Position numbers and translations under genes: made by a program. From an uncultured archaeon (GTDB taxonomy: Archaea > Thermoproteota > Nitrososphaeria > Nitrososphaerales > Gagatemarchaeaceae): DNA of 64,000 nucleotides. Position 1 is the first letter of the stretch, and every line of letters starts with the position of its first letter. The notes beneath the pieces are model-generated. The model was not told where the DNA came from, searched no databases, and saw nothing but the letters and a program-made list of their open reading frames with translations. Where the stretch lies: assembly GCA_963817525.1 (NCBI GenBank), contig CAWFOU010000007.1:1088001-1152000 (forward strand), in the 5' to 3' direction. Shown piece after piece: positions 1 to 64,000 of the stretch.

Positions 1-1635
1 CAATTGACGCCGTAGCGCCTGACCTTCTCCAGGTCCAGTCCGCGCTTCCTGCACATCGTCTCGATGATGTGTAGCAGCCCCCAACCGCCGAGGTTGAGGG
101 TGAAGGGCATCGCGGCGCGGCGGAGGGGGTTGCCATGGCTGTCCCTCAGCGAGTCCCTCCTGATCATCTTCGAGAGGTGCCGGTAGCAGGCGTAGTAGAC
201 CGCGAGCTGGGACTCGTCCAGCATCTCCGGGGTGAAGGCCCGGCTCTTGATCCGCCCGAGCGGCACGTTCTGCATCGGCGTGACGGTGAACTCCGATGGC
301 ATCGTCCCCACTTGCATGTCGCTGAGCCTGTTCACCATGGCCACGGTCTCCCAGTTGTCCTCGGGCATCTCCGCCATCTGCCCCACCTGGACCGTGAAAG
401 CGGGGCGCCAGTAGGCACGGTTCATCGCCCTCACCCCTGCCGCGACTATCTCCTGCCAGGAGCCGTCCGGGCCTATCTTGAGCGGCAGCGTCTTGTTCGG
501 CATGTGGATCTGCGCCAGCCTCTCGCTGCCCGTCTCGAGGCCGACCTGGACGCCTATCCACTTGTCCGGGCCCGCCCCGACCACCGAAGATATCATCTTG
601 ACGAGGTCGGGATACCCGGCCGGGACGGAGATCCTCCCGTAGGTCGGGTTCGCGTAGGCTATCCCCTTGACCGACATCACGGCGCGGAAGAGGTCTCCTA
701 TCGCCTCGGGGTTCGGGGTGTAGTGGGGGCCGTGATGATAGGCGAAGATCTCGTCGGTGTGGAGCCAGGCGCTCTTCCTCCCCGCCCTGGCGTTGACCTC
801 CACCTCCTTCTGGACCATCTCGGGCGTGTAGTACCTGATCGGCCTGAGGGTGACCTCGCAAAAGTCGCAGCCGATGCCGCAGCCGCGCATGATCTCGCTC
901 AGGGCCTTCACCGTGGGCCCCCTGATGAGAGGGATGTCCTCCAGGGTCGGGAACTGCTTGCCCGAGTGCGTCCGGGTCACGAAGCGGTCGTGCCTCACCC
1001 AGCTCTTCCGGAATGTGGAGTCGAAGGACTGGAAGCCCTGGAAATAGCCCTTCTCGTATATCGTCTCGTTGGCGATGTCTTCGAGGACCTCGTTGATTAT
1101 GTCGTCGGCCTCGCCCTGGAATGCCAGGTCGATGCCGAGCTCGTCCATCACCTCCGGCATCACCGTGAGCTCCCAGACGCCCGGCCCTCCCACCACGACC
1201 TTGGCCTTCTTCCCTCGCCGAGCCCTGTCGAGCCTCCTCATCAGCCTCTCGAACTCCACCCTGGCCCACGCCTTCGACTGGTCCCCGAATAGCACGGAGA
1301 AGGACATCGACAGAGGCCCTAGGCTCAACGGGTCCATGGTGTAGACGCCGACTATCTCTGTGTCGTCCTTGATGAAGGAGCTCGCGAAGTCCTCGTGGGC
1401 GATGACGACGTCCTCTTTCGGGTGGCGCGCCAGGAGCGCGGACTCTAGCTTCCTGAGGGCGTAGGGCGCGAGGACCGCCCTCCCGTTGTCGTCGGGCGTC
1501 CGGCCTCCCTTCAGGAACCTGTAAAGGAACTCGGGCACTATCCCGCTCGGAGCGCACGGCAGAAAGTCGAGCAGGGGGGAAGTTGTTGTACTCGCGCGAG
1601 AGGCTTGGGTCTGAGACGAAGACGTACTTTGCCAT
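1..1635 (-). CDS. Archaeal radical SAM protein (B12-binding/radical SAM-like); runs off the window edge; +1 frameshift at G6 run 1574-1579
   Basis: Manual translation of the minus strand gives EIMRGCGIGCDFCEVT (CxxxCxxC). The N-terminus MAKYVFVSDPSLSREYNNF joins PLLDFLPCAPS... only if one base is removed from the G6 run. SD-like GAGGAGG lies upstream of ATG 1635. Confidence 0.85.
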   Translation of the reverse strand, partial: MAKYVFVSDPSLSREYNNFPPARLSAVRSERDSARVPLQVPEGRPDARRQREGGPRALRPQEARVRAPGAPPERGRRHRPRGLRELLHQGRHRDSRRLHHGPVEPRASVDVLLRAIRGPVEGVGQGGVREADEEARQGSAREEGQGRGGRAGRLGAHGDAGGDGRARHRPGIPGRGRRHNQRGPRRHRQRDDIREGLFPGLPVLRLHIPEELGEARPLRDPDALGQAVPDPGGHPSHQGAHGEGPERDHARLRHRLRLLRGHPQADQVLHARDGPEGGGGQRQGGEEERLAPHRRDLRLSSRPPLHPEPRGDRRPLPRRDVGQGDSLREPDLREDLRPGRVSRPRQDDIFGGRGGPGQVDRRPGRPRDGQREAGADPHAEQDAAAQDRPGRLLAGDSRGRGEGDEPCLLAPRFHGPGGADGGDARGQLGDRGHGEQAQRHASGDDAIGVHRHADAERAARADQEPGLHPGDAGRVPARGLLRLLPAPLEDDQEGLAEGQPWQPPPPRRDALHPQPRRLGAATHHRDDVQEARTGPGEGQALRRQL

Positions 1636-1695
1636 CTAACGCCCCTCCTCACACCGCTTCCGAGCTGTGAGGGGGGTCTCCATGCCATGTGCGCC

Positions 1696-2154
1696 TTACG
1701 GTTCGTCCCTGGTCAGGGACATCTCCCGCTGGAGCTTCTGGAGGAGATGACGAAGGGAGTCCTGCTCGTCGGGCGTCAGAGCCTCGAGGGCCTTCTGCAT
1801 GAACCTGTGATACTTCAAGGCGACCGCCTCCTGGGCAGCCCTCCCTTCGTCGGTGAGCTCTATGATGGTGGCCCTCCTGTCTCCGCGGCGCGACGACTTG
1901 CGTATCAGACCCTTGTGCTGCAGCCTCTCCACTATTCCAGTGAGGTTCGCGGGGGTGACGAGCATCTCGTCGCTTATCTGCCTCATCCTCGACGCGCCCT
2001 TCTTCGCGATCACCCTGAGCGCGATGAACTGAGGCTGGGTCAGGTGTTCCTTTGCGAGAAGCCCCGCGATTGCGCGCGTCATGGTCTTGTAGGTAGCAGT
2101 CACCGTGTTGTAGGTCTCGGTGTGACGCTCGTCAAGCACCATCCCGTTGGCCAC
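1696..2154 (-). CDS. MarR-family transcriptional regulator
   Basis: LTQPQFIALRVI...VTPANLTGIVERLQHKGLI...DRRATIIELTDEG; divergent from the DLH/MFS genes; start uncertain (2142/2154/2175). Confidence 0.9.
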   Translation of the reverse strand: MANGMVLDERHTETYNTVTATYKTMTRAIAGLLAKEHLTQPQFIALRVIAKKGASRMRQISDEMLVTPANLTGIVERLQHKGLIRKSSRRGDRRATIIELTDEGRAAQEAVALKYHRFMQKALEALTPDEQDSLRHLLQKLQREMSLTRDEP

Positions 2155-2184
2155 GGGGCTGAAGGTAACCGCCAAATTATAAAT

Positions 2185-2200
2185 AGTTAATGCCTTTACT
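2185..2200. promoter_or_regulatory. Imperfect palindrome AGTTAA-N4-TTTACT next to the TATA box, possible MarR operator
   Basis: Inverted repeat with one mismatch in the short AT-rich gap between marR and the DLH gene, beside TTATAAATA (2177-2185). Confidence 0.35.
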
Positions 2201-2215
2201 GACTTTGCTTCAAGC

Positions 2216-3043
2216 TTGAATTCCAGCAACATCACGTCCGAGATGACGAGCTTCAGCGGGGCGCGCGGCCCTGTCCAGGCGTACCTCACCAGGCCGAAGG
2301 GAGCTGAGCCTAGGCCGGCCGTCCTCGTGATCCACGAGATAATGGGGCTGACCGACCATACCAAGGCGGTCGCCGACAGGTTCTCGCGGGAGGGCTACGT
2401 GACCCTCGCCCCCAACCTCTTCTCGTCCGACCCCGAGCTCTCCTCGCTCTTCACCCCCCAGAACGTGGGGCTCGGGCTGGGCTTCATGCAGAAGATCCCG
2501 CCGGAGAAGAGGGGCGACCAGGCCTTCGTGCAGCAGCTGCTGGCAAAGGAACCGCCTGCGACCAGGGACGTCGTGCAGAGAGTGATGGGAAAGATGTTCG
2601 GGGGGATGCCGAAGGAGGCGCTCACGCAAGAGGGCGTTAAGGCCGTGGAGTTCCTGGACTCACAGGAGTTCGTCAGGAGGGGCTCCGTCGGCGTGGTGGG
2701 CTTCTGCTTCGGCGGCGGAATGTCGATAAACATAGCCTGCCACACCAAGACGGCCGCCTGCGTGGTCTTCTACGGCGAGAACCCGTCCCCCATAGAGCTG
2801 GTCGAGAAGATACAGGGCCCTGTGCTAGGCATCTACGGGGCGGAGGACTCGCGGATAAGCGCGACCCTCGATCAGCTCGTAGCCGCGATGGTGCACTACA
2901 AGAAGGACTTCCAGATGAGGATCTATCCCGGGGCGGGGCACGCCTTCTTCAACGAGTCGAACAAGATGACCTACAGGGAGGAAGCTGCCAAGGACGCGTG
3001 GGACCAAACGGCCAGGTTCTTCTCCCAGTCGCTTCGGGGCTGA
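2216..3043 (+). CDS. Dienelactone hydrolase family protein
   Basis: PAVLVIHEIMGL, GFCFGG nucleophile motif, YPGAGHAFFN. Confidence 0.93.
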   Translation: MNSSNITSEMTSFSGARGPVQAYLTRPKGAEPRPAVLVIHEIMGLTDHTKAVADRFSREGYVTLAPNLFSSDPELSSLFTPQNVGLGLGFMQKIPPEKRGDQAFVQQLLAKEPPATRDVVQRVMGKMFGGMPKEALTQEGVKAVEFLDSQEFVRRGSVGVVGFCFGGGMSINIACHTKTAACVVFYGENPSPIELVEKIQGPVLGIYGAEDSRISATLDQLVAAMVHYKKDFQMRIYPGAGHAFFNESNKMTYREEAAKDAWDQTARFFSQSLRG

Positions 3044-3092
3044 CGTCCTGAAGGGACCGGGCGGTCTGGGCGGAGAAGAGGTGCAAGCCTGA

Positions 3093-4835
3093 ACGGTCGA
3101 GTACAAGTGGGTGGCGCTCTCCAACACTACCATCGGGACGCTGATGGCGGCAATCGACGGCACGATCGTCCTGATCTCACTCCCCGCCATCTTCCGGGGC
3201 ATAGACATCAACCCACTCGCTTCGTTCCAGTATCTGCTCTGGGTCCTCTTCGGATACAGCGTGGTGACCTCGACCCTACTAGTTTCCTTCGGACGGATAT
3301 CGGACATGTACGGGCGAGTCAGGCTCTTCAACATGGGCTTCGCCATCTTCACCATCGGCTCGCTGATGTGCGCGGCCACGCCCAACACGGGCGACCTCGG
3401 AGCGACGGAGCTCATCGTGTTCAGGATAATCCAGGGCGTCGGAGGAGCCTTCCTGCTCTCCAACAGCGCCGCGATCTTGACAGACGCGTTCCCAGCAAAC
3501 GAGAGAGGCAAGGCCCTCGGGATAAACATGACCGCGGCCATCGCGGGCTCGCTCGTCGGCCTCGTGCTGGGAGGGATACTCGCCCTCTTCGACTGGCGCT
3601 ACATCTTCCTCGTCAGCGTGCCTGTAGGCGCGGTGGGTACGGTCTGGTCCTATCTGAAGCTGAAGGAGGCTGGCACCATGGCGAAGAATCATCGCCTCGA
3701 CCTCTGGGGGAACGTGACCTTCGCCCTGGGGCTCATCCTGGCGCTCGTCGGGGTGACGTACGCCCTGATCCCGTCTGGAAGCTCTTCGATGGGATGGGGC
3801 GATCCGTGGGTCATAGCCTCGCTCGCCTCTGGGCTCGCGCTCCTCGTGGCCTTCCCCTTCATAGAGAGCAGGGTGGCAAACCCGATGTTTCGCCTCGAGC
3901 TCTTCAGGAACAGGATGTTCAGCGCCGCCAACATGGCGGGGCTGCTCTCCTCGGTGGGCAGGGGCGGTGTGCAGATAATGCTCATCATACTCCTGCAGGG
4001 GATATGGCTCCCCCTCCACGGGATCAGCTACAAAGACACGCCCTTCTGGGCGGGGGTGTACATGATCCCGATGATCCTCGGGTTCACGATAATGGGTCCC
4101 CTGACCGGCTACCTCTCCGACAAATACGGAGCCAGGATCTTTGCTACGCTGGCAATGGTGATCACTGCCGCGACCTTTCTCGCCCTTTCACTCCTGCCGT
4201 ACAACTTCAGCTATCTCCCGTTCGGGATAACAATCTTCGTCATGGGGCTCGGGGGAGGGATGTTCGCGGCCCCCAACACGGCCTCCATAATGAACTCGGT
4301 CCCACCCGAACACAGGGGCGCGGCGTCGGGCATGCGGGCGACGCTCCAGAACACCGGACAGACCGTGAGCCTGGCAATCTTCTTCACGGTGATAATCACT
4401 GGGCTCTCCAGCAGCCTGCCGAAGGCGCTCTCGAGCGCCATGACGAGCGCCGGCGTCCCGCAGCTCGCGGGAGCGTTCACCTCCATATCGCCGACCAGCG
4501 CCCTCTTCTCAGCCTTCTTGGGATACAACCCCATGCAGTCGATCCTATCCCTCCCGCAGCTATCCACAGTGGTCAGCCAGATACCATCGTCGACGTTGGC
4601 GTACTTGGAGGGGCAGACCTTCTTCCCCAATGCGATTGCTCCTGCGTTCATCTCCGCCCTGGACCTTGCGTTCTACATCGGGGCGGCGCTTTCCTTGGCC
4701 GCGGCCGTCGCGTCGCTCCTGAGAGGCAAGGTGTACATCTACGGCCAAGGGGAGCAGGCAAAGCCGATCCCTGCTCCGGCCGTGCCGACCAAGGCGAGCG
4801 GTCGCGAAGAGGCCGTGGCGGATTCGACCGGCTGA
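3093..4835 (+). CDS. MFS transporter (DHA2/EmrB-like); likely ACG start at 3093, first canonical start GTG 3111
   Basis: GRISDMYGR motif A and many TM helices; (T)[13 protein letters not shown]-terminus with SD GAGGTG 9 nt upstream of the ACG. Confidence 0.92.
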
Positions 4836-4869
4836 GGGTGCGGAACGTCCCCGCATGGACGCCAGACTC

Positions 4870-5643
4870 CTATTTTGTCAGCGAGGACGCGAGCCGGTCG
4901 AGCGCGACGGAGATTCCATTCCCCCGCGCCCGGAGCAGGCTGACCAATCCCTCGGAGCTCACCGTCGGCTCCAGTGGGAGCTCGACCAACACCCTCGACC
5001 TTAGGCTGCGCTCAATGGATTCTCGGTCAGGCTTGCCGAAAGGATAGAGCACCCTCCCCTTGCTCGCCTTGAGATACGCCATGTTCAACACTATGCCTTC
5101 CACGGGCACCCGCTCGATCTCCGCGAGGCGCCGAAGCCTCGACACGACGGTCGTAGCTCCCTTCGAGGGCGTCGTGACCAGGATCAACGTTGATTTGCCT
5201 TGGAAGAGCGCGAACGCGGAGAGGAGCTCGTCGCCGGTGCTCGGGGGGAGGTCGACGACGAGGAAGTCAAGCTTCCCCCAGTTCGTCGACGCGAAGAGCT
5301 GGGTAATCAGGCTCTGTTTCTTGTCCCCCCTGAGCGGTATCGGTTTCTCGCCGGTGAACAAGGCTAGGGACATGACCTTCAGTCCCGCGACCTTCTTGGG
5401 CTCGAGCCCCCTGGCGGTGCTGCTGACCGGGGGCCTCACCCCCAGATAGCCTGGGACGCTGGCCCCGTGGATGTCGATGTCGAGCACGCCTGTCCTGTAG
5501 CCCTTCCGCTCTAGCGAGAGGGCCAGCCCGCAAGACACGAAGCTCTTGCCGACCCCGCCCTTTCCGCTCCCGACGAGGATGACCCGGCCAACGGCCTCCA
5601 TCTTCTTCCTCGAAGCTGCCCCCTCGAAATCTATCCAAGCCAA
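4870..5643 (-). CDS. Mrp/MinD-family P-loop ATPase, probable Mrp-type HypB partner of HypA
   Basis: SGKGGVGKS deviant Walker A, DIDIHGAS, DFLVVDLPPSTGDE; lacks the C-terminal CxxC of ApbC/Nbp35; directly downstream of hypA; TTG start inferred. Confidence 0.85.
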   Translation of the reverse strand: MAWIDFEGAASRKKMEAVGRVILVGSGKGGVGKSFVSCGLALSLERKGYRTGVLDIDIHGASVPGYLGVRPPVSSTARGLEPKKVAGLKVMSLALFTGEKPIPLRGDKKQSLITQLFASTNWGKLDFLVVDLPPSTGDELLSAFALFQGKSTLILVTTPSKGATTVVSRLRRLAEIERVPVEGIVLNMAYLKASKGRVLYPFGKPDRESIERSLRSRVLVELPLEPTVSSEGLVSLLRARGNGISVALDRLASSLTK

Positions 5644-5663
5644 CGGCTCTCTCCGCCTCCCCT

Positions 5664-6101
5664 TCAATCTAACACGACCCTCGCGATCCGGATGTCCTCG
5701 CCCCTTGTGGCTGTCGAGTCGGAGCTCCCGCAGCCGGGGCATCTGACGAAGCTGGGATACAGATACGGGAGAAAGTGCATCGGGAGCTCGACGCTGTCGG
5801 GCTCGCGGATCCTCAGGTCGTCGGGCACTGTGAGCAGCTGTTTCCTTGTCTCGTCCATCCCCCATTCCTTTCCGCACCTTCTGCACGTGAACGAGGCCTC
5901 TGTGACGCGGACTACCACCCTCGCGTCTTCCAGCCTCGGTCCCCTCATCAGGAGCCGCAGCGCGGCCTCAAGGGCCTTCACGTCCAGCTGCATGAGCTCC
6001 CCGACCTCGATCTCGACCGAGGCCACCTTCTCTGCGTTTGCCTTGTCTGCCTCAGCGAGGAGGGAGTCGACGATGCTCTGCGCGATTCCGAGTTCGTGCA
6101 A
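5664..6101 (-). CDS. hypA: Nickel metallochaperone HypA (long-insert, Thermococcales-like)
   Basis: N-terminal MHE Ni-binding motif; two CxxC (CRRC, CPGC) separated by a long insert. Confidence 0.93.
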   Translation of the reverse strand: MHELGIAQSIVDSLLAEADKANAEKVASVEIEVGELMQLDVKALEAALRLLMRGPRLEDARVVVRVTEASFTCRRCGKEWGMDETRKQLLTVPDDLRIREPDSVELPMHFLPYLYPSFVRCPGCGSSDSTATRGEDIRIARVVLD

Positions 6102-6168
6102 TTGCGGGCCGCCGTTTCCAAACCGGGCGGTCTACTAAACGAATTGGTCTTGGGCGCCAGGCTGGTCG

Positions 6169-7404
6169 CTAGAGCGCGGCCTTGACGGGCGGCCCGACTG
6201 GAGGTCTGTCGACCTGGTGCGGCTCGGCCGTCTCGCCGAAGTAGGCGTCCATCAGCCAGCTCCAGCCTCCTTGGATCGTGGACCAGTATATCTTCGCGAA
6301 CTCCCTCTTCATTTCGTAGCGCATGAAGGTCGGCTTTTCGGGCCCGGGCGCGGCATCGTAGGTCCCTGAGACGAAGAGCGCCCTCCGTCGTCCCGTTTCC
6401 ATCGGGCAGTTGATCCTCCCGTTGTATTCGAAGACCTCTCCGCCCCCGTTCAGGTCAGACGCGAGGTTCTTGGCGATTGTCTCCGCCTGCAGGTGCGCCA
6501 CCACGCCTGACTTTGAGATTGCTATGCTCGTGGCGTCGCCGAGCGCGTAGGCGTCCGTGCAGTCCTTCACTCTCATGGTGCGCTTGTCGGCAGGTATCCA
6601 TCCCTCCTCGTCCCCGATTCCCGAGGCCAGGACCACGTCAGCTCCTCTATGCGGGGGCACCGCGATGAGCAGGTCGTAGTCCTGGCTCTCCCCTTCGAGG
6701 TCGTAGATCTTCTTCGCGGACGGGTCGACGTGATCGGCTGCGAAGAACGGGACTACCTCGATGCCCCTCCTCTCGAACATCGGCTGTATCACCTCGGAGA
6801 TGTGCTCGGCCGGATACGCCCGGGGGTAGGGAGTGACGAACTTGATCCCCACCGATTTCCTGTTTCCGCGCTTCCGGAAGAACTCGTCTATCATGAACGC
6901 GGCCTCGTTCGGGGACGGAGGGCACTTGTGGGGGACGCTCGTGATGGCCACCACCACCTTCCCCCTCTTGAAACGCTGGAGGGCCTCCCATATCTTTGAC
7001 GCCTCGACGCCTCCGGTGTGAAAGTTCAACGAGCCCTCGAGCAGGCCGGGCATGAGCTCGGGCCTGGCGACGGCCCCCGTGGCGAAGACGACGTAGTCGT
7101 ACGACATCGCCGTCCCTCGTCGAGTCCTAAGGACCTTCTCTTTCATGTCGACGCTGGCCGCTCCGTCGCTGACGTATTCCACGCCCTTCTTCAGGAGTGT
7201 CGTTTCGCGGCGGACGGCCACCTTGGGGTCCGCCCCTTTGAACGCGATGTCGAGGTTGGCGGGCTGGAACGCGTGCTCGTCCCCTTCACCCACGAGCTGG
7301 ACGCCGACCTTGCCGCTGCGTATCTGTGCGTGGAGGTCACGGGCGAGGAGATTGGCGAGTAAGGTGCCCCCTGACCCCGCACCGACGATTACGACCCTCT
7401 TCAA
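6169..7404 (-). CDS. sqr: Sulfide:quinone oxidoreductase / FCSD-family flavoprotein
   Basis: GAGSGG FAD motif, HKCPPSPNE, GDAT...SKSG, second Cys in INCPMETG; follows tusA/dsrE. Confidence 0.85.
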   Translation of the reverse strand: MKRVVIVGAGSGGTLLANLLARDLHAQIRSGKVGVQLVGEGDEHAFQPANLDIAFKGADPKVAVRRETTLLKKGVEYVSDGAASVDMKEKVLRTRRGTAMSYDYVVFATGAVARPELMPGLLEGSLNFHTGGVEASKIWEALQRFKRGKVVVAITSVPHKCPPSPNEAAFMIDEFFRKRGNRKSVGIKFVTPYPRAYPAEHISEVIQPMFERRGIEVVPFFAADHVDPSAKKIYDLEGESQDYDLLIAVPPHRGADVVLASGIGDEEGWIPADKRTMRVKDCTDAYALGDATSIAISKSGVVAHLQAETIAKNLASDLNGGGEVFEYNGRINCPMETGRRRALFVSGTYDAAPGPEKPTFMRYEMKREFAKIYWSTIQGGWSWLMDAYFGETAEPHQVDRPPVGPPVKAAL

Positions 7405-7408
7405 GGAG

Positions 7409-7657
7409 CTACGCCCTCTTCTTTGTGACCCGGACGTCTATCCGTGTGTAGCCGTTCTCGTCGGCGATTTCTAGCACCTGATTCCCCGTGTGAGCCGCCC
7501 ACGCCTGTATGTCGCTCTTCGCGGCGGGGTCGGTCGCCCAGACCTCCAGGACCGACCCAAGTTCGGCAGTCCTGTACGCCCTGAAGAGGTCGGTGAGCGG
7601 CCCGGGGCAGAAGCTGCCCCTCGAGTCGATGACCTTCTTCTGGCCGGCTGCTTCCAT
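7409..7657 (-). CDS. tusA: Sulfurtransferase TusA family
   Basis: IDSRGSFCPGP (CPxP), LEVWATDPAAKSDI. Confidence 0.92.
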   Translation of the reverse strand: MEAAGQKKVIDSRGSFCPGPLTDLFRAYRTAELGSVLEVWATDPAAKSDIQAWAAHTGNQVLEIADENGYTRIDVRVTKKRA

Positions 7658-7669
7658 CCCTGCCGCCCC

Positions 7670-8131
7670 TCAGATGAAGATCGTCTGACCGCCTTCAGCG
7701 AGGTGAAGGAAGGTCGAGGCGCCCACGATGTCGTCGACCTCTGGGATGAAGTCCTCCTTCTTGAGCCCCATCATCTCCATCGTGGTAGAGCACGCGTGGA
7801 AGTGCACCCCCATGTCGTGCGCGTTGGCGACCATCTCTGGTATCGTCGGGATCTTCAGCTGTTTTATGGCAGCCCTTACCATCGGAGTGGTCATGCCTGG
7901 ACTCGCATCCGGGCCGACCTCGAGATTGGCCTCTTGGTTCCTGTTGATCACGGCCATCCCCCAAAATGTGAAGAAGACGTGAACCTGCATTCCCATGGCT
8001 GCCCCTGCGCTTGCGAGCATGAATGCAGGATAGGCCATGTCGAGCGATCCCTTCGAGAGTATTATCGAGAGCTTGTGGACCTGCTGAGTTTCAGGCTCCG
8101 ACCTTAATGCGGTCATTTCTGCCAACTTCAA
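7670..8131 (-). CDS. dsrE: DsrE2 (DsrE/DsrF/DrsH-like) sulfur carrier
   Basis: KGSLDMAYPAFMLA, FFTFWG, HACSTTMEMMG, VGASTFL. Confidence 0.9.
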   Translation of the reverse strand: MKLAEMTALRSEPETQQVHKLSIILSKGSLDMAYPAFMLASAGAAMGMQVHVFFTFWGMAVINRNQEANLEVGPDASPGMTTPMVRAAIKQLKIPTIPEMVANAHDMGVHFHACSTTMEMMGLKKEDFIPEVDDIVGASTFLHLAEGGQTIFI

Positions 8132-8179
8132 ACACCTGTGTGGTGGAGAGGCGTCCCGATATATAATTCCTGGACACGA

Positions 8180-8195
8180 TTCTCGGCCGAGAGAA
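8180..8195. promoter_or_regulatory. TTCTCA-N4-TGAGAA-type site (TTCTCG-GCCG-AGAGAA) upstream of the dsrE-tusA-sqr-hypA operon
   Basis: 13 nt from minus-strand TATA TTATATAT (8166-8159); motif shared with five other promoters. Confidence 0.6.
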
Positions 8196-8216
8196 CGGCC
8201 TCGGGAGGCAGGCGCC

Positions 8217-8567
8217 CTAGCCGCTTCCGTTCGCGCGGTCCACGATCGCGTTGGAGATCTGCTCTGCGGTCTTCCCCACGGTCGGGATTCCCAAGCGCTG
8301 AGCGGTCTCGATGAGCGCCGCGTTGGTCTCGGCCGCGGACGCCGCGGGAGCCGGAGCTGTCCCGACGGCGGGAGACGTGACCGATGCGAAGGTGCTCGCC
8401 AGGCTGCCCAGTCCGACTGGCTTCTGCGCCGCCCCGGCGGCGAACTCGTTCTTAGCCTGCCCCAGCGCCCGGGCGAGCTCCGGGATCTTCCTGGGCCCCC
8501 ACATTATGAACACCACAACCAGCGCCCCGACTATCAGGAGCTGCAACGGGTCGTCGAACAATGACAT
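8217..8567 (-). CDS. tatA: Twin-arginine translocase subunit TatA/E
   Basis: N-terminal TM followed by WGPRKIPELARALGQAKNEF. Confidence 0.9.
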   Translation of the reverse strand: MSLFDDPLQLLIVGALVVVFIMWGPRKIPELARALGQAKNEFAAGAAQKPVGLGSLASTFASVTSPAVGTAPAPAASAAETNAALIETAQRLGIPTVGKTAEQISNAIVDRANGSG

Positions 8568-8616
8568 GTCTTGTCGAGCCTTTGGTCTCGGGGAGCTTTA
8601 AAAAATCCGTGGGCGA

Positions 8617-8632
8617 TTCCCAACACTGAGAA
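8617..8632. promoter_or_regulatory. TTCCCA-ACAC-TGAGAA site in the divergent tatA/hypC promoter
   Basis: 13 nt from TTATTA (8646, + strand) and about 13 nt from TTTTAAA (minus strand, 8603). Confidence 0.65.
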
Positions 8633-8677
8633 TACCACCCAACGGTTATTAGAGCGGGGGCGCCCGCTGGCCTCGCC

Positions 8678-8917
8678 GTGTGTGTGACCAGGGTGGCGCA
8701 GGTCATCTCTGTCCAGGGAGACAAGGCGAACGTGAAGTTTGTCGAGAGCGAGGCGACGCGGGTCGTGGACGTGTCGATGGTCGAGACGAGGAAGGGCGGC
8801 TACGTCGAGGTCTTCGCCGACCAGGCCCTCTCGAGCCTGACCAAGGCGGAGGCGGAATGGAGGAAGAAAGTCTGGCTCGACCTGAGGGCCAAGCTGGAAG
8901 AAGCGACCGTCGATTGA
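8678..8917 (+). CDS. hypC: HypC/HupF-like small protein (degenerate)
   Basis: N-terminal MC, OB-fold-like pattern, C-terminal helix (KAEAE); Phe replaces the conserved His of GDYVLVH (GGYVEVF). Confidence 0.65.
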   Translation: MCVTRVAQVISVQGDKANVKFVESEATRVVDVSMVETRKGGYVEVFADQALSSLTKAEAEWRKKVWLDLRAKLEEATVD

Positions 8918-9702
8918 GGAAGCTAGGCGACGGGGGAAAGAAGCTCTCTGGGGAAGAGCGGGGCGAGCTCCTGCACGCCAAGCACGCGCTGGCCCCTAAC
9001 AGCTTGGGATACTGCGGGCCCGACGAGAACGGCAGGATTCTGGAGCACCTCCACGACTCCCTCGTGGACGAGAGCCTCGACTCGACCCTGAAGAGGTTTG
9101 AGGCCGCCTACCCCTTCGTCAGCATGATAGCAAAGTCCACGGGGAAGAGCCCGTTCGACTACGAAGTCGCCGAGGCCTACTGGATAGGGAACGGCCTGCT
9201 GGACAGGGTCGAGCCCTCCGAGTTCTACGAGTTCACGCACGCAGGCCTGAAGGCGCGCCTCCCGAAGCCGGAGATGAAGAGGCTCTTCCGGGACCTCGGT
9301 CCAATGGCGAGGCCGCACCACACGTTCTATGTCCTGGGGATGTACAGCCGCCCCAACGTCCAGTCCTCGCTCCAGCACAAGCTTCTCAACCTCATGGACT
9401 CGTGCAGGATATCCTGGGGGAAGGTCGTCGAGGTCAAGAGCAAGACGCTCGTCGTCGAGCGAGCCCCCCTCTCCCTGGGGGAAGACGAGCTGCTGAGCCT
9501 GACGCCTCCGGAGAAGAAGGAGATCCACTACGACAGCGGGATCCCCAATTTCGAGGGCATCAAAGGCGGCGACTGGGTCACGATCCACTGGAACTTCGCC
9601 AGCGAGAAGCTGACAAGACGCCAGCTCACGAACCTTAGGGCGTACACGAAGATGGACATCGAGGCGACTAACCGGCTCGTCGCTTCGCGCAAGCCCGACT
9701 AG
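8914..9702 (+). CDS. DUF6390-family protein
   Basis: APNSLGYCGP, AEAYWIGN, PHHTFYVL, MDSCRISWGKV, GDWVTIHW; TTG overlaps the hypC stop. Confidence 0.8.
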   Translation: MRKLGDGGKKLSGEERGELLHAKHALAPNSLGYCGPDENGRILEHLHDSLVDESLDSTLKRFEAAYPFVSMIAKSTGKSPFDYEVAEAYWIGNGLLDRVEPSEFYEFTHAGLKARLPKPEMKRLFRDLGPMARPHHTFYVLGMYSRPNVQSSLQHKLLNLMDSCRISWGKVVEVKSKTLVVERAPLSLGEDELLSLTPPEKKEIHYDSGIPNFEGIKGGDWVTIHWNFASEKLTRRQLTNLRAYTKMDIEATNRLVASRKPD

Positions 9703-9723
9703 GCTGGCGGAGGGGACGCCGAC

Positions 9724-10980
9724 CTGACCAACTCGCCCAGGAGCGGATGGCTCTCCCGGAGGCTGTCGGCCCTGACCACGCAGCCCGGATTCGCAGGCCC
9801 TTCCGCGAACCTGGGGTCGTCCGCGTCTTTGCTCATCATCCTGACCATGGGGTACGCCGTCTACGCGGCGGACAGGACGGTCCTCTCCTCGGTGCTCGCG
9901 CCGATCTCGACCTCGCTCTCCCTTACCAACTCCGAGATTGGGCTGCTGAGCGCCGCGCAGTACATCGGCGTGACCTGCGTGGTGTTCGCGGCGGGCTTCC
10001 TCTCCGACAGGTACGGCAGGTGGCCGGTGATAATCAGCGGCCTGGCCGTCTTCACCGCCTTCACGTGGCTCATCGGGCTGTCGTCGAGCTTCCTCGAGGC
10101 CTTCGTCTTCCGGCTGGTCAGCGGGTTCGGGGAGGGAGCCTTCTGGCCCGTGGCGATGGCGAGCGTGGCAAGCTACTTCAAGGGGCGGAAGGGGCTGTCG
10201 CTCGGCATATTCTACGTCGGGTTCGACGCGGGGAGCGTGGCCGGGCTCTCGATAGGAGGGGCGGCCTTCTCCCTCTCCTCGAGCTGGAGGCCCGCGTTCT
10301 TCGTCGCCCCGCTACTCGGTCTCTTTGTAATAGCCGGCGCGCTTGTCGCTCGAAAGAGGCTCGCCGCGGCGGGGCAGGGCGTCGGCCACATCGGGCTTGG
10401 GAAGGACGCGCTGCGGCTCCTTCGACGGAGGAACGTGGTCGTGATCATGGCGTTCGCGCTCCTCGCGACCTGGGCAAGCGTGTGGCAGGTCGTCTTCCTC
10501 CCGTACTACTTCTTCAAGGTCATGCACTTCACCGTCCTCTCCTCGGCGCTCCTGTCGTCCCTGGTCACAGTAGCGGGAGCGTGCGGAAAGATAGCCCTGG
10601 GCGGCCTCTCCGACTCTGTGAGGAGGAACAGGCTCCTCGTCGCCGTCACGTTCGCCACCCTCCTCTCCTACCTGCTCTTCTTCTCGTCCCTGAGCTTCGC
10701 CCTGGACATGGCCGGGGCGCTCTCCATGGGCTTCTTCAGCGCCTCGATCTTCCCAGTGGCGCAGGCCCTCATGACCGACAGCGGATCTGGCATGACGGGG
10801 AGCGCGCTGGGGCTGAGCACCTCGGCCCAGTCCGTCGCTACCGTCTTCTCGCCCATCATCGCGGCATCTCTGTTCACGCTCGGGGTAGGCAGAGCTGTCG
10901 CGCTGGACGCACTTATTCCGATTGCGCTGGCCCTCGTCGTCGCCCTGTTTCTGCGCGAGCCGAGGGCGGCGGCCTCGTAG
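9724..10980 (+). CDS. MFS transporter; possible CTG start 9724 (first TTG 9829)
   Basis: GFLSDRYGRW motif A, about 12 TM helices; GGAGGGG 8 nt upstream of the CTG. Confidence 0.9.
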   Translation: MTNSPRSGWLSRRLSALTTQPGFAGPSANLGSSASLLIILTMGYAVYAADRTVLSSVLAPISTSLSLTNSEIGLLSAAQYIGVTCVVFAAGFLSDRYGRWPVIISGLAVFTAFTWLIGLSSSFLEAFVFRLVSGFGEGAFWPVAMASVASYFKGRKGLSLGIFYVGFDAGSVAGLSIGGAAFSLSSSWRPAFFVAPLLGLFVIAGALVARKRLAAAGQGVGHIGLGKDALRLLRRRNVVVIMAFALLATWASVWQVVFLPYYFFKVMHFTVLSSALLSSLVTVAGACGKIALGGLSDSVRRNRLLVAVTFATLLSYLLFFSSLSFALDMAGALSMGFFSASIFPVAQALMTDSGSGMTGSALGLSTSAQSVATVFSPIIAASLFTLGVGRAVALDALIPIALALVVALFLREPRAAAS

Positions 10981-11129
10981 CGACTAGCTCGCCGGCGTCA
11001 CCAGGCCGCGGCGGCATCGCGTTTCTGGGCGGCGGACGTCGGTAATTTCCTTCAATACCGTACGCACCATTGAGGCGAAGTCGTCTCTATACATTTCCTT
11101 TAAATGACGGGCAAGGAGCATGCAAATCG

Positions 11130-11633
11130 ATGGCGAGCGAGGGGCTAATGGCAACCGCAGTCCCAATGCGAGTCGCCCTCGAGCCGTTGAACGTCGAAGG
11201 CACGCTCCTCAGTCCTAGACTGACCGAAGTGATGACCGAGGCAATATCAGACGGGGTTTCCAGAGCCATGCTCAGCTCCACGGTCCTGCGAGGAAAGACG
11301 GTCGAAGAGATCTGCTACGAGCAGGGGATACCCCAAAGCTCCTGCTACAGGAGGATGAGGCGCCTCATCGAGGAGGGCGCGATGGTGGTAGAAAGGATGG
11401 TGATCGCCTCCACCGGGAGGAAGTACGCGGTCTACAGGAGCGCGTTCTCCCGCCTGGACATCACGCTCGAGAACGGGGTAGTTTCGGCGTACGCCACAAT
11501 GAATCCGGACGTCGCCCACAAGCTGCGTCACACGCATCGCGCTCCCGAGTCGTCAAGCTCTTCCCATCAAAAGCTGTCGCCCTTCGTCATGCACCGAGGC
11601 GGCGGTCCACAAGCCGTAGCGGCGTCACCCTGA
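11130..11633 (+). CDS. Winged-helix (ArsR-like) transcriptional regulator
   Basis: KTVEEICYEQGIPQSSCYRRMRRLIEEG HTH followed by the GRKYAVYRS wing. Confidence 0.75.
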   Translation: MASEGLMATAVPMRVALEPLNVEGTLLSPRLTEVMTEAISDGVSRAMLSSTVLRGKTVEEICYEQGIPQSSCYRRMRRLIEEGAMVVERMVIASTGRKYAVYRSAFSRLDITLENGVVSAYATMNPDVAHKLRHTHRAPESSSSSHQKLSPFVMHRGGGPQAVAASP

Positions 11634-11753
11634 AGCGGACCCCCGTCAGGGACGTCCGCTACGGCCCATTCGGCCTCTTGAATCAGACTATTTCGCCAGG
11701 ATACGCACTGAATAAATCAGGGGAAATCTGGCGCCCCGCCAGGTGTAACGATA

Positions 11754-12053
11754 ACGAGCTCTAGCAACGACGGGCAAGAGGAAGAGGCAGTAGTCCAAGA
11801 ACGCGAAGTGGAGGCCGAGCCCGGCGCCGAGCCGGTGGAAGAAGCGGAAGAAGAGGCGGAGGCGCACGAGGAGGAGGTAGAGGAGGAGACCGAGGAGAAA
11901 GAGTCCGAAAAGATCGAGGACAGGCTCGACCAGAAGGTCAGCGGCGAGGGTGGCTCTGCAAAGACCAAGAGGAGGAGCGGCAAAAAGAAGAAAGCAAAGG
12001 CGAAGAAGCCTGCCGCAAAGTCCAAGCGCCGAGCCAAGTCGAAGCGCCGATAA
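11754..12053 (+). CDS. Small bipartite protein, Glu-rich N-half and Lys/Arg-rich C-tail; likely ACG start (first GTG 11808)
   Basis: EEAEEEAEAHEEEVEEETEE followed by KKKKAKAKKPAAKSKRRAKSKRR; AGGTG 8 nt upstream of the ACG. Confidence 0.6.
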   Translation, partial: TSSSNDGQEEEAVVQEREVEAEPGAEPVEEAEEEAEAHEEEVEEETEEKESEKIEDRLDQKVSGEGGSAKTKRRSGKKKKAKAKKPAAKSKRRAKSKRR

Positions 12054-12115
12054 CAGCTTCCCCCTCCGAGCAAGTCTGAAGGTTTTCCCTCGCCAATCTG
12101 TTGAACGGACGGGAA

Positions 12116-12131
12116 TTCTCATTTCTGAGAA
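12116..12131. promoter_or_regulatory. Perfect palindrome TTCTCA-TTTC-TGAGAA upstream of flavoprotein 1
   Basis: Upstream of TTAAATA (12148). Confidence 0.7.
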
Positions 12132-12178
12132 ACTACCCGAGTCTTACTTAAATACGGGAGGAGGACAAAACTCTCACA

Positions 12179-13874
12179 TTGTCGGACGATGCAAAGAAGG
12201 AGACTGAAAGTATCAACACCAAGGGGCTGGCGAGACGCAAGCTTCTCACGGGTGCTGTGGGAGGACTCGTCGTCGGCGCGGTCGCGGGGACCGCGCTCGG
12301 GTCACTTGGGCTTTCCAAAGACGGTAACTCAGCAAGTCACTCAGACCCAGACCGTAACTTCTATTCAATCCGTTTCTGTCCAGGCCGGGCTCCCCGCGAC
12401 GTGGGACTATCAGACTGACGTGGTCGTTGTCGGTGCTGGCGGCGCAGGTCTGTCCGCGGCGACAGGCGCACTGGAGTCTGGGGCGAAGGTCATCGTCCTC
12501 GAGAAGTCAGGGGCGGTGGGCGGCACCACGGCGCTCTCCGGCGGGGGGATGTGGGTTCCAAACTCCAGTCTGGCGGTAGCGGCAGGTCCGCCCAACACAA
12601 TCTCGCAATTCAACCTCCAGGAATACTTGAGCGCCATCGGGGAGGGCGAGCAAGATCAAGACCTCACCACGACATACCTGCAAGGGGCGCCTGGCTGGGT
12701 GGATCACCTGATTCAGACCTACGGGATGAAGTTCGTCCTAGCGACCACCTTCGTAGCTTACTATAACGTGCCTGGAGCGCAGGGCACTGGGCTTCAGGTT
12801 TCTCCAACCGGCGGTGGTCCTGGTGTCAGCGGAGCAGGGCTCGGGATCATTCAGACGCTCCACGGCGCAGTCACGAACATGGGAGGAACCGTCATGGTTT
12901 CGACCCCGGCCACGGCGCTCTACAAGGACGCCACAGGCCGAATTGTGGGCGCGCAGGCGACTTCCGGTACCTCGACAATCAACATAGGTGCAGGTAAGGG
13001 GGTCATCCTTGCTGCTGGCGGGTACGACCAGAACGCCGCGATGATGGCGAACTATCAGCGGGGTCCGGTTCATCTTACCAGCGCCGTAGCCGGAAACACT
13101 GGCGACGGCATTCAGATGGCCATGTTCGCGGGGGCGGACATCGGCAACATGAACAACGCGTGGGGGTGCCCGCACTACAACACCCCGAGCGGCGGCATCC
13201 CAGACTGGTCCCTTATACGCGGCAAGCCTGGAGCGATAGTCGTCAACAGCGCGGGGCAGAGGTTCGCCAACGAGTCGTCCGCTTACCCGGTCTTCAACAG
13301 GACATTCTACGAATGGTCGAACGCCATATACGGCTACCCGAACCTGCCAGGATACACCATCATAGACAACACGTTCAACACCAAATACGGCTTCGTGACA
13401 TATGTCCCCAATTCGACTCCGCCAAGCTATGTGTCAACGGCAAACACCCTTGCAGACCTTGCGACGGCCCTCGGCATCGACCCGGACGGCCTTCAGGCCA
13501 CCGTAACGCAGTTCAACCAGTACGCGGCGAACGGGGTTGACCCTGATTTCCACAGGGGCGAGTTCAGCTTCGATTTGAATACGGCAGGTGACCCGACGAG
13601 GACCGACCTGGCGAACATCTGCCTGGGGCCTATCGAGACCCCTCCCTTCTACGGACTAGAGATAGATCCTGGCACCATAGGCACTTCGGGAGGCCCCAGA
13701 ATAAACTCCAACGCTCAGGTCCTCGACCAGGAGGGCAACACGATTGCCGGGCTCTACGCCGCTGGCAACGACTCGGCCTCTCCGTTCGGGGCGGCCTATC
13801 CGGGCGGGGGAGGCACTGTGGGTCCCGCTACTTTCTTCGGTTGGATTGCTGGCAAAAGCGCGGGAAGCTCCTAG
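12179..13874 (+). CDS. Tat-exported FAD-binding oxidoreductase, 3-ketosteroid delta1-dehydrogenase (KstD)-like; +1 frameshift at 12308-12310
   Basis: Signal peptide LARRKLLTGAVGG is in frame 12179; the body (GAGGAG, GGTTALSGGGMW, FANESSAY, YPGGGGTVGPA) is in frame 12189. The paralog shows the join ...GSLG|FPKTVTQ. Confidence 0.85.
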
Positions 13875-14106
13875 CACCGGAACGCCACGCAGGCGATCTG
13901 ACCCCTCCCCATTGGCAGTGACACAAGACCTAAGGGAGAACGGAGGGTGAATAATTTGAAGCCTCTCTCCGTGCCGCGGTGGGTCTTGGATTATTGAAGG
14001 CCAATTTATGATTGATGTCGGCGGGCCGCAAGACAATCCTGGCCAAGTCGAGGTGGCGATGCTACTATCTCATAGAAGAAAAGTCTCATCCGGTTGTTCA
14101 TGAGAA

Positions 14107-14122
14107 TTCTCACCTCTGAGAA
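14107..14122. promoter_or_regulatory. Perfect palindrome TTCTCA-CCTC-TGAGAA upstream of flavoprotein 2
   Basis: 13 nt upstream of TTAAATA (14136); extra TGAGAA/TCTCA half-sites at 14068-14106. Confidence 0.7.
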
Positions 14123-14165
14123 TCGGCTTCGGGAATTAAATACTCGCCGGACCACAATCAGACCA

Positions 14166-15830
14166 TTGTCTGAAGTGAAGAAAGAATCGGAGAGCATGGA
14201 TGCAAAGGGATTGGCAAGGCGAAGACTCCTCACGGGGGCCGTGGGAGGCCTGGTCGTCGGCGCAGTAGCAGGGGCGGCAGTTGGCTCGCTCGGTTTCCCA
14301 AAGACGGTCACCCAAACACAGACACAAACGATGACGTCCACGAGTTCGACGACGTTGGGAATCCCGACAACCTGGGACTACCAAGCGGACGTCGTCATCA
14401 TGGGCGCCGGCACAAGCGGTCTGTCTGCGGCCCTCGAAGCCGCGGCAGCGGGAGCCAAGGTAATTGTCCTCGAGAAAGAGCCGAGCTCGGCGCTCGCAAA
14501 TTCTGGCCATTGCGCCGGGACCATAGTCGGGGTGAACAGCGCACAGCAGACGGCCGCGGGTATAACGGACTCGCCCTCCATCTACTATGCCGAGTTGACG
14601 GGACCCGGGAGCAACCCTCTCTTCGACCCGGCCGTCGCGATGTCGATTTGCAACAATAGCGGCGCGGCCATAGCTTGGCTGACGCAGCAGGGAATCCAAT
14701 GGGCTCCCTACTGCCCGCTGCTCGACGGCCAGTCTACGGCTCCTCGAATGATGGCCGCTCTGCCGGACTCCTCCACCTACCCGGCCACGCTGAACGCGAA
14801 CGCGGTGAAAGCGGGCGTGCAGATTCTCTATAACACCCCCGTCGGCTCCCTTTACAGGGACCCAGTAAACGGAGTCGTGGGGCTCTCGGCCAAGGCGACG
14901 AGCGGTGTCATCAACGTCAAGGCCAACAGAGCGGTGGTCCTGGCCGCGGGCGACAACGCAGCCAACGCCAAGATGCTGGCGCAAGCCTCCGCAATCCCGA
15001 GCTGGTTCACGACCCTGCCCCCCGAGGGAAGTCCCGGGAGCACAGGAGACGGGATAATCGCGGGAATGGCGGTCGGGGCGGCTCCCGTGGCCTTGGCCAC
15101 CGCTGTCACCGAGCCGTCCTTCGGGTTCGTCGTTGGAAACACAAGGATCGTCCCAGATACCTCGTACGGCTATACACCGGGTTCGACGAATGTCAACGCC
15201 AAGCTCAGCGCCTTCGCATACCAGCCGGCGATACTCTCATACGCCATCTACGTGAACAGTGCCGGGAACAGATACACGAACGAGACGGGCAGCACCGTCG
15301 CTGCGGACACGTTCGCTCTTTCTGACATGAAGTCGTTCATGATCTTCGACAGCGCCCCAGCAAACCTCAACGTGTACATGCACGTCAGCGCAGGACACAC
15401 TCTCTTCAAGGAGTGGCTGGCAGACGGAGCGCTGGCACAGGCGGACACGCTCGACGGCCTGGCCTCATCCCTCGGAATCAACTCGTCAGGCTTGGCGGCT
15501 GGGGTGGCGACGTGGAACGGCAATGTCGCCGCGAACAAGGATTCCAGCTTCGGCAGGACGATTTTCGTCTCCCCGATCAGCACAGGGCCTTTCTATGGCA
15601 TCCCGGCCACTCTGTTCTCGCTTGAGCTCGCCAACGGCACCCTGAACGTCGACGTCGCGACACAAAACGTGCTCGATGAGTCGGGCAACCCCATCCCGAG
15701 ACTCTACGCTGCGGGCGATAACGGCAGGGCAGGGGTGATGGGAGGCGGGCACGGCACGCACATGGTATGGACCTTCATCTCCGGCCGTCAGGCCGGGACT
15801 AGCGCGGCGTCAGAAACCTCCTTGGCGTAG
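14166..15830 (+). CDS. Tat-exported FAD-binding oxidoreductase (flavocytochrome c/fumarate reductase flavoprotein superfamily), paralog 2
   Basis: LARRRLLTGAVGG Tat motif, GAGTSG, GSTGDGI, IPRLYAAGD; TTG start matches paralog 1. Confidence 0.88.
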   Translation: MSEVKKESESMDAKGLARRRLLTGAVGGLVVGAVAGAAVGSLGFPKTVTQTQTQTMTSTSSTTLGIPTTWDYQADVVIMGAGTSGLSAALEAAAAGAKVIVLEKEPSSALANSGHCAGTIVGVNSAQQTAAGITDSPSIYYAELTGPGSNPLFDPAVAMSICNNSGAAIAWLTQQGIQWAPYCPLLDGQSTAPRMMAALPDSSTYPATLNANAVKAGVQILYNTPVGSLYRDPVNGVVGLSAKATSGVINVKANRAVVLAAGDNAANAKMLAQASAIPSWFTTLPPEGSPGSTGDGIIAGMAVGAAPVALATAVTEPSFGFVVGNTRIVPDTSYGYTPGSTNVNAKLSAFAYQPAILSYAIYVNSAGNRYTNETGSTVAADTFALSDMKSFMIFDSAPANLNVYMHVSAGHTLFKEWLADGALAQADTLDGLASSLGINSSGLAAGVATWNGNVAANKDSSFGRTIFVSPISTGPFYGIPATLFSLELANGTLNVDVATQNVLDESGNPIPRLYAAGDNGRAGVMGGGHGTHMVWTFISGRQAGTSAASETSLA

Positions 15831-15885
15831 AAACGAGATGCGCTTACGCATATATCGCAAAGGAAACAAAGAGCCTCGGGGATAG

Positions 15886-16827
15886 ATGCAAGAAAAAGTC
15901 GAGCGCGGCGGAAGGGGGGGCCGCTCCGGCGCTCTCCCGATCGCACTGGTGCTGATCGCCATTTTGTTCGGCGCATCCATTCAGCGAGTGAGTGCGGTAA
16001 CCACGATCACGGCGTATCAAGCGCAGACTCCGGTGACCCTCAACGGAGTCGTGTCTCCGGGTGAATGGTCGGATACCCCGCTGGTAAATATCCCAGAGGC
16101 GGGCATGAACGTAGCCTTCAAGCACAACTCAACTGGTCTCTTCATTCTCATGCAGTGGAGCCAAAATCCCTCTACCTGCACCGACCAATATTGCTACGGA
16201 GGCATCGAGTTCGGTTACCTTAACAACACCGGCCCGATGGGTGACACTGCCACTCCCACCGTCATGCTGCTTCTGAGCACGTCTTTTACGGGAGGTTACG
16301 ACGAATTCATATCAAAGGCCGAAGCCACCCCGACATCGGTCGAGTCCGACGGATACAAGACTCAATCCACGTGCGCTCTAAAGCTCTCGGGCACAAGTTA
16401 CACAGCCGAGTGCTATCGGCCCTTCACCCTGAGCAATGCCTCACCCTACGATCCGTTCCCCGGCCTTGTAGCGGGCTCCCCCCTCGAGGTTGCATTCGCG
16501 GTAGGGGAGTTCGACGCGCCAGGGGACCATGCGGCATCGGACATGAGCACCTACGTCTTGACTTTGAGCAACCAGACATTTTCCGCTACTTCGACCTCCT
16601 CATCATCGACGAGCTCCCAGTCCTCGGCGACGATCAGCTCTTCGATAGCCTCGGCCTCCTCGTCGACGTCGACTGCATCATCGACTCAAACTAGCAGCAC
16701 ATCAACGCTTACCTCGGTCTCCACCTCGCCCACTGCAGCGTCGACCTACGCGGAAGAACTTCTGGTCTTGTCCGTGGGGTTCGCGGTGCTGATCTTGGTG
16801 GTCCTGACGAAATACGAGAGGAACTGA
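15886..16827 (+). CDS. Secreted, C-terminally anchored DOMON/CBM9-like protein with Ser/Thr linker
   Basis: Signal peptide, PVTLNGVVSPGEWSD DOMON-like start, candidate Met (GPMG) and His (GDHAA) ligands, S/T-rich stalk, C-terminal TM. Confidence 0.6.
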   Translation: MQEKVERGGRGGRSGALPIALVLIAILFGASIQRVSAVTTITAYQAQTPVTLNGVVSPGEWSDTPLVNIPEAGMNVAFKHNSTGLFILMQWSQNPSTCTDQYCYGGIEFGYLNNTGPMGDTATPTVMLLLSTSFTGGYDEFISKAEATPTSVESDGYKTQSTCALKLSGTSYTAECYRPFTLSNASPYDPFPGLVAGSPLEVAFAVGEFDAPGDHAASDMSTYVLTLSNQTFSATSTSSSSTSSQSSATISSSIASASSSTSTASSTQTSSTSTLTSVSTSPTAASTYAEELLVLSVGFAVLILVVLTKYERN

Positions 16828-16830
16828 GTT

Positions 16831-17448
16831 ATGGAATTCCTCGGGATACAGATGCTGACGTGGCACGACTTTGTCGTGGAGCTCCACACCGGAGTCGCTG
16901 TCTTCGCAATTCTCGCGATAGTGCTGCGGGTTCTCGTCGACGCCGGCCAGAGGGGGAAGACCAACCCCTCGGGGAGAGTCCTGGAGATACGACAGGGAAC
17001 AGACTTTGTCGCCTACGCCGGGTCGGTAGTCGCCGTGATCTTCCTGGTCGCATCGGGCATAACCGGCTATTACATCCTGCCATACTCGACGCTCGTCAGC
17101 CAGACGATCTACCTCAACAAGGCATTCACTGCACTCGGCGCGCTGTTCTTCTGGTCGGCTTACGCCTTCCTGAGATACTGGTCCGGCCCCAAGATGTGGG
17201 AAAAGAAGGGGCTCTACGCGGTCGCGGTGGCGACTGCCTTCCTCGGCATTCTCTTCACGACGCTCGCGGGCTCAATCGGGGCGGAGCTTTCAATCGGCCA
17301 GTCCGTCCTTACCCCAGTCTACAACGCCCTCTCGATAAACTTCCGGCAGCTCGCGCTGGAGCCGATAGACGTGGAGATAACGGCGGCCCTCCTCGTAATC
17401 GCGATTCTCATAGCGGCGTTCCTCAAACCGTCGCAAACCAAGCGCTAA
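16831..17448 (+). CDS. Membrane protein (DUF2231/cytochrome b-like)
   Basis: About 5 TM helices, N-terminal WHDFVVELHTG His pair; 3 nt after the upstream gene. Confidence 0.55.
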   Translation: MEFLGIQMLTWHDFVVELHTGVAVFAILAIVLRVLVDAGQRGKTNPSGRVLEIRQGTDFVAYAGSVVAVIFLVASGITGYYILPYSTLVSQTIYLNKAFTALGALFFWSAYAFLRYWSGPKMWEKKGLYAVAVATAFLGILFTTLAGSIGAELSIGQSVLTPVYNALSINFRQLALEPIDVEITAALLVIAILIAAFLKPSQTKR

Positions 17449-17490
17449 CAGGTTGGCCTAAGCACTCGAAAAACGAGGGCCCTGCGACGA

Positions 17491-17506
17491 TTCTCAAACT
17501 CGATAA
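17491..17506. promoter_or_regulatory. Degenerate site TTCTCA-AACT-CGATAA
   Basis: 13 nt upstream of TTATAAG (17520), promoter of the 17561 gene. Confidence 0.5.
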
Positions 17507-17560
17507 TCGCATGTCGGTGTTATAAGCCCAGACCTTCGTTTCCCTGCCAAGGCGTTCGAC

Positions 17561-18106
17561 ATGATTCAAGAGATGCAGGGGAAGTGGGCGGGGAGGTTCA
17601 TCGGGGCTGCCATAGTCCAGGGCCTAATCGTGGCCGTCATAACGGTGCTCATCGTGGAGCCGTGGACCTACTTCAACGTAAAATCTTACTTCAGCCCGGC
17701 CATGGTCATCGCGGGAGGCGGGGGAGGGACGTGGATGTTTACGGGCTACGTCCTCTATCTGATGGTGGGCGTGGTCGCGGTGGCGGTCACCGCGGTCTTC
17801 TACTTCTACATCGAAGACGTAATGGGGAGGCAGTACCACGGTCTGACGAGCGCTCTCGCCTGGGGGCACTTCATCCTGATGAACGTGGGAGTCGCCGGCT
17901 CGATGCTCCTGATGATCTGGGGGGGGTGGGTCGCGGGGTATGCGAGCGCCGCGGTCGCCGAGGGTGGCCTAGGTTTGACGGACGAGCAGATTCACGTGCG
18001 GTACTTGAGCCAGCTCGTCGACCCCATAGGCACGCTGGTCCTCCTGGCAGTTCTTGGGGCAGTTCTTGGCGGCGTGGGATTCGTCATCAGAAGCGGGACG
18101 CGCTAA
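17561..18106 (+). CDS. Hypothetical 4-TM membrane protein with intramembrane His
   Basis: Hydrophobic helices, LAWGHFILMNVG; own TATA box. Confidence 0.7.
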   Translation: MIQEMQGKWAGRFIGAAIVQGLIVAVITVLIVEPWTYFNVKSYFSPAMVIAGGGGGTWMFTGYVLYLMVGVVAVAVTAVFYFYIEDVMGRQYHGLTSALAWGHFILMNVGVAGSMLLMIWGGWVAGYASAAVAEGGLGLTDEQIHVRYLSQLVDPIGTLVLLAVLGAVLGGVGFVIRSGTR

Positions 18107-18186
18107 GTTTCCCTCTCTACTTGGATTTGGGCCGCAAGATTCGCCCCGGAGGAAGCCTGCGCGGGGCGTGATGACCAGAAGACTGG

Positions 18187-19008
18187 TCAGGCTGAGAGCC
18201 CGACGAGCTTGGCGGTCGCATCCCACAGCTCGAGTTGCTTCTTCTCGTCGTAGGACTCGTCCGAAGACCTCTTCTCCTTCTTGTCATCGAAGTACTTGCC
18301 GGTGACCGTCTCGACCTCGGGCGAGGACGCCAGGTAGATCGCGGTCTCCGCCCCCTCCTTCGCGCTCTTCAGGAACGGCCTCGTGATGGCGGGCGGAAGC
18401 CGCAAGATGTGGGTGGCCACGGTGCCCGGGTGCAGACAGTTCGCCGTGACCCCCGTCCCCTGGAGCCTCCGTGAGAGCTCGTAGGTGAACATCACCAGGG
18501 CGAGCTTCGAGTTCGAGTAGGCGCCCCAGCCCGTGGCGACGCCGCCCTTCCTCACCGCGTCGAGGTCGATGTGCCCGTTGAAGTGCCCCACGGAAGAGAC
18601 GTTGACGATGCGAGAGGGGGCGCTCGCCTTCAGCAGGTCCAGCAGAAGGTTGGTGAGGAGAAACGGCGCCAGGTAATCCACGGCGAAGGTCGTCTCGAAG
18701 CCGTCGTCGGTCCTTCCCGAGAAGCTGAAGAGCCCGGCGTTGTTCACGAGCACATGGATATTCCCGTATCGGTTCCTGACCTCCGCCGCCAGCGTCCTCA
18801 CCTCGGCGAGAGAGGAGAGGTCGCAGAGCAACAGGTCGACCGACTCGTTCCGGGACTTTTTCGAGATCTCCGCCCTCACGGCGTCGCCCTTCTCCTTGTT
18901 GCGGCAGACCATCACGACGTTGGCCTTCATCTCCGCCAGAGCGAGGGCGGTCTCCTTCCCCAGGCCGGAGTTCGCGCCCGTGACGATGCAGGTCTTGCCG
19001 TCGAGCAC
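18187..19008 (-). CDS. Short-chain dehydrogenase/reductase (retinol-DH-like)
   Basis: TGANSGLG, NNAG, YSNSK (YxxxK), LHPG. Confidence 0.93.
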   Translation of the reverse strand: MLDGKTCIVTGANSGLGKETALALAEMKANVVMVCRNKEKGDAVRAEISKKSRNESVDLLLCDLSSLAEVRTLAAEVRNRYGNIHVLVNNAGLFSFSGRTDDGFETTFAVDYLAPFLLTNLLLDLLKASAPSRIVNVSSVGHFNGHIDLDAVRKGGVATGWGAYSNSKLALVMFTYELSRRLQGTGVTANCLHPGTVATHILRLPPAITRPFLKSAKEGAETAIYLASSPEVETVTGKYFDDKKEKRSSDESYDEKKQLELWDATAKLVGLSA

Positions 19009-19080
19009 GGGTCTAAGCTGGACCCTCCCCCCTTTAAGGGGAGTGCACGACGAGACGGACGAGCCCCGGTGGCGAAGCGC

Positions 19081-19230
19081 CTAGCGAGAGTGGCCGAACC
19101 TGTGCGGGTCCTTGTCGAAGCTGGCCTTACACGCCGCCGAGCAGAAGTAGAACACGTTGCCGTCGTGGGCAGACCTGAACTTCGCCGTCTTCTCGTCCAC
19201 CGTCATGTTGCAGACTGGGTCCTTCGCCAC
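19081..19230 (-). CDS. YHS/TRASH-domain copper chaperone (49 aa; below the ORF-track cutoff)
   Basis: Manual translation: MAKDPVCNMTVDEKTAKFRSAHDGNVFYFCSAACKASFDKDPHRFGHSR. Confidence 0.9.
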   Translation of the reverse strand: MAKDPVCNMTVDEKTAKFRSAHDGNVFYFCSAACKASFDKDPHRFGHSR

Positions 19231-19273
19231 TGTTATCTCGACTGAGTCGTCGCCGCCCCTATATGAAAACTAT

Positions 19274-19291
19274 GCTTTACAAACGTAAAGC
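19274..19291. promoter_or_regulatory. Palindrome GCTTTAC-AAAC-GTAAAGC, putative copper-regulator operator
   Basis: Perfect inverted repeat between the chaperone and the regulator; second copy before copA. Confidence 0.75.
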
Positions 19292-19321
19292 CTTTAAGAA
19301 GGCGGCGTCCTCGACCCATCC

Positions 19322-19939
19322 TTGAAGCCTGACGCAATCGATGCCAGGATACTTGGCGCTCTCTTCGAGGACGGGAGGGCGTCCAAAAGGCAGATTGCCA
19401 AGAGGACCTCATTGACAACTCCGACAGTCTCCGCCAGGATGGACAGGATGCTCAAGGCCGGGATGATCAAGAAGTTCGTGCCGATACTCTCGCCAGACTC
19501 AGTCGACCGCGGCGTCTCTGCGATGATAACGCTGAAGGTGACCCCGTCGTCGGTCGAGAAGCTAGCGAGGGACCTCTCTAAGCTGCCAGAGGTCGAGAAC
19601 ATCTACCTCACGACGGGGCACGGGGTGACCATGAAGGTAGCCACAGGCGACGTCGCTGGCCTTCAGACGTTCCTCGGCCGGAGCGTGCTCGCGAGGTCTG
19701 GCGTGAGCGTCGCCTCGAGCCAGATCATAACCAGCGTGGTCAAGGAGGAGCCCGCGCCCCTCTCGTCCGCCGCGCTCACCATGAACTTGGAGTGCGACTA
19801 CTGCCATGAGGAGGTCGCTCGAGCGAGACCTTACACTATCGCCGCCGCCCCGTCGCGCTACTACTTCTGCTGCAAGACTTGCAGGAACGCCTACCTGGAC
19901 AAGTTCGGCTCGAGGCTAGCCAAGACGAAGCGCAACTGA
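19322..19939 (+). CDS. Lrp/AsnC HTH + TRASH-domain copper-responsive regulator (CopR/CopT-like)
   Basis: DAIDARILGALFEDGR HTH; C-terminal CDYC...YYFCCKTC. Confidence 0.88.
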   Translation: MKPDAIDARILGALFEDGRASKRQIAKRTSLTTPTVSARMDRMLKAGMIKKFVPILSPDSVDRGVSAMITLKVTPSSVEKLARDLSKLPEVENIYLTTGHGVTMKVATGDVAGLQTFLGRSVLARSGVSVASSQIITSVVKEEPAPLSSAALTMNLECDYCHEEVARARPYTIAAAPSRYYFCCKTCRNAYLDKFGSRLAKTKRN

Positions 19940-19947
19940 GAGAATAG

Positions 19948-19963
19948 CTTTACATCCGTAAAG
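19948..19963. promoter_or_regulatory. Palindrome CTTTAC-ATCC-GTAAAG upstream of copA
   Basis: 7 nt upstream of TTTAAG (19971); same arms as 19275-19290. Confidence 0.75.
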
Positions 19964-19999
19964 GCGGGGGTTTAAGACCGCCTGCGCCTTCGCACAGCC

Positions 20000-22162
20000 A
20001 TGGCCTCCGACCCGGTGTGCGGAATGTACGTCGACGAGTCCACAGCGGAGCTGAATGCCCAGGTCAGGGGGGTCACCTACTACTTTTGCAGCGAGAGCTG
20101 CATGCGCGAGTTCCTCGCGCCCGAGAAGGAGCTCCGGAGGCTCAGGCGAGAGCTCGCGGCGGCCGCGCTCCTCTCCGTCCCCATACTCATCCTCACCTAC
20201 GCGAGGGTCCTGCCCGCGCAGACCTCGGAGTACGTCCTCTTCGCGCTGGAGACGCCCCTGCAGTTCGGCGTCGGGCGGAGGTTCTACCAGGGGACCTACG
20301 ACGGAATCAAGAGCAGGATGGGGAACATGGACGCCCTGATCGCGCTAGGCACCTCGGCCGCGTGGGCCTACTCCGCCGCGGTCACCTTCGCCCCGGGCCT
20401 CTTCCCGACGCCCGGGGTCTATTTCGACACGGCCGCCGTCATCGTCACGCTCGCGCTGGCGGGGAGGTACCTCGAGCACGCCACCAAGAGCCGGGCCTCC
20501 GCCTCCCTCAGGAAGCTCATCGACCTCCAGCCCACAACCGCCCGCCTCGTCAGCGGCGACGGCTCGGAGACGGAGGTCCCCGTGGAGCGGGTGAGCGTCG
20601 GGGACACGCTCCTCGTCAAGCCTGGGGAGAGGATACCGGTGGACTGCGTCGTCATCGAAGGCAGGTCTGCCGTCGACGAGTCGATGGTGACTGGCGAGAG
20701 CGTCCCCGCCGAGAAGGGGCCTGGCGACGAGGTGATAGGGGCCACCATAAACAGGACTGGGCTCCTGAAGGTGAGAGCCGACAAGGTCGGGCAGGACACC
20801 ACTCTACAACGGATAGTGAAGCTCGTCGAGGAGGCTCAGGTGGGAAGGGCGCCCATCCAGCGCCTCGCGGACAGGGTCGCCTCATACTTCGTGCCGGTCG
20901 TCATCGCCGCGGCGGCGGTCGCGGGCCTGTCCTGGTTCTACTTCGGCCACATCGGTCTCGACTACTCTGTGCTCGTCTTCGTCTCGGTGGTGGTGATCGC
21001 CTGCCCGTGCGCCCTCGGGGTCGCCACGCCTGCCGCGCTCCTCGTCGGGACGAGCAAGGGGGCGCAGTGCGGCATCCTGATCAAGGGCGGCGAGTACCTC
21101 GAGCGGGCCGGAAAGGTCGACACGGTAGTCTTCGACAAGACGGGGACTCTCACGGTGGGGAAGCCTTCGGTCACCGAGGTCATCCCCTACGGCAGGCTCG
21201 GTCCCGACGAGCTGCTTCACCTAGCCGCCTCCCTCGAGCGAGGCTCGGAACACCCGCTGGGAGAGGCGGTCTTCGACGAAGCGAAGAGCCGCTCCATCGC
21301 CATCTCCGAATCGCGAGACTTCCAGGCAGTCCCCGGGAAGGGTGCGAAGGGTTACGTGGACGGGAAGGCCGTCCTGGTGGGGACCGGGCGCTTTGCAGCC
21401 GAGAGCGGCGTCGACCTCTCAGGCGTGGGGGCGGCATTGGCCAGGCTCGAGGGGGAGGGGAAGACGGTCATGGTCGTCGCCTCCGACGGCAAGGCCGCAG
21501 GGGTGGTCGCGCTCGCCGACACCGTGAGGCCATCCGCGAAGGCCGCGGTGGACGCCCTGAAGGGGATGGGCATCCAGGTTGTGATGCTGACGGGCGACAA
21601 CTCCCGGACGGCGGAAGCCATCGCCCACGAGTTGGGCATCGAGAGGTTCGTCGCCGAGGTCCTCCCGCAGCAGAAGGAGGAAGCGGTAGCGTCGCTGCGG
21701 AAGGAGGGGATGGTGGTCGCGATGGTCGGGGACGGCATCAACGACGCGCCCGCGCTCGCGGCGGCCGACGTGGGAATAGCCATCGGGAGCGGGACCGACA
21801 TCGCGAGGGAGACGGGTGGGATCGTGCTGATCAAGGACGACCTCAAGAATGTGGCCGTCGCCCTCAAGCTCAGCCGGAGCACGCTCTCCAAGATCAGGCA
21901 GAACCTGTTCTGGGCCTTCGCCTACAACGTGGTCCTGATCCCGGTCGCCGCCGGGGCGCTGGTGCCGTTCTTGGGCGCCAGGGTCTACGACGTCCTGCCC
22001 TTCCTTGCTGCCGGCGCGATGGCGGTCAGCTCGGCGACGGTGATCGGAAACTCCCTCCTTCTCTTCCGCTTCAAGCCGGGCTCTTCGGGCTCTGAAAGCA
22101 AATCGGTGGCGAGCTACGGCCGGGTGGGCGACCCCGAAGCCGTGGAGCTAACAGTTAAGTAA
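20000..22162 (+). CDS. copA: Cu(I)-translocating P1B-type ATPase with N-terminal YHS/TRASH domain
   Basis: DPVCGM..YYFCS, TGES, CPCALG, DKTGT, SEHP, GDGINDAP, YN and MAVSS motifs. Confidence 0.96.
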   Translation: MASDPVCGMYVDESTAELNAQVRGVTYYFCSESCMREFLAPEKELRRLRRELAAAALLSVPILILTYARVLPAQTSEYVLFALETPLQFGVGRRFYQGTYDGIKSRMGNMDALIALGTSAAWAYSAAVTFAPGLFPTPGVYFDTAAVIVTLALAGRYLEHATKSRASASLRKLIDLQPTTARLVSGDGSETEVPVERVSVGDTLLVKPGERIPVDCVVIEGRSAVDESMVTGESVPAEKGPGDEVIGATINRTGLLKVRADKVGQDTTLQRIVKLVEEAQVGRAPIQRLADRVASYFVPVVIAAAAVAGLSWFYFGHIGLDYSVLVFVSVVVIACPCALGVATPAALLVGTSKGAQCGILIKGGEYLERAGKVDTVVFDKTGTLTVGKPSVTEVIPYGRLGPDELLHLAASLERGSEHPLGEAVFDEAKSRSIAISESRDFQAVPGKGAKGYVDGKAVLVGTGRFAAESGVDLSGVGAALARLEGEGKTVMVVASDGKAAGVVALADTVRPSAKAAVDALKGMGIQVVMLTGDNSRTAEAIAHELGIERFVAEVLPQQKEEAVASLRKEGMVVAMVGDGINDAPALAAADVGIAIGSGTDIARETGGIVLIKDDLKNVAVALKLSRSTLSKIRQNLFWAFAYNVVLIPVAAGALVPFLGARVYDVLPFLAAGAMAVSSATVIGNSLLLFRFKPGSSGSESKSVASYGRVGDPEAVELTVK

Positions 22163-22183
22163 AGCGCGGCCTATTTCCACACG

Positions 22184-22648
22184 ATGCCAAAAGATTCTAT
22201 CGCCGCCGACGCAGGCTCAGCCTCATCGTCTGCCAGGGCTGAGATAATCAGGGGTCTCAACGAAGACCTAGCGAGAGAGTACAAGGCAATCATTCAGTAT
22301 GTCGTCTTCAGTGTAGCGCTAAAGGGCGCCCAGTACAACGACATCGCAGACCAGCTAAAGTTGCACGCGTCGCAAGAGCTCGCGCACGCGCTCGAGGTGG
22401 CCAGACAGATCGACTACCTTGGAGGCGACCCCACGGTGAAGGGAAAGCCCGCGGAGTTCTCGAGCGACTCGAAGAAGATGCTGGAGATCGACCTAAGGGG
22501 CGAGCAAGAAACCATCAAGAACTACCGACAGAGGATCCGGCAGGCAGAGGCCGCGGGGGAATACGCCCTGTCCGAGGCGCTGAGGGACATCATCGCGGAA
22601 GAGCAAGACCACGAGATAGACCTCAAGGACGCGCTCGGCCTGAGATGA
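22184..22648 (+). CDS. Ferritin-like (bacterioferritin/Dps-like) protein
   Basis: LNEDLAREYKAIIQY, ELAH, EEQDHE diiron-type motifs. Confidence 0.85.
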   Translation: MPKDSIAADAGSASSSARAEIIRGLNEDLAREYKAIIQYVVFSVALKGAQYNDIADQLKLHASQELAHALEVARQIDYLGGDPTVKGKPAEFSSDSKKMLEIDLRGEQETIKNYRQRIRQAEAAGEYALSEALRDIIAEEQDHEIDLKDALGLR

Positions 22649-22683
22649 CCGAGGCTCGTTCGCCAGGCTTGAGTCCGCGGCGT

Positions 22684-23283
22684 CTAGCCTTCGCCTAGGC
22701 CTGTCTGCCCAGACGACCGGCTCTTTGGGCCCTCTTCAGAGGCGATCTGCGCGAGCGACCGTTTGGTTGCCGCCGAGAAGTCATAGTCTTTCGCGTCGTA
22801 TCCTTGCTGCGAGTACTTGTCGCGGTGCTTGATCAGCAGCCAGGACTCCTTTCCCCCGAACCCGGCAGTGCGCACCAGCGCGAACGAGCCCTTCAGCTTC
22901 TTGCCGTAGAGAAAGAACTTCAGGTTCCCGTCGGCGAGGCTCTTCTTCGCCACCTCCTCGGCCTCCTTCTTGTTCACGACCTCCCTCCTCACGCCCTTGC
23001 TCACCTCTACCTCGGGGTCGTACGTCCCCTGGTCCCAGATCATCACCGCGCCGGCGCCGTACCCTCCCTCTGGGAGCACCCCCTCGAAGTGCCTGTAGCC
23101 CATCTCGTGGTCCGTCGTCGGCATCGCGAGCCGCTTCACGCCGCTGTCCAGGGACGGGCCCTTGGGGACCGACCACGAGGGCATCACGCCCCCGACCTCG
23201 AGCCGAAAGTCATAGTGCAGCGAGGTGGCCTTGTGCTTCTGGACCACGAACGCGAGCTTCCCCTTCCTCGGTTTCTTCTCCAA
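22684..23283 (-). CDS. Stand-alone LigD 3'-phosphoesterase domain protein
   Basis: [40 protein letters not shown]. Confidence 0.92.
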
Positions 23284-23347
23284 ATCTACGCTGTCTCCGG
23301 GTGACCACGCGCACTCCTTTTATCCTTCCGCCAATCCCGCGGCAGTC

Positions 23348-25510
23348 ATGCAGAAGGACTTGCGGCTCAGGGTGGCCGAGACCAGCTCTCGGCTCGTTGG
23401 GCACGGGAAGGCGATGATTGACCCCAAGGTCATGGACGACCTAGGGCTGTCTCCAGGGGACGTCATCGAAATCGTTGGCAAGGGTAAGAAGAGCCACGCC
23501 GTCCTCTGGGCCAGCTATCCTGAGGACCAGGGAAAGGGACTGATACGGATTGACGGATACACGAGAAACAACCTCGGAATCGGGATAGACGACACCGTCT
23601 CGATATCGCCTACCGAGGCCAAGGAGGCGGAGGAGATCGTACTGGCTCCCACCGAGCAGCTCAATATCGAAGGCCTGGAGGAATACCTTCCAGAGGTGCT
23701 CGAGGACCACGTGATGACAAAGGGCGACTCCCTCCCCTTGAACATCATGGGGAAGAAGATCGACTTTATCGTGGACTCCACGAGCCCGGCGGGCGCCGCC
23801 CTCGTCACGCTCGAGACGAGCTTCCGGCTCGGGTCGACTCACAAGCCCCTCAACACTGGAGTCCCCCGCATCACCTACGAGGACCTGGGAGGGCTGACCA
23901 AGGAGATCCAGAAGATCCGCGAGATGATCGAGCTCCCTCTCAGGCACCCGGAGATATTCGAGCGGGTGGGGATAGAGGCGCCCAAGGGGGTCCTCCTCTA
24001 TGGCCCGCCGGGGACGGGGAAGACCCTCCTGGCAAAGGCGGTGGCCAACGAGACGAACGCCAACTTCTACTCGATAGCCGGGCCGGAGATCATGGGCAAG
24101 TACTACGGGGAGAGCGAGGAGCGGCTGAGGGGGATCTTCAAGGAGGCGCAGGAGAACGCGCCGAGCATCATCTTCATCGACGAGATAGACTCTATCGCCC
24201 CCAAGAGGGAGGAGGTCTCAGGAGAACTGGAGAAGAGGATAGTCTCGCAGCTCCTCACCCTGATGGACGGGCTCGAGTCGCGCGGGAAGGTGGTCGTGAT
24301 AGCAGCGACCAACCGGCCGGACGCGCTAGACCCCGCCCTGAGGAGGCCGGGGAGGTTCGACCGGGAGATAGAGATCGGGATACCGGATGAGAAGAGCCGC
24401 CTCGAGATCCTGCAGATCCATACGAGGGGGATGCCGTTGGAGTCTGACGTGAGGCTCGAGGAGATGGCGCGGGTCACCCACGGGTTCGTGGGGGCTGACT
24501 TGCAGGCGCTCGTGAAGGAGGCCGCCCTCCTAGCGGTAAGGAGGGTCATCCCAGAGATAAGCATGGACGAGACCAAGGTCCCGGCGAAGACGCTCAACAA
24601 GATCAAGGTGAGGATGCAGGACTTCCAGGACGCGCTCAGGGAGGTCCAGCCATCGGCGATGAGGGAGGTGCTCGTGCAGGTGCCCAACGTGACGTGGGAG
24701 GACATCGGGGGCCTGACGACCGTCAAGGAGGAGCTGACCGAGGCCGTGGAGTGGCCCCTGAAGTACGGGAAGCTCTTCCTGAAGGGAGACGTCAAGCCGC
24801 CGAAGGGGATACTGCTCTACGGGCCTCCGGGAACCGGGAAGACCCTCATCGCAAAGGCGGTCGCGAACGAGAGCGAGGCCAACTTCATCAGCATCAAGGG
24901 GCCCGAGCTCATCTCAAAGTGGGTGGGCGAGTCCGAGAAGGGGGTGAGGGAGGTCTTCAGGAAGGCGCGCGCGGCGGCCCCCTGCGTCATCTTCTTCGAC
25001 GAGGTTGACGCGATTGCGCCGAGGAGGAAGTCCGGCGAGAGCGACAGCCAGGTGACGGAGCGCGTAGTGAGCCAGCTCCTAACCGAGATGGACGGGCTCG
25101 AGGAGCTGAAGGGTGTGGTCGTCCTGGGCGCGACAAACAGGCCCGACATCATCGACGAGGCCCTCCTGAGGCCGGGAAGGTTTGACAGGCTCCTGCGCAT
25201 CCCGCCGCCAGACAAGGAAGCCAGGATAGAGATCCTCAAGATCCACACGAAGAAGAAGCCGGTGGCGAAGGACGTCGACATCACGAAGCTGGCCGAGCTG
25301 ACCGAGGGCTACACGGGGGCGGAGCTCGCAGCGGTGGCGAACTCGGCCTCCATAGCGGCGATCAAGCAGTACGTGAAGGCCCACGGCAAGGAGGCAGAGC
25401 AGGGCGCCGGGGACCTCACGATCACGATGAGGGACTTTGAGGAGGCCATCAAGGAGACGCGGCGCAAGGCCACGCCGGACACGGGCCGGCAGCGCCCGGG
25501 CCTAGGCTAG
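23348..25510 (+). CDS. cdc48: CDC48/VCP-family AAA ATPase
   Basis: N-domain plus two AAA modules (GPPGTGKT twice, RPGRFDR twice). Confidence 0.96.
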
Positions 25511-25519
25511 GCAAGACGG

Positions 25520-25843
25520 TCAGGGCGGCGTCGACGCCGCAGGCTTTTCCTCGTTGAGGAAGCGCTTGATGCCCGTCCCGAACATCAGCATCATGAGCCA
25601 GAAGCCCAGCAGCAGCGCGACCAGCGCGTAGTTGCTGTAGAGGTTGAGGGCGATCAGCCCGGCTGCAATTATCGTCGCCGCAATGAAGTTCGAGAGGCCC
25701 CACAGGACGTTGGTCTTGGACGACGACCTCTGCCCGAACGGGCTCCTGAATATCTTTCCCGCCGCGCCGAAGGTGAAATGGGGGACCCCGTTGCCGAGTA
25801 GGAAGCCCATCACGAAATACCATATGAGGAATAGCTCGACCAC
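25520..25843 (-). CDS. Hypothetical small membrane protein
   Basis: 3 TM helices, NGVPHF..G...SPFG..SS..NVLWG pattern. Confidence 0.7.
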   Translation of the reverse strand: MVELFLIWYFVMGFLLGNGVPHFTFGAAGKIFRSPFGQRSSSKTNVLWGLSNFIAATIIAAGLIALNLYSNYALVALLLGFWLMMLMFGTGIKRFLNEEKPAASTPP

Positions 25844-25845
25844 TG

Positions 25846-26187
25846 CTACGTGCCATCCTGCACGTAGACCGAGTCTCCCTCGACCTCGACCTCGCAGGTC
25901 TTGAGGGGCTGGACGTCTATCTCAGCGACGATCGGCGGCAGGCCCGGCCGGATCCCGCTCACGACCTTGCCGGTGGTGACATCGAACTTGGAGCCGTGCA
26001 TCGCACAGGTAATGATGTTCCCTTCCAGAGTCCCTCTCGCGAGGCTCGCCCTCATGTGGCCGCACGCGTTCTGGGTCGCGTAAATCTTCCCCGCCACGTT
26101 CGAGAGAAGGATGTCCTGGTCGAGCGCCCTCACACGCTTCATGGCACCGACCGGTATCTCGCTGAGCTTTGCCACTTCCACCCGCAT
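25846..26187 (-). CDS. Rieske [2Fe-2S] ferredoxin
   Basis: CGH...CAMHGSKFD. Confidence 0.9.
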   Translation of the reverse strand: MRVEVAKLSEIPVGAMKRVRALDQDILLSNVAGKIYATQNACGHMRASLARGTLEGNIITCAMHGSKFDVTTGKVVSGIRPGLPPIVAEIDVQPLKTCEVEVEGDSVYVQDGT

Positions 26188-26285
26188 CGCTATAACCTGA
26201 TCGACAACGCCGCGCACATGCTATAAGTCTATTCGGCTCGAGCATTCTGCCGCCGGCGGCATCAAGAGGCTGAGAGCCCGGAGCC

Positions 26286-27890
26286 TCAAAGATCCTCCCT
26301 TGCGTTCAGAGACCTTCCCGCGGCGGACAGCAAGTAGTTCAGGATGAGCACGGTGTACGCCAGGGCGGCGACGACGAAGACGGCGGCGAGCAGGACCAGA
26401 GACGACGCGCCGAGGGCGGCGGCGGCAGGCCCCGCGGCCACCACCAGCCCCATTACGGGCGAGACGAGAAGCAGGTTGATGACGGTCTGGTAGAGGAACC
26501 TCTTCACGTCGGTGAGGTCCTGCCCCTGAGCGAGCATGAGGTCGTCCGTCGTGCTCTGCCCGTACCTGGCCGCGAAGTACATCCCTCCTGCCATCATGAT
26601 GGCGGCCACCTCGAGGGCTCCGGGGAGCGAGAGCCCGACCGGGAGGAGCGAAGCGGGGTGCCTCAGGTCGCCCAGAATGAGGGGTGCGCCCACCGCGGCG
26701 GCTACGGGAGAGAGCAGGAGCAGGAGCGGTGTGACCCTCGCGCGGTAGGCCTCCCTCACATATCGGGTCAGGTCGAGCGAGGAGGTCTTGATTATCCAGA
26801 GCCTCTCCTTCTCTAGCCACCTCGCCGCGGTCCCCGACCCGAACGACCCGATGAGGAAGAGTATGAAGAGGAAAGACGTCGGGGACGACTCGAAGACCCC
26901 CGAGAGCGAATAGATCACCATGAAGCCCGCGAGGAAGAGCGTGTTGATCAGCATGCTCCTCGTCTCCTTTGTCCTGCTCATCATCACCCTCTCCTTGGCC
27001 CTCACCACCGCCCACACCGACCTCCCCTGCGTCTCCAGCCTCGACTTGCCCTTCGCGCCAGCCTCTTCGCCTCCGCCGTCGACCGGGTCCTCGAGCCTGA
27101 GCACCTCGTAGAACTGGTCCTTTGACAGCCTCAAGCCCAACGCTAGGAGGCCGAGGAACCAGACGCCGAGGCCCACGAGGCTCAGCCCCGTGGTCGCGCT
27201 CCACCGCGCGCCGCTCACAAAGTCGAAGCTGGCCTGCGCCGCGAGCCCGCTCGGGAGGACGTCGACGACCTCCCCGAGGATGGGCGGCGCGCCCGAGATC
27301 AGCAGGGTGAGGGGGAGGAGGCTGACCGCGACGACCACCGCCATCAGCCCATTCCGAAAGAGCCTCAGCCTCGGCCCGAACCTCGAGTTGAGCGAGAGGG
27401 TGATGTCGGCGCTGAGGAAGAGTCCAAGCACGAAGAACGCCAGGGTCGCTGCTCCGGCCAAGGCGGCGGACGCGACGGGGGTCCCGTATGACTCGGCAAA
27501 CCTCACGTAAAGCGCCAGGATGGGGGGGAACGAAAGGAGCACGGTCGTCACGGAGTTCATTAGCACCTTCGCGGCGAAGACCTCGCGCGGCCTCACCGGG
27601 GAGGTGAAGACGTAGTCGACGTCGGCCGAAGAGACCGGGAGCCCGCTTCCGTTGAACCCGCTCTGAATTAGGCCCACCAGGAAGAGCGCGAAGATCAGGC
27701 TGAGGCTCGCGTCGGATATCCCCGTGCCAAGGCTGAACCTCGAGGAAAAGGAGAGGAAAGTCCCGCCGATGAATACGACGAAGAGCAGCCCGAAGGACTC
27801 GCCAATGATCATCCACACGGCAAGCGCCCTCGTGAAGCGGCCCTTCATCCAGTAGCGGGCTAGGGTCCAGACCGCGGTCCAACTATTCAG
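26286..27890 (-). CDS. ABC-2-type exporter permease; possible CTG start 27890 (first ATG 27848)
   Basis: Many TM helices, ADVDYVFTSPV motif; follows the ABC ATPase. Confidence 0.8.
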   Translation of the reverse strand: MNSWTAVWTLARYWMKGRFTRALAVWMIIGESFGLLFVVFIGGTFLSFSSRFSLGTGISDASLSLIFALFLVGLIQSGFNGSGLPVSSADVDYVFTSPVRPREVFAAKVLMNSVTTVLLSFPPILALYVRFAESYGTPVASAALAGAATLAFFVLGLFLSADITLSLNSRFGPRLRLFRNGLMAVVVAVSLLPLTLLISGAPPILGEVVDVLPSGLAAQASFDFVSGARWSATTGLSLVGLGVWFLGLLALGLRLSKDQFYEVLRLEDPVDGGGEEAGAKGKSRLETQGRSVWAVVRAKERVMMSRTKETRSMLINTLFLAGFMVIYSLSGVFESSPTSFLFILFLIGSFGSGTAARWLEKERLWIIKTSSLDLTRYVREAYRARVTPLLLLLSPVAAAVGAPLILGDLRHPASLLPVGLSLPGALEVAAIMMAGGMYFAARYGQSTTDDLMLAQGQDLTDVKRFLYQTVINLLLVSPVMGLVVAAGPAAAALGASSLVLLAAVFVVAALAYTVLILNYLLSAAGRSLNAREDL

Positions 27891-27921
27891 CTGCGGTCAC
27901 TTTCTCCACGGGCTCAGGGGT

Positions 27922-28662
27922 CTACGTCTCGGCGGTGAGCTTGAGGAAGACCTCGTCCAGCCTCGCGTGCTCCCCCGCGTCGGCCATCCGGCGGAGGGTG
28001 TCGAGCGCCCCGAGGGCGACTATGTTCCCCTTGTCGATTATCGCGATCCTCGTGGCGTGGTCCTGGGCGATCTCCAGGTTGTGGGTCGAGAGGAGGACCG
28101 TCGTCCCTCCCTTTCCTTGGGCAGTGATCCAGCTGTTCACGAAGACCTGGGACTTTGGGTCCAAGGCGGTCAGCGGCTCGTCGAGCACGAGCACCTTGGG
28201 GTCGTGGAGGGTCGCCGCTATGAGCGCCACCTTCTGCTTCATCCCCTTCGAGAGCGTGGTCAGGAGCGCGTCCTCCTTCTCCTCGAGGGAGAACGTCATC
28301 AGCGCCTCGGAGATCTTGTTCCGGAGGACGTCGTCGGGCACATCCCTTATCTTTCCCAGAAACCTGAGGAACTCGCTCACGGTCAGGCCAGTGTAGAGCG
28401 AGGGGTTCTCTGGAAGGTAGCCGACGTTCCTCTTCGCGTCTTCGGGGTCCTTTGCGACGTCCACCCCGCCCACCTTCACGTAGCCCGAGGTGGGACGGAG
28501 TATGCCCACGACGATCTTCATCAGGGTGCTCTTCCCGGCGCCGTTCGGCCCTAGGAGGCCGAGGACCTCCCCCTTGGCGACCTCGAGCGAGACCCCGTTG
28601 AGGGCGACTACCTTCCCGTACGTCTTCGTCAGGTTGGAGACCTCGATCTCGATTTCTTGCAA
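27922..28662 (-). CDS. ABC transporter ATP-binding protein
   Basis: GPNGAGKST, LSKGMKQK, LDEP, STH. Confidence 0.95.
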   Translation of the reverse strand: MQEIEIEVSNLTKTYGKVVALNGVSLEVAKGEVLGLLGPNGAGKSTLMKIVVGILRPTSGYVKVGGVDVAKDPEDAKRNVGYLPENPSLYTGLTVSEFLRFLGKIRDVPDDVLRNKISEALMTFSLEEKEDALLTTLSKGMKQKVALIAATLHDPKVLVLDEPLTALDPKSQVFVNSWITAQGKGGTTVLLSTHNLEIAQDHATRIAIIDKGNIVALGALDTLRRMADAGEHARLDEVFLKLTAET

Positions 28663-28710
28663 CGGCCTAGCCTCCAAAGTCAACACGGCGAGCCGCGCGG
28701 GCTCGGCGTC

Positions 28711-29097
28711 TCAAAGACGCGGTCGCTCTCTTGCGGGGCGCCTTGCCTTGACCTTCTCGGCCGCGCGAGGGACCTGCCTCAGCTCGTCGAAGATGTCCCC
28801 GTAGGCCTTCTCGAAGTATTCCATCGACCGTTCGAGGGTGGCCTTCCCCTCCGTCGTCAGCTCGTAGACCGAGTTTCGCCCCTGTTGGCTGGCCACTATC
28901 AGGCGACGGGCAGCCAGGTCCTTGAGGGCCGGGTAGATCGTCCCCGGGTTGGGCTTGTCGCCCCGGCGGTTCCCTATCTCGGTGGCGAGCTCCTGTCCGT
29001 ACATCGACCGCCTGGACAGCAGCCAAAGGATGGTGAAGGACAGCATGCCGCGCATGTCGCACATCTCGTGCCCTTCGTCTTCTTTGGCTGTCTTCAT
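28711..29097 (-). CDS. PadR-family regulator
   Basis: MYGQEL...PNPGTIYPALKDL...YELTTEG. Confidence 0.92.
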   Translation of the reverse strand: MKTAKEDEGHEMCDMRGMLSFTILWLLSRRSMYGQELATEIGNRRGDKPNPGTIYPALKDLAARRLIVASQQGRNSVYELTTEGKATLERSMEYFEKAYGDIFDELRQVPRAAEKVKARRPARERPRL

Positions 29098-29140
29098 CTG
29101 TCAGGACTGTTCCCTACACTCCCCTCCGCAATTATAAGGA

Positions 29141-29184
29141 TATGGGGCGACCAATACCACAGTCTTTATATTGGACGTCCCATA
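29141..29184. promoter_or_regulatory. Two copies of TAT(T/G)GG-N4-CC(A/C)ATA, putative PadR operators
   Basis: TATGGG-GCGA-CCAATA at 29141-29156 and TATTGG-ACGT-CCCATA at 29169-29184, abutting both divergent TATA boxes. Confidence 0.65.
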
Positions 29185-29210
29185 CTAAAGACTTAGGCGA
29201 AAAATCAGGC

Positions 29211-30314
29211 TTGTCTAGCCTCATCGGGGGCGTCGGCGCGGGCACAGTCATCACCGGGGTCTACTACGTGCTCCTCTTCGTGTTGATATTCTACGGCGGG
29301 AGCATCCAGGCCCGCCTCTCCTTGGGGAACATAGGCAAGTCCCTCGGGCGCCTAGAGTCGATGAGGGACAAGGCGAAGAGAGACGTCGTGGACTACTTCA
29401 AGCTCAAGGGCTCTCCGGAGGGCGCCGTCGCAGAGAATGTGGACCGCTTCCTCGAATACGTCACGATAATGCCGGTGGACATGGACCCCGCGGGGATCGT
29501 CGGGAAGATAGGACACATCGCCGAGACTAGCGACGACAGGGCGAGGGCGGAGATCGAGGGCATCATGAGCGGGGCCGACCCGGTCTCGCTCTCGGTGGCC
29601 CAGAACATGCTAGAGCTCGCCAGCGGCCTGAACACCATCCACAAGGTCGTGAGACACTACTACCTTCTCGGCAGGAAGGCCGGCTCGTCGTTCTCGCTGA
29701 TGCAGCTTCAGATGAGCCTCCCACAGATCATGGAGCAAGCCAGCGCGATGTCCAAGGCGATGGACTCCATCAAGACGGGCATGCCCATCGGCGACGGGGT
29801 GGGGCCGCTTGTCGCGTCCAAGTTCCTCGGCGACGCACCGAAGCAGACCGTCGCCAAGGACACGGTCGTGGGGAGGACGGCCCTCGACGGGAGGGCGCTC
29901 TACATCATGAAGGCGGAGGGGCCGATGGGGTACGTCGGGCAGCCGGGAGTCGGGTTGCAGCGCATCGTGGAGGAGATGAACGTCCCCCTCTCGGCGATAA
30001 TCATGGTGGACGCCGCCTCAAAGCTAGAGGGCGAAGAGACCGGCGAGGTGGTGGAGGGGGTCGGGGCGGCGATAGGAGGGCTCGGCGTGGAGAAGTTCCA
30101 GATCGAGGATGTCGCGACCAGGCACAACATCCCCATCTACGCCATCCTGGTCAAGGAGGGAGACCTCGACGTGATGGCGACAATGAAGAAGGAGATAGCC
30201 GAGGGCGCGGAGAAGGCCGTGAGCCTCGTGAAGCGGATAATCCAGGAGAGGACGAAGGAAGGAGACGCGGTCCTCCTAGCGGGCATCGGAAACACCCTGG
30301 GCGTGGGGCAGTAG
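29211..30314 (+). CDS. DUF1512-family archaeal protein
   Basis: IMPVDMDPAGIV, PIGDGVGPLVA, IMVDAASKLEGE, GIGNTLGVGQ. Confidence 0.85.
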   Translation: MSSLIGGVGAGTVITGVYYVLLFVLIFYGGSIQARLSLGNIGKSLGRLESMRDKAKRDVVDYFKLKGSPEGAVAENVDRFLEYVTIMPVDMDPAGIVGKIGHIAETSDDRARAEIEGIMSGADPVSLSVAQNMLELASGLNTIHKVVRHYYLLGRKAGSSFSLMQLQMSLPQIMEQASAMSKAMDSIKTGMPIGDGVGPLVASKFLGDAPKQTVAKDTVVGRTALDGRALYIMKAEGPMGYVGQPGVGLQRIVEEMNVPLSAIIMVDAASKLEGEETGEVVEGVGAAIGGLGVEKFQIEDVATRHNIPIYAILVKEGDLDVMATMKKEIAEGAEKAVSLVKRIIQERTKEGDAVLLAGIGNTLGVGQ

Positions 30315-30324
30315 GCGAGCGAAG

Positions 30325-31287
30325 ATGGCGAAGCTCGACCCACGGCTCTCTACGCGCGCCACCGCTGACGCGCCCTTCGTGATGCACGAGGGCATGCGCC
30401 TCGGCGCCCCCACCCTGCGTGTGAGGCGCCTTCAGCCGGTCCTCGATTTTTACGTGGGCCGCCTCGGGCTGAGCCCGAGGGTGAGGGAGGACGGAGCCTC
30501 GGCCCTGAGGACCGTGGAGCTGGAGTTCGAGGGCGTCCCCGGCCAGACACTGCTGACCCTGAGGGAGGACCCAAAGGCGAGGCGGCCCCGGCCCGACTTT
30601 GCGGGCCTCTACCATTATGCCATCCTCGTGCCCGACAGGAGGAGCCTCGCCTCGACCCTGATCGCAATAGCGAACTCAGGGGTAGCCTACGATGGCTTCG
30701 CCGACCACCAAGTCAGCGAGGCGCTCTACCTTCACGACGTCGAGGCGAACGGGATGGAGATCTACGCTGACAGGCCCAAGATCGCCTGGATGGACTGGAA
30801 GAAGATAGGCGAGCGGATGGCGGCGACCGGGGACATGTCGCTCTTAGCTCCGATGAGCCAGCCCCTCGACTCTGATTCGCTCCTAGGCGAGCTCGGGCGA
30901 GACGCCGCCCGGGCGAAGCCTACCTCGTTCCCAACGGGCGCGAGGATTGGGCACATGCACCTCAGGGTGACCGACCTGAAGAGGTCCGTGGAATTCTACC
31001 ACGAGAAGCTCGGGCTGGACGTCATGATGAACATCCCCAAGATGGGCGCGGCCTTCCTCTCTGCCGGAGGGTATCACCACCACATAGGGCTCAACACCTG
31101 GCACAGCCTCGGCGGCACGCCGCACGAGGAGGGCGAAGCCGGGCTGGAGGAGTTCAAGGTCGTCGTGCCCAACGAGAGCGTACTCAGGGAGGTCTCGAGG
31201 CGCCTTCCCGACGCCCAAGCAGAAGGCGGGTCGCTCACGGTGACTGACCCCGACGGCATCCGGATATCGCTCGTCTCGCAGGCCTGA
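30325..31287 (+). CDS. VOC-family catechol 2,3-dioxygenase-like (CatE-like) protein
   Basis: GLYHYAILVP, DHQVSEALY, IGHMHL, GGYHHHIGLNTW. Confidence 0.88.
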   Translation: MAKLDPRLSTRATADAPFVMHEGMRLGAPTLRVRRLQPVLDFYVGRLGLSPRVREDGASALRTVELEFEGVPGQTLLTLREDPKARRPRPDFAGLYHYAILVPDRRSLASTLIAIANSGVAYDGFADHQVSEALYLHDVEANGMEIYADRPKIAWMDWKKIGERMAATGDMSLLAPMSQPLDSDSLLGELGRDAARAKPTSFPTGARIGHMHLRVTDLKRSVEFYHEKLGLDVMMNIPKMGAAFLSAGGYHHHIGLNTWHSLGGTPHEEGEAGLEEFKVVVPNESVLREVSRRLPDAQAEGGSLTVTDPDGIRISLVSQA

Positions 31288-31334
31288 AGCCCAGCGGGAA
31301 CTGCTTATAGGGCGCAGCAAGTGGGTTCGGGGGA

Positions 31335-32192
31335 ATGCCCACCGTCGACGTCGGAGGCGTCTCGCTATACTACGAGCAGGCAGGCAGCGGTGTGCCCGTC
31401 GTCTTCTCCCACGGGATTCCCACCGACTACCGGGCGTGGAACGCCCAGGTCAAGGCGTTCTCCCAGAGGTACCTGACGGTGGCCTACAGCAGGAGGTACG
31501 CCGCCCCCAACACGAGGCAGGGAGACGTCAGGGACAGCACCATCGCAGCCAACGCGGCCGACCTGAAAGGGCTGATCGAGACCCTCGGGATAGCGCCCGT
31601 CCACCTCGTAGGTCACTCCTACGGCGGGTTCACGGCCGCCTACCTCGCGGCCGAGCACCCTGACCTCGTCCGCACACTCGTGCTCGTGGAGCCCGCGATC
31701 GCCACCCTCCTGGTGGAGGACCCGAACAGCTCCGGTCAGATGTTCGCCCTGCTTATCGGGAACCCTGGCGTCGCCCTCTCCGCGAGGCGCTTCCAGTCCG
31801 GGTCTCTAGTCCCCTCCCTGAAGGCGCTTGACGCAGGCCAGGAGAAGAAGGCGGTCGTGCTAAACGTCGACGGCGTCCAGAACAAGGTCGGGGCGTTCGC
31901 CGAGCTCCCGGACCCTGTGAAGACGATGATGCTAGACAACGCCAAGACGATAGCGGAGCTGAGGACGAGGCTCCCGCCCTTCAAGAGCCAGACCGCCGAC
32001 ATCTCCTGCAGGACGCTCGTCATAAACGGCGAGCAGACCGCAGTGTGGCTGCGGCGCATCGGGGAGCTGCTCGACCGGCAGGTGCCGAAGTGCGAGGCGC
32101 TCACGGTGACCGCCTCCAGGCACTTTCCTCACATGGAGAACGCTCCCGAGTTCAACGAGAGCGTGCTCAAGTTCATCTCGAAGCGGGACTGA
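31335..32192 (+). CDS. Alpha/beta hydrolase
   Basis: HG oxyanion motif, GHSYGG, C-terminal HFPHME. Confidence 0.9.
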   Translation: MPTVDVGGVSLYYEQAGSGVPVVFSHGIPTDYRAWNAQVKAFSQRYLTVAYSRRYAAPNTRQGDVRDSTIAANAADLKGLIETLGIAPVHLVGHSYGGFTAAYLAAEHPDLVRTLVLVEPAIATLLVEDPNSSGQMFALLIGNPGVALSARRFQSGSLVPSLKALDAGQEKKAVVLNVDGVQNKVGAFAELPDPVKTMMLDNAKTIAELRTRLPPFKSQTADISCRTLVINGEQTAVWLRRIGELLDRQVPKCEALTVTASRHFPHMENAPEFNESVLKFISKRD

Positions 32193-32194
32193 CC

Positions 32195-33286
32195 TCAGAG
32201 GACCTTCCAGGCCCTCACGGCGTACCTCGTGAGGCGCCCACGGTCGAGCTCGACCCCTATCCCCTTCCCGCGGCTCGGCCTCACCCTACCGTGGTCCATC
32301 TCGAACGGGTTCCTCACCAGGTCCTTCTCGAAGTACCTGTCGTTCGGCGAGGTGTCCCCGGGGTAGTCCACCAGCCTTTGCGACGCGAGCGCTACGTTGA
32401 ACGCCCTCCCCACGCCCGTCTCCAGCATCCCTCCCACCCAGACGTGGGCCTTGCTCTCCCTCGCGAGCCGGACGATCTCCATGGCGACCGCGAGGCCGCC
32501 CACCCTCCCGGGCTTGACGTTGATCACCGACGCCGCCCCTATTTCCAGGGCCTCCCTCGCCCCCTCGAGCGTCGTCACCGACTCGTCCAGGCAGATCGGG
32601 GTGGAGATCTCCTTCGCCAGCCTCGAGTGGTCCGCGAGCGCATCTAATCCCAGCGGCTGCTCCAGGTACTCGAGCCCGAACCTGTCGATGCCCCTCAACA
32701 GCTCCAGGTCCTTCGGGAGACTGAAGCACGCGTTCGCGTCGGCGCTGAGCGGGACGTCGGGGAACGCATCCCTCACCCCCCTAAGCGTCAGCAGCGCCCC
32801 TTCCCTGTCTATCTTTACCTTGACCCGCCTGTAGCCCTTCGCCACGGCGGCCCCCACCCGGGCCACGACCTCCTCCCCGCGTCCCAGCCCGATGGCGATC
32901 CCGGCGTCGGCGTATCCCCTCGACCCGCCCAAGGCCGCGTCCAACGGAAGGCCGTCTACCTTTGCCTGGTAGTCCCATAGGAGCATCTCCACCGCGGCCT
33001 TCGCCATCTGGTGGCCCTTCACCCTCCCGACGGAGGCGAGGAACTTCGCGGGCGTCGGAGGCCCCGCGCGCAGCAGCTCGGCCAGCACGTCCTGGATGAA
33101 CCGGAGCGCCGTTTCGTTGTCCTCTCCAGTGCACGAGGGGGACTCGTCCGTGACGCACTCCGACAGCGCCTCCGTCCCTTCGTGCGCCAGCCTGAGTATC
33201 AGGGCGTTCCTGGCGAGCATCGTCCCGCCGCTGTTGGAGAACGAGGAGAGCAGCGGCATCCTCACCAGGCTCACACGGAGGGTCAA
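32195..33286 (-). CDS. menC: o-Succinylbenzoate synthase (OSBS/NAAAR enolase family)
   Basis: KVK, DAN, EQP, LDES, NVKPGRVGG, GGMLETG; divergent from menF; TTG start inferred. Confidence 0.88.
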   Translation of the reverse strand: MTLRVSLVRMPLLSSFSNSGGTMLARNALILRLAHEGTEALSECVTDESPSCTGEDNETALRFIQDVLAELLRAGPPTPAKFLASVGRVKGHQMAKAAVEMLLWDYQAKVDGLPLDAALGGSRGYADAGIAIGLGRGEEVVARVGAAVAKGYRRVKVKIDREGALLTLRGVRDAFPDVPLSADANACFSLPKDLELLRGIDRFGLEYLEQPLGLDALADHSRLAKEISTPICLDESVTTLEGAREALEIGAASVINVKPGRVGGLAVAMEIVRLARESKAHVWVGGMLETGVGRAFNVALASQRLVDYPGDTSPNDRYFEKDLVRNPFEMDHGRVRPSRGKGIGVELDRGRLTRYAVRAWKVL

Positions 33287-33378
33287 CCCGGGTTCGGCAG
33301 CCTCGGTCCGCTTTAAGACTTGAGCCGCGCAACCCTTAATACCACTGAGCAGTGGTAATTGCTGGAATAGGAGCGAGA

Positions 33379-34818
33379 ATGCCCTCCCGCCGTACCGCCT
33401 CGACCCTGTCTCTGGAGGAGCCGCGCCAGCGCTCGCCCCTGCAGGACTGGGTCGACCGGGCCCTGACCGAGGGCCTCTCGGATGCCCGGCGCATGAGCAA
33501 GGCGACGCTGCACGTCGCCAGCAGGAGGGTCGACTGGCCCCTGCCCCTGTGGGTCTTCGACTCGCCTGTCCAGGACGTGCACTTCTTCGGCGGACCCGAG
33601 CGAGCGGTCCTCGGCGTGGGGGTCGCCAAGGCCTTCGACCTGGGTCAGCCGGGCCGGGTGGGGCGGCGCGCGAGGACCGCACTGCTCGCACTGGGCTCGC
33701 TCTCGGCGTCTGACGCCTCCAGGGTCTCCCTGATCGGCGGCTGGGGGTTCCCTTCGGCCCACGGACGGAGGAAGCGCGGGCCCTGGATCGACTTTCCGCC
33801 TTCACGTTGGGTGGTCCCGGCGTTCACGCTCACCTCGAGTGGAAGGGAGACGAACCTCACGATGGTCGCCGACGTGGCGCCCGACTCAAAGGCCGCTCCC
33901 ATGCGCGCCGAGTATCGGGCCCTTGCGAAGGGGCTGCAGCCCCGCGCGGCGAAAACTAGGACAGAGTCCCTTCCCTCGCTCAAGAGCTCGAAGAGCACGC
34001 CCACTCGCGCGAGCTGGGTCTCGGCCGCCCGGCAGGCCATCGACTCCATCTCTAGGGACGAGCTCAAGAAGGTGGTCCTAGCCCGGGCGGTCGCGCTCAC
34101 CTTCAGAGCAAATGTCCCGTCGTCGGTGGTGCTCAAGAGGCTGATAGCGTTCAACCCCGACTCCACCGTCTTCGCGGTCAAGAGGAGGGAGTCGGTGTTC
34201 CTGGGAGCCACCCCGGAGAGCATCCTCTCGTACAGGGGAGGGGAGGTGGGGGTCGACTGCCTTGCCGCGTCCTCCCCGCGGTCGGCGGACAGGGAGACAG
34301 ACTACATGCTCGGGACGCGCCTGCTCCGCGACCCAAAGTCCACCAGGGAGCACAAGTTCGTCGTCCGAGCGGCGGTGAGCGCCCTCTCGACGATAAGCTC
34401 GAGGATGGAGGTCCCGGGGGCGCCAGTGATAAAGAAGCTCACCACGATACAACACCTCTACACGCCGGTGAAGGCGACGCTGCTCGAGGGGGAGGACGTG
34501 TGGGCGGCCACGACGGCGCTCTGGCCGAGCCCGGCGATAGGCGGCGAGCCGACGGACACGGCGGTCCGCTGGATCCAAAAGTTCGAGAGGCTCGACAGAG
34601 GATGGTACTCGGGGGTGGTCGGGCTCATGGACGCCCGACAGAGGGACGCGGACATGGTCGTCGGGATCAGGTCCGGCGTCATCACCGGACGGCGCGCCGT
34701 CATCTACGCCGGGGCCGGCCTCGTCGCGGGTTCAGTCCCGAAGGACGAGTTCGAGGAGACGGGTTGGAAGCTCCGGGTAATGCGCCGGGCGCTCGGCGTC
34801 GAAGCGGACGGAAGGTGA
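33379..34818 (+). CDS. menF: Isochorismate synthase
   Basis: KKVVLAR, FLGATPE, IQHLYTP, DRGWYSG, IRSG, YAGAGLV. Confidence 0.92.
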   Translation: MPSRRTASTLSLEEPRQRSPLQDWVDRALTEGLSDARRMSKATLHVASRRVDWPLPLWVFDSPVQDVHFFGGPERAVLGVGVAKAFDLGQPGRVGRRARTALLALGSLSASDASRVSLIGGWGFPSAHGRRKRGPWIDFPPSRWVVPAFTLTSSGRETNLTMVADVAPDSKAAPMRAEYRALAKGLQPRAAKTRTESLPSLKSSKSTPTRASWVSAARQAIDSISRDELKKVVLARAVALTFRANVPSSVVLKRLIAFNPDSTVFAVKRRESVFLGATPESILSYRGGEVGVDCLAASSPRSADRETDYMLGTRLLRDPKSTREHKFVVRAAVSALSTISSRMEVPGAPVIKKLTTIQHLYTPVKATLLEGEDVWAATTALWPSPAIGGEPTDTAVRWIQKFERLDRGWYSGVVGLMDARQRDADMVVGIRSGVITGRRAVIYAGAGLVAGSVPKDEFEETGWKLRVMRRALGVEADGR

Positions 34819-36572
34819 CGCAGTCGGAAGACTTCGAGGCCTACGCCCAGTCGTTCGTCGACGGCCTGGTCGACGGCGGGGTGAAGGACGTGGTCGTCTG
34901 TCCGGGCTCCAGGTCGACGCCCCTAGCCCTCTCGTTCGCGAGGAGGGCAGACAAGATGAGGATGTGGGTGCTCTACGATGAGAGGTCGGCCGCGTACTTT
35001 GCCCTCGGACTGGCGAAGAGCTCGTCGAACCCCGTGGCGCTCGTCTGCACCTCCGGGACTGCCGCGGCCAACCTCCTCCCCGCGGTGGCCGAGGGGAAGC
35101 TGGGCCGCGTCCCCATCATCGCGGTGACGGCCGACAGGCCCCCCGAGTCCCGAGACTTTGGCGGGGCCCAGACGATAGACCAGGTGAGGCTCTTCGGCTC
35201 CCACGTAAAATGGTCTCAGGACATGCCGGTGGCGTCGGGCTCGGACTCGCTCATCCGGTACTCCCGACTGGTGGGCGCGCGCGCCTCGCACGAGGCCTCG
35301 TCGACCCCCCGGGGGCCTGTCCAGGTCAACTTCCCGTTCCGCGAGCCGCTGGTCTCGAACCCGCCGTGGGTCGAGACGTCCGGGGCGCCGAGCGGCCGGG
35401 CTGTCACGGTCATAAGGAGCAAGGCGTACGCAGACGAGGCCGAGATCCGCCGAGTCGGGGCGGGGCTGGCCGTCCACAAGAGGGGTGTGATAGTCGCGGG
35501 GCCGGGGGACTACCCGCCTGACCTGCGCCTCGAGCTGTCGAGGCTATCCGAAAGGCTGGGGTGGCCCATACTCGCCGACGCGCTCTCCAACCTCAGGCGG
35601 GACGGGGCGCTGAGGTCGGGGTTGGTGAGGTGCTACGAGCTGTTGGTGCGAAGCGACGGGTTCAAGTCGAACAGGCCGGACTGCGTCGTTCGCTTGGGAG
35701 CCGTCCCGACCTCAAAGGAACTGAACTCCTTCTGCCGGGGGGCGCGGACCATCCTCCTGGACGATGGGAACGGATGGAGGGACCCTGAGTTCGAGGCCAC
35801 GACCATGATATTCGGCGAGCTCGGACGCTCCGTTTTCTGCCTTAACGACACGCTGACGGGGGCGCTTTCGCCCGACCCGAACTGGATGGGGCTCTGGCTC
35901 CGGGCGGACGCGGAGGCCGAGGCAAAGGTCGCGTCCCTGATGGACGGGATGGGCGAGCCCTTCGAGGGGAAGCTCTTCCACGTCCTCTCAAAGGGCCTGG
36001 CGCCTGCGGCCCCCTTGACGGTCGTCGTCGGCAGCAGCATGCCCGTGCGCGACCTCGATTACTTCTTCCTCCGCGGAAACAAGAACGTCCGGCTGGTCGC
36101 AAACCGCGGCGCGAACGGGATAGACGGGGTCGTTTCCACCGCGATGGGGATATCCGCATCCGAGGGCGACGTGCTCCTGGTGCTCGGGGACGTCTCCTTC
36201 TACCACGACATGAACGGGCTTCTCGCCTCCAGGCTCTACAAGCTCAACGCGACGATAGTGGTGGTCAACAACAGGGGCGGAGGGATCTTCTCCTTCCTCT
36301 CGCAGCGCTCGCTCCCCAATGACCTGTTCGAGCAGCTCTTCGGAGAGGCGCACGACATCGACTTCTCTGGGGTGAGGGCCCTCTACGGGGGTGAGTTCAC
36401 CAGGGTCTCGGACTGGGGCTCGCTCGCCGGCGCCTTGGCGTCATCGACCAAGGTGAAGGGGCTGAGGGTGATCGAGCTGATGGCCCCGGACAGGGACCGC
36501 AACGTGGAGCTGCACAAGGATGCCTTCAAGGCGGCCTCGTGGACCGCGGGGGCGCAGGGGGAGGCTCGCTGA
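34815..36572 (+). CDS. menD: SEPHCHC synthase
   Basis: CPGSRSTPL, DERSAAYFALG, CTSGTA, ADRP, NRGANGIDG, GDVSFYHD..NN.GGGIF. Confidence 0.95.
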   Translation: MTQSEDFEAYAQSFVDGLVDGGVKDVVVCPGSRSTPLALSFARRADKMRMWVLYDERSAAYFALGLAKSSSNPVALVCTSGTAAANLLPAVAEGKLGRVPIIAVTADRPPESRDFGGAQTIDQVRLFGSHVKWSQDMPVASGSDSLIRYSRLVGARASHEASSTPRGPVQVNFPFREPLVSNPPWVETSGAPSGRAVTVIRSKAYADEAEIRRVGAGLAVHKRGVIVAGPGDYPPDLRLELSRLSERLGWPILADALSNLRRDGALRSGLVRCYELLVRSDGFKSNRPDCVVRLGAVPTSKELNSFCRGARTILLDDGNGWRDPEFEATTMIFGELGRSVFCLNDTLTGALSPDPNWMGLWLRADAEAEAKVASLMDGMGEPFEGKLFHVLSKGLAPAAPLTVVVGSSMPVRDLDYFFLRGNKNVRLVANRGANGIDGVVSTAMGISASEGDVLLVLGDVSFYHDMNGLLASRLYKLNATIVVVNNRGGGIFSFLSQRSLPNDLFEQLFGEAHDIDFSGVRALYGGEFTRVSDWGSLAGALASSTKVKGLRVIELMAPDRDRNVELHKDAFKAASWTAGAQGEAR

Positions 36573-36573
36573 G

Positions 36574-37437
36574 ATGCCGGAGCTCAAGGGGAGGGGCGGC
36601 AGGCCCAGCATCTGGTACGAGACCAGGGGCGAGAGGTCTAACCCCCCGCTGGTCCTCCTCCACGGGTTCACCGGGACGCACCGCACTTGGGACGAGCTGA
36701 GCGAGGCGCTCGCAGAGGAGCACTTCCTCATCGTCCCCGACCTCCCAGGCCACGGCAAGTCCGGCGTCTCAAACTCAAAGGAGGGGATGGGGGTGAGGGC
36801 CACAGCCGAGGCCGTGGCCGAGCTGCTGCGTACCGAGGCCGGGGGAAGGAAGGCAGCGGTCCTAGGCTACTCTCTCGGCGGCCGGGTCGCCCTCGACCTC
36901 GCGTGCGCGCGCGAGGACCTCCTGAGCCGCCTCGTCGTCGAGGGGGCCTCTCCCGGGCTCGAGCGCGCCGACGAGAGGGAGGACAGGAGGGCCCGGGATG
37001 ACGCCCTCGCGGGCGATATCGAGGCTCGCGGAGTCGGGTGGTTCGTCGACCACTGGCAGGACACCCCGCTCTTCGCCACACAGAAGGACCTCCCGCGGGA
37101 GCTCTTCCAGCGGGTCAGGCGGGACCGCCTCTCGAACTCCGCGAGGGGCCTGGCGATGAGCCTGCGCGCGGCGGGCACGGGCCGGATGGCCCCGCTCTGG
37201 GGCGAGATCGAGAGGCTCGGCATCCCGGTCCTCATAGTGGTCGGGAAGAGGGACCAGAAGTACGCGGCGACCGGAGAGGCCATGCGGGCAAGGATCCCCG
37301 AGAGCACGCTTGCGGCGGTCGAGGGGGCAGGGCACTGCGTCCACGTGGAGAAGCCGGTGGAGTTCGCGGAGCTGGTCGAGCGATTCCTAGACGGACGCCA
37401 CGTGGTGGCGAGGGCCGCGAAGGGGAGATCACGATGA
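36574..37437 (+). CDS. menH: SHCHC synthase
   Basis: [33 protein letters not shown]. Confidence 0.92.
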
Positions 37438-38279
37438 AGAAAGCTAGCGACGGGAAGAAGAACACGGCCGGATGGGAGACCGTCAAGGAGTACGAGGACA
37501 TACTCTTCCAGCGCAAGGGAGGGATGGCAAAGCTCACAATCAACCGGCCGCACGTGAGGAACGCGTTCAGGCCAGAGACCCTCTTCGAGCTCTCCGAGGC
37601 CTTCGCCATAGTGAGGAACGACCCCACCCTCGGCGTGGCCATCTTCACAGGGGCGGGGGACAAGGCCTTCTGCTCTGGGGGGGACCAGAAGGTGAGGGGC
37701 CACGCCGGGTACGTGGACAAGCAAGGGGTGCCCAGGCTCAACGTCCTCGACCTCCAGAAGCAGATCCGCAGCCTCCCGAAGCCCGTTATCGCGATGGTGG
37801 CCGGGTACGCCATAGGCGGGGGCCACGTCCTCCACCTGGTATGCGACCTCACCATCGCGGCAGACAACGCGGTCTTCGGCCAGACAGGCCCCAAGGTCGG
37901 GAGCTTCGACGCGGGCTTCGGGGCGGGCCTGATGGCGCGCCTAGTGGGGACGAAGAAGGCCAAGGAGATCTGGTTCCTCTGCAGGCGATACGACGCCCAG
38001 GAGGCGCTCAGCATGGGCCTCGTCAACACGGTAGTCCCCCTGGCGCGCCTCGAGGAGGAGACGGAGAGGTGGGCCGAGGAGATACTGCAGATGAGCCCCA
38101 CCGCGATCAGACTGATGAAGGCGGCCTTCAATGCCGACACGGACGGCCTCGCCGGCCTCCAGGAGCTCGCGGGTGACGCCACCATGCTCTACTACATGAC
38201 GGAGGAGGCCAAGGAGGGGAGGGACGCGTTCCTCGAGAAGAGGAAGCCGAACTTCAAAAAGTACCCGTGGCTGCCTTGA
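37434..38279 (+). CDS. menB: 1,4-dihydroxy-2-naphthoyl-CoA synthase
   Basis: [33 protein letters not shown]. Confidence 0.97.
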
Positions 38280-39814
38280 GCCCTGCCACCGGGAGCCGGG
38301 GGCGCAGAGTCCCCGACTGGCTGCTTTGGCGCTCGACGGCTTCCCCGCGCGCCCTCGCGGTAAAGGCGGGCCCGCTGGAATGGTCGTTCCTGGAACTCCA
38401 GGAGAAGGTGTCATCCCTCTCGGCCGTCCTCCTTTCGCAGGGGGTCTCGAGGGGTGACAGGGTCGCGGTCCTCATGTCGCCCTCCGAGGGCTACGTCGCG
38501 CTCGCGCACGCCCTCGCCCGGATAGGGGCCATTGGGGTCCCGCTAAACCACAGGCAGTCCGCGCCCGAGCTTAGCGCACAACTTCGCGACTCGGGCCCCT
38601 CACTCGTCGTCCACGATGAGGCGCTCGGTCCGGGAAAGCGGCCGGATGGGGGAGCGTCGAAGCTCCGCTGGGCGAACGTCAATGACCTGATGGCCGAGTC
38701 GTCCGTGGGTGGACGGGAGCCCGTCGCCGGCGACACCCTCGACCTCGCGTCCGCGCACGCCGTCGTCTACACCTCAGGCTCGAGCGGAGACCCCAAGGGA
38801 GTCGAGCTTACCCTCTCGAACCTCATGTGGAACGCGGTCTCGGTCGGCTTCAGGACGGGCGCCTCCCAGGAGGACAGGTGGCTCCTCTGCATGCCCCTCT
38901 TCCACGTCGGGGGATACACGATCATCTTCCGCAGCGTCCTGCACGGCAGCGGGATCGTCGTCCATGACAGGTTCGACGCCGGACGCGTCTCGCGCTCGCT
39001 CGACGACGACGCGATCACCATGGCGTCCTTCGTGCCGACGATGCTCAGCGAGGTCATCGAGGCCCGCGGCGGGAAGCCCTTGGGCCCGCACTTGAGGATG
39101 GTCTTCCTCGGGGGAGGCCCTCCGCCGGCCCAGCTGCTGGCGGTCATCAGGAAGCGCAGGCTCCCTGTCCTACTCACCTACGGAATGACCGAGACCTGCT
39201 CCCAGGTCGCACTCTCTGACCCGCTCGAGTCCTCCGGACGACCGGTGTACCGTCAGGCCTTCCCAAGCGAGGTCGCGGTCGTAAAGCCCGGGACCGGACG
39301 CGGGCTATCCTTCGCGGGGCCGGGAGAGGCCGGAGAGGTGGCCGTGCACGGGCCTACGCTCTTCAGGGGATACTGGAGGATGTCCTCCGCCACCAGGGCC
39401 AGGTTCAGGGGGAAGTGGTTCCTCACTGGAGACCTGGGCGTCCTCCAGGAAGGCCCATCGGGAGGCATCGCGATGCTTGGGAGGAAGGAGGAGACGATAG
39501 TCAGCGGCGGCGAGAAGATCTACCCGGCGGAGGTGGAGTCCGCGCTCCGCGAGCATCCAGCCGTCATGGACGCGGTGGTGGTGGGCGTCGAGGACGAGAA
39601 GTGGGGGCAGATGGTGGTGGCGGTCGTGGAGACAAGGCCGGGGGTCGGAAGGCCGTCGGAGGCGGAGCTGAGCGCGTTCCTTAGGGAGAGGGTCGGGGGC
39701 TACAAGGTCCCCAAGCGATATCGGTTCTGGCCCGCCCTCCCGCGGACGCCTACCGGGAAGACCCGGAGGGAGGAGGTCAGAGCGCGCCTCGCGCGGGGAG
39801 AGGGTCCGAGCTGA
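38276..39814 (+). CDS. menE: o-Succinylbenzoate-CoA ligase
   Basis: [38 protein letters not shown]. Confidence 0.92.
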
Positions 39815-40683
39815 AGCCCAGCCAGTTCGTCAGGCTCATCCGCATACCGACCCTCGCCGCGACGGCCGTCCCCATGATGGTCGGCGGCGCGCTCGCGCTC
39901 GAGGCCGGGCGCTTCAACGTCCTCGACTGGCTGGACATCCTCCTCGTCGCTTTGCTTATGCAGATGGCCACGAACGCGCTCAACGAGTACGGGGATTATA
40001 GGCACGCGGTCGACACCGTCCCCTCGGTGGGCTTCGCGGGGATCATCGTCCGCGGGGAGGTGGGGGCGAACGAGGTGCTCTACACCGCCGTGGCTTGCTA
40101 CACCCTTGCCTTCGTCCTCGGGATTCTGCTCGTCCTCGAGAGGGGGCTGGGGCTCCTCGTCCTCGGGGTGCTCGCCATCCTGGCAGGAGTCGCGTATTCG
40201 GAAGGCCCGCGCCCCGTCTCCTCCACCCCGTTCGGGGAGGTCCTCGTCGGGATCATCATGGGCCCCATCGAGGTGGTCTCGGCCTGCCTGGCCGCCTCGG
40301 GGAAGGTCACGACGCTAGCGCTCGCCTACTCCGTCCCGGTCGGGCTGATGGTCACGTCAATCCTGCTGGCCAACAACCTCAGAGACGTGGACAAGGACAG
40401 GGAGCACGGCCGTCGGACGATAGCCGTCCTCGTAGGCAGGGCGCGCGGGACCGGGCTGCTCCTGGGCCTCATCACGGCGACCTTCGTCTGGTCAATCGTG
40501 GCGCTCGTTTTCCTCTCCGCGCCGGTCGCAGTCCTCCTGCTGTGGCTCGCGCTCCCGGTTGCGGGCAAGGGGTGCTCGGACCTCCTGAAGGGGAAAGCTT
40601 GGGACAAGTCCGTCACCATCATAGCCAGGATACACGTCCTGGTCGGCCTGCTGCTGGCGGTCTCGCTCCTGCTGAGCCTGTGA
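39811..40683 (+). CDS. menA: DHNA prenyltransferase (UbiA family); likely CTG start overlapping the menE stop
   Basis: RIPTLAATAVP, NEYGDY...D, NNLRDVDKD...RRT. Confidence 0.9.
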   Translation: MKPSQFVRLIRIPTLAATAVPMMVGGALALEAGRFNVLDWLDILLVALLMQMATNALNEYGDYRHAVDTVPSVGFAGIIVRGEVGANEVLYTAVACYTLAFVLGILLVLERGLGLLVLGVLAILAGVAYSEGPRPVSSTPFGEVLVGIIMGPIEVVSACLAASGKVTTLALAYSVPVGLMVTSILLANNLRDVDKDREHGRRTIAVLVGRARGTGLLLGLITATFVWSIVALVFLSAPVAVLLLWLALPVAGKGCSDLLKGKAWDKSVTIIARIHVLVGLLLAVSLLLSL

Positions 40684-40724
40684 GAGGGCTCGCTCGCGCT
40701 CGCGTATGAAAATCGGTTATGGCC

Positions 40725-41150
40725 CTACATCGCGTCGAGAGCTTTGGCGTCCTCGTCGGCGACCTTCAAGAACGAGTCTTTGGCCCGTCCCTTGATGAAG
40801 AAGCCGATGGCGCCGAACTCCATCTCCGCCCAGTAGTGCACCTCCGTCCCCGTAGGGATCTGCTTCAGCTCGATAGTTATCTTGCTTCCCTTGCCGTCGC
40901 CTTCCAGCGTGTCGACCACGAACTTGTTGTTCGCAGCGTCCCACGTCATCGTGTTGACGGCTTTCAGCTTCCTGCCCATCATCTCCATCTGCTGCTCAAG
41001 CTTGACCGTGTTGCCGTCCCGGCTGATCACCTTGACGTCCTTCACAAAGTCAGGATGGACCTTCGGGAGGTTCTCCGGGTGCGAATAGTAGTCTATGGCC
41101 TTGCTGAGCGGGGCCTTCGTCTGCTTGACGACGTCGTACTTCGTAGCCAT
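40725..41150 (-). CDS. SRPBCC/START-like protein
   Basis: DYYSHPENLPKVHP and a beta-rich polyketide-cyclase-like pattern. Confidence 0.75.
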   Translation of the reverse strand: MATKYDVVKQTKAPLSKAIDYYSHPENLPKVHPDFVKDVKVISRDGNTVKLEQQMEMMGRKLKAVNTMTWDAANNKFVVDTLEGDGKGSKITIELKQIPTGTEVHYWAEMEFGAIGFFIKGRAKDSFLKVADEDAKALDAM

Positions 41151-41290
41151 GGATTCGGTTCGCCTTTGCGCGATATATAACGAGTCGGCCGATTCCACGC
41201 TTGCTGGCCCTGCATCAGGCCCGCCGGCGGCTCCCTCTCCGCCGTCCATGCTCGACGCGCCTGCTCGTTCGCGCTCTGTCAACAGGCTTA

Positions 41291-41306
41291 TATTGGGTTT
41301 CCAATA
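41291..41306. promoter_or_regulatory. Perfect palindrome TATTGG-GTTT-CCAATA overlapping the TATA box of the Rieske gene
   Basis: Same motif and same TTATA overlap as 29169-29184. Confidence 0.65.
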
Positions 41307-41326
41307 CTGGACGTGCGATAGTCTCG

Positions 41327-41689
41327 ATGGCAGTCCAAGTGTCGCCAGGGAGCTTCGTGACCGTTGCCAAGGAGGGGGCGGTCTCCGAGGGGTCGATGTA
41401 CGGCGTGGCGGTCGCGGGCAACGCGATCGTGCTGTCGAAGATCGGAGGCCGGATCTACGCCATGGACGCCGTGTGCTCGCACTACCACGGGTACCTCCCG
41501 AAGGGCGAGCTCGTCGCCGGCAGCAACACCACCATCTGTCCTGTGCACAAGGCCCAGTTCGACGTCACCACGGGAAAGGTCCTGAAGAACGTCCCCGGGC
41601 TGCTGAAGCTCGCGACGCACAAGGAGGCGACGGACCTGCGCACCTACGAAGTCCAGGTCATCGACGGCGATGTGCAGGTAAGGGTGTAG
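41327..41689 (+). CDS. Rieske [2Fe-2S] ferredoxin
   Basis: CSH...CPVHKAQFD. Confidence 0.9.
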   Translation: MAVQVSPGSFVTVAKEGAVSEGSMYGVAVAGNAIVLSKIGGRIYAMDAVCSHYHGYLPKGELVAGSNTTICPVHKAQFDVTTGKVLKNVPGLLKLATHKEATDLRTYEVQVIDGDVQVRV

Positions 41690-41699
41690 GTGGCAGATA

Positions 41700-41915
41700 A
41701 TGGCAGCTCGTCGATGGGCCTTTCTTATCGCGGGGTTGATTCTCGCGTTCTTCGGAGTCGTCTTCGCGCTCCAGGGCGCCAACGTGATCAAGGGTAGCTC
41801 GGTCATGAGCGGAAACTCTACCTATATCTACGTCGGCGGCGCGCTGGCCGTGATTGGGCTCGTCCTGATGGCAACTGGGGCGATGTCCAAGCCCAAGGCC
41901 TCCGGCAATGTCTGA
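41700..41915 (+). CDS. Small 2-TM membrane protein
   Basis: Two hydrophobic helices, LQG...GS.MSG pattern. Confidence 0.7.
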   Translation: MAARRWAFLIAGLILAFFGVVFALQGANVIKGSSVMSGNSTYIYVGGALAVIGLVLMATGAMSKPKASGNV

Positions 41916-42002
41916 AATGGGGTATCGTTTGACTTGCTCTAGCAGTTCTTGATCTGGACTGGAATCAAGAGCTTCGTGAACGAGCCGGCAGTTGGTTGAG
42001 CT

Positions 42003-43460
42003 ATGGCCACCGAAAAGCCCGCCTTCGACCAGACATACGCGAACAGGGTGCTCGTTCTCTTCTCGCTCCTCGCCGCGTTCGTCCTCTACGTCGACATAAT
42101 GCTGACCCCGTCCCTGCCGAAGATAGCCTCCGACTACAAGGTGACCATAGCGGAGGTGAGCCTCGTCATCTCGCTCTATACCGTCTTCGGGACCGCGGTC
42201 AACCCGGTGATAGGGAAGCTCGGGGACATCGTGGGGAAGAAGCGCGTCCTGATCTACGTCCTGGTGATCTACTGCGCCATGGTGGCGGTGACCTCCTTCG
42301 CCTCGAACTTCACCATCCTCCTGGTCTCGAGGACCGTGCAGGGAATCGGGCTCGGGATATTCCCGCTCGCTTTCAGCCTCGTCAGGGAGGAGTTCCCCCG
42401 CGAGCTGGTCCCGCGCGCCCAGGGGATACTCAGCGCGATGTTCGGCGCCGGGGCAGCCTTCGGCCTCCCGCTGGGCGCATTGGTCGCCAACTCGTACGGC
42501 TGGCAGGCCAACTATCACATCGCCCTCCCGTTCATCGTTGTCCTGACGGTCCTCATCTTCTACACCGTCAAGGAGTCCTCGGTCACCGACCCCAACGCGA
42601 AGCTGGACTACGTGGGGGCGACCTGGCTGGGCGTGGACCTCGGGGCGATCGTCCTCGGGCTCTCCGAAGGGTCTACGTGGGGGTGGACCTCCCTGCCGGT
42701 GCTCGGCATGGTCTTCGGCGGTTTCGCCCTCCTCATCCCGCTCATCCTCTACGAGAGGAGGGTCGCCGAGCCAATCCTCAACCTCAAGCTGCTCGGGATC
42801 AGGAACGTCATCGTCGCCAACGTGGTCGGGATCACTTCGGGCGCTGCACTCTTCATCGCCTTCCAGGCGATAAGCTTCCAGCTCGAGCTCGCGCCACCCA
42901 GCGGGTACGGCTTCGACATCCTCAACACCGGGATCTACCTCCTACCCCTCGCGGTCGCCATCCTCATAGTCGCCATCCCCGTGGGCCGCCTCACTCCCAA
43001 GTACGGGGTCAAGCCCTTCCTCTACCTTGGCAGCGTCCTGGGGGCGCTCGGGTTCTTCCTGATCTCCACCGCGACGACCGCGGCCCAGATAGCGGAGTAC
43101 CTGATCGTGGCTTCAGCGGGCCTTGGCATGCTTCTCGTCGCCACCCAGAACCTGCTCGTCCTCTCCGTCAAGAAGAGGGAGATGGGGCTCGCGACTTCCC
43201 TCAACACGGTCTTCAGGAACATCGGCTCGAGCCTGGGAGCCCCGATCGCGGGGTCCCTGATGACAACCTTCGTCGCGGCGTACGTCATCGCGGGCCACAC
43301 CATCTCCCTCCCGACCCACACCGCCTTCCACTACGCCTACTACATCGCGGTCGCGGGATTCGCCGTATCCCTGGTTATCGCCCTCTTCGCACAGGAGGTG
43401 ATGGGGAAGAGAGCGGTCGCGCCGGTCTTGGACAAGCCCGCGGAGGCCCCGGTCGCTTGA
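42003..43460 (+). CDS. MFS transporter (drug-resistance type)
   Basis: GKLGDIVGKK motif A, about 14 TM helices. Confidence 0.92.
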   Translation: MATEKPAFDQTYANRVLVLFSLLAAFVLYVDIMLTPSLPKIASDYKVTIAEVSLVISLYTVFGTAVNPVIGKLGDIVGKKRVLIYVLVIYCAMVAVTSFASNFTILLVSRTVQGIGLGIFPLAFSLVREEFPRELVPRAQGILSAMFGAGAAFGLPLGALVANSYGWQANYHIALPFIVVLTVLIFYTVKESSVTDPNAKLDYVGATWLGVDLGAIVLGLSEGSTWGWTSLPVLGMVFGGFALLIPLILYERRVAEPILNLKLLGIRNVIVANVVGITSGAALFIAFQAISFQLELAPPSGYGFDILNTGIYLLPLAVAILIVAIPVGRLTPKYGVKPFLYLGSVLGALGFFLISTATTAAQIAEYLIVASAGLGMLLVATQNLLVLSVKKREMGLATSLNTVFRNIGSSLGAPIAGSLMTTFVAAYVIAGHTISLPTHTAFHYAYYIAVAGFAVSLVIALFAQEVMGKRAVAPVLDKPAEAPVA

Positions 43461-43870
43461 CCCGCGCACCCTCCCCGGCGGCGGACTACGACCGGATTCT
43501 CCTCGCCTACGACGGCTCCAAGAACGCGGAGAGCGCGCTTTCGCGGGCCACCTCTCTGGCGGAGACCTGCGGCGCACGACTCACCATCGTGGTGGTGGTC
43601 CCCCCTTCCGCCTACGAGGAGACGGTGAAGAGCGGCAACGAGGTGCTCGGAAGGGCGGTCGCGAAGGCCAAGCGGACGGTCCCCGACGTCACCGGGGTGC
43701 TGAGGGACGGCCAGCCCGCGGACGAGATACTCACGGCCTCGCAGGAGCAGGGCGCCGACCTGGTGGTAATGGGCAGGAGGGGGCTGTCGGCCGTCGAGCG
43801 CCTTCTCATGGGAGGCACCTCGTCCGCAGTCGTCGCGCACTCGAAGTGCGACGTGCTCGTGGTAGAGTGA
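43457..43870 (+). CDS. Universal stress protein
   Basis: RILLAYDGS, ADLVVMGRRG...GGTS..VV..SKCDVLVV. Confidence 0.92.
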   Translation: MTRAPSPAADYDRILLAYDGSKNAESALSRATSLAETCGARLTIVVVVPPSAYEETVKSGNEVLGRAVAKAKRTVPDVTGVLRDGQPADEILTASQEQGADLVVMGRRGLSAVERLLMGGTSSAVVAHSKCDVLVVE

Positions 43871-44033
43871 GGCAAGGCCGCTCATTCTCCAATAGAGACT
43901 ATCATCCGCGGTTGTTAGCGCCAGCGGGTCGACGGTCAGTTGCTGACCGAAGGGCTCCGAGGCGGCGTGCCCGTGAAGGTTCTCCATCTAACATAATAAT
44001 CTCTCGCGGAGACCGTCGCCCGCTTACAACAAC

Positions 44034-45620
44034 TTGGTCGACGAGAAAAGATTCATCCCCAAGACGATGACTACTCAGCACCCCGACAATGCAAACACTC
44101 CCCCGTGGGCGTCCTCCACGAACGGAGTAATCGAGGGTGAGACGGAGCTCGACGAGGCGTACATCGCCTTCAGCAAGCTCGCCTGCAGCGAGGTGATGTG
44201 GGACTCCGAGGGGAAGGACGTCGACACCAACGTCGTGAGGAAGCTCCTCAGCAAGTACTCTGATTACTTCAAGGACAACGTCTTCGGGCGCGACATCTTC
44301 CTGACCTACCGCATCCCGAACCCCCTGGTCGAGAAGGCGGAGCGGAAGATAGTCACCCAGACCATGCAGTCCATCCCCCTCCAGGCGGACGTGGCGAGCG
44401 CGTTCTATGAGAGGGGGACCGTCCCCGTCTCTGCGGTCATCCTGCCGTTCACGACCAAGGGGTCGGAGCTCCTGTGGCTCGACAGGTGCTACAGCAAGGC
44501 GATTGCCGGGATCGAGGACATCAGCCTCGGCGGCGACATGAAGGTCAAGGACTGGGTGGGGTCGTTCATGCCCAAGAAGATCGACGCCATCCCGCTCGTC
44601 GAGGACGCCCCCAGCCTGATGTCCATGGACAAGATAGTCATGGAGTACATCAGGGCCGTCAAGCCCGAGGTCATGCGGGTCTTCATCGCGAGGTCTGACC
44701 CCGCGCTCAACTACGGCCTGATCACCGCAGTCCTGCTGTCGAAGGTCGCCTTGGGCAGGCTGTCCCAGGTGCAGAAGAAGACCGGGGTGAAGATGAACCC
44801 CATACTAGGCGTGGGGACGATGCCCTTCAGAGGACACCTCAACCCTGAGAACATCGAGAACTTCCTCGAGGAGTACAAAGGGCTCTCGACGGTGACCATC
44901 CAGTCCGCCTTCCGCTACGACTACCCCGCCGACACCGTCGAGAAGGGCATCGCGACCCTGAATCAGCAGCTCCCGAACGGAGAGCTCTTGGAGGTCGACG
45001 AGGCGCAGGTCGTCCTCCTGGAGAGCGCAATGAAGAAGCTGATCCCGGTCTTCCAGTCAAGGGTGGAGATTCTCGCTCCCCTCATCAACTACGTGGCCTC
45101 GTTTATCCCGACGAGGAGGGCCAGGAAGCTGCACATCGGCCTCTTCGGCTACAGCAGGAGGGTCAAGGGCGTAACCATGCCCAGGGCGATCCCGTTCGCG
45201 GCAGCCTTCTACTCGCTGGGCATTCCGCCCGAGTTCATAGGCGCGCAGGCGCTCCGCTCGCTCACAGACAAGGAGTTCGACGCGGTCAAGCGCTCCTACA
45301 AGGGGATTCAGTACGACTACCGCGTCGCGGGGTCTCTCGTGTCGTGGGAGACCGTCCACCTCCTCGTCGACAAGTACGACCTCATGGCGAAGATCACGCA
45401 GATGAACAAGGAGAAGCTGAAGACGGCCCTCAGGTACGTTATGGCGGACCTTTCCACCATCGAGGAGACCCTCTCGCTCCCGCTCGGGCCGTCCGACAAC
45501 AGGTCGAAGAAGCACGAGAACTTCGTCAACACCTTCATGATGTGCGCGATGGATAACGAGAGGGCCAGCGCGTCAAACGCTTTCATAGAAGCGGCCAAAC
45601 TCAGAAGATGTCTGGGCTAG
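44034..45620 (+). CDS. ppcA: Archaeal-type phosphoenolpyruvate carboxylase
   Basis: IPKTMTTQHPDNA, EVMWDSEGK, RVFIARSDPALNYG, PFRG, TIQSAFRYD, PRAI.F. Confidence 0.95.
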   Translation: MVDEKRFIPKTMTTQHPDNANTPPWASSTNGVIEGETELDEAYIAFSKLACSEVMWDSEGKDVDTNVVRKLLSKYSDYFKDNVFGRDIFLTYRIPNPLVEKAERKIVTQTMQSIPLQADVASAFYERGTVPVSAVILPFTTKGSELLWLDRCYSKAIAGIEDISLGGDMKVKDWVGSFMPKKIDAIPLVEDAPSLMSMDKIVMEYIRAVKPEVMRVFIARSDPALNYGLITAVLLSKVALGRLSQVQKKTGVKMNPILGVGTMPFRGHLNPENIENFLEEYKGLSTVTIQSAFRYDYPADTVEKGIATLNQQLPNGELLEVDEAQVVLLESAMKKLIPVFQSRVEILAPLINYVASFIPTRRARKLHIGLFGYSRRVKGVTMPRAIPFAAAFYSLGIPPEFIGAQALRSLTDKEFDAVKRSYKGIQYDYRVAGSLVSWETVHLLVDKYDLMAKITQMNKEKLKTALRYVMADLSTIEETLSLPLGPSDNRSKKHENFVNTFMMCAMDNERASASNAFIEAAKLRRCLG

Positions 45621-45621
45621 G

Positions 45622-46491
45622 TTGACTTTGCAAAAGGAGAACAAAACCGCGGGCCGCGCGCTCACGCTCGGCCTAGTCCAGATGAGCATGGCTGACGACC
45701 ACGAGGCCAACGTCTCGAAGGCGGTCTCCATGGTGGGCGAGGCGTCGAAGAGGGGGGCGTCCGTGGTCTGCCTCCCCGAGCTCTTCCCCAACCGCTACTT
45801 CCCCCAGGAGAGGGGCGTGAAGGTGCGCCCCGAGCCCATCCCCGGGCCGACGACGAGGCGCCTCTCGGAGGCGGCGCGCGACTCCAAGGTCGCGCTTGTA
45901 GGGGGCTCGCTCTATGAGAGGGAATCCGGGGGCCGCCTCTACAACACCTCGGTGGTCTTCGACGAGCGCGGCCGGATGCTGGGAAAGTACAGGAAGGTCC
46001 AGGTCCCCCAGGACGAGGGGTTCTACGAGAAGGACTACTTCTCGGAGGGGAGCGCCTACCGCGTCTTCAAGACCTCCGCGGCGAAGATAGGGGTCCTCGT
46101 CTGCTTCGACCAGTGGTACCCGGAGGCGGCGAGGGTGAACAGGCTGATGGGGGCCGAGCTTCTGTTCTATCCAACGGCGATAGGGACCGTGGACGGGATT
46201 GAGGAGACGGAGGGAGACTGGCACGAGGCGTGGGAGGCGGTCCAGCGCGGTCACGCCATAGCCAACAGCATGGTGGTAGCCGCGGTCAACCGGGTGGGGA
46301 AGGAGGGACGCACGACCTTCTGGGGCGGCTCCTTCGTCTGCGACCAGTTCGGCAAGATCCTGGCGCGCGCGGACGACACCGAGCAGGTCGTCGTCGCGAC
46401 CTGCGACCTCGAGCTGGGGAGGCAGGTGGAGGAGGGCTGGGGCTTCATGAGGAACAGGAGGCCAGCCACCTACCGAAAGCTCGCGAGCTGA
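45622..46491 (+). CDS. aguB: N-carbamoylputrescine amidase (carbon-nitrogen hydrolase)
   Basis: LPELF, YRK, FYEK.YF, VCFDQWYPE, YPTAIG; adjacent to agmatine deiminase. Confidence 0.9.
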   Translation: MTLQKENKTAGRALTLGLVQMSMADDHEANVSKAVSMVGEASKRGASVVCLPELFPNRYFPQERGVKVRPEPIPGPTTRRLSEAARDSKVALVGGSLYERESGGRLYNTSVVFDERGRMLGKYRKVQVPQDEGFYEKDYFSEGSAYRVFKTSAAKIGVLVCFDQWYPEAARVNRLMGAELLFYPTAIGTVDGIEETEGDWHEAWEAVQRGHAIANSMVVAAVNRVGKEGRTTFWGGSFVCDQFGKILARADDTEQVVVATCDLELGRQVEEGWGFMRNRRPATYRKLAS

Positions 46492-46501
46492 GGCGACCCC
46501 G

Positions 46502-47542
46502 ATGAGCGAGAAGACGCCCGCCGAGCTCGGTTTCTCCATGCCCCCGGAGTGGGCGAAGCACGACTCCACTTGGCTCTCGTGGCCCAAGAACCCGCTCACG
46601 TTCCCCCCGGAGATCGTCTCCAAGGTGGAGGCTGCTTACGTCGCGATGATCGAGGCCCTCGCCGGCGGGGAGCGGGTCGACCTCCTCGTCGACGACGCAA
46701 GGACCGAGGACCGGGTGCGCTCGATGCTCTCAGCCAAGAACGTCGCCTTTCACAGAATAGAGAGCGCCGACGTATGGATGCGCGACTACGGCCCCATCTT
46801 TGTGAGGAAGGGTGGCAGGGGGCGGGGAGTCGCGGCGACGAAGTGGGAGTTCAACGCGTGGGGCGGCAAGTACGACGACCTCCTTCCCGACAACGAGACG
46901 GGGCTCGAGGTGGCGAGGTCGACGGGCCTGCGCATCTTCGAGCCGGGGGTCGTCCTTGAGGGGGGCTCGATAGACGTCAACGGGAGGGGATCGCTCCTCA
47001 CCACCGAGCAGTGCCTCCTCAACAAGAACCGCAACCCCAAGCTGGGCAAGGCCCAGCTGGAGCGGCTGCTACACGACTACCTGGGCGTGGACGTCGTGGT
47101 CTGGCTGGGCGAGGGGGTCGCGGGCGACGACACCGACGGCCACGTGGACGACATCGCGAGGTTCGTAAACGAGGACACGGTGGTCTGTATGACCGAGCCG
47201 GACGCCGGGGACGTGAACTACGCGGCGCTGAAGCGCGACAGCGCCATGCTCGTCGCACACAAGGACAGGGAGGGGCGGCGGCTGGAGGTGGTCCCCATAG
47301 AGATGCCCAGGGGCGTCGAGGGAGACGGGGCTAGGCTCCCCGCCAGCTATGCCAACTTCTATGTCGGGAACTCGGCCGTGCTCGTCCCGGTGTTCGGGGA
47401 CGCGAGGAGGGACAGCGCCGCTCTCGAGACCCTATCGGAGAGCTTCCAGGGGAGGAAGATAGTCCCCGTCGACTCCAGGGAGCTCGTCTACGGCTTCGGG
47501 GGCATCCACTGCGTGAGCCAGCAGCAGCCCGCGCCCGCCTAG
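46502..47542 (+). CDS. aguA: Agmatine deiminase
   Basis: MPPEW, WMRDYGP, LEGGSI, DDTDGHVD, SYANF, GGIHC..QQ. Confidence 0.95.
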   Translation: MSEKTPAELGFSMPPEWAKHDSTWLSWPKNPLTFPPEIVSKVEAAYVAMIEALAGGERVDLLVDDARTEDRVRSMLSAKNVAFHRIESADVWMRDYGPIFVRKGGRGRGVAATKWEFNAWGGKYDDLLPDNETGLEVARSTGLRIFEPGVVLEGGSIDVNGRGSLLTTEQCLLNKNRNPKLGKAQLERLLHDYLGVDVVVWLGEGVAGDDTDGHVDDIARFVNEDTVVCMTEPDAGDVNYAALKRDSAMLVAHKDREGRRLEVVPIEMPRGVEGDGARLPASYANFYVGNSAVLVPVFGDARRDSAALETLSESFQGRKIVPVDSRELVYGFGGIHCVSQQQPAPA

Positions 47543-47922
47543 CGGAAGCCCCAGCTGCGCTTTACGCGGGGGCACACCTTGACGTAGGGTCTCCCGCCCT
47601 CGCTCCCCAGCTCCGCCACGCCCCTCACCTCGACCCCGCGAGGCCTCCATGGGCTGACCGTCACGAGGTCGTCGACGACGATCGCGACCTTCTCGTTGTG
47701 GACGAGGTTCTGGAACTTCAGGCTCTTCTCCAGCTTCCAACCCGTGAAGTAGAACGCCGTCCCGTCGAACTCGTAGACGACCGGGACGACATGCGGCTGG
47801 CCGTCGCGGGACGCCGTGGCCACGCGCGCGAGCCGGCTCTGGGTGAGGAACGCGACCTCCTCGTCTGTGAAGGTGACGGCTTCGCCAGCAGCCTTCTTGC
47901 TGACGACGCCCTTGCTCTTCAT
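47539..47922 (-). CDS. Pyridoxamine 5'-phosphate oxidase-like (PPOX class) protein
   Basis: LARVAT...PHVVPV, K..N...N.KVAIVVDD, RGVEVRG. Confidence 0.88.
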   Translation of the reverse strand: MKSKGVVSKKAAGEAVTFTDEEVAFLTQSRLARVATASRDGQPHVVPVVYEFDGTAFYFTGWKLEKSLKFQNLVHNEKVAIVVDDLVTVSPWRPRGVEVRGVAELGSEGGRPYVKVCPRVKRSWGFR

Positions 47923-47991
47923 GGGTGGAGATAGGGGGCGGCCGCTAGATATGTCTGGCAGTCCTGCGCCCGTGAGTAGGTCTAGCGGCCG

Positions 47992-48357
47992 CTACTGGCT
48001 CTTGGCTTCCGGCGCCTGCGGCTTGGCCCACTTCACTGCCCAGTCCGCGAACCCGGACAGGATGGCGGAGAGCTCCCAGCCCTTCTTCGTCAGCGAGTAC
48101 TCCACTCGGGGCGGCGAGTCCGGGAAGACCTTGCGCTGGACTATGCCCTGCCTCTCCAGCTCGCTTAGCCTCTCCGTCAAGCTCGTCGCGCTTATCCCCT
48201 CCGTCCGCCTCTTCAGCTCGTTGAACCTCGCGGGCTCCTTGAGCGAGAGGCTGTGTATCACGGGGAGAGTCCAGACCTTGGTCAGCTGGTTCCAAGTTGT
48301 ATGGACGACCTTGCATCCGTCTAGGACTTCCTGTGTTATCTGCTTCGTTTCACTCAA
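47992..48357 (-). CDS. HxlR-family regulator
   Basis: WTL.VI, RFNEL, GIS..SL..RL.ELE, PPRVEYSLT.KG. Confidence 0.92.
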   Translation of the reverse strand: MSETKQITQEVLDGCKVVHTTWNQLTKVWTLPVIHSLSLKEPARFNELKRRTEGISATSLTERLSELERQGIVQRKVFPDSPPRVEYSLTKKGWELSAILSGFADWAVKWAKPQAPEAKSQ

Positions 48358-48654
48358 CTTTGTATCGCCTATGTAGTAGCATTTGCAGACTAGCAACAGA
48401 TAGATAAGTATTGCTCTTCGCGTAGGAGTCGCACCAATTACCATCGATCCAGTGCTTGGATGTGGCGCCCTGCGATACCGGGGTGGTCACCTTGCATCAG
48501 ACCAAGGGCCTAAAAGCGACAAGCCATGCTTTAAGACTTATGCGGAGATCACATCATGAGAACGGGCCTGTGGGGACCTCCGCTCCCGCCCCCTCCAGAG
48601 ACGACGGTTTCTCGCCCGGGGAACCGATTTAAGGAGCCCCCGCGGCTCCCGGAC

Positions 48655-49287
48655 ATGCCCGCACCCACCGGCCCGAAGCATAGCAGCGACCTTGGGCGTC
48701 AGGCCACGAAACGAGCCCTCATCGTCGTCGACATACAAAGGGACTTCTGTCCCGGTGGTGCTCTGGCGGTCGCCGAAGCGGACAAGATCATCCCCGCCGT
48801 CAACGGACTGGTCAAAGCATTCAAAGACGCGGGCCTGCCCATATTCTTCACGCGGGACTGGCATCCCAAGGACCACATCTCGTTCAGGGCCAACGGGGGA
48901 CCGTGGCCTCCTCACTGCATCCAGAACACTCCGGGAGCTAGCTTCCATCCTTCGCTCGAGATCCCAGCCGACGCGCAGGTGATAGACAAGGGGATGCTCC
49001 GGGCCGAAGACGCCTACTCCGGCTTCCAGGGGACCGACTTGGCTCGCAGGCTCCGCGACCTCGAAGTCGACGGGATCTATGTCGTCGGGCTGGCTACCGA
49101 CTATTGCGTCAAGAACACTGTGTTGGACGGGTCAGCGCAGGGCTTCGAGACCTTCGTCGTGACCGACTGCGTGAAGGGGGTCGACCTCAAGCGGACCGAC
49201 TCCGCGACCGCGATGCGAGCGATGGCCTCGCACGGGGCCAAGCGGACGACCAGCGGCCGCGTAGTGAAGAGCGCGCCCGGCACCTAG
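48655..49287 (+). CDS. pncA: Nicotinamidase/pyrazinamidase
   Basis: VDIQRDFC.GG.L, TRDWHP, WPPHC, YSGF, GLATDYCV. Confidence 0.92.
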   Translation: MPAPTGPKHSSDLGRQATKRALIVVDIQRDFCPGGALAVAEADKIIPAVNGLVKAFKDAGLPIFFTRDWHPKDHISFRANGGPWPPHCIQNTPGASFHPSLEIPADAQVIDKGMLRAEDAYSGFQGTDLARRLRDLEVDGIYVVGLATDYCVKNTVLDGSAQGFETFVVTDCVKGVDLKRTDSATAMRAMASHGAKRTTSGRVVKSAPGT

Positions 49288-50657
49288 CGGACTATCGCCC
49301 GCATGGCGAGACTCCCCGCCCTGAGGACCAACGAGTCCTCTCCCAACCCCGACGAGAGCTGGATCGCCGTGGGCAGCTCCGCCGAGCCGGGGTTCGAGGG
49401 GATGCTGAGAGACGGGAAGCCACACAAGTTGAAGACCTCGGTGTTCTGCAGGAGGAGCTTCCTCAGCCTACCCGCCTCTTTCCCCTTCACGTCGTCCAGC
49501 CTTGGGGCCACGGCCCTCGTGGTGGGCACCGCCAGCAAGTCGAGCCCCTTCAGGAGGCGCCCGAAGGCGCGGACGGACTCGAGCCTGACGAGGTTGGCCC
49601 CCATGTAGCGGACCTGCCCGAGCTTCATCCCCCGCCTGAGCAGGGTCAGGACGTCCGGGTTCATCTTCGCCGCCACCTTCTCGTTGTTGACGAGCTCCTC
49701 GAAGAACCAGGCCGCCTCCTTGAGCTGGATGGCGGCCCTTGCCAGGGTGAACCTCTGGTAGTCCGAGTGGATCGGGTGCTCCACGGCGACAAAGTCACCC
49801 GACTCCTCCATCCTTTCGACCGCCCTCCAGAAGTTCTTGGCGACCCTCTCCTCCACCTCCTCCATGAAGTGGCCCGTCAAGACGCCGACCCTGACCTTCC
49901 CTCCCCTTCCCTTGGCTCCCCCTCGTGGCTTGCTCGCGCCGGTGAGCTGCTCGTAGGCCCTCACCATGTCGGGCATCGTCTTGGTGAGGAGCCCCACGTG
50001 GTCGAGGGTCGCGCTGAGCGGGAAGATTCCCTCGAGGCTCAGGGCGCCCAGGGTGGGCTTGAACCCCATTATCCCGCAGAGCGCCGCGGGCACGCGTATC
50101 GAGCCCCCCGTGTCGGTCCCGAGTCCCAGGACGGGGCCTTTTGAGATGGCGACGGAGACGGCCGAACCCCCGCTCGAGCCGCCGGCCACCCTCTCCACGT
50201 CGTGGGGGTTCCTCACGGGGCCGAAGTACGAGGCCGCGGAGGTCGCCCCCAGGGCGATCTCGTGCATGTTGGTCTTCCCCAAGGGTATGCACCCCAGGCC
50301 GAGTGCGTCGTCGACGACCTCGGCGTTGAGGCTGGGGACAAAGTCCTTGAAGTAGAAAGTGGCTGCAGTGGTCGGAAACCCGCCGAAGAAGATGTTGTCC
50401 TTTATCGCCAGTGGGACTCCGAAGAGCCCCGAGGATGCCCTGACCTTGCCTGCATGGAGCCTTGCGTCCAGCTCGCGCGCCCTCGAGAGCGCGATTCCCT
50501 TCTTCCCGCCGAAGACGGTGATGTAGGCGTTGAGCCTCTCGTTGTAGCGCCCGATGTTGTCGAGCTCCTCCCTGACCCTTTGCTCGCACGTCGTCTCGCC
50601 CCGCTTTAGTGCCTCTTGATACGCCGAGAACTCGGACTCTAGGAAGACTGCTTTCGT
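49284..50657 (-). CDS. Amidase-signature family protein; apparent ACG start at 50657
   Basis: GVPLAIKDN lies upstream of the track's TTG 50282; also GKTNMHE, GGSSGGSA, GTDTGGSIR. No ATG/GTG/TTG occurs between 50282 and the upstream in-frame TAA. Confidence 0.9.
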   Translation of the reverse strand, partial: TKAVFLESEFSAYQEALKRGETTCEQRVREELDNIGRYNERLNAYITVFGGKKGIALSRARELDARLHAGKVRASSGLFGVPLAIKDNIFFGGFPTTAATFYFKDFVPSLNAEVVDDALGLGCIPLGKTNMHEIALGATSAASYFGPVRNPHDVERVAGGSSGGSAVSVAISKGPVLGLGTDTGGSIRVPAALCGIMGFKPTLGALSLEGIFPLSATLDHVGLLTKTMPDMVRAYEQLTGASKPRGGAKGRGGKVRVGVLTGHFMEEVEERVAKNFWRAVERMEESGDFVAVEHPIHSDYQRFTLARAAIQLKEAAWFFEELVNNEKVAAKMNPDVLTLLRRGMKLGQVRYMGANLVRLESVRAFGRLLKGLDLLAVPTTRAVAPRLDDVKGKEAGRLRKLLLQNTEVFNLCGFPSLSIPSNPGSAELPTAIQLSSGLGEDSLVLRAGSLAMRAIVR

Positions 50658-50756
50658 AGCTCTCGAAGCGACCGCCGGGTATTAATCAGATTCTGTTTTG
50701 AAGAAAAAATGGAGGAAGAAGGCACGGCCACTCGGGCCATGCCCTATTGCTGTCTC

Positions 50757-51488
50757 TTACTTGTGATGCCCAGATTGGCCTTGTCCGCCCTGGGGACCCT
50801 GCGGGCCTCCGGGGAGCGGCGGCTGGCCGCCGTTGGCGCTGTTCGTGCTGTTGGTGCTTGTGGTTGCGGGGAATGGGGAAGACGTTATCGTGCCTTGGCC
50901 TGTCTGGAGCACGAGCGAGCTCTGGCCAGGGTTAGACGACGTGTCGAAGATCTGGATGGACACCACGTAGGTGCCCGTCTTGAGGAGGACTTGGTTGTCG
51001 ATCTGCCCGTTGCCCGCCGGCCCGGTCACCAGGTTGCCCAGCGTGTAGCTCGTGCCGTTGGCGACGAGGACCACGTTGTATTGGGTGACTGGCTTCGCGA
51101 AGCGGAGGACGATTTGGACGTTGAAGATGCCGCCGACGCTAGTTATGGAAGCGAGGCAACCTCTCCCGCTAGAGAAGGAGATGCTGCTGCTCGCCGAGCC
51201 TGAAGCTCCCGTGGCCGTGATCGGGAGGACTAGCCTTCCGACTTTGACGGGCGTAGGGGGCTGGCATAGCGTCTGGTTCGCGGTCGTAATTGTGGTAGTG
51301 GTGGAAGTCGAGTTCGAAGTGGTCGTGGAGTTGCTGTCGGAGCCCGCCAGGGCTACCGTTAGGATTGTGGCCGGCGCCCCCGCCGAGGGCGCGGACTGGC
51401 CTTGGGCGTACGCGACGACCCCGCCTGAGACCAGGACGAGCATCGCGGCGACGATCAGGATCTGGAGTCTGGCTGTATTCACTTGCAT
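50757..51488 (-). CDS. Secreted Ser/Thr-rich hypothetical protein
   Basis: Signal peptide, S/T tracts, Gly/Gln/Pro tail. Confidence 0.7.
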   Translation of the reverse strand: MQVNTARLQILIVAAMLVLVSGGVVAYAQGQSAPSAGAPATILTVALAGSDSNSTTTSNSTSTTTTITTANQTLCQPPTPVKVGRLVLPITATGASGSASSSISFSSGRGCLASITSVGGIFNVQIVLRFAKPVTQYNVVLVANGTSYTLGNLVTGPAGNGQIDNQVLLKTGTYVVSIQIFDTSSNPGQSSLVLQTGQGTITSSPFPATTSTNSTNSANGGQPPLPGGPQGPQGGQGQSGHHK

Positions 51489-51604
51489 GCTGCTTCGTAT
51501 ACGCAGCTACTCGTAGGCGATATAATGACCCGCATCCAGGAAGTGGAATTCCAGAGAAATTTCAGGTTTCCGCGGGGAAACCGGCGTTTCTGACGAGAAC
51601 CCGG

Positions 51605-52156
51605 CTAGCAGCAGTCGTCGGAGGGTTCCCCGCCCGCCGCCTCGAACCTGAACTCGACGTAGGAGTTAGGAGGGAGGCCGAAGATGGTCGGGCTGACCGT
51701 ACCGCGTATCTCGTAGCTGGGAGCCGACCCGCCCCACGAAGCGATGTAGTTGTTGTCGTACTGCCCGGCCCAGATGGTGTCGTTGTCCTCCCAGGGCATG
51801 ATGACAGGGTGCCCCCCGATGGTCATTGAGATCTGGTTCACCGAGATGGTGTAGTTGCTGATGGAGATCAGGTGGTTCGCGAGCATGTCTGTCCCCGAGA
51901 GGAAGGTGAAGAGGATCGACCCGTTCCCGTTGTTGGCCGTGAGAGTCGCGTTGTACGAGGCCGTCTGGTAGCCCGCGGTGGAGTTGGACATGCCAGCCTC
52001 GTTGATGAAGAGGGTCCCGTACATCGTGCCGCCCTGCTTGGGGGAGAGCGCGACGTATGCGACTCCGATGAACGAGACGGAAATGATTATGGCCCCTACC
52101 GACAGGACGAGGAGCCAACTGCCGCTCATCGTCTTCGCCGGAATCAGACCAGACAC
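51605..52156 (-). CDS. Membrane-anchored hypothetical protein
   Basis: N-terminal TM, Asn/Thr-rich ectodomain, C-terminal DDCC. Confidence 0.7.
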   Translation of the reverse strand: MSGLIPAKTMSGSWLLVLSVGAIIISVSFIGVAYVALSPKQGGTMYGTLFINEAGMSNSTAGYQTASYNATLTANNGNGSILFTFLSGTDMLANHLISISNYTISVNQISMTIGGHPVIMPWEDNDTIWAGQYDNNYIASWGGSAPSYEIRGTVSPTIFGLPPNSYVEFRFEAAGGEPSDDCC

Positions 52157-52347
52157 GCTTTTCGGCCTCGATTCACTAGCAGATTAATATTCCTGAGAGG
52201 GCGCTCGCGAAGAGAATGCCAGCCAAGACAGGGCCGAAGAAGGGCGCCGGGTGGGACACGCTCAAGGTCTACGGAAGGGCTGCCGTCGCCTCCGTCCAGG
52301 CGTCGTGGTCGAAATCTACGGGAACTTCGCCCTCTTGTTGAGGAAAG

Positions 52348-52737
52348 ATGACACAGATGGCTATCGGCGTATCCGCCCAAACTGCTAGCATGCCAGAGGT
52401 GCAAGGAGTCACCAAGCAGCAAGCCCAGGCTGCCCAGGCCTCGAAGCTCAAGAAGATCGAGATGTATGCGGCCCACCTCGTCAACGAGGCGGTAGCCAAG
52501 GAGAAGGCTGGAAGGTTCGGCGACTCGATCGTCGACTACCTCCAGGCCGCTGACCTCCTCCTCCTACTGGCAAAGGGCACCCCGGACTACACCCCCTGGA
52601 AGGCCTTTAGCGACAGGGCCATCGCCTGCCAGCAGAGGGTGAGGATCCTCATAGCGAAGAGGCAGCTCGCGGAGCAGGCCGCCGAGGCAGCGCCCACCCG
52701 CGCCCCGCGGGTCGCGCCCGTGCGAGACAAAGTATAG
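52348..52737 (+). CDS. Stand-alone MIT-domain-like protein
   Basis: Three-helix pattern YAAHLVNEAVAKEKAG..DSIVDYLQAADLL..L....PD......DRA...QQRVRIL, resembling the CdvC/Vps4 N-domain. Confidence 0.6.
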   Translation: MTQMAIGVSAQTASMPEVQGVTKQQAQAAQASKLKKIEMYAAHLVNEAVAKEKAGRFGDSIVDYLQAADLLLLLAKGTPDYTPWKAFSDRAIACQQRVRILIAKRQLAEQAAEAAPTRAPRVAPVRDKV

Positions 52738-52762
52738 ATTCACCCCGCGCAGGCGCCTCTCG

Positions 52763-53044
52763 ATGACGAGGGCGGTCACGGTGGTCTCTCGCAAAGGCTG
52801 CCGTCTTTGCGAGAAGGTCGTGGGGACCCTAAACTCGCTCTCGCAGCGCTACGACCTCGAGGTCAAGGTGGTCGACATCGACGAAGACCCGGAACTCCAC
52901 GAAAAGTACTGGCTCACCATCCCGGCCGTCCTCATCGACGGCAGGGACGTCTTCGATGCACGGCACATGGGGGGCGAGCTGAACTACGCCATAATCCTGG
53001 AGCGGCTCTTGATGGCGTACGACTCGTCCGCTGTCTCAGCCTGA
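52763..53044 (+). CDS. Glutaredoxin-like (DUF836) protein
   Basis: SRKGCRLC, VDID.D..L..KY...IP. Confidence 0.88.
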   Translation: MTRAVTVVSRKGCRLCEKVVGTLNSLSQRYDLEVKVVDIDEDPELHEKYWLTIPAVLIDGRDVFDARHMGGELNYAIILERLLMAYDSSAVSA

Positions 53045-53054
53045 CGCTTCGTGC

Positions 53055-53768
53055 CTACTTGGTGGCCTGGGTACCGTATTTCTGGGCCACGCTCCTCCTC
53101 CACATGAAGAAGCCGAGCCCGGCAACTACGATGATGATCACGGCCACGATGACGTAGAGGAGCGAGCCCAGTCCTCCAGAAGATTTCGTGGTGGAGGTCG
53201 TGCTCGTCGATGTGCTCGTCGTGACTAGGATGGTCGTGCTCGTCGATGTGCTCGTCGTGGTCGACGATGTGCTCGTAGTGCTGCTGCTCGTCGACGAAGA
53301 GGTGGTCGACGAGCTAGTCGAGCTGCTGCTGGACGAGGACGTCTTGCTGCTCACCCCGGCCGTGTAGTTGAACTTCACCGTGCCGATCGCGCTCACCCCA
53401 TTGCCTCCCCAGGTGGCGTTGACGACATACGTCCCGGTAGTCCACTGAGCTGCCCCCGGAATTGAAGTGTAGCTGAAGTTTCCTGTGGTCGTGTTAGGGG
53501 CTTCCTCCGCGATGTCGACGGCGTCCGTCTGGGGCCCCGCAGCGTTGTAGATCGTTATGATCACGCCGGTGTTGGCCAGCGCCGTGGCGTTCACCGGGCT
53601 GATGCTGCCAGTTATGACGATGGGCGTCGTCCCGGAGTACGATGGCGCGTTCGTCTGGACGGTGACCATGTACGTCGCCTGGGCCAAGGCCGGCACGAAG
53701 AAACTGCCGACCGCGAACAGGACCAGCGCCAAAAATGACGCGCCGCGGAATGCTTTCCTCAAAGACAC
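53055..53768 (-). CDS. Cell-surface protein with Ser/Thr stalk and C-terminal TM anchor
   Basis: Signal peptide, Ig-like GTYVVNATW, S/T tract, TM + RR tail. Confidence 0.78.
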   Translation of the reverse strand: MSLRKAFRGASFLALVLFAVGSFFVPALAQATYMVTVQTNAPSYSGTTPIVITGSISPVNATALANTGVIITIYNAAGPQTDAVDIAEEAPNTTTGNFSYTSIPGAAQWTTGTYVVNATWGGNGVSAIGTVKFNYTAGVSSKTSSSSSSSTSSSTTSSSTSSSTTSTSSTTTSTSTSTTILVTTSTSTSTTSTTKSSGGLGSLLYVIVAVIIIVVAGLGFFMWRRSVAQKYGTQATK

Positions 53769-53915
53769 TACCTCGCGGACGTTAGCAAAAGCACGATGGG
53801 TATAAGTGTATCAGAAGACCGTTCCATATTTCATGGCCTTGGCGGGAGAGGCTAGTCGGCCGAGAATATTCTAATCAATCCAACTAATATAGTAGGAATA
53901 TGCTTGGAGAGAATA

Positions 53916-54113
53916 ATGCGGAGCCTTGTCGTAGTAGGAGTGGCGCCCGACCGCGCCGTGAACAGGTTTCACCAGGCCTCTCTCCTCGAGGCGAGGAACC
54001 TGAGGGACTTCCTCGAGCAGACCGGCGACTACGAGTCGGTCGGCATCTACGAGCTGGAAAAGTCCGAGGGGCCCATGACACAATGGGCGGAGCTCCAAGA
54101 GAGCTCCCCATAG
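53916..54113 (+). CDS. Small hypothetical protein
   Basis: Short ORF after an AT-rich promoter; host-like codon usage. Confidence 0.45.
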   Translation: MRSLVVVGVAPDRAVNRFHQASLLEARNLRDFLEQTGDYESVGIYELEKSEGPMTQWAELQESSP

Positions 54114-54121
54114 CTTCGCCT

Positions 54122-54508
54122 CTAGCCGACTATCTTCGTGATTTCCTTCGCGAGGCCGTTCTCGACGTGCGTCGTCCAGAGCATCTCAGGGACGTCGACG
54201 ACCAGAAACAGCCAGGTCAGGAGGATGGCCTCTGCGGCGGCTACCGCCAGGTTCTGGATCCACTTGCCGATGCCGATGTGGACGGTGAAGTCGTTCGCGT
54301 CCCCGGTTATCATTATCGTGAAAGCCCTGTTCGCGTCGATGATGCCGCGAAGGACCCCCGCCTTTTGCGCCTGAATCACCCTGCCCAGCGGAGGGTTCGC
54401 GGACTGGGTCTTGTATCCCTCCGACTTTAGCTGCGTCTCTATCTGTGACGCGAGCTGGTCGAGGTCCCTGTTCTTGTTTTGGAAGTGCAGCGTCTTCTCA
54501 GAAACCAT
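54122..54508 (-). CDS. Hypothetical protein
   Basis: Clean ORF with a TATA box upstream and one hydrophobic segment. Confidence 0.7.
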   Translation of the reverse strand: MVSEKTLHFQNKNRDLDQLASQIETQLKSEGYKTQSANPPLGRVIQAQKAGVLRGIIDANRAFTIMITGDANDFTVHIGIGKWIQNLAVAAAEAILLTWLFLVVDVPEMLWTTHVENGLAKEITKIVG

Positions 54509-54610
54509 GTTCTATCTCCCTTGTCGGCCCTTGGTCAGTTTATACGGGTTTCTGCGCCTCTTGGTCCATCGGGCCGAGGACTCGGCCGCCCGATTCGCCC
54601 ACCGCTCGGG

Positions 54611-55069
54611 CTACCCGCCGCGCAGGATGTCGCTGGCCTGGACCGCCTTCGGGCCTGTGTACGAGGAGCGCTTCAGCATCTGCTGGTAGCTCCGGTCCTC
54701 TATCGCCGTGGGCTTTGGCGACCAGTGGTCTCCGTCGTCGTCCTCCTGGTAGTTGAAGAAGATCCGTATGGCGTAGTCGCCTGCCCCGTCCTGGTTGTGC
54801 TCGTCGTAGTCCGGGTCCCACCTCACCTCGCCGTCAGGGAATTCCTTCTCGAAGCTCCTGAGGAAGCCCGGGAGCTTTGACAGCCACAGAGGATTGGGGT
54901 GCGAAACCAGCCCGTCCTTCCAATACACGGGGATCACGACCCGCCCCAACGCGCTGCTCGAGAGCAGCTTCTCCGCCGACGCCTTGTCGGCTCCTATGGA
55001 GAGCAAAGACTTGCGCAGCTCTGCGCCTCCCGCCTTTGTCTCCGATTTCCCGGACTTGCCTTTTGCCAA
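54611..55069 (-). CDS. Hypothetical protein
   Basis: C-terminal part of track ORF 54611..55420; TTG start inferred. Confidence 0.55.
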   Translation of the reverse strand: MAKGKSGKSETKAGGAELRKSLLSIGADKASAEKLLSSSALGRVVIPVYWKDGLVSHPNPLWLSKLPGFLRSFEKEFPDGEVRWDPDYDEHNQDGAGDYAIRIFFNYQEDDDGDHWSPKPTAIEDRSYQQMLKRSSYTGPKAVQASDILRGG

Positions 55070-55092
55070 GACCCCTACCGCCGCGCGTCCTC

Positions 55093-55380
55093 CTAAAATA
55101 CCTGAGGCCTGGCGAGGAAGATTGCGAACGCCCCCCACAGCACCGCGGCCACGACGACGGGCGCCCAGAACTCCGCCTTTGAGGTCTTGTGGTGGAAGAC
55201 CAGCCCTCCGACGACTATCCCTAGGACCCCGCCGAGCAACGCGGTCGCCCAGAGCATCCTTTCGCTTATCCTGCTGCGCCTCCCCACAGCGAGCAGCTTG
55301 TCGACCCCCATCTCGGCGAACCCAACGAGAGTGAGGAGAGCGGCCCAGTAGAATACCGGCGAGGCGGGCACCGCGATCAA
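55093..55380 (-). CDS. DUF1294-family membrane protein
   Basis: MGVDK..A....RISE..L...LLGG..G......HHKTSK. Confidence 0.88.
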   Translation of the reverse strand: MIAVPASPVFYWAALLTLVGFAEMGVDKLLAVGRRSRISERMLWATALLGGVLGIVVGGLVFHHKTSKAEFWAPVVVAAVLWGAFAIFLARPQVF

Positions 55381-55456
55381 CTTGCTCGACCCGATACGGC
55401 CGGCCGGGTTTTAACCGCAACCCCGCCTCGCCGTCGAAGAGAGAGCGGAGGCGGGC

Positions 55457-55798
55457 CTACGGGCCGCCGGCCGAGATCCAGATCACGTTGCCGTCTGGGT
55501 CCTTGAATTGGGAGATCTCGCCCCACTCGGTCTTGGTGTAGTCCATCGCGAACTTCACTCCCTTCTTCTTTAGGTCGGCAACCGTCCCCTTGAGGTCCTC
55601 GCTGTAGAACCCTATCCCGGTGTTCCCGGGCTCGAGCTTCCCCTCGCAAAGGTGCAGCTTCCATTTCGCGCCCTTCGGCCAGGCGGTGACCCAGTGGTCC
55701 TCCTCGGACGTCTCGAAGCCCAGCTTCTCCGCGTACCAGGCCGCGGACTTTTTCGCATCGGAAACCATGAGCGCAACGCTCATCTCTTTTGAAACCAT
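55457..55798 (-). CDS. VOC/glyoxalase-family protein
   Basis: WYAEKLGF, WG...FKDPDGN. Confidence 0.9.
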   Translation of the reverse strand: MVSKEMSVALMVSDAKKSAAWYAEKLGFETSEEDHWVTAWPKGAKWKLHLCEGKLEPGNTGIGFYSEDLKGTVADLKKKGVKFAMDYTKTEWGEISQFKDPDGNVIWISAGGP

Positions 55799-55843
55799 GG
55801 GCGCACTCGAATCAGGGTCGCTTTTCCCCTTTTCGGCGACCCT

Positions 55844-56365
55844 TCAGGCGAGGTCGGAGGGCTTGAGCGTCTCACCGTATCTCTCCGGGAAGACGAGTTC
55901 CTCGATGGGCTTCCTGTTCTTCTTCCCAAGGATCTTTCTCTTGGGGTACCCGAACCCGAGCACCGCGGAAGGCTTCAGGCCGTCGGGGATCGCATAGTCC
56001 TTTCGGAGCGACGCCTCGCCGACCCCCGTGTAGATGCCCGACGCGACCCCAAAGTTCCAGGCCGCGAGCTCCATGTCCTGGACGACGCGCCCCGCGTCGA
56101 TGCTGCTCCCGGGCACCTTCGGGTCCGTGAGGATGATGATAGCAAAGTCCGCGCCCTCCACCCACTTGCCCGTCATGCTGTCCGCGGCCAGCCTCTTCAG
56201 GTTGGACCTCTCCTGCACGAGGACGAAGCGCCAGTGCTGAGTGTTCATCGAAGAGGCCGTGAGCCTAGCCGCCTCGAGGATCTTCCTCTTCGTCTCGCCG
56301 GGGACCTTCTTGGAGGCGAACTCCCTCACGTCCAACTTGGTGGAGATGGCATCGAATGCGTCCAA
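55844..56365 (-). CDS. Nitroreductase-family protein
   Basis: VREF, ILEAARL.ASS.N.Q.WRFV, GFGYP. Confidence 0.9.
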   Translation of the reverse strand: MDAFDAISTKLDVREFASKKVPGETKRKILEAARLTASSMNTQHWRFVLVQERSNLKRLAADSMTGKWVEGADFAIIILTDPKVPGSSIDAGRVVQDMELAAWNFGVASGIYTGVGEASLRKDYAIPDGLKPSAVLGFGYPKRKILGKKNRKPIEELVFPERYGETLKPSDLA

Positions 56366-56451
56366 AGCAATCGAAATCCCGCTCCGCTCTCAGATTAGCC
56401 TTCCGGTGGGGCTTCGCTAGACATTTAACCCGAGAGACCTCGCGGAGAGAC

Positions 56452-56835
56452 ATGACATCCCCTTCTGGGGTCAGTCCTTCCTTGCCGAGCAGGACAAGAA
56501 GGCTGTTCTACTCCATATCCGCCATCACGATCGTCATGGTGGTCGGGATCGTCGGATTCCACCAGATCGAGGGGATGGACTGGGTGAACGCCATCTACTT
56601 CGAGAGCATGCTCGCCACCGGGCAGGGGCCGCCACTCACGCTCAACACCGACGCGGGCAAGCTCTTCGCATCGGCCATGGGCTTCGTCTCCTTCGGCACC
56701 GTGCTCACGGGCCTGCTCGTCACCCTCGTCCCGATACTCTCACAGCTCTGGCGCGAGGGTTTGGAGCGGGCTGAGAAGGACGTGAAGGCGATCGAGGGAG
56801 ACCTCGTCCACAGGAAAGAGGAAGGCGACAAGTAG
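56452..56835 (+). CDS. Two-TM ion-channel-like protein
   Basis: TM-pore helix-TM layout (EGMDWVNAIYF..MLATGQGP...GKLFAS); no GYG filter. Confidence 0.7.
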   Translation: MTSPSGVSPSLPSRTRRLFYSISAITIVMVVGIVGFHQIEGMDWVNAIYFESMLATGQGPPLTLNTDAGKLFASAMGFVSFGTVLTGLLVTLVPILSQLWREGLERAEKDVKAIEGDLVHRKEEGDK

Positions 56836-56860
56836 CCGTCAGCCCTCGCCGGCTTTGCGT

Positions 56861-59290
56861 CTATCTCTCGAGCCGCGCGAGGAAGACCGTCTCCGAGTAG
56901 GGCCTCTTGTCCCTCTCCGTCCTGTCCTCGACCGGCCTCTCGAACGACCTCTCGACGCGCATCCCCGCCTCCCCGAAGATCCCCGGGTAGAGGCCCAGCC
57001 TGTCATTGGCGACCAGCAGGACCGCCCCTCCCGGGGACATCGACGCCGCCATATTGCGCAGAGACTCGGTTATCCCTCTCGCGTATTCGGTCCTCGCCCT
57101 CTCCCCCTTGCCCTTCGCCTTTCGCCCAATCTCCAGCTCGTCCCTCCTCTTGATGCCGAGGAGCTCGTAGGCGTACCTGTGCTGCTCGTGGTAGTCTATC
57201 TGCCCGACATACGGAGGCGACGTGAAGACTCCGTCCACCCTTCCGCCCCGGAGGCGTTCGTCGAGGTCGACCCTCCTCGAGTCCCCCTCTATCACGAGGG
57301 ACGAGGCAGGCCTCCTCACCGCCTGGAACTCTGCGATCCGCCTGACGGTGTCGGAGGAGTAGAACCTTAGCCTGGGGACGATGGTGGTGACCGGCTGGCA
57401 GGTCTTCCCCATGTGCTTGTGGCAGACGTAGGGCGCTCGGACGGGCTCCTTCGGCGTGGCGAGGTCGTAGTGGTGAACGAGCCTGCAGGAGCGGGCCGTC
57501 CTGCTGAGGAGCACCTTGAGTAGGTCCTGGTGCTCGTAATCTGGGATGAGGCCGCGGAAGTGAAGCAGCTCCTCGAGCGCCCTCGGCGCGAACCACCTCT
57601 CCAAGTACCCGGCCTCCCCGCCGGGGTCGCGTCCCAGGTCCGCCCCCCTCCCGCCTTGGAACTTGCTCGCGCTGTGGTCAGCGGTCCTCCTCGAGATATC
57701 TACGACCTCCGCCTCCACCTCGGGGACGTCGTATTCGGCCAGCTTCACCCTGGAGATCATCACGTTGAACTCGGAGACCTCGACCCCGACAGAGCCGATC
57801 CCCCTCTCGCCAGCCTCCACCAGGGTCGTTCCCGAGTTTCCGCACCAAACAATCTTCCCATTCCTTCTCACCAGAATGATATGCGATGGAACTTCGCAAC
57901 AATAAACAAATCCTTCGTAATCAATTTCGACTGGCTTTTTGTTTATCTTTGGTGTTCGATGTCGCAACGAGCCGTAAACAACGTAGCCCTCTGCGATACC
58001 CTGCACCTTTCTTCCGTCGATGTAGCCGCCGCGAGGTTTCTGTCTGCCTATCTGAACTCCGTAACCGCACTTGAGTGCAACTTCGGCCACGTCATCAGCA
58101 AGTCGCTTCGAGACCGTCCAATAGCTAAAGCGGTCCTTCACCCAATGCCCGTCCCCCAAGACCAAATTCGTCAAAAGAACCTTGAGAAACTCGGGCGGCA
58201 GGTTTTTCACTTCCTCCGGAATGAACTTCGAATACTTGTTGCCCAGAGGTTTCAGGTAGTCAAACAATTGCTTAGAGTACAGCCTGAATTTGTGCCCGGC
58301 ATATCCATAGTGAAACGGTAACGTGTCTAGGACACTCTTCACTTCGACCATCTTGCGGGTTTGGGAAATCTCCACAGTCCTTCCCGAAGCCTTTTCGAGC
58401 GAACCTTCGGCGAGGTAGATGCCCAAAAAGGCCACCCAGTGCTTCAAATGAATATTGACGGCCGGTTGAACGTATTTGACGAAGGGGCCGACTTGATGTC
58501 CGGCCTTCAAGTATGCTGGAACAATAACCTCTCGCTCGGGCAGGTTAAAGTCGAAAGGAACGCCTAACCAAGAGGCCGACCGCATGACCTGGTCGCCCGT
58601 AAGTACTTGGGAGGGTAGCTTTGCCTTTACCTTTTTGCTATACCGATCTATGACAATCATTCGATGATTCGGTGTGACCAGAAGGTCAGTGTGTTTGCCT
58701 AAGAATCTGAACATCTTTCCAACGTAGTGGTACTTGTATAGCTTAGACGGTTTGACGAACCTCAGTTCGCCTGATTCGAGACTCCCTACCTTGTCGTCCG
58801 GGTTTAGATCCCTGCCGTAGACCCAACCCCTTTGCGTTAGGAATTCCGTCTGTTCGTCGTAGCAGCCGGAAAAGGGGTCGAGCACGGTCTGCCCAGGCTC
58901 GAAGTACCTCGACAGGAAGTAGCCCACCAGCTGGGGGATGAACTTGCCAAGGTATGGGTGCAGCCTGTGGACGTGCTTAGTCCTCTCCCTCTCCGGCACG
59001 TCGAGAAACGCAATCGATGTGTCGCCGATCCTCAGCTCCTCCATCCTCGACCTCACCCTCCGATTCCAGCCCTCAACGTAGCCTAGCAGCTCTTTCCTAG
59101 AGACCCTCAGGCCCCCGTTCGGCGCCCGCCTGACGACCCTCCCGCTCGCGTCGTACTTCGTCAGGCGGTTGTACTGGACCAAGTAGGAGATGTTGCTCGG
59201 GGTCTTCCCCACGAGTGCGGCGGCGTCGCCCAGTGTGAGGAGGTCCTCTCTGAGAACGCCCTCCGCTCCACTGTCAGGTCTCTTTGCCAA
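56861..59290 (-). CDS. DNA methyltransferase (N4-cytosine type, SPPY) with N-terminal HTH, containing an intein
   Basis: TKHVHRLHPYLGKFIPQLV, split motif I DPFSG|SGTT, FTSPPY motif IV. Confidence 0.9.
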   Translation of the reverse strand: MAKRPDSGAEGVLREDLLTLGDAAALVGKTPSNISYLVQYNRLTKYDASGRVVRRAPNGGLRVSRKELLGYVEGWNRRVRSRMEELRIGDTSIAFLDVPERERTKHVHRLHPYLGKFIPQLVGYFLSRYFEPGQTVLDPFSGCYDEQTEFLTQRGWVYGRDLNPDDKVGSLESGELRFVKPSKLYKYHYVGKMFRFLGKHTDLLVTPNHRMIVIDRYSKKVKAKLPSQVLTGDQVMRSASWLGVPFDFNLPEREVIVPAYLKAGHQVGPFVKYVQPAVNIHLKHWVAFLGIYLAEGSLEKASGRTVEISQTRKMVEVKSVLDTLPFHYGYAGHKFRLYSKQLFDYLKPLGNKYSKFIPEEVKNLPPEFLKVLLTNLVLGDGHWVKDRFSYWTVSKRLADDVAEVALKCGYGVQIGRQKPRGGYIDGRKVQGIAEGYVVYGSLRHRTPKINKKPVEIDYEGFVYCCEVPSHIILVRRNGKIVWCGNSGTTLVEAGERGIGSVGVEVSEFNVMISRVKLAEYDVPEVEAEVVDISRRTADHSASKFQGGRGADLGRDPGGEAGYLERWFAPRALEELLHFRGLIPDYEHQDLLKVLLSRTARSCRLVHHYDLATPKEPVRAPYVCHKHMGKTCQPVTTIVPRLRFYSSDTVRRIAEFQAVRRPASSLVIEGDSRRVDLDERLRGGRVDGVFTSPPYVGQIDYHEQHRYAYELLGIKRRDELEIGRKAKGKGERARTEYARGITESLRNMAASMSPGGAVLLVANDRLGLYPGIFGEAGMRVERSFERPVEDRTERDKRPYSETVFLARLER
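57836..58864 (-). mobile_element. Intein (343 aa) with LAGLIDADG homing endonuclease
   Basis: Begins CYDEQTEFLT; block B VTPNH; LGIYLAEGS and LVLGDG; ends VWCGN before Ser+1; visibly more AT-rich than its flanks. Confidence 0.93.
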
Positions 59291-59485
59291 GGACGCCTTC
59301 CGGTCAAGGCCCGGGTTTTGTATTAAGGCCTTCCGCGAGGTCGCTTAGGCGCAGGAAGACCGGGCCATGGAATGGCGATCCAACTTGAGTATTCACATGG
59401 ATTCCAAAAACCTGGGCGATGTTTCTCAACCCTTCGGCCACAATCTAGAAGTAACGCAGCAACACTCGCCGTCAATGTAAGAAGC

Positions 59486-60400
59486 ATGAACGACGGCAAA
59501 ATCGCGGTGTTCGGGGTCCTAATCGCCGTGCTGATGGTCGGCACCATAGCTGTCCTGCCGCAGATCCACGGGGGTTCGCAGGGCTCCTCGGTCACCGCGG
59601 TCGTGACCAGCTCCGAGTCGACCGCGACCTACACCCAGGGGCACGGCACGATAGTCTACTCCCCCGCGTGCAGCGGCACCGCGGAGACCTTCGGCAACAT
59701 CACCTTCAGCGTGAGCCTTTGCGTCGCCTACGGCTTCCCCTCGCCCTTCGTGAGGAACGCGACGCTTGACACGCGTCAGGTCCTTCCTTACATCAAGACG
59801 GCGTACGAGTACCACCTCGTCTACTTCGCCCACAGCGCGGCGAACCCGAACGTGATGTACGCCGTCCTCAACGTGACCGGGAGACAGGCCGTGTCCGGGA
59901 ACTACTCTTCAGGATACCAGGTCTCCTACGTGGGGAACAGGATCCTGAACGTGACCTTCCTCAAGGTCGCCTTCCACGTCTTCGACGTGACGCACGTCTC
60001 CGGCTACTCCCTCCCCGACCGCAACGGGTCGCTCTCGTACTCGCCCCAGCAGGCGCAGGCGATCAGCCTGGCGCTCTCCGACTCCAACGTCACGTCCCTC
60101 ATGGCGGGACAACCATACTACGCCAATTTCGTCGGGTCGACCGGGAACGCGACGGCCGCGGGCGGCTTCCTCGTCCAGTTCTACCAGGTGGACGGCACGG
60201 GAATCGTCGGGGCATTTGTGAACCTAGGCCCCGACTCCGTAGTCGACTCTTTCTACCAGCAGAGGGGTTCCGGCGAGTGCTTCCCTGGAGGCATCGTGGT
60301 CACAGACCCGTGGGGAGAGACGGGTTTCGGATGCACCGCCGCGGGAGCACCGTCAAGCACGGGCTTGCTTACCAATCCTGAGAATCATCCACACGCTTAA
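59486..60400 (+). CDS. Membrane-anchored secreted hypothetical protein
   Basis: N-terminal TM, many N-x-S/T sequons. Confidence 0.7.
   Translation: MNDGKIAVFGVLIAVLMVGTIAVLPQIHGGSQGSSVTAVVTSSESTATYTQGHGTIVYSPACSGTAETFGNITFSVSLCVAYGFPSPFVRNATLDTRQVLPYIKTAYEYHLVYFAHSAANPNVMYAVLNVTGRQAVSGNYSSGYQVSYVGNRILNVTFLKVAFHVFDVTHVSGYSLPDRNGSLSYSPQQAQAISLALSDSNVTSLMAGQPYYANFVGSTGNATAAGGFLVQFYQVDGTGIVGAFVNLGPDSVVDSFYQQRGSGECFPGGIVVTDPWGETGFGCTAAGAPSSTGLLTNPENHPHA
60369..60384. promoter_or_regulatory. Degenerate site TTACCA-ATCC-TGAGAA upstream of the Tat metallophosphoesterase
   Basis: 12 nt upstream of TTAAAT (60397); lies inside the 3' end of the upstream ORF. Confidence 0.4.
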
Positions 60401-60429
60401 ATCCACCGAACTGGCTTCTGCCGCATGGG

Positions 60430-61662
60430 TTGACAGCACCCGCGGGACCCGGAGAGAAGAAACTCTCCCGTCGCCGCTTCATAAAGTGGGCCGGGACGTG
60501 CCTCGCAGTCGGGACGTCGGCCGTCGCCCTCGGAAGCGTTGTCCTCAAACCAAAGGGAGCGGAGGCCGCTCCGCAGCCTTCCAATAGCTCTTACATCGAG
60601 TCCTCCACTTCCAGTTCGACGACGGAGGGCACGACCAGCCCCCCTACGACCTCCGCGACCTCGGCGACACCCAGCCCGACGGAGCCGCTGTCCGAGGACG
60701 CCTTCTCCATCTTCTGGGTCACCGACACGCAGTTCCTCTCCGAGTCGAACCCCGCACTCTTCAAGATGGTGAACAACTGGATCGTGGACAACTGGTCTCG
60801 CTTCAACGCAAAGTTGGCCGTCCACACGGGGGATCTGGTCCAGACGGGGGCGGTCATCCAGGAGTGGATCAACGCCGACGACGCCATGTCCATCCTGGCG
60901 AGGAACGGCATCCCTTACGTCTGGTGCGCCGGGAACCACGACGACCTCGTGCCCAACGATGCGACCTCGGGCTGGATAGGCAACACCCAGGCCGCCTCCC
61001 TCCAGCCCTCGGTCGCCAGCCAGGTGGTGAACAAGATGCCCTATGCCACGTGGGTGGGCGACTTCCACAACGGGATGAACACCGCCGCCACCTTCTCTGC
61101 GAGCGGCCTGGACTTTCTCGTCATCTGCGTCGAGTGGGACGCCCAGTCCGACGCGCTCCAGTGGGTCGGGAGCATCCTCGACGACCCGACCTACGCCAAC
61201 TACAACGTCATAATGGCGCCGCACGCCTACATCAACCCGTATGGCAGCCTCAACGACCCGAGGTGGGGGGCGCAGCTGGCAGATTTCATCAAGGAACTCA
61301 ATGTCATGATGGACGCCCACCCAAACGTCTTCCTCACACTCAACGGGCACTTTGCCACCGAGACCGGGTACAACACGCCCCAGCCGGTAAACGGCAGGAA
61401 CAGCCTGATGTACGACAGGCAGGACTCCGCCGACAACCCCGGGGACAAGTTCGGCCGAGGCGTGGACAACCCGCCCGACAGCGACACCGACAAGGTGGGC
61501 GGCTCGACGCTCATGGTCCTCACGTTCGAGCCCAGCTACAACCAGATCAAGGCCACGACCTACGACGTCTACCAGGGAAGGTGGAGGTCCAGCCCCACGG
61601 AGGAGTACTCGGTCGTGATGTTCCCCAACGCCCCGCAGAAGCTGAAGATCGCCGCCCAGTGA
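60430..61662 (+). CDS. Tat-exported calcineurin-like metallophosphoesterase
   Basis: LSRRRFIK Tat motif; TDTQ, HTGD, GNHD, PHAY, NGH. Confidence 0.88.
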   Translation: MTAPAGPGEKKLSRRRFIKWAGTCLAVGTSAVALGSVVLKPKGAEAAPQPSNSSYIESSTSSSTTEGTTSPPTTSATSATPSPTEPLSEDAFSIFWVTDTQFLSESNPALFKMVNNWIVDNWSRFNAKLAVHTGDLVQTGAVIQEWINADDAMSILARNGIPYVWCAGNHDDLVPNDATSGWIGNTQAASLQPSVASQVVNKMPYATWVGDFHNGMNTAATFSASGLDFLVICVEWDAQSDALQWVGSILDDPTYANYNVIMAPHAYINPYGSLNDPRWGAQLADFIKELNVMMDAHPNVFLTLNGHFATETGYNTPQPVNGRNSLMYDRQDSADNPGDKFGRGVDNPPDSDTDKVGGSTLMVLTFEPSYNQIKATTYDVYQGRWRSSPTEEYSVVMFPNAPQKLKIAAQ

Positions 61663-61696
61663 TGGGGCGGTGAAGAACGCCAAGACGTAGAGGCCC

Positions 61697-62134
61697 CTAC
61701 CGCGTCGTCGGCTGGGCGGGGCGGCGCAGCCGCCGCATTGTCTGCAGGAGAATCGCTGCCGCCCCTATCACCAGGAGCGGCGCGAAGATGATGGGGCTGA
61801 AGGTGTTGGCCCTCTGGGCGTCGAGGGTCCCCGATACCACACCTGACAGGCCGTACTCGAGCGCTATCATCCCGGCGACGAACACGGGGCTGAACACGAA
61901 CCTCTTCCCGAACGCCCCGAAGAAGAACACCACCGTCCCCGCCACCTGGACGAGGAAGACGGCCGGGTACACGGGGTTGACGCTGTTGAAGCAGAAGGGG
62001 CCTCCCGAGGAAGGCTCCACGATGCTCGCGGAGCAATTGACCTGTTCGAAAGGCGCGACCCCCGGCAGCGCCACGAGGAGGAGCACGCTCGCGCAGACCA
62101 CCGCCGCCCCCGCAACAGCCAACCTAGCAGGCAT
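61697..62134 (-). CDS. Hypothetical membrane protein
   Basis: About 4 TM helices; ATG 62134. Confidence 0.65.
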   Translation of the reverse strand: MPARLAVAGAAVVCASVLLLVALPGVAPFEQVNCSASIVEPSSGGPFCFNSVNPVYPAVFLVQVAGTVVFFFGAFGKRFVFSPVFVAGMIALEYGLSGVVSGTLDAQRANTFSPIIFAPLLVIGAAAILLQTMRRLRRPAQPTTR

Positions 62135-62236
62135 GGAAGAGTGGCCTGGCCCCGCCCCACGGGAATCTAAGTCCTGCGGCCGCCTCGGCGCTCCGGGGGA
62201 AGCTTGATTGACTCCCCGGGGTAGGGAGTCGCGCGC

Positions 62237-63379
62237 ATGCAGGCAGGACTCCAAGAGACGGCGCTCCTGTCTGGCTACGCCGTCCTCGTCCTGCTCGTGA
62301 GCCTCGCCTCGCTGAGGGGCTATTCGATGTTCAAGCCGCTCTCCCCCCTCCCCGTCGAGCGCCGCCACAAGGTCTCGGTCGTTGTGGCCGCGAAGAACGA
62401 GGCGGACACCCTGCGGGAGTCGCTAGAGTCACTCGCCGGGCTCGATTACCCGGACAAGGAGGTGATCGTGGTGTGCGGCCCCTCCGACGACGGCACCGAG
62501 CGTGTGGCCGAGGAGTTCTCCGGGAAGATGACGGTCCTCCGCGAGCCCCCGAGGCCTCCCGACTGGTTGGGGAAGAGCTGGGCGTGCCACCAAGGGTACC
62601 AGAGGTCGACCGGAGACGTCCTGCTCTTCGCCGATGGCGACGTCATCCACTCGCGAGAGAGCCTCGGCGTTGCGCTCGCCAACCTCGACGCCAAGGAGGC
62701 CGGCCTCCTTTCGGTCTGGCCAGAGATAGTCACAAGGACCAGGGCAGAGAGGCTCATCTTCCCGACGAGCATCTTCTTCCTCTGCTTGGGGGTGCTCTTG
62801 TCCTCAAGACGGACTCCGAGGGGAAGGAGGGTGAACGGAGCCAACGGGCAGTACATCATGATAAGGCGGGAGGCCTACGACTCGATCGGGGGCCACGCAG
62901 CAATCAAGAGCGACATCATGGAGGACAGCGCGATCGGGAGGGGCGCTCTAGGCCGCGGCCTCGAGGTCCTCAACGCGGACGGGGAGGGCTACGTCAAGGT
63001 CAAGCCCTACTCCAGGTTCGGGGAGGCCTGGGAGGCGCACGAGAGGTTCGGCGCCGGCCTGCTCCCCTCGTGGGGAGTCCTCGTGGCCACCTGCGTGCTG
63101 ACCGTCGCGTACTTCGCCGGGCCTTTCGCGCTCCTAGGACTCGCCCTCGCGACCGCGAACGGAGCCTATGCGCTAGGCGGCCTGGTGGCCTGCGCCCTGG
63201 TCCTAGGAACGCAGGGGTTCTTCTCCCTCAAGGTCTCGCGGGCACAGTACTTCCTACTCGCGCCGATCTCGGGGCTGCTGGTCACGGCCGCCTCGGTGAC
63301 GGGCTTCGTCAAATTCAGGCGCGGGGGAATAACCTGGAAGCGGGTCAAATACGCCAGCGACCGCTTTAAGCCTCTGTGA
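62237..63379 (+). CDS. GT2 glycosyltransferase (CrtQ/HpnB-like)
   Basis: AAKNE, WLGK.WAC, FADGD, ANGQY, GGH.AI...IMED; C-terminal TMs. Confidence 0.88.
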   Translation: MQAGLQETALLSGYAVLVLLVSLASLRGYSMFKPLSPLPVERRHKVSVVVAAKNEADTLRESLESLAGLDYPDKEVIVVCGPSDDGTERVAEEFSGKMTVLREPPRPPDWLGKSWACHQGYQRSTGDVLLFADGDVIHSRESLGVALANLDAKEAGLLSVWPEIVTRTRAERLIFPTSIFFLCLGVLLSSRRTPRGRRVNGANGQYIMIRREAYDSIGGHAAIKSDIMEDSAIGRGALGRGLEVLNADGEGYVKVKPYSRFGEAWEAHERFGAGLLPSWGVLVATCVLTVAYFAGPFALLGLALATANGAYALGGLVACALVLGTQGFFSLKVSRAQYFLLAPISGLLVTAASVTGFVKFRRGGITWKRVKYASDRFKPL

Positions 63380-63428
63380 AGGGCGGCCCGGGGAAAGGTT
63401 ATTCCCGAACTCAAACCCCCATCCACAC

Positions 63429-63971
63429 ATGGACCCGGATGAGCTAGAGACGTGGAAGCGGGCGCTCCTGAGGTTCAGGGCCCAGAAGGACGAGTTCCTG
63501 GCGCACTCCCGCGAGTCCCCGTTCGTCCGCTCAGGCCAGCGCAACTTCCACGGCCTCGCGTACTTCGAGCCCGACCCCGCCTTCAGGCTGGAGACGAAGC
63601 TGGCGAGGTACCCCACGGAGTCGAGCGTCATGATGATCACAAGCACGGGCGTGCGCCAGCTCTTCAACAGGGAGGGGCGCTTCGACCTGGTCGTCGCCGG
63701 CCAGCCCGTCCAGCTCCAGGCCTACCAGTCGGCTGAGAGGGAGGACCCTGACCTCTTCATCCCGTTCAAGGACGCGACCTCCGGGAAGGAGACCTACGGT
63801 GCCTGCCGATACCTCGACATGAAGGTCCAACACGACGACCTATACCTCGTCGACTTCAACTACGCCTACAATCCCTACTGCGCTTACGCGGAGAGCTACG
63901 TCTGCCCCCTCCCGCCCGCCGAGAACTGGCTAAGGGTCGCCATCCGCGCGGGCGAGAAGAACTACCACTAG
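63429..63971 (+). CDS. DUF1684-family protein
   Basis: PFKDATSG.ETYG..RY, DFN.AYNP.CAY...CPLPP.ENW...AGE. Confidence 0.92.
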   Translation: MDPDELETWKRALLRFRAQKDEFLAHSRESPFVRSGQRNFHGLAYFEPDPAFRLETKLARYPTESSVMMITSTGVRQLFNREGRFDLVVAGQPVQLQAYQSAEREDPDLFIPFKDATSGKETYGACRYLDMKVQHDDLYLVDFNYAYNPYCAYAESYVCPLPPAENWLRVAIRAGEKNYH

Positions 63972-64000
63972 CCCGCAGAATCGTCTCGAGTCCTTTGAAC

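Follow-up and report, generated by a model that had tools for sequence, protein, structure and literature searches.

Iron-sulfur carriers of the Mrp/ApbC/Nbp35 type bridge their cluster through a CxxC motif, and in the cst operon of Staphylococcus aureus a TusA/DsrE-domain sulfurtransferase accompanies the sulfide:quinone oxidoreductase (SQR). For hydrogenase maturation, the closest described systems are the HypA/ATPase-type HypB pair of T. kodakarensis, the nickel mechanism of which is quoted from parts of PMC13202556, and the HupF/HupK and HoxL/HoxV pairs, in which, according to excerpts of PMC12134894, a HypC paralogue and an auxiliary scaffold mature O2-tolerant hydrogenases. Here, we describe a locus that brings homologues of such hyp genes next to genes for sulfide oxidation, in a 64-kb stretch of DNA (henceforth the window) from what is probably a Gagatemarchaeaceae-like archaeon, one of the non-ammonia-oxidising Nitrososphaerota.

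Gene order and the nickel-insertion pair

The minus strand carries a run of tatA, a dsrE-like gene, tusA, an sqr-like gene, hypA and a gene for a MinD/Mrp-type ATPase; divergent to it lies a hypC-like/DUF6390/MFS set. Open reading frames (ORFs) and family profile matches confirm the order given in the original prediction, dsrE-tusA-sqr-hypA-Mrp ATPase with tatA and a divergent hypC-like/DUF6390 pair. The cluster sits at the far left of the window, with 4.9 kb visible past the ATPase gene, whose long ORF extends to 5886 and whose likely start is the ATG at 5598. The features are as follows.

3-1688, minus strand: radical-SAM gene
about 1696-2205, minus strand: MarR gene
4870..5598, minus strand: MinD/Mrp-type ATPase, ATPase-type HypB (PF10609, 192 bits)
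5664..6101, minus strand: HypA nickel metallochaperone (PF01155, 88 bits; TTG start, reads M-H-E)
6102..6168, minus strand: sqr-hypA spacer, 67 bp
6169..7404, minus strand: SQR-family flavoprotein, type II/III-like sulfide:quinone oxidoreductase (NCBIfam type III SQR model, below cut-off)
7409..7657, minus strand: TusA sulfur carrier (PF01206, 66 bits against a cut-off of 28.6)
7670..8131, minus strand: DsrE-like (DrsE_2) sulfur carrier (PF13686, 125 bits against 25)
8217..8567, minus strand: TatA translocase subunit (PF02416)
8678..8917, plus strand: HypC-like paralogue (PF01455, 34.2 bits against 28.5; GTG start, M-C-V-T-R)
8914..9702, plus strand: DUF6390 protein (PF19927, 188.5 bits against 25; TTG start)
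9829..10980, plus strand: MFS permease accompanying hypC-like/DUF6390 (PF07690)
15886..18106, plus strand: three genes with no Pfam family, for a secreted, S/T-rich anchored protein and two polytopic membrane proteins

The window HypA passes PF01155 (88.3 bits against 28.9), misses the NCBIfam equivalog cut-offs (best 86.6 against 125), and has T. kodakarensis HypA as its top solved match (3a43, E 1.3e-15). Its gene opens with the codons TTG-CAC-GAA; H2 and E3 are kept, and CxxC pairs stand at residues 73 and 121. We take the N-terminal M-H-E to be the nickel site and the four cysteines to be the zinc site. These positions are invariant or nearly so in 30 members of the distinct 145-residue subfamily to which the protein belongs, which is marked by the conserved insert REPDSxELPLHFLPYLYP.

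The ATPase retains its Walker A motif (GKGGVGKS) and finds its top solved matches in the Mrp/MinD-type HypB of T. kodakarensis (3vx3/5aun, E 1.6e-38). An assignment as an Mrp/ApbC/Nbp35 Fe-S cluster carrier was rejected, since the bridging CxxC is absent in the window protein, as it is in all 22-23 relatives checked, and since the NCBIfam ApbC and MrpORP cut-offs were missed. With 3vx3 as the best solved match and adjacency to hypA in all 26 related loci described below, we class it as an ATPase-type HypB; the nickel-insertion pair proposed earlier, HypA with an Mrp/MinD ATPase, is thus upheld by the best solved matches of both proteins.

The HypC-like protein and DUF6390

The HypC-like protein misses TIGR00074 (22.2 bits against 48) and begins M-C, which keeps the N-terminal Cys2. 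At the column of the conserved HypC histidine, presumably His51 in E. coli numbering, all seven DUF6390-linked HypC-like proteins have Phe; His is present there in the two canonical HypC proteins, those of loci L017 and L021. The stop codon of the hypC-like gene overlaps the TTG start of the DUF6390 gene (TTGA). In a predicted model (pLDDT 92), the DUF6390 protein folds into an all-alpha N-terminal domain and a HypC-like C-terminal domain; the top Foldseek match is HypC 2z1c, hhalign gives 87.7% probability against HypC, and the internal HypC-like domain retains the Cys and His of HypC. Residues C34, G92, H136, C164 and H225 are invariant across 103 sequences of a family that comprises at least 1120 clusters at 50% identity. 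Folding of the HypC-like protein together with DUF6390 gave a score of 0.58 (best of three controls, 0.01), with at least 47% of contacts agreeing between runs and a partner pLDDT of at least 78. Of 157 solved complexes 116 attain the mark used, as do 2 of 215 mismatched pairs; scores up to 0.60, however, account for only 18 of the 157 complexes and for both passing mismatches, and the result lends weak support to binding.

The hyp clusters that contain DUF6390 come from Archaea, Bacillota and Actinomycetota; the gene also lies beside hydrogenase genes in two bacterial plasmids and, in a Sulfobacillus hyp cluster, directly behind tatA. A sensor role is suggested by fusions to DNA-binding domains in some members of the family. 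A full-text literature search for 'DUF6390' found no paper on this uncharacterised family, which, given its HypC-like domain and residence in hyp clusters, is a candidate for an unrecognised accessory factor, or sensor, in [NiFe]-hydrogenase maturation.

Gene neighbourhoods and the whereabouts of a hydrogenase

The comparison set comprised 26 related loci, mostly from non-ammonia-oxidising Nitrososphaerota, in which HypA is only 29-60% identical to that of the window (tblastn); the closest HypA relatives, with 70-80% identity and located on metagenome contigs, were left out. A Pfam scan covered 450 of the 464 ORFs of these loci. Directly after hypA, the ATPase gene follows in 26 of 26. A NiFe large and/or small subunit lies within 10 kb in half of the loci (13/26), a HycI protease gene is present in ten, in nine of which it lies next to hypA in divergent orientation, and hypD, hypC, hypE and hypF stand directly upstream in three. 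At least one hydrogenase-specific gene accompanies 18 of the 26; of the eight loci that have none, four are short contigs. The hypC-like/DUF6390/MFS trio recurs in eight loci, six of them with a group-1 hydrogenase at most 10 kb away. This shows the T. kodakarensis-type HypA/ATPase-HypB pair to be standard for nickel insertion in non-ammonia-oxidising Nitrososphaerota, where group-1 and group-3b hydrogenases alike are found at its side. All four hyp-like genes of the window come from sets that adjoin [NiFe]-hydrogenase genes in relatives, which agrees with one of the two readings offered originally, that of a scattered hyp system.

Neither sqr nor dsrE adjoins hypA in any of the 26 loci, and tusA is found in a single one (L021), 4.4 kb away. 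In the window, 12 bp separate the dsrE-like gene from tusA and 4 bp separate tusA from sqr, which it precedes. The SQR-like protein matches one SQR model only, the NCBIfam type III model for the selenoprotein subtype, and does so below cut-off (286 bits against 525); its top solved match is human SQOR (8dhk/6oi5, E 3e-35, residues 4-381), to whose KC and SCP its PHKC and NCP motifs align. The aligned KC/CP cysteines are, we presume, the catalytic redox cysteines of SQR. A CPGP cysteine motif is present in the translation of TusA, and the DsrE-like protein, below the NCBIfam DsrE2 equivalog cut-off (89 against 210), aligns its ACST cysteine to its top solved match, 2qs7 (E 2e-27). Elsewhere the tusA-sqr cassette is self-contained: in both of the haloarchaeal plasmids examined from among 202 matching records, tusA overlaps or is coupled to a downstream sqr-like gene. 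With no linkage of sqr or dsrE to hypA among the relatives and with tusA-sqr cassettes standing alone, a conserved sqr-hypA unit is not borne out, and the second original reading, a repurposed Ni/S cofactor-assembly or sulfur-handling system, is left without support.

Family profiles detected no NiFe large or small subunit, HypD, HypE, HypF or HycI among the 66 + 5 window ORFs scanned, and six-frame tblastn of the 64 kb with the 464 ORFs of the related loci (E <= 1e-4) gave no match for large subunit, small subunit, HycI, HypD, HypE, HypF, NicO or the membrane subunit, in line with the earlier statement that NiFe subunits, hypDEF and protease are missing from the 64 kb. Hydrogenase genes of relatives lie 0.1-8 kb from hypA, compared with the 4.9 kb visible to the left of the window's ATPase gene. 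Further genes of the conserved neighbourhood are retained, namely those of 15886-18106, FAD flavoproteins, tatA and an HTH gene; by tblastn, exactly the small subunit, membrane subunit, large subunit and HycI are missing from it. The window MFS permease is 52-82% identical to the DUF6390-adjacent permeases of L004-L006, L008, L009 and L011-L013 and to one in L007. TatA is 69% identical to the DUF6390-adjacent TatA of L008, ORFs 15886-16827 and 16831-17448 share 47-49% identity with two ORFs just 3' of the large subunit in L004 and L005, and ORF 17561-18106 is 42% identical to L008:8312-8947.

Taken together, the constant hypA-ATPase adjacency, the sqr linkage found in none of the loci and the occurrence of the tusA-sqr cassette elsewhere argue that two known modules have been juxtaposed. 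We hold, with a probability of roughly 0.7, that two independent modules adjoin after a local rearrangement and that the hydrogenase structural genes and protease were lost from the neighbourhood. The first module would be a nickel-insertion/hydrogenase-maturation set of HypA and ATPase-type HypB with the divergent hypC-like/DUF6390/MFS genes and tatA alongside, which in relatives lies directly beside a [NiFe]-hydrogenase, either membrane-bound group-1 or group-3b, and the HycI protease. By homology with the T. kodakarensis proteins, ATP-bound HypB would make HypA capture nickel, and HypA would pass it to the precursor of the hydrogenase large subunit. The second module would be a dsrE-like/tusA/sqr sulfide-oxidation cassette, in which SQR would oxidise sulfide to cysteine persulfide with electrons going to quinone, and the sulfane sulfur would go on to TusA and DsrE. 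The rearrangement would have placed this cassette in the slot that holds hycI in relatives, and would likewise have taken the structural hydrogenase genes out of the neighbourhood; the intact hyp genes would then work for a hydrogenase whose genes lie at another site, or would be recent orphans. Being a juxtaposition of known modules that is specific to this lineage, the system opens no new mechanism.

The alternative that the nickel pair and/or HypC-like/DUF6390 were recruited to SQR, TusA and DsrE, and would build or repair with persulfide sulfur the Ni- or Fe-sulfur cofactor of some client, draws on three observations: all six genes lie on one strand with short gaps, no hydrogenase is found within 64 kb, and no promoter box stands ahead of hypA. 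A TATA-like box ([AT][AT]ATA[ACT]) precedes hypA in 18 of 21 relatives, in most of them between -27 and -33, against 3.7% of random 67-nt windows; the 67-bp spacer of the window has none, only TTTAGTA at about -38. Read-through from the sulfur genes into hypA and the ATPase gene is therefore possible, and may, judging from the spacer sequence, constitute a transcriptional link. Set against this are the 26 related loci, none of which shares the linkage, the occurrence of each module alone elsewhere, family scans of the ORFs that reveal no candidate client for a Ni/sulfur cofactor system within 64 kb, and the absence of any residue change that would separate the window HypA, ATPase and DUF6390 from hydrogenase-linked relatives. 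We regard such recruitment as highly improbable, and find no evidence that the hyp genes work with the sulfur relay. Of the earlier view that hyp genes are joined to a persulfide relay, the adjacency, with its spacer devoid of a TATA-like box, is real; the linkage is not shared by any of the 26 related loci.

The preferred two-module reading leaves a choice as to the present role of the hyp genes. In one rival account, the [NiFe]-hydrogenase and HycI are gone from the genome altogether, and the hyp genes, DUF6390 and MFS persist independently of the sulfur cassette, either as an undecayed relic or for nickel homeostasis or another nickel enzyme; H. pylori HypA, according to PMC13202556, also serves urease. 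Indirect look-ups for the 1,281,378-bp contig found no group-1 large subunit among the best 120 of 7448 matches and no HycI among the best 120 of 341, each list including one row that carries no contig data. The HycI list did recover the contigs of L004 and L014, which served as positive controls and the second of which shows how divergent a contig the list reaches; the look-ups lean towards the absence of both genes from the 1.28-Mb contig. In the same direction point the retained neighbourhood with its four missing genes, and L001, L016, L018 and L019, in which no hydrogenase gene is within reach of hypA and the ATPase gene either. In Supplementary Data 10 of PMC10640624, the group-1 large subunit (K06281) is listed for only 3 of the 68 genomes given for the phylum, again in favour of orphaning, and sqr (K17218) is present in other listed genomes that do not have K06281, so that the two traits are accessory and patchily distributed within the family.

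On the other side, the functional residues of HypA, the ATPase, DUF6390 and the HypC-like protein (Cys2) are all kept, the end branch of the window in the HypA+ATPase tree is ordinary (0.41, the median of 23 rows), ORF family scans reveal no other nickel enzyme family in the 64 kb, the look-ups cover only the best matches, the genome may comprise more than the 1.28-Mb contig, and only 4.9 kb are visible left of the cluster. Orphaning is thus a credible account, to which we give somewhat less than even odds. Were the genome to have no hydrogenase, its intact hyp genes would need another explanation; that a promoter-less hypA is then cotranscribed with dsrE-tusA-sqr, and that the set either serves some client other than a hydrogenase or responds to nickel or sulfide in a role coupled to sulfide oxidation, seems to us quite unlikely. 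A neighbourhood stripped of structural genes and protease, its accessory genes intact, offers a natural test case for hydrogenase-independent roles of hyp genes, and the HypC-like domain and hyp-cluster context of DUF6390 are a useful by-product on an uncharacterised family.

Comparison with described systems

The T. kodakarensis HypA/HypB pair (3a43, 3vx3, 5aun) shares with the window adjacent genes, the MHE start and two CxxC pairs of HypA, an insert within the zinc domain, and an ATPase that keeps Walker A and has no Fe-S CxxC. The two HypA proteins are only distantly similar (61 bits), however, and the window subfamily has an insert of its own; no hydrogenase client is in view in the window, where nickel binding and ATP dependence are putative. 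The haloarchaeal plasmid cassettes likewise place tusA immediately upstream of an SQR-family flavoprotein and combine persulfide carriers with a sulfide oxidase, but they continue with DUF1641, which the window does not have; the window, in turn, has a DsrE-like gene ahead of tusA and no adjacent persulfide dioxygenase. As with HupF/HupK and HoxL/HoxV, as described in PMC12134894, the genes for a HypC-family paralogue and another accessory protein together adjoin those of a membrane-bound uptake hydrogenase; HupK and HoxV are large-subunit-like, whereas DUF6390 joins an all-alpha domain to a HypC-like domain of its own.

Gene content and order in the window

Open reading frame (ORF) calls and family scans returned the same families in the same order at 4870–10980 as the original prediction, which had placed dsrE-tusA-sqr next to hypA and an ATPase gene.

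Genes and family matches at 4870–10980
4870–5598, minus strand, MinD/Mrp-type ATPase gene (PF10609, 192 bits)
5664–6101, minus strand, hypA (88 bits)
6169–7404, minus strand, SQR-family flavoprotein gene, sqr (286 bits on the NCBI type III SQR model, under its cut-off of 525)
7409–7657, minus strand, tusA (66 bits)
7670–8131, minus strand, DsrE-like gene, dsrE (PF13686, 125 bits)
8217–8567, minus strand, tatA (family match)
8678–8917, plus strand, divergent from tatA, HypC-like gene (34 bits versus a cut-off of 28.5)
8914–9702, plus strand, DUF6390 gene (188 bits; its start codon TTG and the stop of hypC overlap as TTGA)
9829–10980, plus strand, MFS permease gene (family match)

Intergenic gaps measure 12 bp for dsrE-tusA, 4 bp for tusA-sqr, 67 bp for sqr-hypA and 65 bp for hypA and the ATPase gene. 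The flavoprotein finds its best solved match in human SQOR (E 3e-35), with both cysteine motifs aligned; the DsrE-like protein aligns with 2qs7, including the cysteine of its ACST motif, and TusA possesses the CPGP motif. An SQR-like match occurs in 202 plasmid records; in the two that we inspected, both haloarchaeal, the flavoprotein gene overlaps tusA at its start and is followed by DUF1641. Judged by these motifs and by this overlap, the dsrE-tusA-sqr cassette is of a known, self-contained kind. A foreign origin of the cassette was considered and dropped, because G+C is uniform (0.62–0.63) over 4–10 kb and third-position G+C resembles that of the neighbouring genes. The G+C of the window is ~63%; an excerpt of the published description of Gagatemarchaeaceae gives 54–62%, with genomes of 1.2–3 Mb (PMC10640624).

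The window is archaeal in gene content: elsewhere in it, the family scan detected an archaeal-type PEP carboxylase, a TRASH-domain regulator, CDC48 and DUF1512. At 19322–22162, a TRASH-domain Lrp/AsnC regulator adjoins a YHS-domain P-type ATPase, a pairing typical of archaeal copper resistance. A minus-strand radical-SAM gene (3–1688) leaves the window at its left edge and is followed by a minus-strand MarR regulator gene (1696–2205); plus-strand ORFs at 135–1292 and 1687–2190 overlie these two genes and were discarded as spurious.

Neighbourhoods of hypA in related loci

Searching one genome per species by means of a HypA alignment gave 26 related loci (L001–L026), nearly all in metagenome-assembled genomes labelled Nitrososphaerota/Nitrososphaerales, including Candidatus Gagatemarchaeum stordalenia and Conexivisphaerales. 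They do not include the window's own genome, and the best HypA identity to the window among them is about 59–60%; HypA proteins 70–80% identical exist on metagenome contigs outside this set. The ATPase gene follows hypA in 26 of 26 loci. Neither sqr nor dsrE was found in any of the 26, and tusA was found in one (L021, 4.4 kb off), so that a conserved sqr-hypA linkage, the point on which the original prediction invited a neighbourhood comparison, failed to appear among loci at most 60% identical in HypA. Literature searches on SQR, TusA or DsrE in Thaumarchaeota, and on Thaumarchaeota hydrogenase or hypA, returned nothing on this locus.

Hydrogenase-related genes in the 26 loci (Pfam, run on 450 of 464 locus ORFs; 14 terminal ORFs of L023 and L025 left out)
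NiFe large and/or small subunit: 13/26 (L003–L006, L008–L010, L013, L014, L017, L020–L022)
HycI, the hydrogenase maturation endopeptidase: 10/26 (L002–L006, L009–L011, L013, L015)
hypD-hypC-hypE and divergent hypF directly upstream of hypA: 3/26 (L017, L021, L023)
At least one hydrogenase-specific gene: 18/26 (the 13 subunit loci and L002, L011, L012, L015, L023)
No hydrogenase-specific gene seen: 8/26 (L001, L007, L016, L018, L019, L024, L025, L026)

Half of the eight loci in the last row are contigs of 3–12 kb. In nine of the ten loci that have hycI, it stands next to hypA in divergent orientation. Two hydrogenase types are represented, a four-subunit group-3b-like enzyme and a group-1 enzyme whose genes run in the order small, membrane and large subunit, the closest solved relatives of the latter being periplasmic [NiFe] and [NiFeSe] hydrogenases. 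In L005, L008 and L009 the group-1 clusters are joined by NicO nickel permeases, and in one case by NikR. A complete nickel/hydrogenase island is seen in Ca. Gagatemarchaeum stordalenia (L005, 4572–17057), comprising nikR, nicO, the hypC-like gene, DUF6390, MFS, hycI, hypA, the ATPase gene and the small, membrane and large subunits.

Beyond hypA and the ATPase gene, the window shares further elements with these loci. The hypC-like/DUF6390/MFS unit recurs in 8 of the 26 (L004–L006, L008, L009, L011–L013; the contig end cuts L011), and a group-1 hydrogenase lies within 10 kb in six of the eight. In L008, tatA adjoins DUF6390 and its product shares 69% identity with the window's TatA. The window genes at 15886–16827 and 16831–17448 are 47–49% identical to the gene pair that in L004 and L005 comes after the large subunit, and that at 17561–18106 is 42% identical to an L008 membrane protein of no known family, encoded beside hypC there. 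None of the three has a Pfam family; one product is secreted and has a stalk rich in Ser/Thr and an anchor at its C terminus, and two are polytopic membrane proteins, and together they may constitute a membrane or electron-transfer module of the hydrogenase neighbourhood. The window also encodes a homologue of the FAD flavoprotein that adjoins the hydrogenase in L013. Owing to these retained homologues, the window reads as a recognisable hydrogenase neighbourhood minus exactly the small, membrane and large subunits and HycI, with dsrE-tusA-sqr occupying the slot upstream of hypA.

Several further features were noted. Paralogous FAD_binding_2 flavoproteins with Thr/Gln-rich linkers are encoded at 12189–13874 and 14094–15830, the second with a twin-arginine-like leader (ARRRLLTG); TatA, encoded nearby, could have both as clients. 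A B12-binding radical-SAM protein of 619–638 amino acids is encoded beside the group-1 cluster in four loci (L004, 619–2478; L005, 686–2545; L008, 6236–8152; L009, 18–1187); the window's radical-SAM gene at 3–1688 was rejected as its orthologue (BLASTP E 0.036). The hypA and ATPase genes of L023 (10001–11229) and the large-subunit gene of L004 (13007–14397) are split over frames, as pseudogenes or through long-read assembly errors. On a contig labelled Chloroflexota (L022), hypA and ATPase genes 42–52% identical to the window's lie beside a hydrogenase large subunit and cytochrome b, which may reflect mis-binning or gene transfer, and a distant hypA/ATPase pair in Spirochaetota (L025) adjoins an Opp/Nik-type ABC transporter.

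Upstream of hypA, 18 of 21 relatives possess a TATA-like hexamer, [AT][AT]ATA[ACT], mostly at −27 to −33; the same hexamer occurs in only 3.7% of random 67-nt windows. The 67-bp sqr-hypA spacer of the window contains none, only TTTAGTA at about −38, so hypA and the ATPase gene may be transcribed from the promoter of the sulfur genes. Such sharing would be compatible with accidental operon capture after a rearrangement, and would be no proof of shared function. That the hyp genes were repurposed to work with the sulfur genes, one of the readings offered in the original prediction, gained no positive support, and we regard it as quite improbable. We favour, with a probability of roughly 0.7, the juxtaposition of two known modules by a lineage-specific rearrangement.

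HypA, its ATPase and the search for hydrogenase genes

The best solved match of the ATPase is the Mrp/MinD-type HypB of Thermococcus kodakarensis (3vx3, E 1.6e-38; also present in the HypA complexes 5aun–5auq), and the sole solved match of HypA is the T. kodakarensis HypA (3a43, E 1.3e-15). In HypA, the H-E that follows the start is retained, as are both CxxC pairs; the ATPase possesses the Walker A motif GKGGVGKS and lacks CxxC, as do 22 of 22 relatives checked. Because CxxC is absent, an Fe-S carrier role of the ApbC/Nbp35 kind was rejected. In T. kodakarensis, an excerpt of PMC13202556 describes ATP-bound HypB altering HypA, followed by nickel capture and handover to the large-subunit precursor; by homology, the window's pair would operate likewise. 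In a HypA+ATPase tree of 23 rows (L015, L022, L023 and L026, truncated or frameshifted, were left out), the window's end branch of 0.41 equals the median, giving no sign of decay by branch length, and the window's grouping with the group-1/DUF6390 loci is weak (SH-aLRT 82). A literature search by the terms HypA with Mrp/MinD, nickel and hydrogenase found no paper.

Family scans of 66 window ORFs and 5 further window ORFs detected no hydrogenase subunit, HypD/E/F or HycI family, and when the 464 related-locus ORFs were queried by six-frame tblastn, none of these proteins among them matched within the 64 kb. The absence of hydrogenase genes noted in the original prediction is thus borne out for the window, of which just 4.9 kb are visible past the ATPase gene, as the cluster lies at the left end. 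The contig recorded for the window's HypA measures 1,281,378 bp. When the group-1 large subunit of L005 served as query, no match lay on a contig of this length among the best 120 of 7448 (one row without contig data), the longest contig there being 445,719 bp. Likewise, a HycI profile derived from the two cluster types gave none at that length among the best 120 of 341 matches (one row without contig data); the contigs of L004 (1,612,039 bp) and L014 (355,760 bp) were recovered, which indicates that the look-up approach can work.

In Supplementary Data 10 of the family's description paper (PMC10640624), K06281, the group-1 large subunit, is present in only 3 of 68 genomes (AcS9-25, bog-1369 and bog-1367), and several other genomes without it have sqr (K17218); the word 'hydrogenase' is absent from the main text, the genes appearing only in that supplement. 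From the lack of a large subunit or HycI on the window's contig in the listed matches, and from the rarity of K06281, we place the odds that the window's genome is devoid of the group-1 enzyme slightly better than even, the look-ups covering the group-1 large subunit and HycI.

DUF6390 and the HypC-like protein

The most useful by-product of this analysis is the HypC-like nature of DUF6390 and its association with hyp clusters. A profile search returned 1120 clusters at 50% identity (E ≤ 0.001), and a feature search placed the family mainly in Actinomycetota, together with archaeal clusters, some of whose members bear the HypC family. Among eight longer proteins scanned from the 150 best matches, five possess an N-terminal DNA-binding domain (ArsR, XRE, PadR or GntR), one an EamA transporter domain and two nothing extra; the DUF6390 ORF of L009 also carries an ArsR domain. 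An alignment of 103 sequences, the window's and 102 near-full-length sequences hand-picked from the 150 best matches, revealed five invariant residues: C34, G92, H136, C164 and H225.

The AlphaFold model of DUF6390 (pLDDT 92.2, pTM 0.90) is all-alpha in its N-terminal half and beta in its C-terminal half; the alpha domain modelled alone, from eight sequences, reached a pLDDT of 52.5, too low to support a fold search. Foldseek against the PDB gave no match at E ≤ 0.001, the top match being T. kodakarensis HypC (2z1c, E 6.4e-3, TM 0.69 on target, 82 columns). Profile-profile comparison with HypC yielded 87.7% probability (E 3.4e-6, 58 columns), aligning C164 with HypC Cys2 and H225 with the His column of canonical HypC. 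The C-terminal domain of DUF6390 is hence HypC-like, with the Cys and His of HypC kept, and is preceded by an alpha domain with invariant Cys and His. The separate HypC-like protein keeps Cys2 and has Phe in the His column. Co-folding of the two proteins scored 0.58 (best of three controls 0.01), in a range (≤0.60) that holds, among those reaching the mark, only 18 of 157 solved complexes and both passing mismatches, and thus weakly supports a predicted interaction; of the 157 solved complexes, 116 attain the mark itself, as do 2 of 215 mismatched pairs. The runs share at least 47% of their contacts, and the partner's pLDDT is no lower than 78.

In a plasmid collection, both DUF6390 matches lie inside hyp clusters (L027, 8001–8753; L028, 8001–8744). 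Sulfobacillus acidophilus possesses hypF-hypC-x-hypD-hypE-tatA-DUF6390 followed by the hydrogenase, protease, hypA and hypB, and a Mycobacterium plasmid has hypE-hypC-hypD-DUF6390. A literature search for the family name found no paper. Taken together, DUF6390 emerges as a candidate hydrogenase-associated protein, accessory or sensor, that has a HypC-like metal-binding domain as its basis, comparable in concept to HupF/HupK or HoxL/HoxV, which an excerpt of a review describes as hydrogenase maturation auxiliaries (PMC12134894).

Follow-up and report, generated by a model that had tools for sequence, protein, structure and literature searches.

Archaeal activators act upstream of the TATA box, and the excerpts of three reports used here describe the regulatory systems closest to the one analysed below. 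OxsR of Haloferax volcanii is a single-domain, TrmB-type winged-helix regulator that activates from a palindrome 5′ of the BRE/TATA element, with an effect that depends on motif position; it controls thiol- and sulfur-relay genes, its binding has been seen by ChIP-seq, and its function hinges on a conserved cysteine, C24, in the N-terminal dimer interface (PMC9426492). Haloarchaeal denitrification promoters carry a semi-palindrome, CGAAYATDKTYG, with a 4-nt centre, which lies 66 to 79 nt ahead of the ATG in several respiratory promoters and is associated with Tat-dependent, copper/redox enzymes at low oxygen; it was defined largely through comparative promoter analysis and mutagenesis, NarO is its proposed regulator in H. 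volcanii, and the regulator in H. mediterranei is not known (PMC10062603). Among bacteria, the mycobacterial DosR regulon, which readies a soil aerobe for hypoxia, includes universal stress proteins, to which M. smegmatis adds the hydrogenases Hhy and Hyh (PMC8125079).

We analysed a palindrome, TTCTCA-N4-TGAGAA, that the first-pass annotation had read from a 64-kb stretch of archaeal DNA (the window) as the sign of an undescribed regulon. Judged from sequence, it appears to mark co-controlled promoters of genes for hydrogen and sulfide oxidation, nickel supply, protein export, respiration, and stress, both in this genome and in its relatives. All six sites claimed in the window are present where they had been placed. 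They are listed here with the core promoters read next to them and the genes that follow; scores are from a position weight matrix (PWM) built from 52 sites of relatives and then scanned across this genome.

8180..8195, minus strand: motif site 1, TTCTCTCGGCCGAGAA, two mismatches, dsrE operon (PWM 16.6, minus orientation)
8159..8168, minus strand: TATA-like box of the dsrE operon, 11 nt from site 1, read from sequence
4870..8131, minus strand: operon dsrE-tusA-SQR-hypA-Mrp (Pfam)
7670-8131, minus strand: dsrE (Pfam)
7409-7657, minus strand: tusA (Pfam)
6169-7404, minus strand: SQR/FCSD-like flavoprotein, a pyridine-nucleotide-disulfide oxidoreductase (Pfam)
5664-6101, minus strand: hypA (Pfam)
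4870-5886, minus strand: NUBPL/Mrp-type ATPase (Pfam)
8617..8632, no single strand: motif site 2, one mismatch, common to two divergent promoters (PWM 26.8 for tatA, 14.5 for hypC)
8597..8606, minus strand: TATA-like box of tatA, 10 nt from site 2 and 30 nt ahead of the tatA start
8217..8567, minus strand: tatA (Pfam TatA_B_E)
8646..8651, plus strand: TATA-like box of hypC, 13 nt from site 2 and 32 nt ahead of the hypC start
8678..10980, plus strand: hypC-DUF6390-MFS genes (Pfam)
8678-8917, plus strand: hypC (Pfam)
Inside ORF 8680-9702, plus strand: DUF6390 protein (Pfam)
9829-10980, plus strand: MFS transporter (Pfam)
11130..11633, plus strand: ArsR/Phr-like winged-helix protein, candidate regulator; own TATA-like box TTTAAAT about 25 nt upstream, motif absent there
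12116..12131, plus strand: motif site 3, perfect (PWM 19.9)
12144..12154, plus strand: TATA-like region TTACTTAAATA, with TTACTT 12 nt or TTAAATA 16 nt from site 3
12179..13874, plus strand: Tat-signal KstD/flavocytochrome-c-like flavoprotein 1 (FAD_binding_2), frameshifted
14107..14122, plus strand: motif site 4, perfect (PWM 25.3)
14134..14142, plus strand: TATA-like box AATTAAATA, 11-13 nt from site 4
14166..17448, plus strand: operon of flavoprotein 2, a 313-aa protein and a 205-aa protein (ORFs)
14166-15830, plus strand: Tat-signal flavoprotein 2 (FAD_binding_2), with an in-frame TTG start at 14166
15886-16827, plus strand: 313-aa secreted protein (ORF)
16831-17448, plus strand: 205-aa membrane protein (ORF)
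17491..17506, plus strand: motif site 5, two mismatches (PWM 21.9)
17520..17525, plus strand: TATA-like box TTATAA, 13 nt from site 5
17561..18106, plus strand: 181-aa membrane protein, no family assigned (ORF)
60369..60384, plus strand: motif site 6, two mismatches (PWM 18.1)
60397..60402, plus strand: TATA-like box TTAAAT, 12 nt from site 6
60430..61662, plus strand: Tat-signal metallophosphoesterase (domain search)

Most of the gene names proposed earlier agree with Pfam, but flavoprotein 1 needs correction: a frameshift in the assembly splits it over two ORFs, with the Tat signal in ORF 12179-12418 and the FAD domain in ORF 12189-13874. A contig of run X6 has 1 nt missing at 12306, within this gene. 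Contigs of runs X10 and X1 have 4 nt missing at 12143, which puts TTAAATA 12 nt from site 3. The spacings to the TATA-like box first given (13 nt at four sites, 12 at one, and 16 at one) are broadly matched, and read as 10-16 nt depending on where the box is taken to start. In contigs of one RNA run, regulon promoters and genes are covered alike.

The palindrome is far commoner than background. Neither of the two perfect window copies has a counterpart in 100 dinucleotide shuffles, and the window holds seven matches at two or fewer mismatches against 1.72 ± 1.19 expected, a number reached in none of 100 shuffles. The match beyond the six sites, at 44836, falls within a PEP carboxylase gene (44034-45620) and was taken as a chance match; genome-wide, many two-mismatch matches likewise fall within coding sequence and look chance-like. 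Across this genome (2.82 Mb) there are five perfect copies versus 0.166 expected under a first-order Markov model (Poisson P = 9e-7), all five of them intergenic according to a crude in-house gene caller that leaves 17.5% of the genome between genes. The other 22 genomes of the genus contain 102 perfect copies, compared with 3 for a reversed control, and 20 of the 22 have at least one. The same rough calling puts 41 of 45 perfect copies between genes in 20 regions retrieved from relatives; these regions were picked for motif clusters, and their motif counts are therefore not independent evidence, while TATA spacing and gene content are independent of that choice.

We then applied the PWM, built only from relatives, to this genome. 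Its top matches (score ≥16) are 12 distinct sites, and all 12 are promoter sites with an A/T box 9-12 nt away, an arrangement found at 20.9% of random intergenic positions; site 6, which the gene caller placed in the final bases of the upstream ORF, is counted among them. The enrichment upstream of TATA boxes for which a PWM scan had been suggested is present, the proposal that one cis-element ties these promoters together holds, and the palindrome sits in the zone of archaeal activators, as had been supposed. In the oriented logo of the 52 relatives' sites, the operator extends to R-TTCTCA-N4-TGAGAA-TCGT, with a conserved proximal TCGT, and a TTA core lies 13 nt past the motif. Spacing from motif to TATA is constant to within a base or two over dozens of promoters, and a start codon is first seen 42-55 nt past the motif in 38 of 53 called downstream genes of relatives. 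In this genome, TATA hexamers are most frequent 28-33 nt ahead of start codons, as expected for leaderless transcripts; because transcripts are mostly leaderless and the motif ends 12-13 nt upstream of TATA, the site would span about −59 to −44.

Motif promoters lack the A-rich BRE signature typical of ordinary promoters. Counting from the start of TTA, ordinary promoters of this genome have A at −5 in 37 of 76 cases and at −4 in 36 of 76, whereas the motif promoters, here those of relatives, have A at these positions in 2 of 35 and 1 of 35 (Fisher P ∼4e-6 and ∼8e-7, respectively).

The regulon in this genome comprises at least 12 promoters in three motif islands. On the window side its targets are HypA, HypC, the Mrp-type ATPase, DsrE-TusA-SQR, TatA, the two Tat flavoproteins with their partners, and the Tat metallophosphoesterase. 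Beyond the block at 8159-17526, the motif precedes an operon for a Tat-exported [NiFe]-hydrogenase, its cytochrome b, and a maturation protease; a NicO nickel transporter, a CBS-domain protein with a B12/radical-SAM protein, and, on another contig, two respiratory operons: one encoding Rieske/cytochrome b, with a 455-aa protein as its first gene, and one encoding a cupredoxin. Targets seen additionally in relatives are cytoplasmic stress proteins (universal stress proteins, Usp, and Hsp20), ferredoxin-type proteins, and secondary regulators. The "export-linked redox module" of the first-pass annotation thus stands insofar as Tat and redox genes are targets, but the set is wider than that description, taking in the hydrogenase, NicO, CBS, and respiratory operons and, in relatives, Usp, Hsp20, and regulators.

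Among 53 first genes past a site in relatives, the families are FAD_binding_2 (10), Usp (4), VapB-like ribbon-helix-helix (RHH) (4), AllG (3), Bmp (3), and DsrE, CBS, and NiFe small subunit (2 each), with NicO, HypC, DUF6390, HTH_10, HSP20, and Rieske once each. Homologues of flavoprotein 2, the 313-aa protein, and the 205-aa protein all recur within relatives' motif islands; the first two also occur as the first gene past a site, and the 205-aa family is seen in islands only. Sites are kept in orthologous promoters: at five of eight evaluable loci for the hydrogenase small subunit (three without), at 6 of 15 for homologues of the 455-aa protein (nine without), and at five of five for one HTH_10 group. 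At least one orthologous site each was found for DsrE, CBS, NicO, hypC/DUF6390, a 603-aa protein, and the 181-aa membrane protein behind site 5; the palindrome is perfect at the dsrE orthologues in genomes G018 and G014 and at both the hypC/DUF6390 and 181-aa orthologues in G008.

Taken as a whole, the palindrome is probably the operator of one dimeric factor that activates the BRE-poor promoters of a redox and stress regulon. The factor would dock at about −59 to −44 and most likely help TBP/TFB onto a core promoter that has no usual A-rich BRE; both the position and the missing BRE fit an activator that recruits TBP/TFB. Gene content suggests that such a regulon could switch cells to alternative electron donors and respiratory routes and add stress and persistence functions.

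The winged-helix protein at 11130-11633, proposed earlier as the activator, belongs to an undescribed ArsR/Phr-like family that may read the palindrome, an assignment to which we give somewhat less than an even chance. This genome has three paralogues, one per motif island, with near-identical recognition helices (S[ST]CYR[RK]) that contain the family's only invariant cysteine. The family is the most widespread in motif islands (9 of 12 genomes sampled), and a member, counted at E ∼1e-16 or better, lies within 10 kb of a site in 15 of the 19 genus genomes that have one. The nearby sites come with a TATA-like box in 12 of these (G000, G001, G002, G003, G006, G008, G010, G012, G013, G015, G018, and G020); for G004, G017, and G021, the closest site matches the palindrome perfectly, with a box that is unchecked or absent at the scored spacing. 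Members in G005, G007, G009, and G014 are not close to a site, and none was found in G016, G022, and G024, which do have sites and are 71%, 54%, and 83% complete, respectively. The assignment is tentative because the palindrome was found in none of the examined promoters of the winged-helix genes themselves. In a type linked to Usp (wHTH-Usp), the sole family member found in G006, G012, and G018, the promoter carries another, conserved palindrome, GTACA-N2-TGTAC, together with ACGTACAAG at the TATA box; this element is unique in this genome and could be that type's own operator.

Structure prediction gives the candidate an ArsR/Phr-like fold. The AF2 model has a core pLDDT of >90, and its Foldseek matches include Phr, PH1932, PerR, NolR, SmtB, HlyU, and SqrR, the best being Pyrococcus furiosus Phr and the PH1932 ArsR homologue (PDB 2p4w, 1uly, and 2cwe; E = 2e-4 to 1e-3, TM ∼0.4-0.5). 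At the sequence level, the window protein falls below both Pfam cut-offs (HTH_20, 18.5 bits versus 27; TrmB, 18.8 versus 25.6), 19 of 20 family members match HTH_20 at E ≤0.01, and a PDB sequence search returned nothing significant (best profile, E 0.019, an Lrp-type protein). A symmetric homodimer was predicted with a score of 0.60 against 0.06 for the best control, passing a mark that is also reached by 20 of 30 proteins whose solved structures are pairs and by 1 of 23 whose structures are single chains, although this pass may reflect likeness to solved dimers since dimers of that fold have already been solved; contact agreement among the runs was 100% and pLDDT was ≥85.

That the same operator and regulon are read by some other factor is close to an even bet. 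Candidates are a Cys-rich HTH_10 protein of the NarO/Bat type, an RHH protein of ∼175 aa (RHH-175) encoded divergently from the winged-helix gene, an RHH-[4Fe-4S] fusion (RHH-Fer4), or a factor encoded elsewhere. The motif islands do hold genes for DNA-binding proteins besides the winged-helix one. Besides the absence of the motif from the winged-helix promoters, which favours such a reader, the motif stands immediately upstream of one HTH_10 orthologue group in five of five genomes from three genera (perfect in G018, G019, G020, and G024; one mismatch in G023), and the group has conserved cysteines, a combination that fits an autoregulated sensor. Yet this group was not found in most motif-bearing genomes, including this one, where the best match has 31% identity over partial length; the HTH_10 gene in this genome's own island has an orthologue in G021 only, and neither query found a relative in G006 and G012, incomplete genomes with six and seven perfect sites. 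HTH_10 is therefore too sparsely present to be the general reader. The RHH-Fer4 gene follows a perfect motif in G006, G012, and G018 but was not found in this genome (tblastn, 1e-3), and RHH-175 is paired with the winged-helix gene in G001, G007, G008, G010, G015, and G021 but lies far from every site here (C1:303401).

It is unlikely that the palindrome is a repressor operator that keeps promoters off until an effector frees the factor, as in most ArsR/SmtB and Phr systems. The candidate's closest folds, Phr, PerR, NolR, SmtB, HlyU, and SqrR, do belong to proteins that act mainly as repressors, and a dsrE-tusA-sqr operon is a typical target of bacterial persulfide-sensing repressors of the ArsR type. 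Against this, the site stops short of TATA, overlapping neither it nor BRE nor the start; occlusion would not need the fixed spacing seen across dozens of promoters, and the lack of an A-rich BRE suggests that these promoters need a helper. A nickel-responsive, NikR-type regulon for the hydrogenase and its nickel supply is very improbable: NicO, HypA, HypC, and the [NiFe]-hydrogenase are all targets and this genome has a NikR_C homologue (C1:1052053-1052250), but that gene is on another contig far from any site, most targets have no nickel link (flavoproteins, Rieske/cytochrome b, Usp, CBS, DsrE), and the hydrogenase small subunit found no match in 14 of the 22 other genomes of the genus, many of which hold 5-10 perfect sites (e.g., G007, G018, and G021). 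Chance similarity, a dispersed repeat, or a mobile-element remnant without regulatory role, for which the match at 44836 and the coding-sequence matches might speak, has a negligible probability given counts far above expectation, the fixed position relative to TATA and start codon, sites kept in orthologous promoters of other species and genera, and an N4 spacer and flanks that vary from copy to copy and so do not come from one element.

A fuller reading of the activator model, which we consider doubtful as a whole, is that Group I.1c-type soil Thaumarchaeota have a DosR-like switch for persistence and electron donors, in which a new ArsR/Phr-like activator at −59 to −44 recruits TBP/TFB to BRE-less promoters. 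This activator might sense redox state or sulfur through the invariant cysteine of its recognition helix and would co-induce H2 and sulfide oxidation, nickel uptake, hydrogenase maturation, Tat export, exported KstD-like flavoproteins, an alternative Rieske/cytochrome b-cupredoxin chain, Usp, Hsp20, and CBS proteins. If true, the regulon list would tell directly how these uncultivated archaea make their living.

We found no description of the palindrome in the literature searched, including the main text of the Gagatemarchaeaceae paper, in keeping with the earlier remark that it was not recognised from a described archaeal regulator. As far as the excerpts consulted allow comparison, OxsR is similar in pairing a small winged-helix protein (here a candidate) with a palindrome 5′ of BRE/TATA, sulfur-relay targets, and a conserved cysteine. 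It differs in that its motif is CG-rich and unrelated in sequence, its cysteine is at the dimer interface rather than in the recognition helix, and it is TrmB-type, whereas the candidate scores below the Pfam TrmB cut-off; OxsR binding is seen by ChIP-seq, and the palindrome here is a predicted operator. Phr and PH1932 share with the candidate a winged helix and a C-terminal extension serving dimerisation, at 15-20% sequence identity, but Phr represses over the start site, whereas the palindrome here is upstream of TATA. NarO is of the HTH_10 type and carries cysteines at its N-terminal end; among the genomes studied here, five have a Cys-rich HTH_10 protein as a motif target, but such a protein is too rare for a general reader. 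The denitrification regulon, in the sections drawn on, differs in half-sites, lineage, and target genes, and resembles ours in having, at a constant distance ahead of respiratory promoters, a short palindrome whose centre is 4 nt long. The mycobacterial DosR regulon also includes Hsp20, a CBS protein, and ferredoxin. DosR is a bacterial two-component response regulator, unrelated in motif, promoter logic, and lineage, and the likeness, within the part of that report used here, is one of content: Usp and hydrogenase, with Hsp20, CBS, and ferredoxin-type proteins, joined here by alternative respiratory components. The palindrome regulon is new; the kind of regulation that it represents is already known.

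All six motif sites claimed in the first-pass annotation (TTCTCA-N4-TGAGAA, starting at window positions 8180, 8617, 12116, 14107, 17491, and 60369) were recovered at those positions by a pattern search of the window. Two of them, 12116 and 14107, are perfect copies (none in 100 dinucleotide shuffles), and the window holds seven matches at ≤2 mismatches where 1.72 are expected, a number reached in 0 of 100 shuffles. Six of these seven matches are the previously noted sites; the seventh, at 44836 within a PEP carboxylase gene, is probably due to chance. TATA-like boxes had also been reported, and we find an A/T-rich box 10 to 13 nt away, on the side of the served gene, at every site except 12116, where TTAAATA lies 16 nt off in this assembly. 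Contigs from two public sequencing runs lack 4 nt at 12143, giving a motif-TTAAATA spacing of 12 nt instead of 16; the missing nucleotides are one CTTA of a tandem pair between site 12116 and its TATA box, a strain difference. A contig from another public run lacks 1 nt at 12306, where the gene for the flavoprotein that follows site 12116 is frameshifted in this assembly. Gene names assigned previously were largely borne out by Pfam and NCBIfam.

The window spans C7:1088001-1152000 of the genome of this uncultured soil archaeon (assembly of 2.82 Mb, 61% GC, and 15 contigs, rated 8.75% contaminated); the organisms named as sources of homologous proteins suggest a non-ammonia-oxidizing thaumarchaeon. 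The whole genome has 5 perfect copies, whereas a first-order Markov model predicts 0.166 (P = 9e-7), and all 5 are intergenic according to a rough gene caller of our own that leaves 17.5% of the genome intergenic. For the scan for promoter enrichment that had been proposed earlier, we built a position weight matrix (PWM) from 52 sites of other species only, which avoids circularity. Twelve distinct sites score at least 16 and all are promoter sites, although the caller has window site 60369 falling at the very end of the ORF before it; an A/T box lies 9 to 12 nt away at 12 of 12 top sites versus 20.9% of random intergenic positions. A thirteenth match, on contig C15, duplicates site 17491. The regulon as first drawn therefore stands for its window sites but not as confined to them, since 5 of the top 12 sites are new.

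New sites among the 12 best PWM matches, and one weaker site (contig:position)
C7:1074141, before genes for a CBS protein and a B12/radical-SAM protein
C7:1076661, before the gene for a NicO nickel transporter
C7:1082450, before genes for a Tat-signal [NiFe]-hydrogenase small subunit, the large subunit, cytochrome b, and a maturation protease
C8:82805, before the gene for a 603-aa secreted protein, with a cupredoxin later in the operon
C8:87097, before genes for a 455-aa protein, a Rieske protein, and cytochrome b
C10:24462, weaker site (score 12), before a 58-aa ORF

The twelfth top site (C7:855782-855797) combines a high score with odd spacing, an A/T box following 4 nt after the motif; no downstream ORF was found in any frame, and another half-site lies ~60 nt further. 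It may serve a noncoding transcript or represent a repressive arrangement. Twin-arginine signals occur on five proteins of the regulon in this genome, namely, both flavoproteins, a metallophosphoesterase, the hydrogenase small subunit, and the Rieske protein. Short contigs from a peat metatranscriptome (run X10) cover genes and promoters (11786-12187, 14038-14286); these contigs reveal neither transcript starts nor levels. Contig C15 (5,250 nt) is 98% identical over 2.5 kb to window positions 16729-19229 in reverse orientation and then diverges into a different flavoprotein gene; it is either a strain variant or a second locus.

The hydrogenase region (L001, on C7) has several features of its own. 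The large subunit (L001:15738-17329, corresponding to C7:1083738-1085329) is broken up between two ORFs that overlap in different frames (15738-16376 and 16193-17329), reflecting either a frameshift or an assembly error. An insertion sequence (L001:13265-14444; DDE_Tnp_1 transposase at 13372-14400, 34-nt inverted ends) separates the hydrogenase motif site, which lies 5 nt downstream of it, from a divergent universal stress protein (Usp) gene; the Usp orthologue in relative G018 has its own perfect motif, and none was seen for the Usp gene here. Between this Usp gene and an HTH_10 gene, L001:11078-12691 encodes a 537-aa protein that matches V_ATPase_I only in part.

The regulon is real and conserved. 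Of the 22 other genomes in the genus, 20 carry perfect copies; these total 102, versus 3 of a reversed control, and are clustered in islands of 10 to 20 kb. In 20 regions fetched from 11 genomes, which were picked for motif clusters so that motif counts within them are not independent, our caller places 41 of 45 perfect copies in intergenic sequence, and an A/T box flanks one side, and one side only, of 52 of 70 sites at ≤2 mismatches. Oriented by that box, the logo reads R-TTCTCA-N4-TGAGAA-TCGT, then 8 to 9 nt, then TTTAWWA, with conserved promoter-proximal and weak distal flanks. Genuine-looking sites extend beyond the genus, into two more genera of its family (G023, G024) and into another family of the order (G040); the perfect copies in the low-GC genomes G029 and G038 (32 to 34% GC) look like chance matches, with no appropriately spaced TATA box. 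Orthologous promoters had been suggested as a further check. Searches for the hydrogenase small subunit turned it up in 8 of 23 genus genomes, and its promoter keeps the site in five of eight evaluable upstream regions (three are without it). For homologues of the 455-aa protein, the site is present at 6 of 15 loci, mainly the closest orthologues, and not at the other 9. Other species also keep it ahead of DsrE, CBS, NicO, hypC/DUF6390, the 603-aa protein, a 181-aa membrane protein, and many flavoprotein paralogues. Both the element and its targets are well supported.

How the element acts, through which factor, and in response to what signal we infer from promoter architecture and gene content. 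Half-site centers 10 bp apart fit a symmetric dimer, and the arrangement of motif and promoter is at odds with occlusion. The first start codon lies 42 to 55 nt past the motif for 38 of 53 downstream genes called in relatives, and TATA hexamers in this genome peak 28 to 33 nt ahead of start codons; both fit leaderless transcripts and so place the motif at about −59 to −44. Comparing motif promoters of relatives with ordinary promoters of this genome, and counting from the start of the TTA, A occupies −5 in 2/35 and −4 in 1/35 of the former versus 37/76 and 36/76 of the latter. Because A is rare at these positions, the motif promoters are without a BRE-like signature. The bound factor would then be an activator that makes up for a weak BRE.

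The winged-helix protein at 11130-11633 had been proposed as this activator. Its family is unnamed (members are annotated at source as "predicted transcriptional regulator") and falls under the Pfam cutoffs for HTH_20 and TrmB, with a predicted model matching Phr, PH1932, and ArsR/SmtB-type proteins. A symmetric homodimer is predicted (score of 0.60 versus 0.06 for the best control, contact agreement of 100%, pLDDT of at least 85), at a mark that 20 of 30 proteins with a solved pair structure also attain, as does 1 of 23 whose solved structure is a single chain. This pass may reflect likeness to similar dimers already solved; a sequence search of the PDB returned nothing significant (best E of 0.42 for the single protein and 0.019 for the family profile). 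There are two close paralogues in this genome, one adjoining NicO (L001:9799-10230) and the other heading a winged-helix-Usp operon in the respiratory island on C8 (L002:17550-18125), and a fourth, more distant copy lies elsewhere. In favor of the proposal, unbiased clustering of all island genes identifies this family as the most widespread, in 9 of 12 genomes. A member lies ≤10 kb from a site in 15 of the 19 genus genomes having one at an E value of ~1e-16 or better; the nearby site has a TATA-like box in 12 of those 15, and in G004, G017, and G021 the nearest site is a perfect copy with a box unchecked or none at the scored spacing. Against it, the motif was not found in any promoter of the family examined, and four genomes carry the gene distant from any site. 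The argument that a genome lacking the motif would lack the regulator too failed for G003, which has promoter-like sites at 1 to 2 mismatches, two of them 2 to 3 kb from its divergent winged-helix gene; in G005, no promoter-like site was seen among 8 matches listed, from 7 of 17 match places. The promoter of the winged-helix-Usp operon (L002:18126-18252; orthologous loci L029, L030, and L041) carries a palindrome, GTACA-N2-TGTAC, and ACAAACGTACAAGCC beside its TATA box, both conserved in four species and unique in the present genome; the palindrome may be a separate autoregulatory operator of the winged-helix-Usp type.

The chance that some other factor reads the motif is close to even. One candidate is a Cys-rich HTH_10 protein with a conserved C-x10-C-x2-C (L030:18680-19369, L074, L075, L076, and L077), which has the motif directly upstream in all five orthologues, from five genomes and three genera, and may act as a redox sensor, either secondary or autoregulated; searches of most genomes that carry the motif did not find it, and it has no close orthologue here. 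A 175-aa RHH protein is encoded divergently from the winged-helix gene in six genomes, followed by a 71-aa protein (L026:2812-3675, L035, L040, L034, L039, and L014), yet its homologue in this genome (C1:303401-303910) is remote from any site. Fusions of a VapB-like RHH and a single-cluster 4Fe-4S domain (140 to 146 aa) follow a perfect motif in three genomes (L028:7704-8126, L031:4498-4920, and L041:8904-9344) and were set aside as regulators, not being found in this genome. The HTH_10 gene in our own hydrogenase island (L001:10381-11067) was likewise rejected, with an orthologue in G021 only. Just outside the window island, 19322-19939 encodes an Lrp/AsnC regulator with a C-terminal TRASH metal-binding domain; it was not found in the motif islands of relatives. 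We retain the winged-helix family as a tentative candidate for the motif-reading factor, at somewhat less than an even chance.

The targets themselves bear on function. By Pfam family, the 53 first downstream genes in relatives include FAD_binding_2 (10), Usp (4), VapB-like RHH (4, 3 of them fused to a 4Fe-4S domain), AllG and Bmp (3 each), DsrE, CBS, and NiFe small subunit (2 each), and NicO, HypC, DUF6390, ABC ATPase, HTH_10, HSP20, and Rieske (1 each). The core theme is alternative electron donors, respiratory parts, their maturation and export, and general stress proteins. A purely nickel- or hydrogenase-specific regulon is ruled out because the motif is kept in genomes where no hydrogenase small subunit was detected.

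The gene content recalls the mycobacterial DosR program, whose members include universal stress proteins and also hydrogenases in the case of M. smegmatis (PMC8125079). For this reason, hypoxia or energy limitation is a reasonable guess at the inducing signal. The signal may instead be sulfur or redox, given the dsrE-tusA-sqr target and an invariant cysteine in the predicted recognition helix of the candidate regulator.

Non-ammonia-oxidizing soil Thaumarchaeota are abundant and uncultured, and to our knowledge nothing is in print on how they regulate their genes. Genes brought together by the conserved operator share control rather than homology, and here the operator ties proteins of unknown function (the exported flavoproteins and their partners, the 455-aa and 603-aa proteins heading respiratory operons, and DUF6390) to H2 and sulfide oxidation and respiration. 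The grouping yields testable hypotheses for cultivation, e.g., H2, sulfide, or low oxygen, and a marker set for reading metatranscriptomes. With its fixed spacing and missing BRE, the system would also offer a clean natural case of activator-dependent recruitment in archaea.

The motif, the regulon, and the candidate winged-helix family are undescribed in the literature searched, supplements lying outside its scope; the main text of the Gagatemarchaeaceae paper mentions no hydrogenase, promoter, or sulfide, and its supplements may list such genes. The kind of system is already known. The closest described systems are OxsR, a small activator of the winged-helix type whose palindrome lies 5′ of the BRE/TATA box (PMC9426492), and the semipalindrome of haloarchaeal denitrification, which lies upstream of respiratory promoters (PMC10062603).
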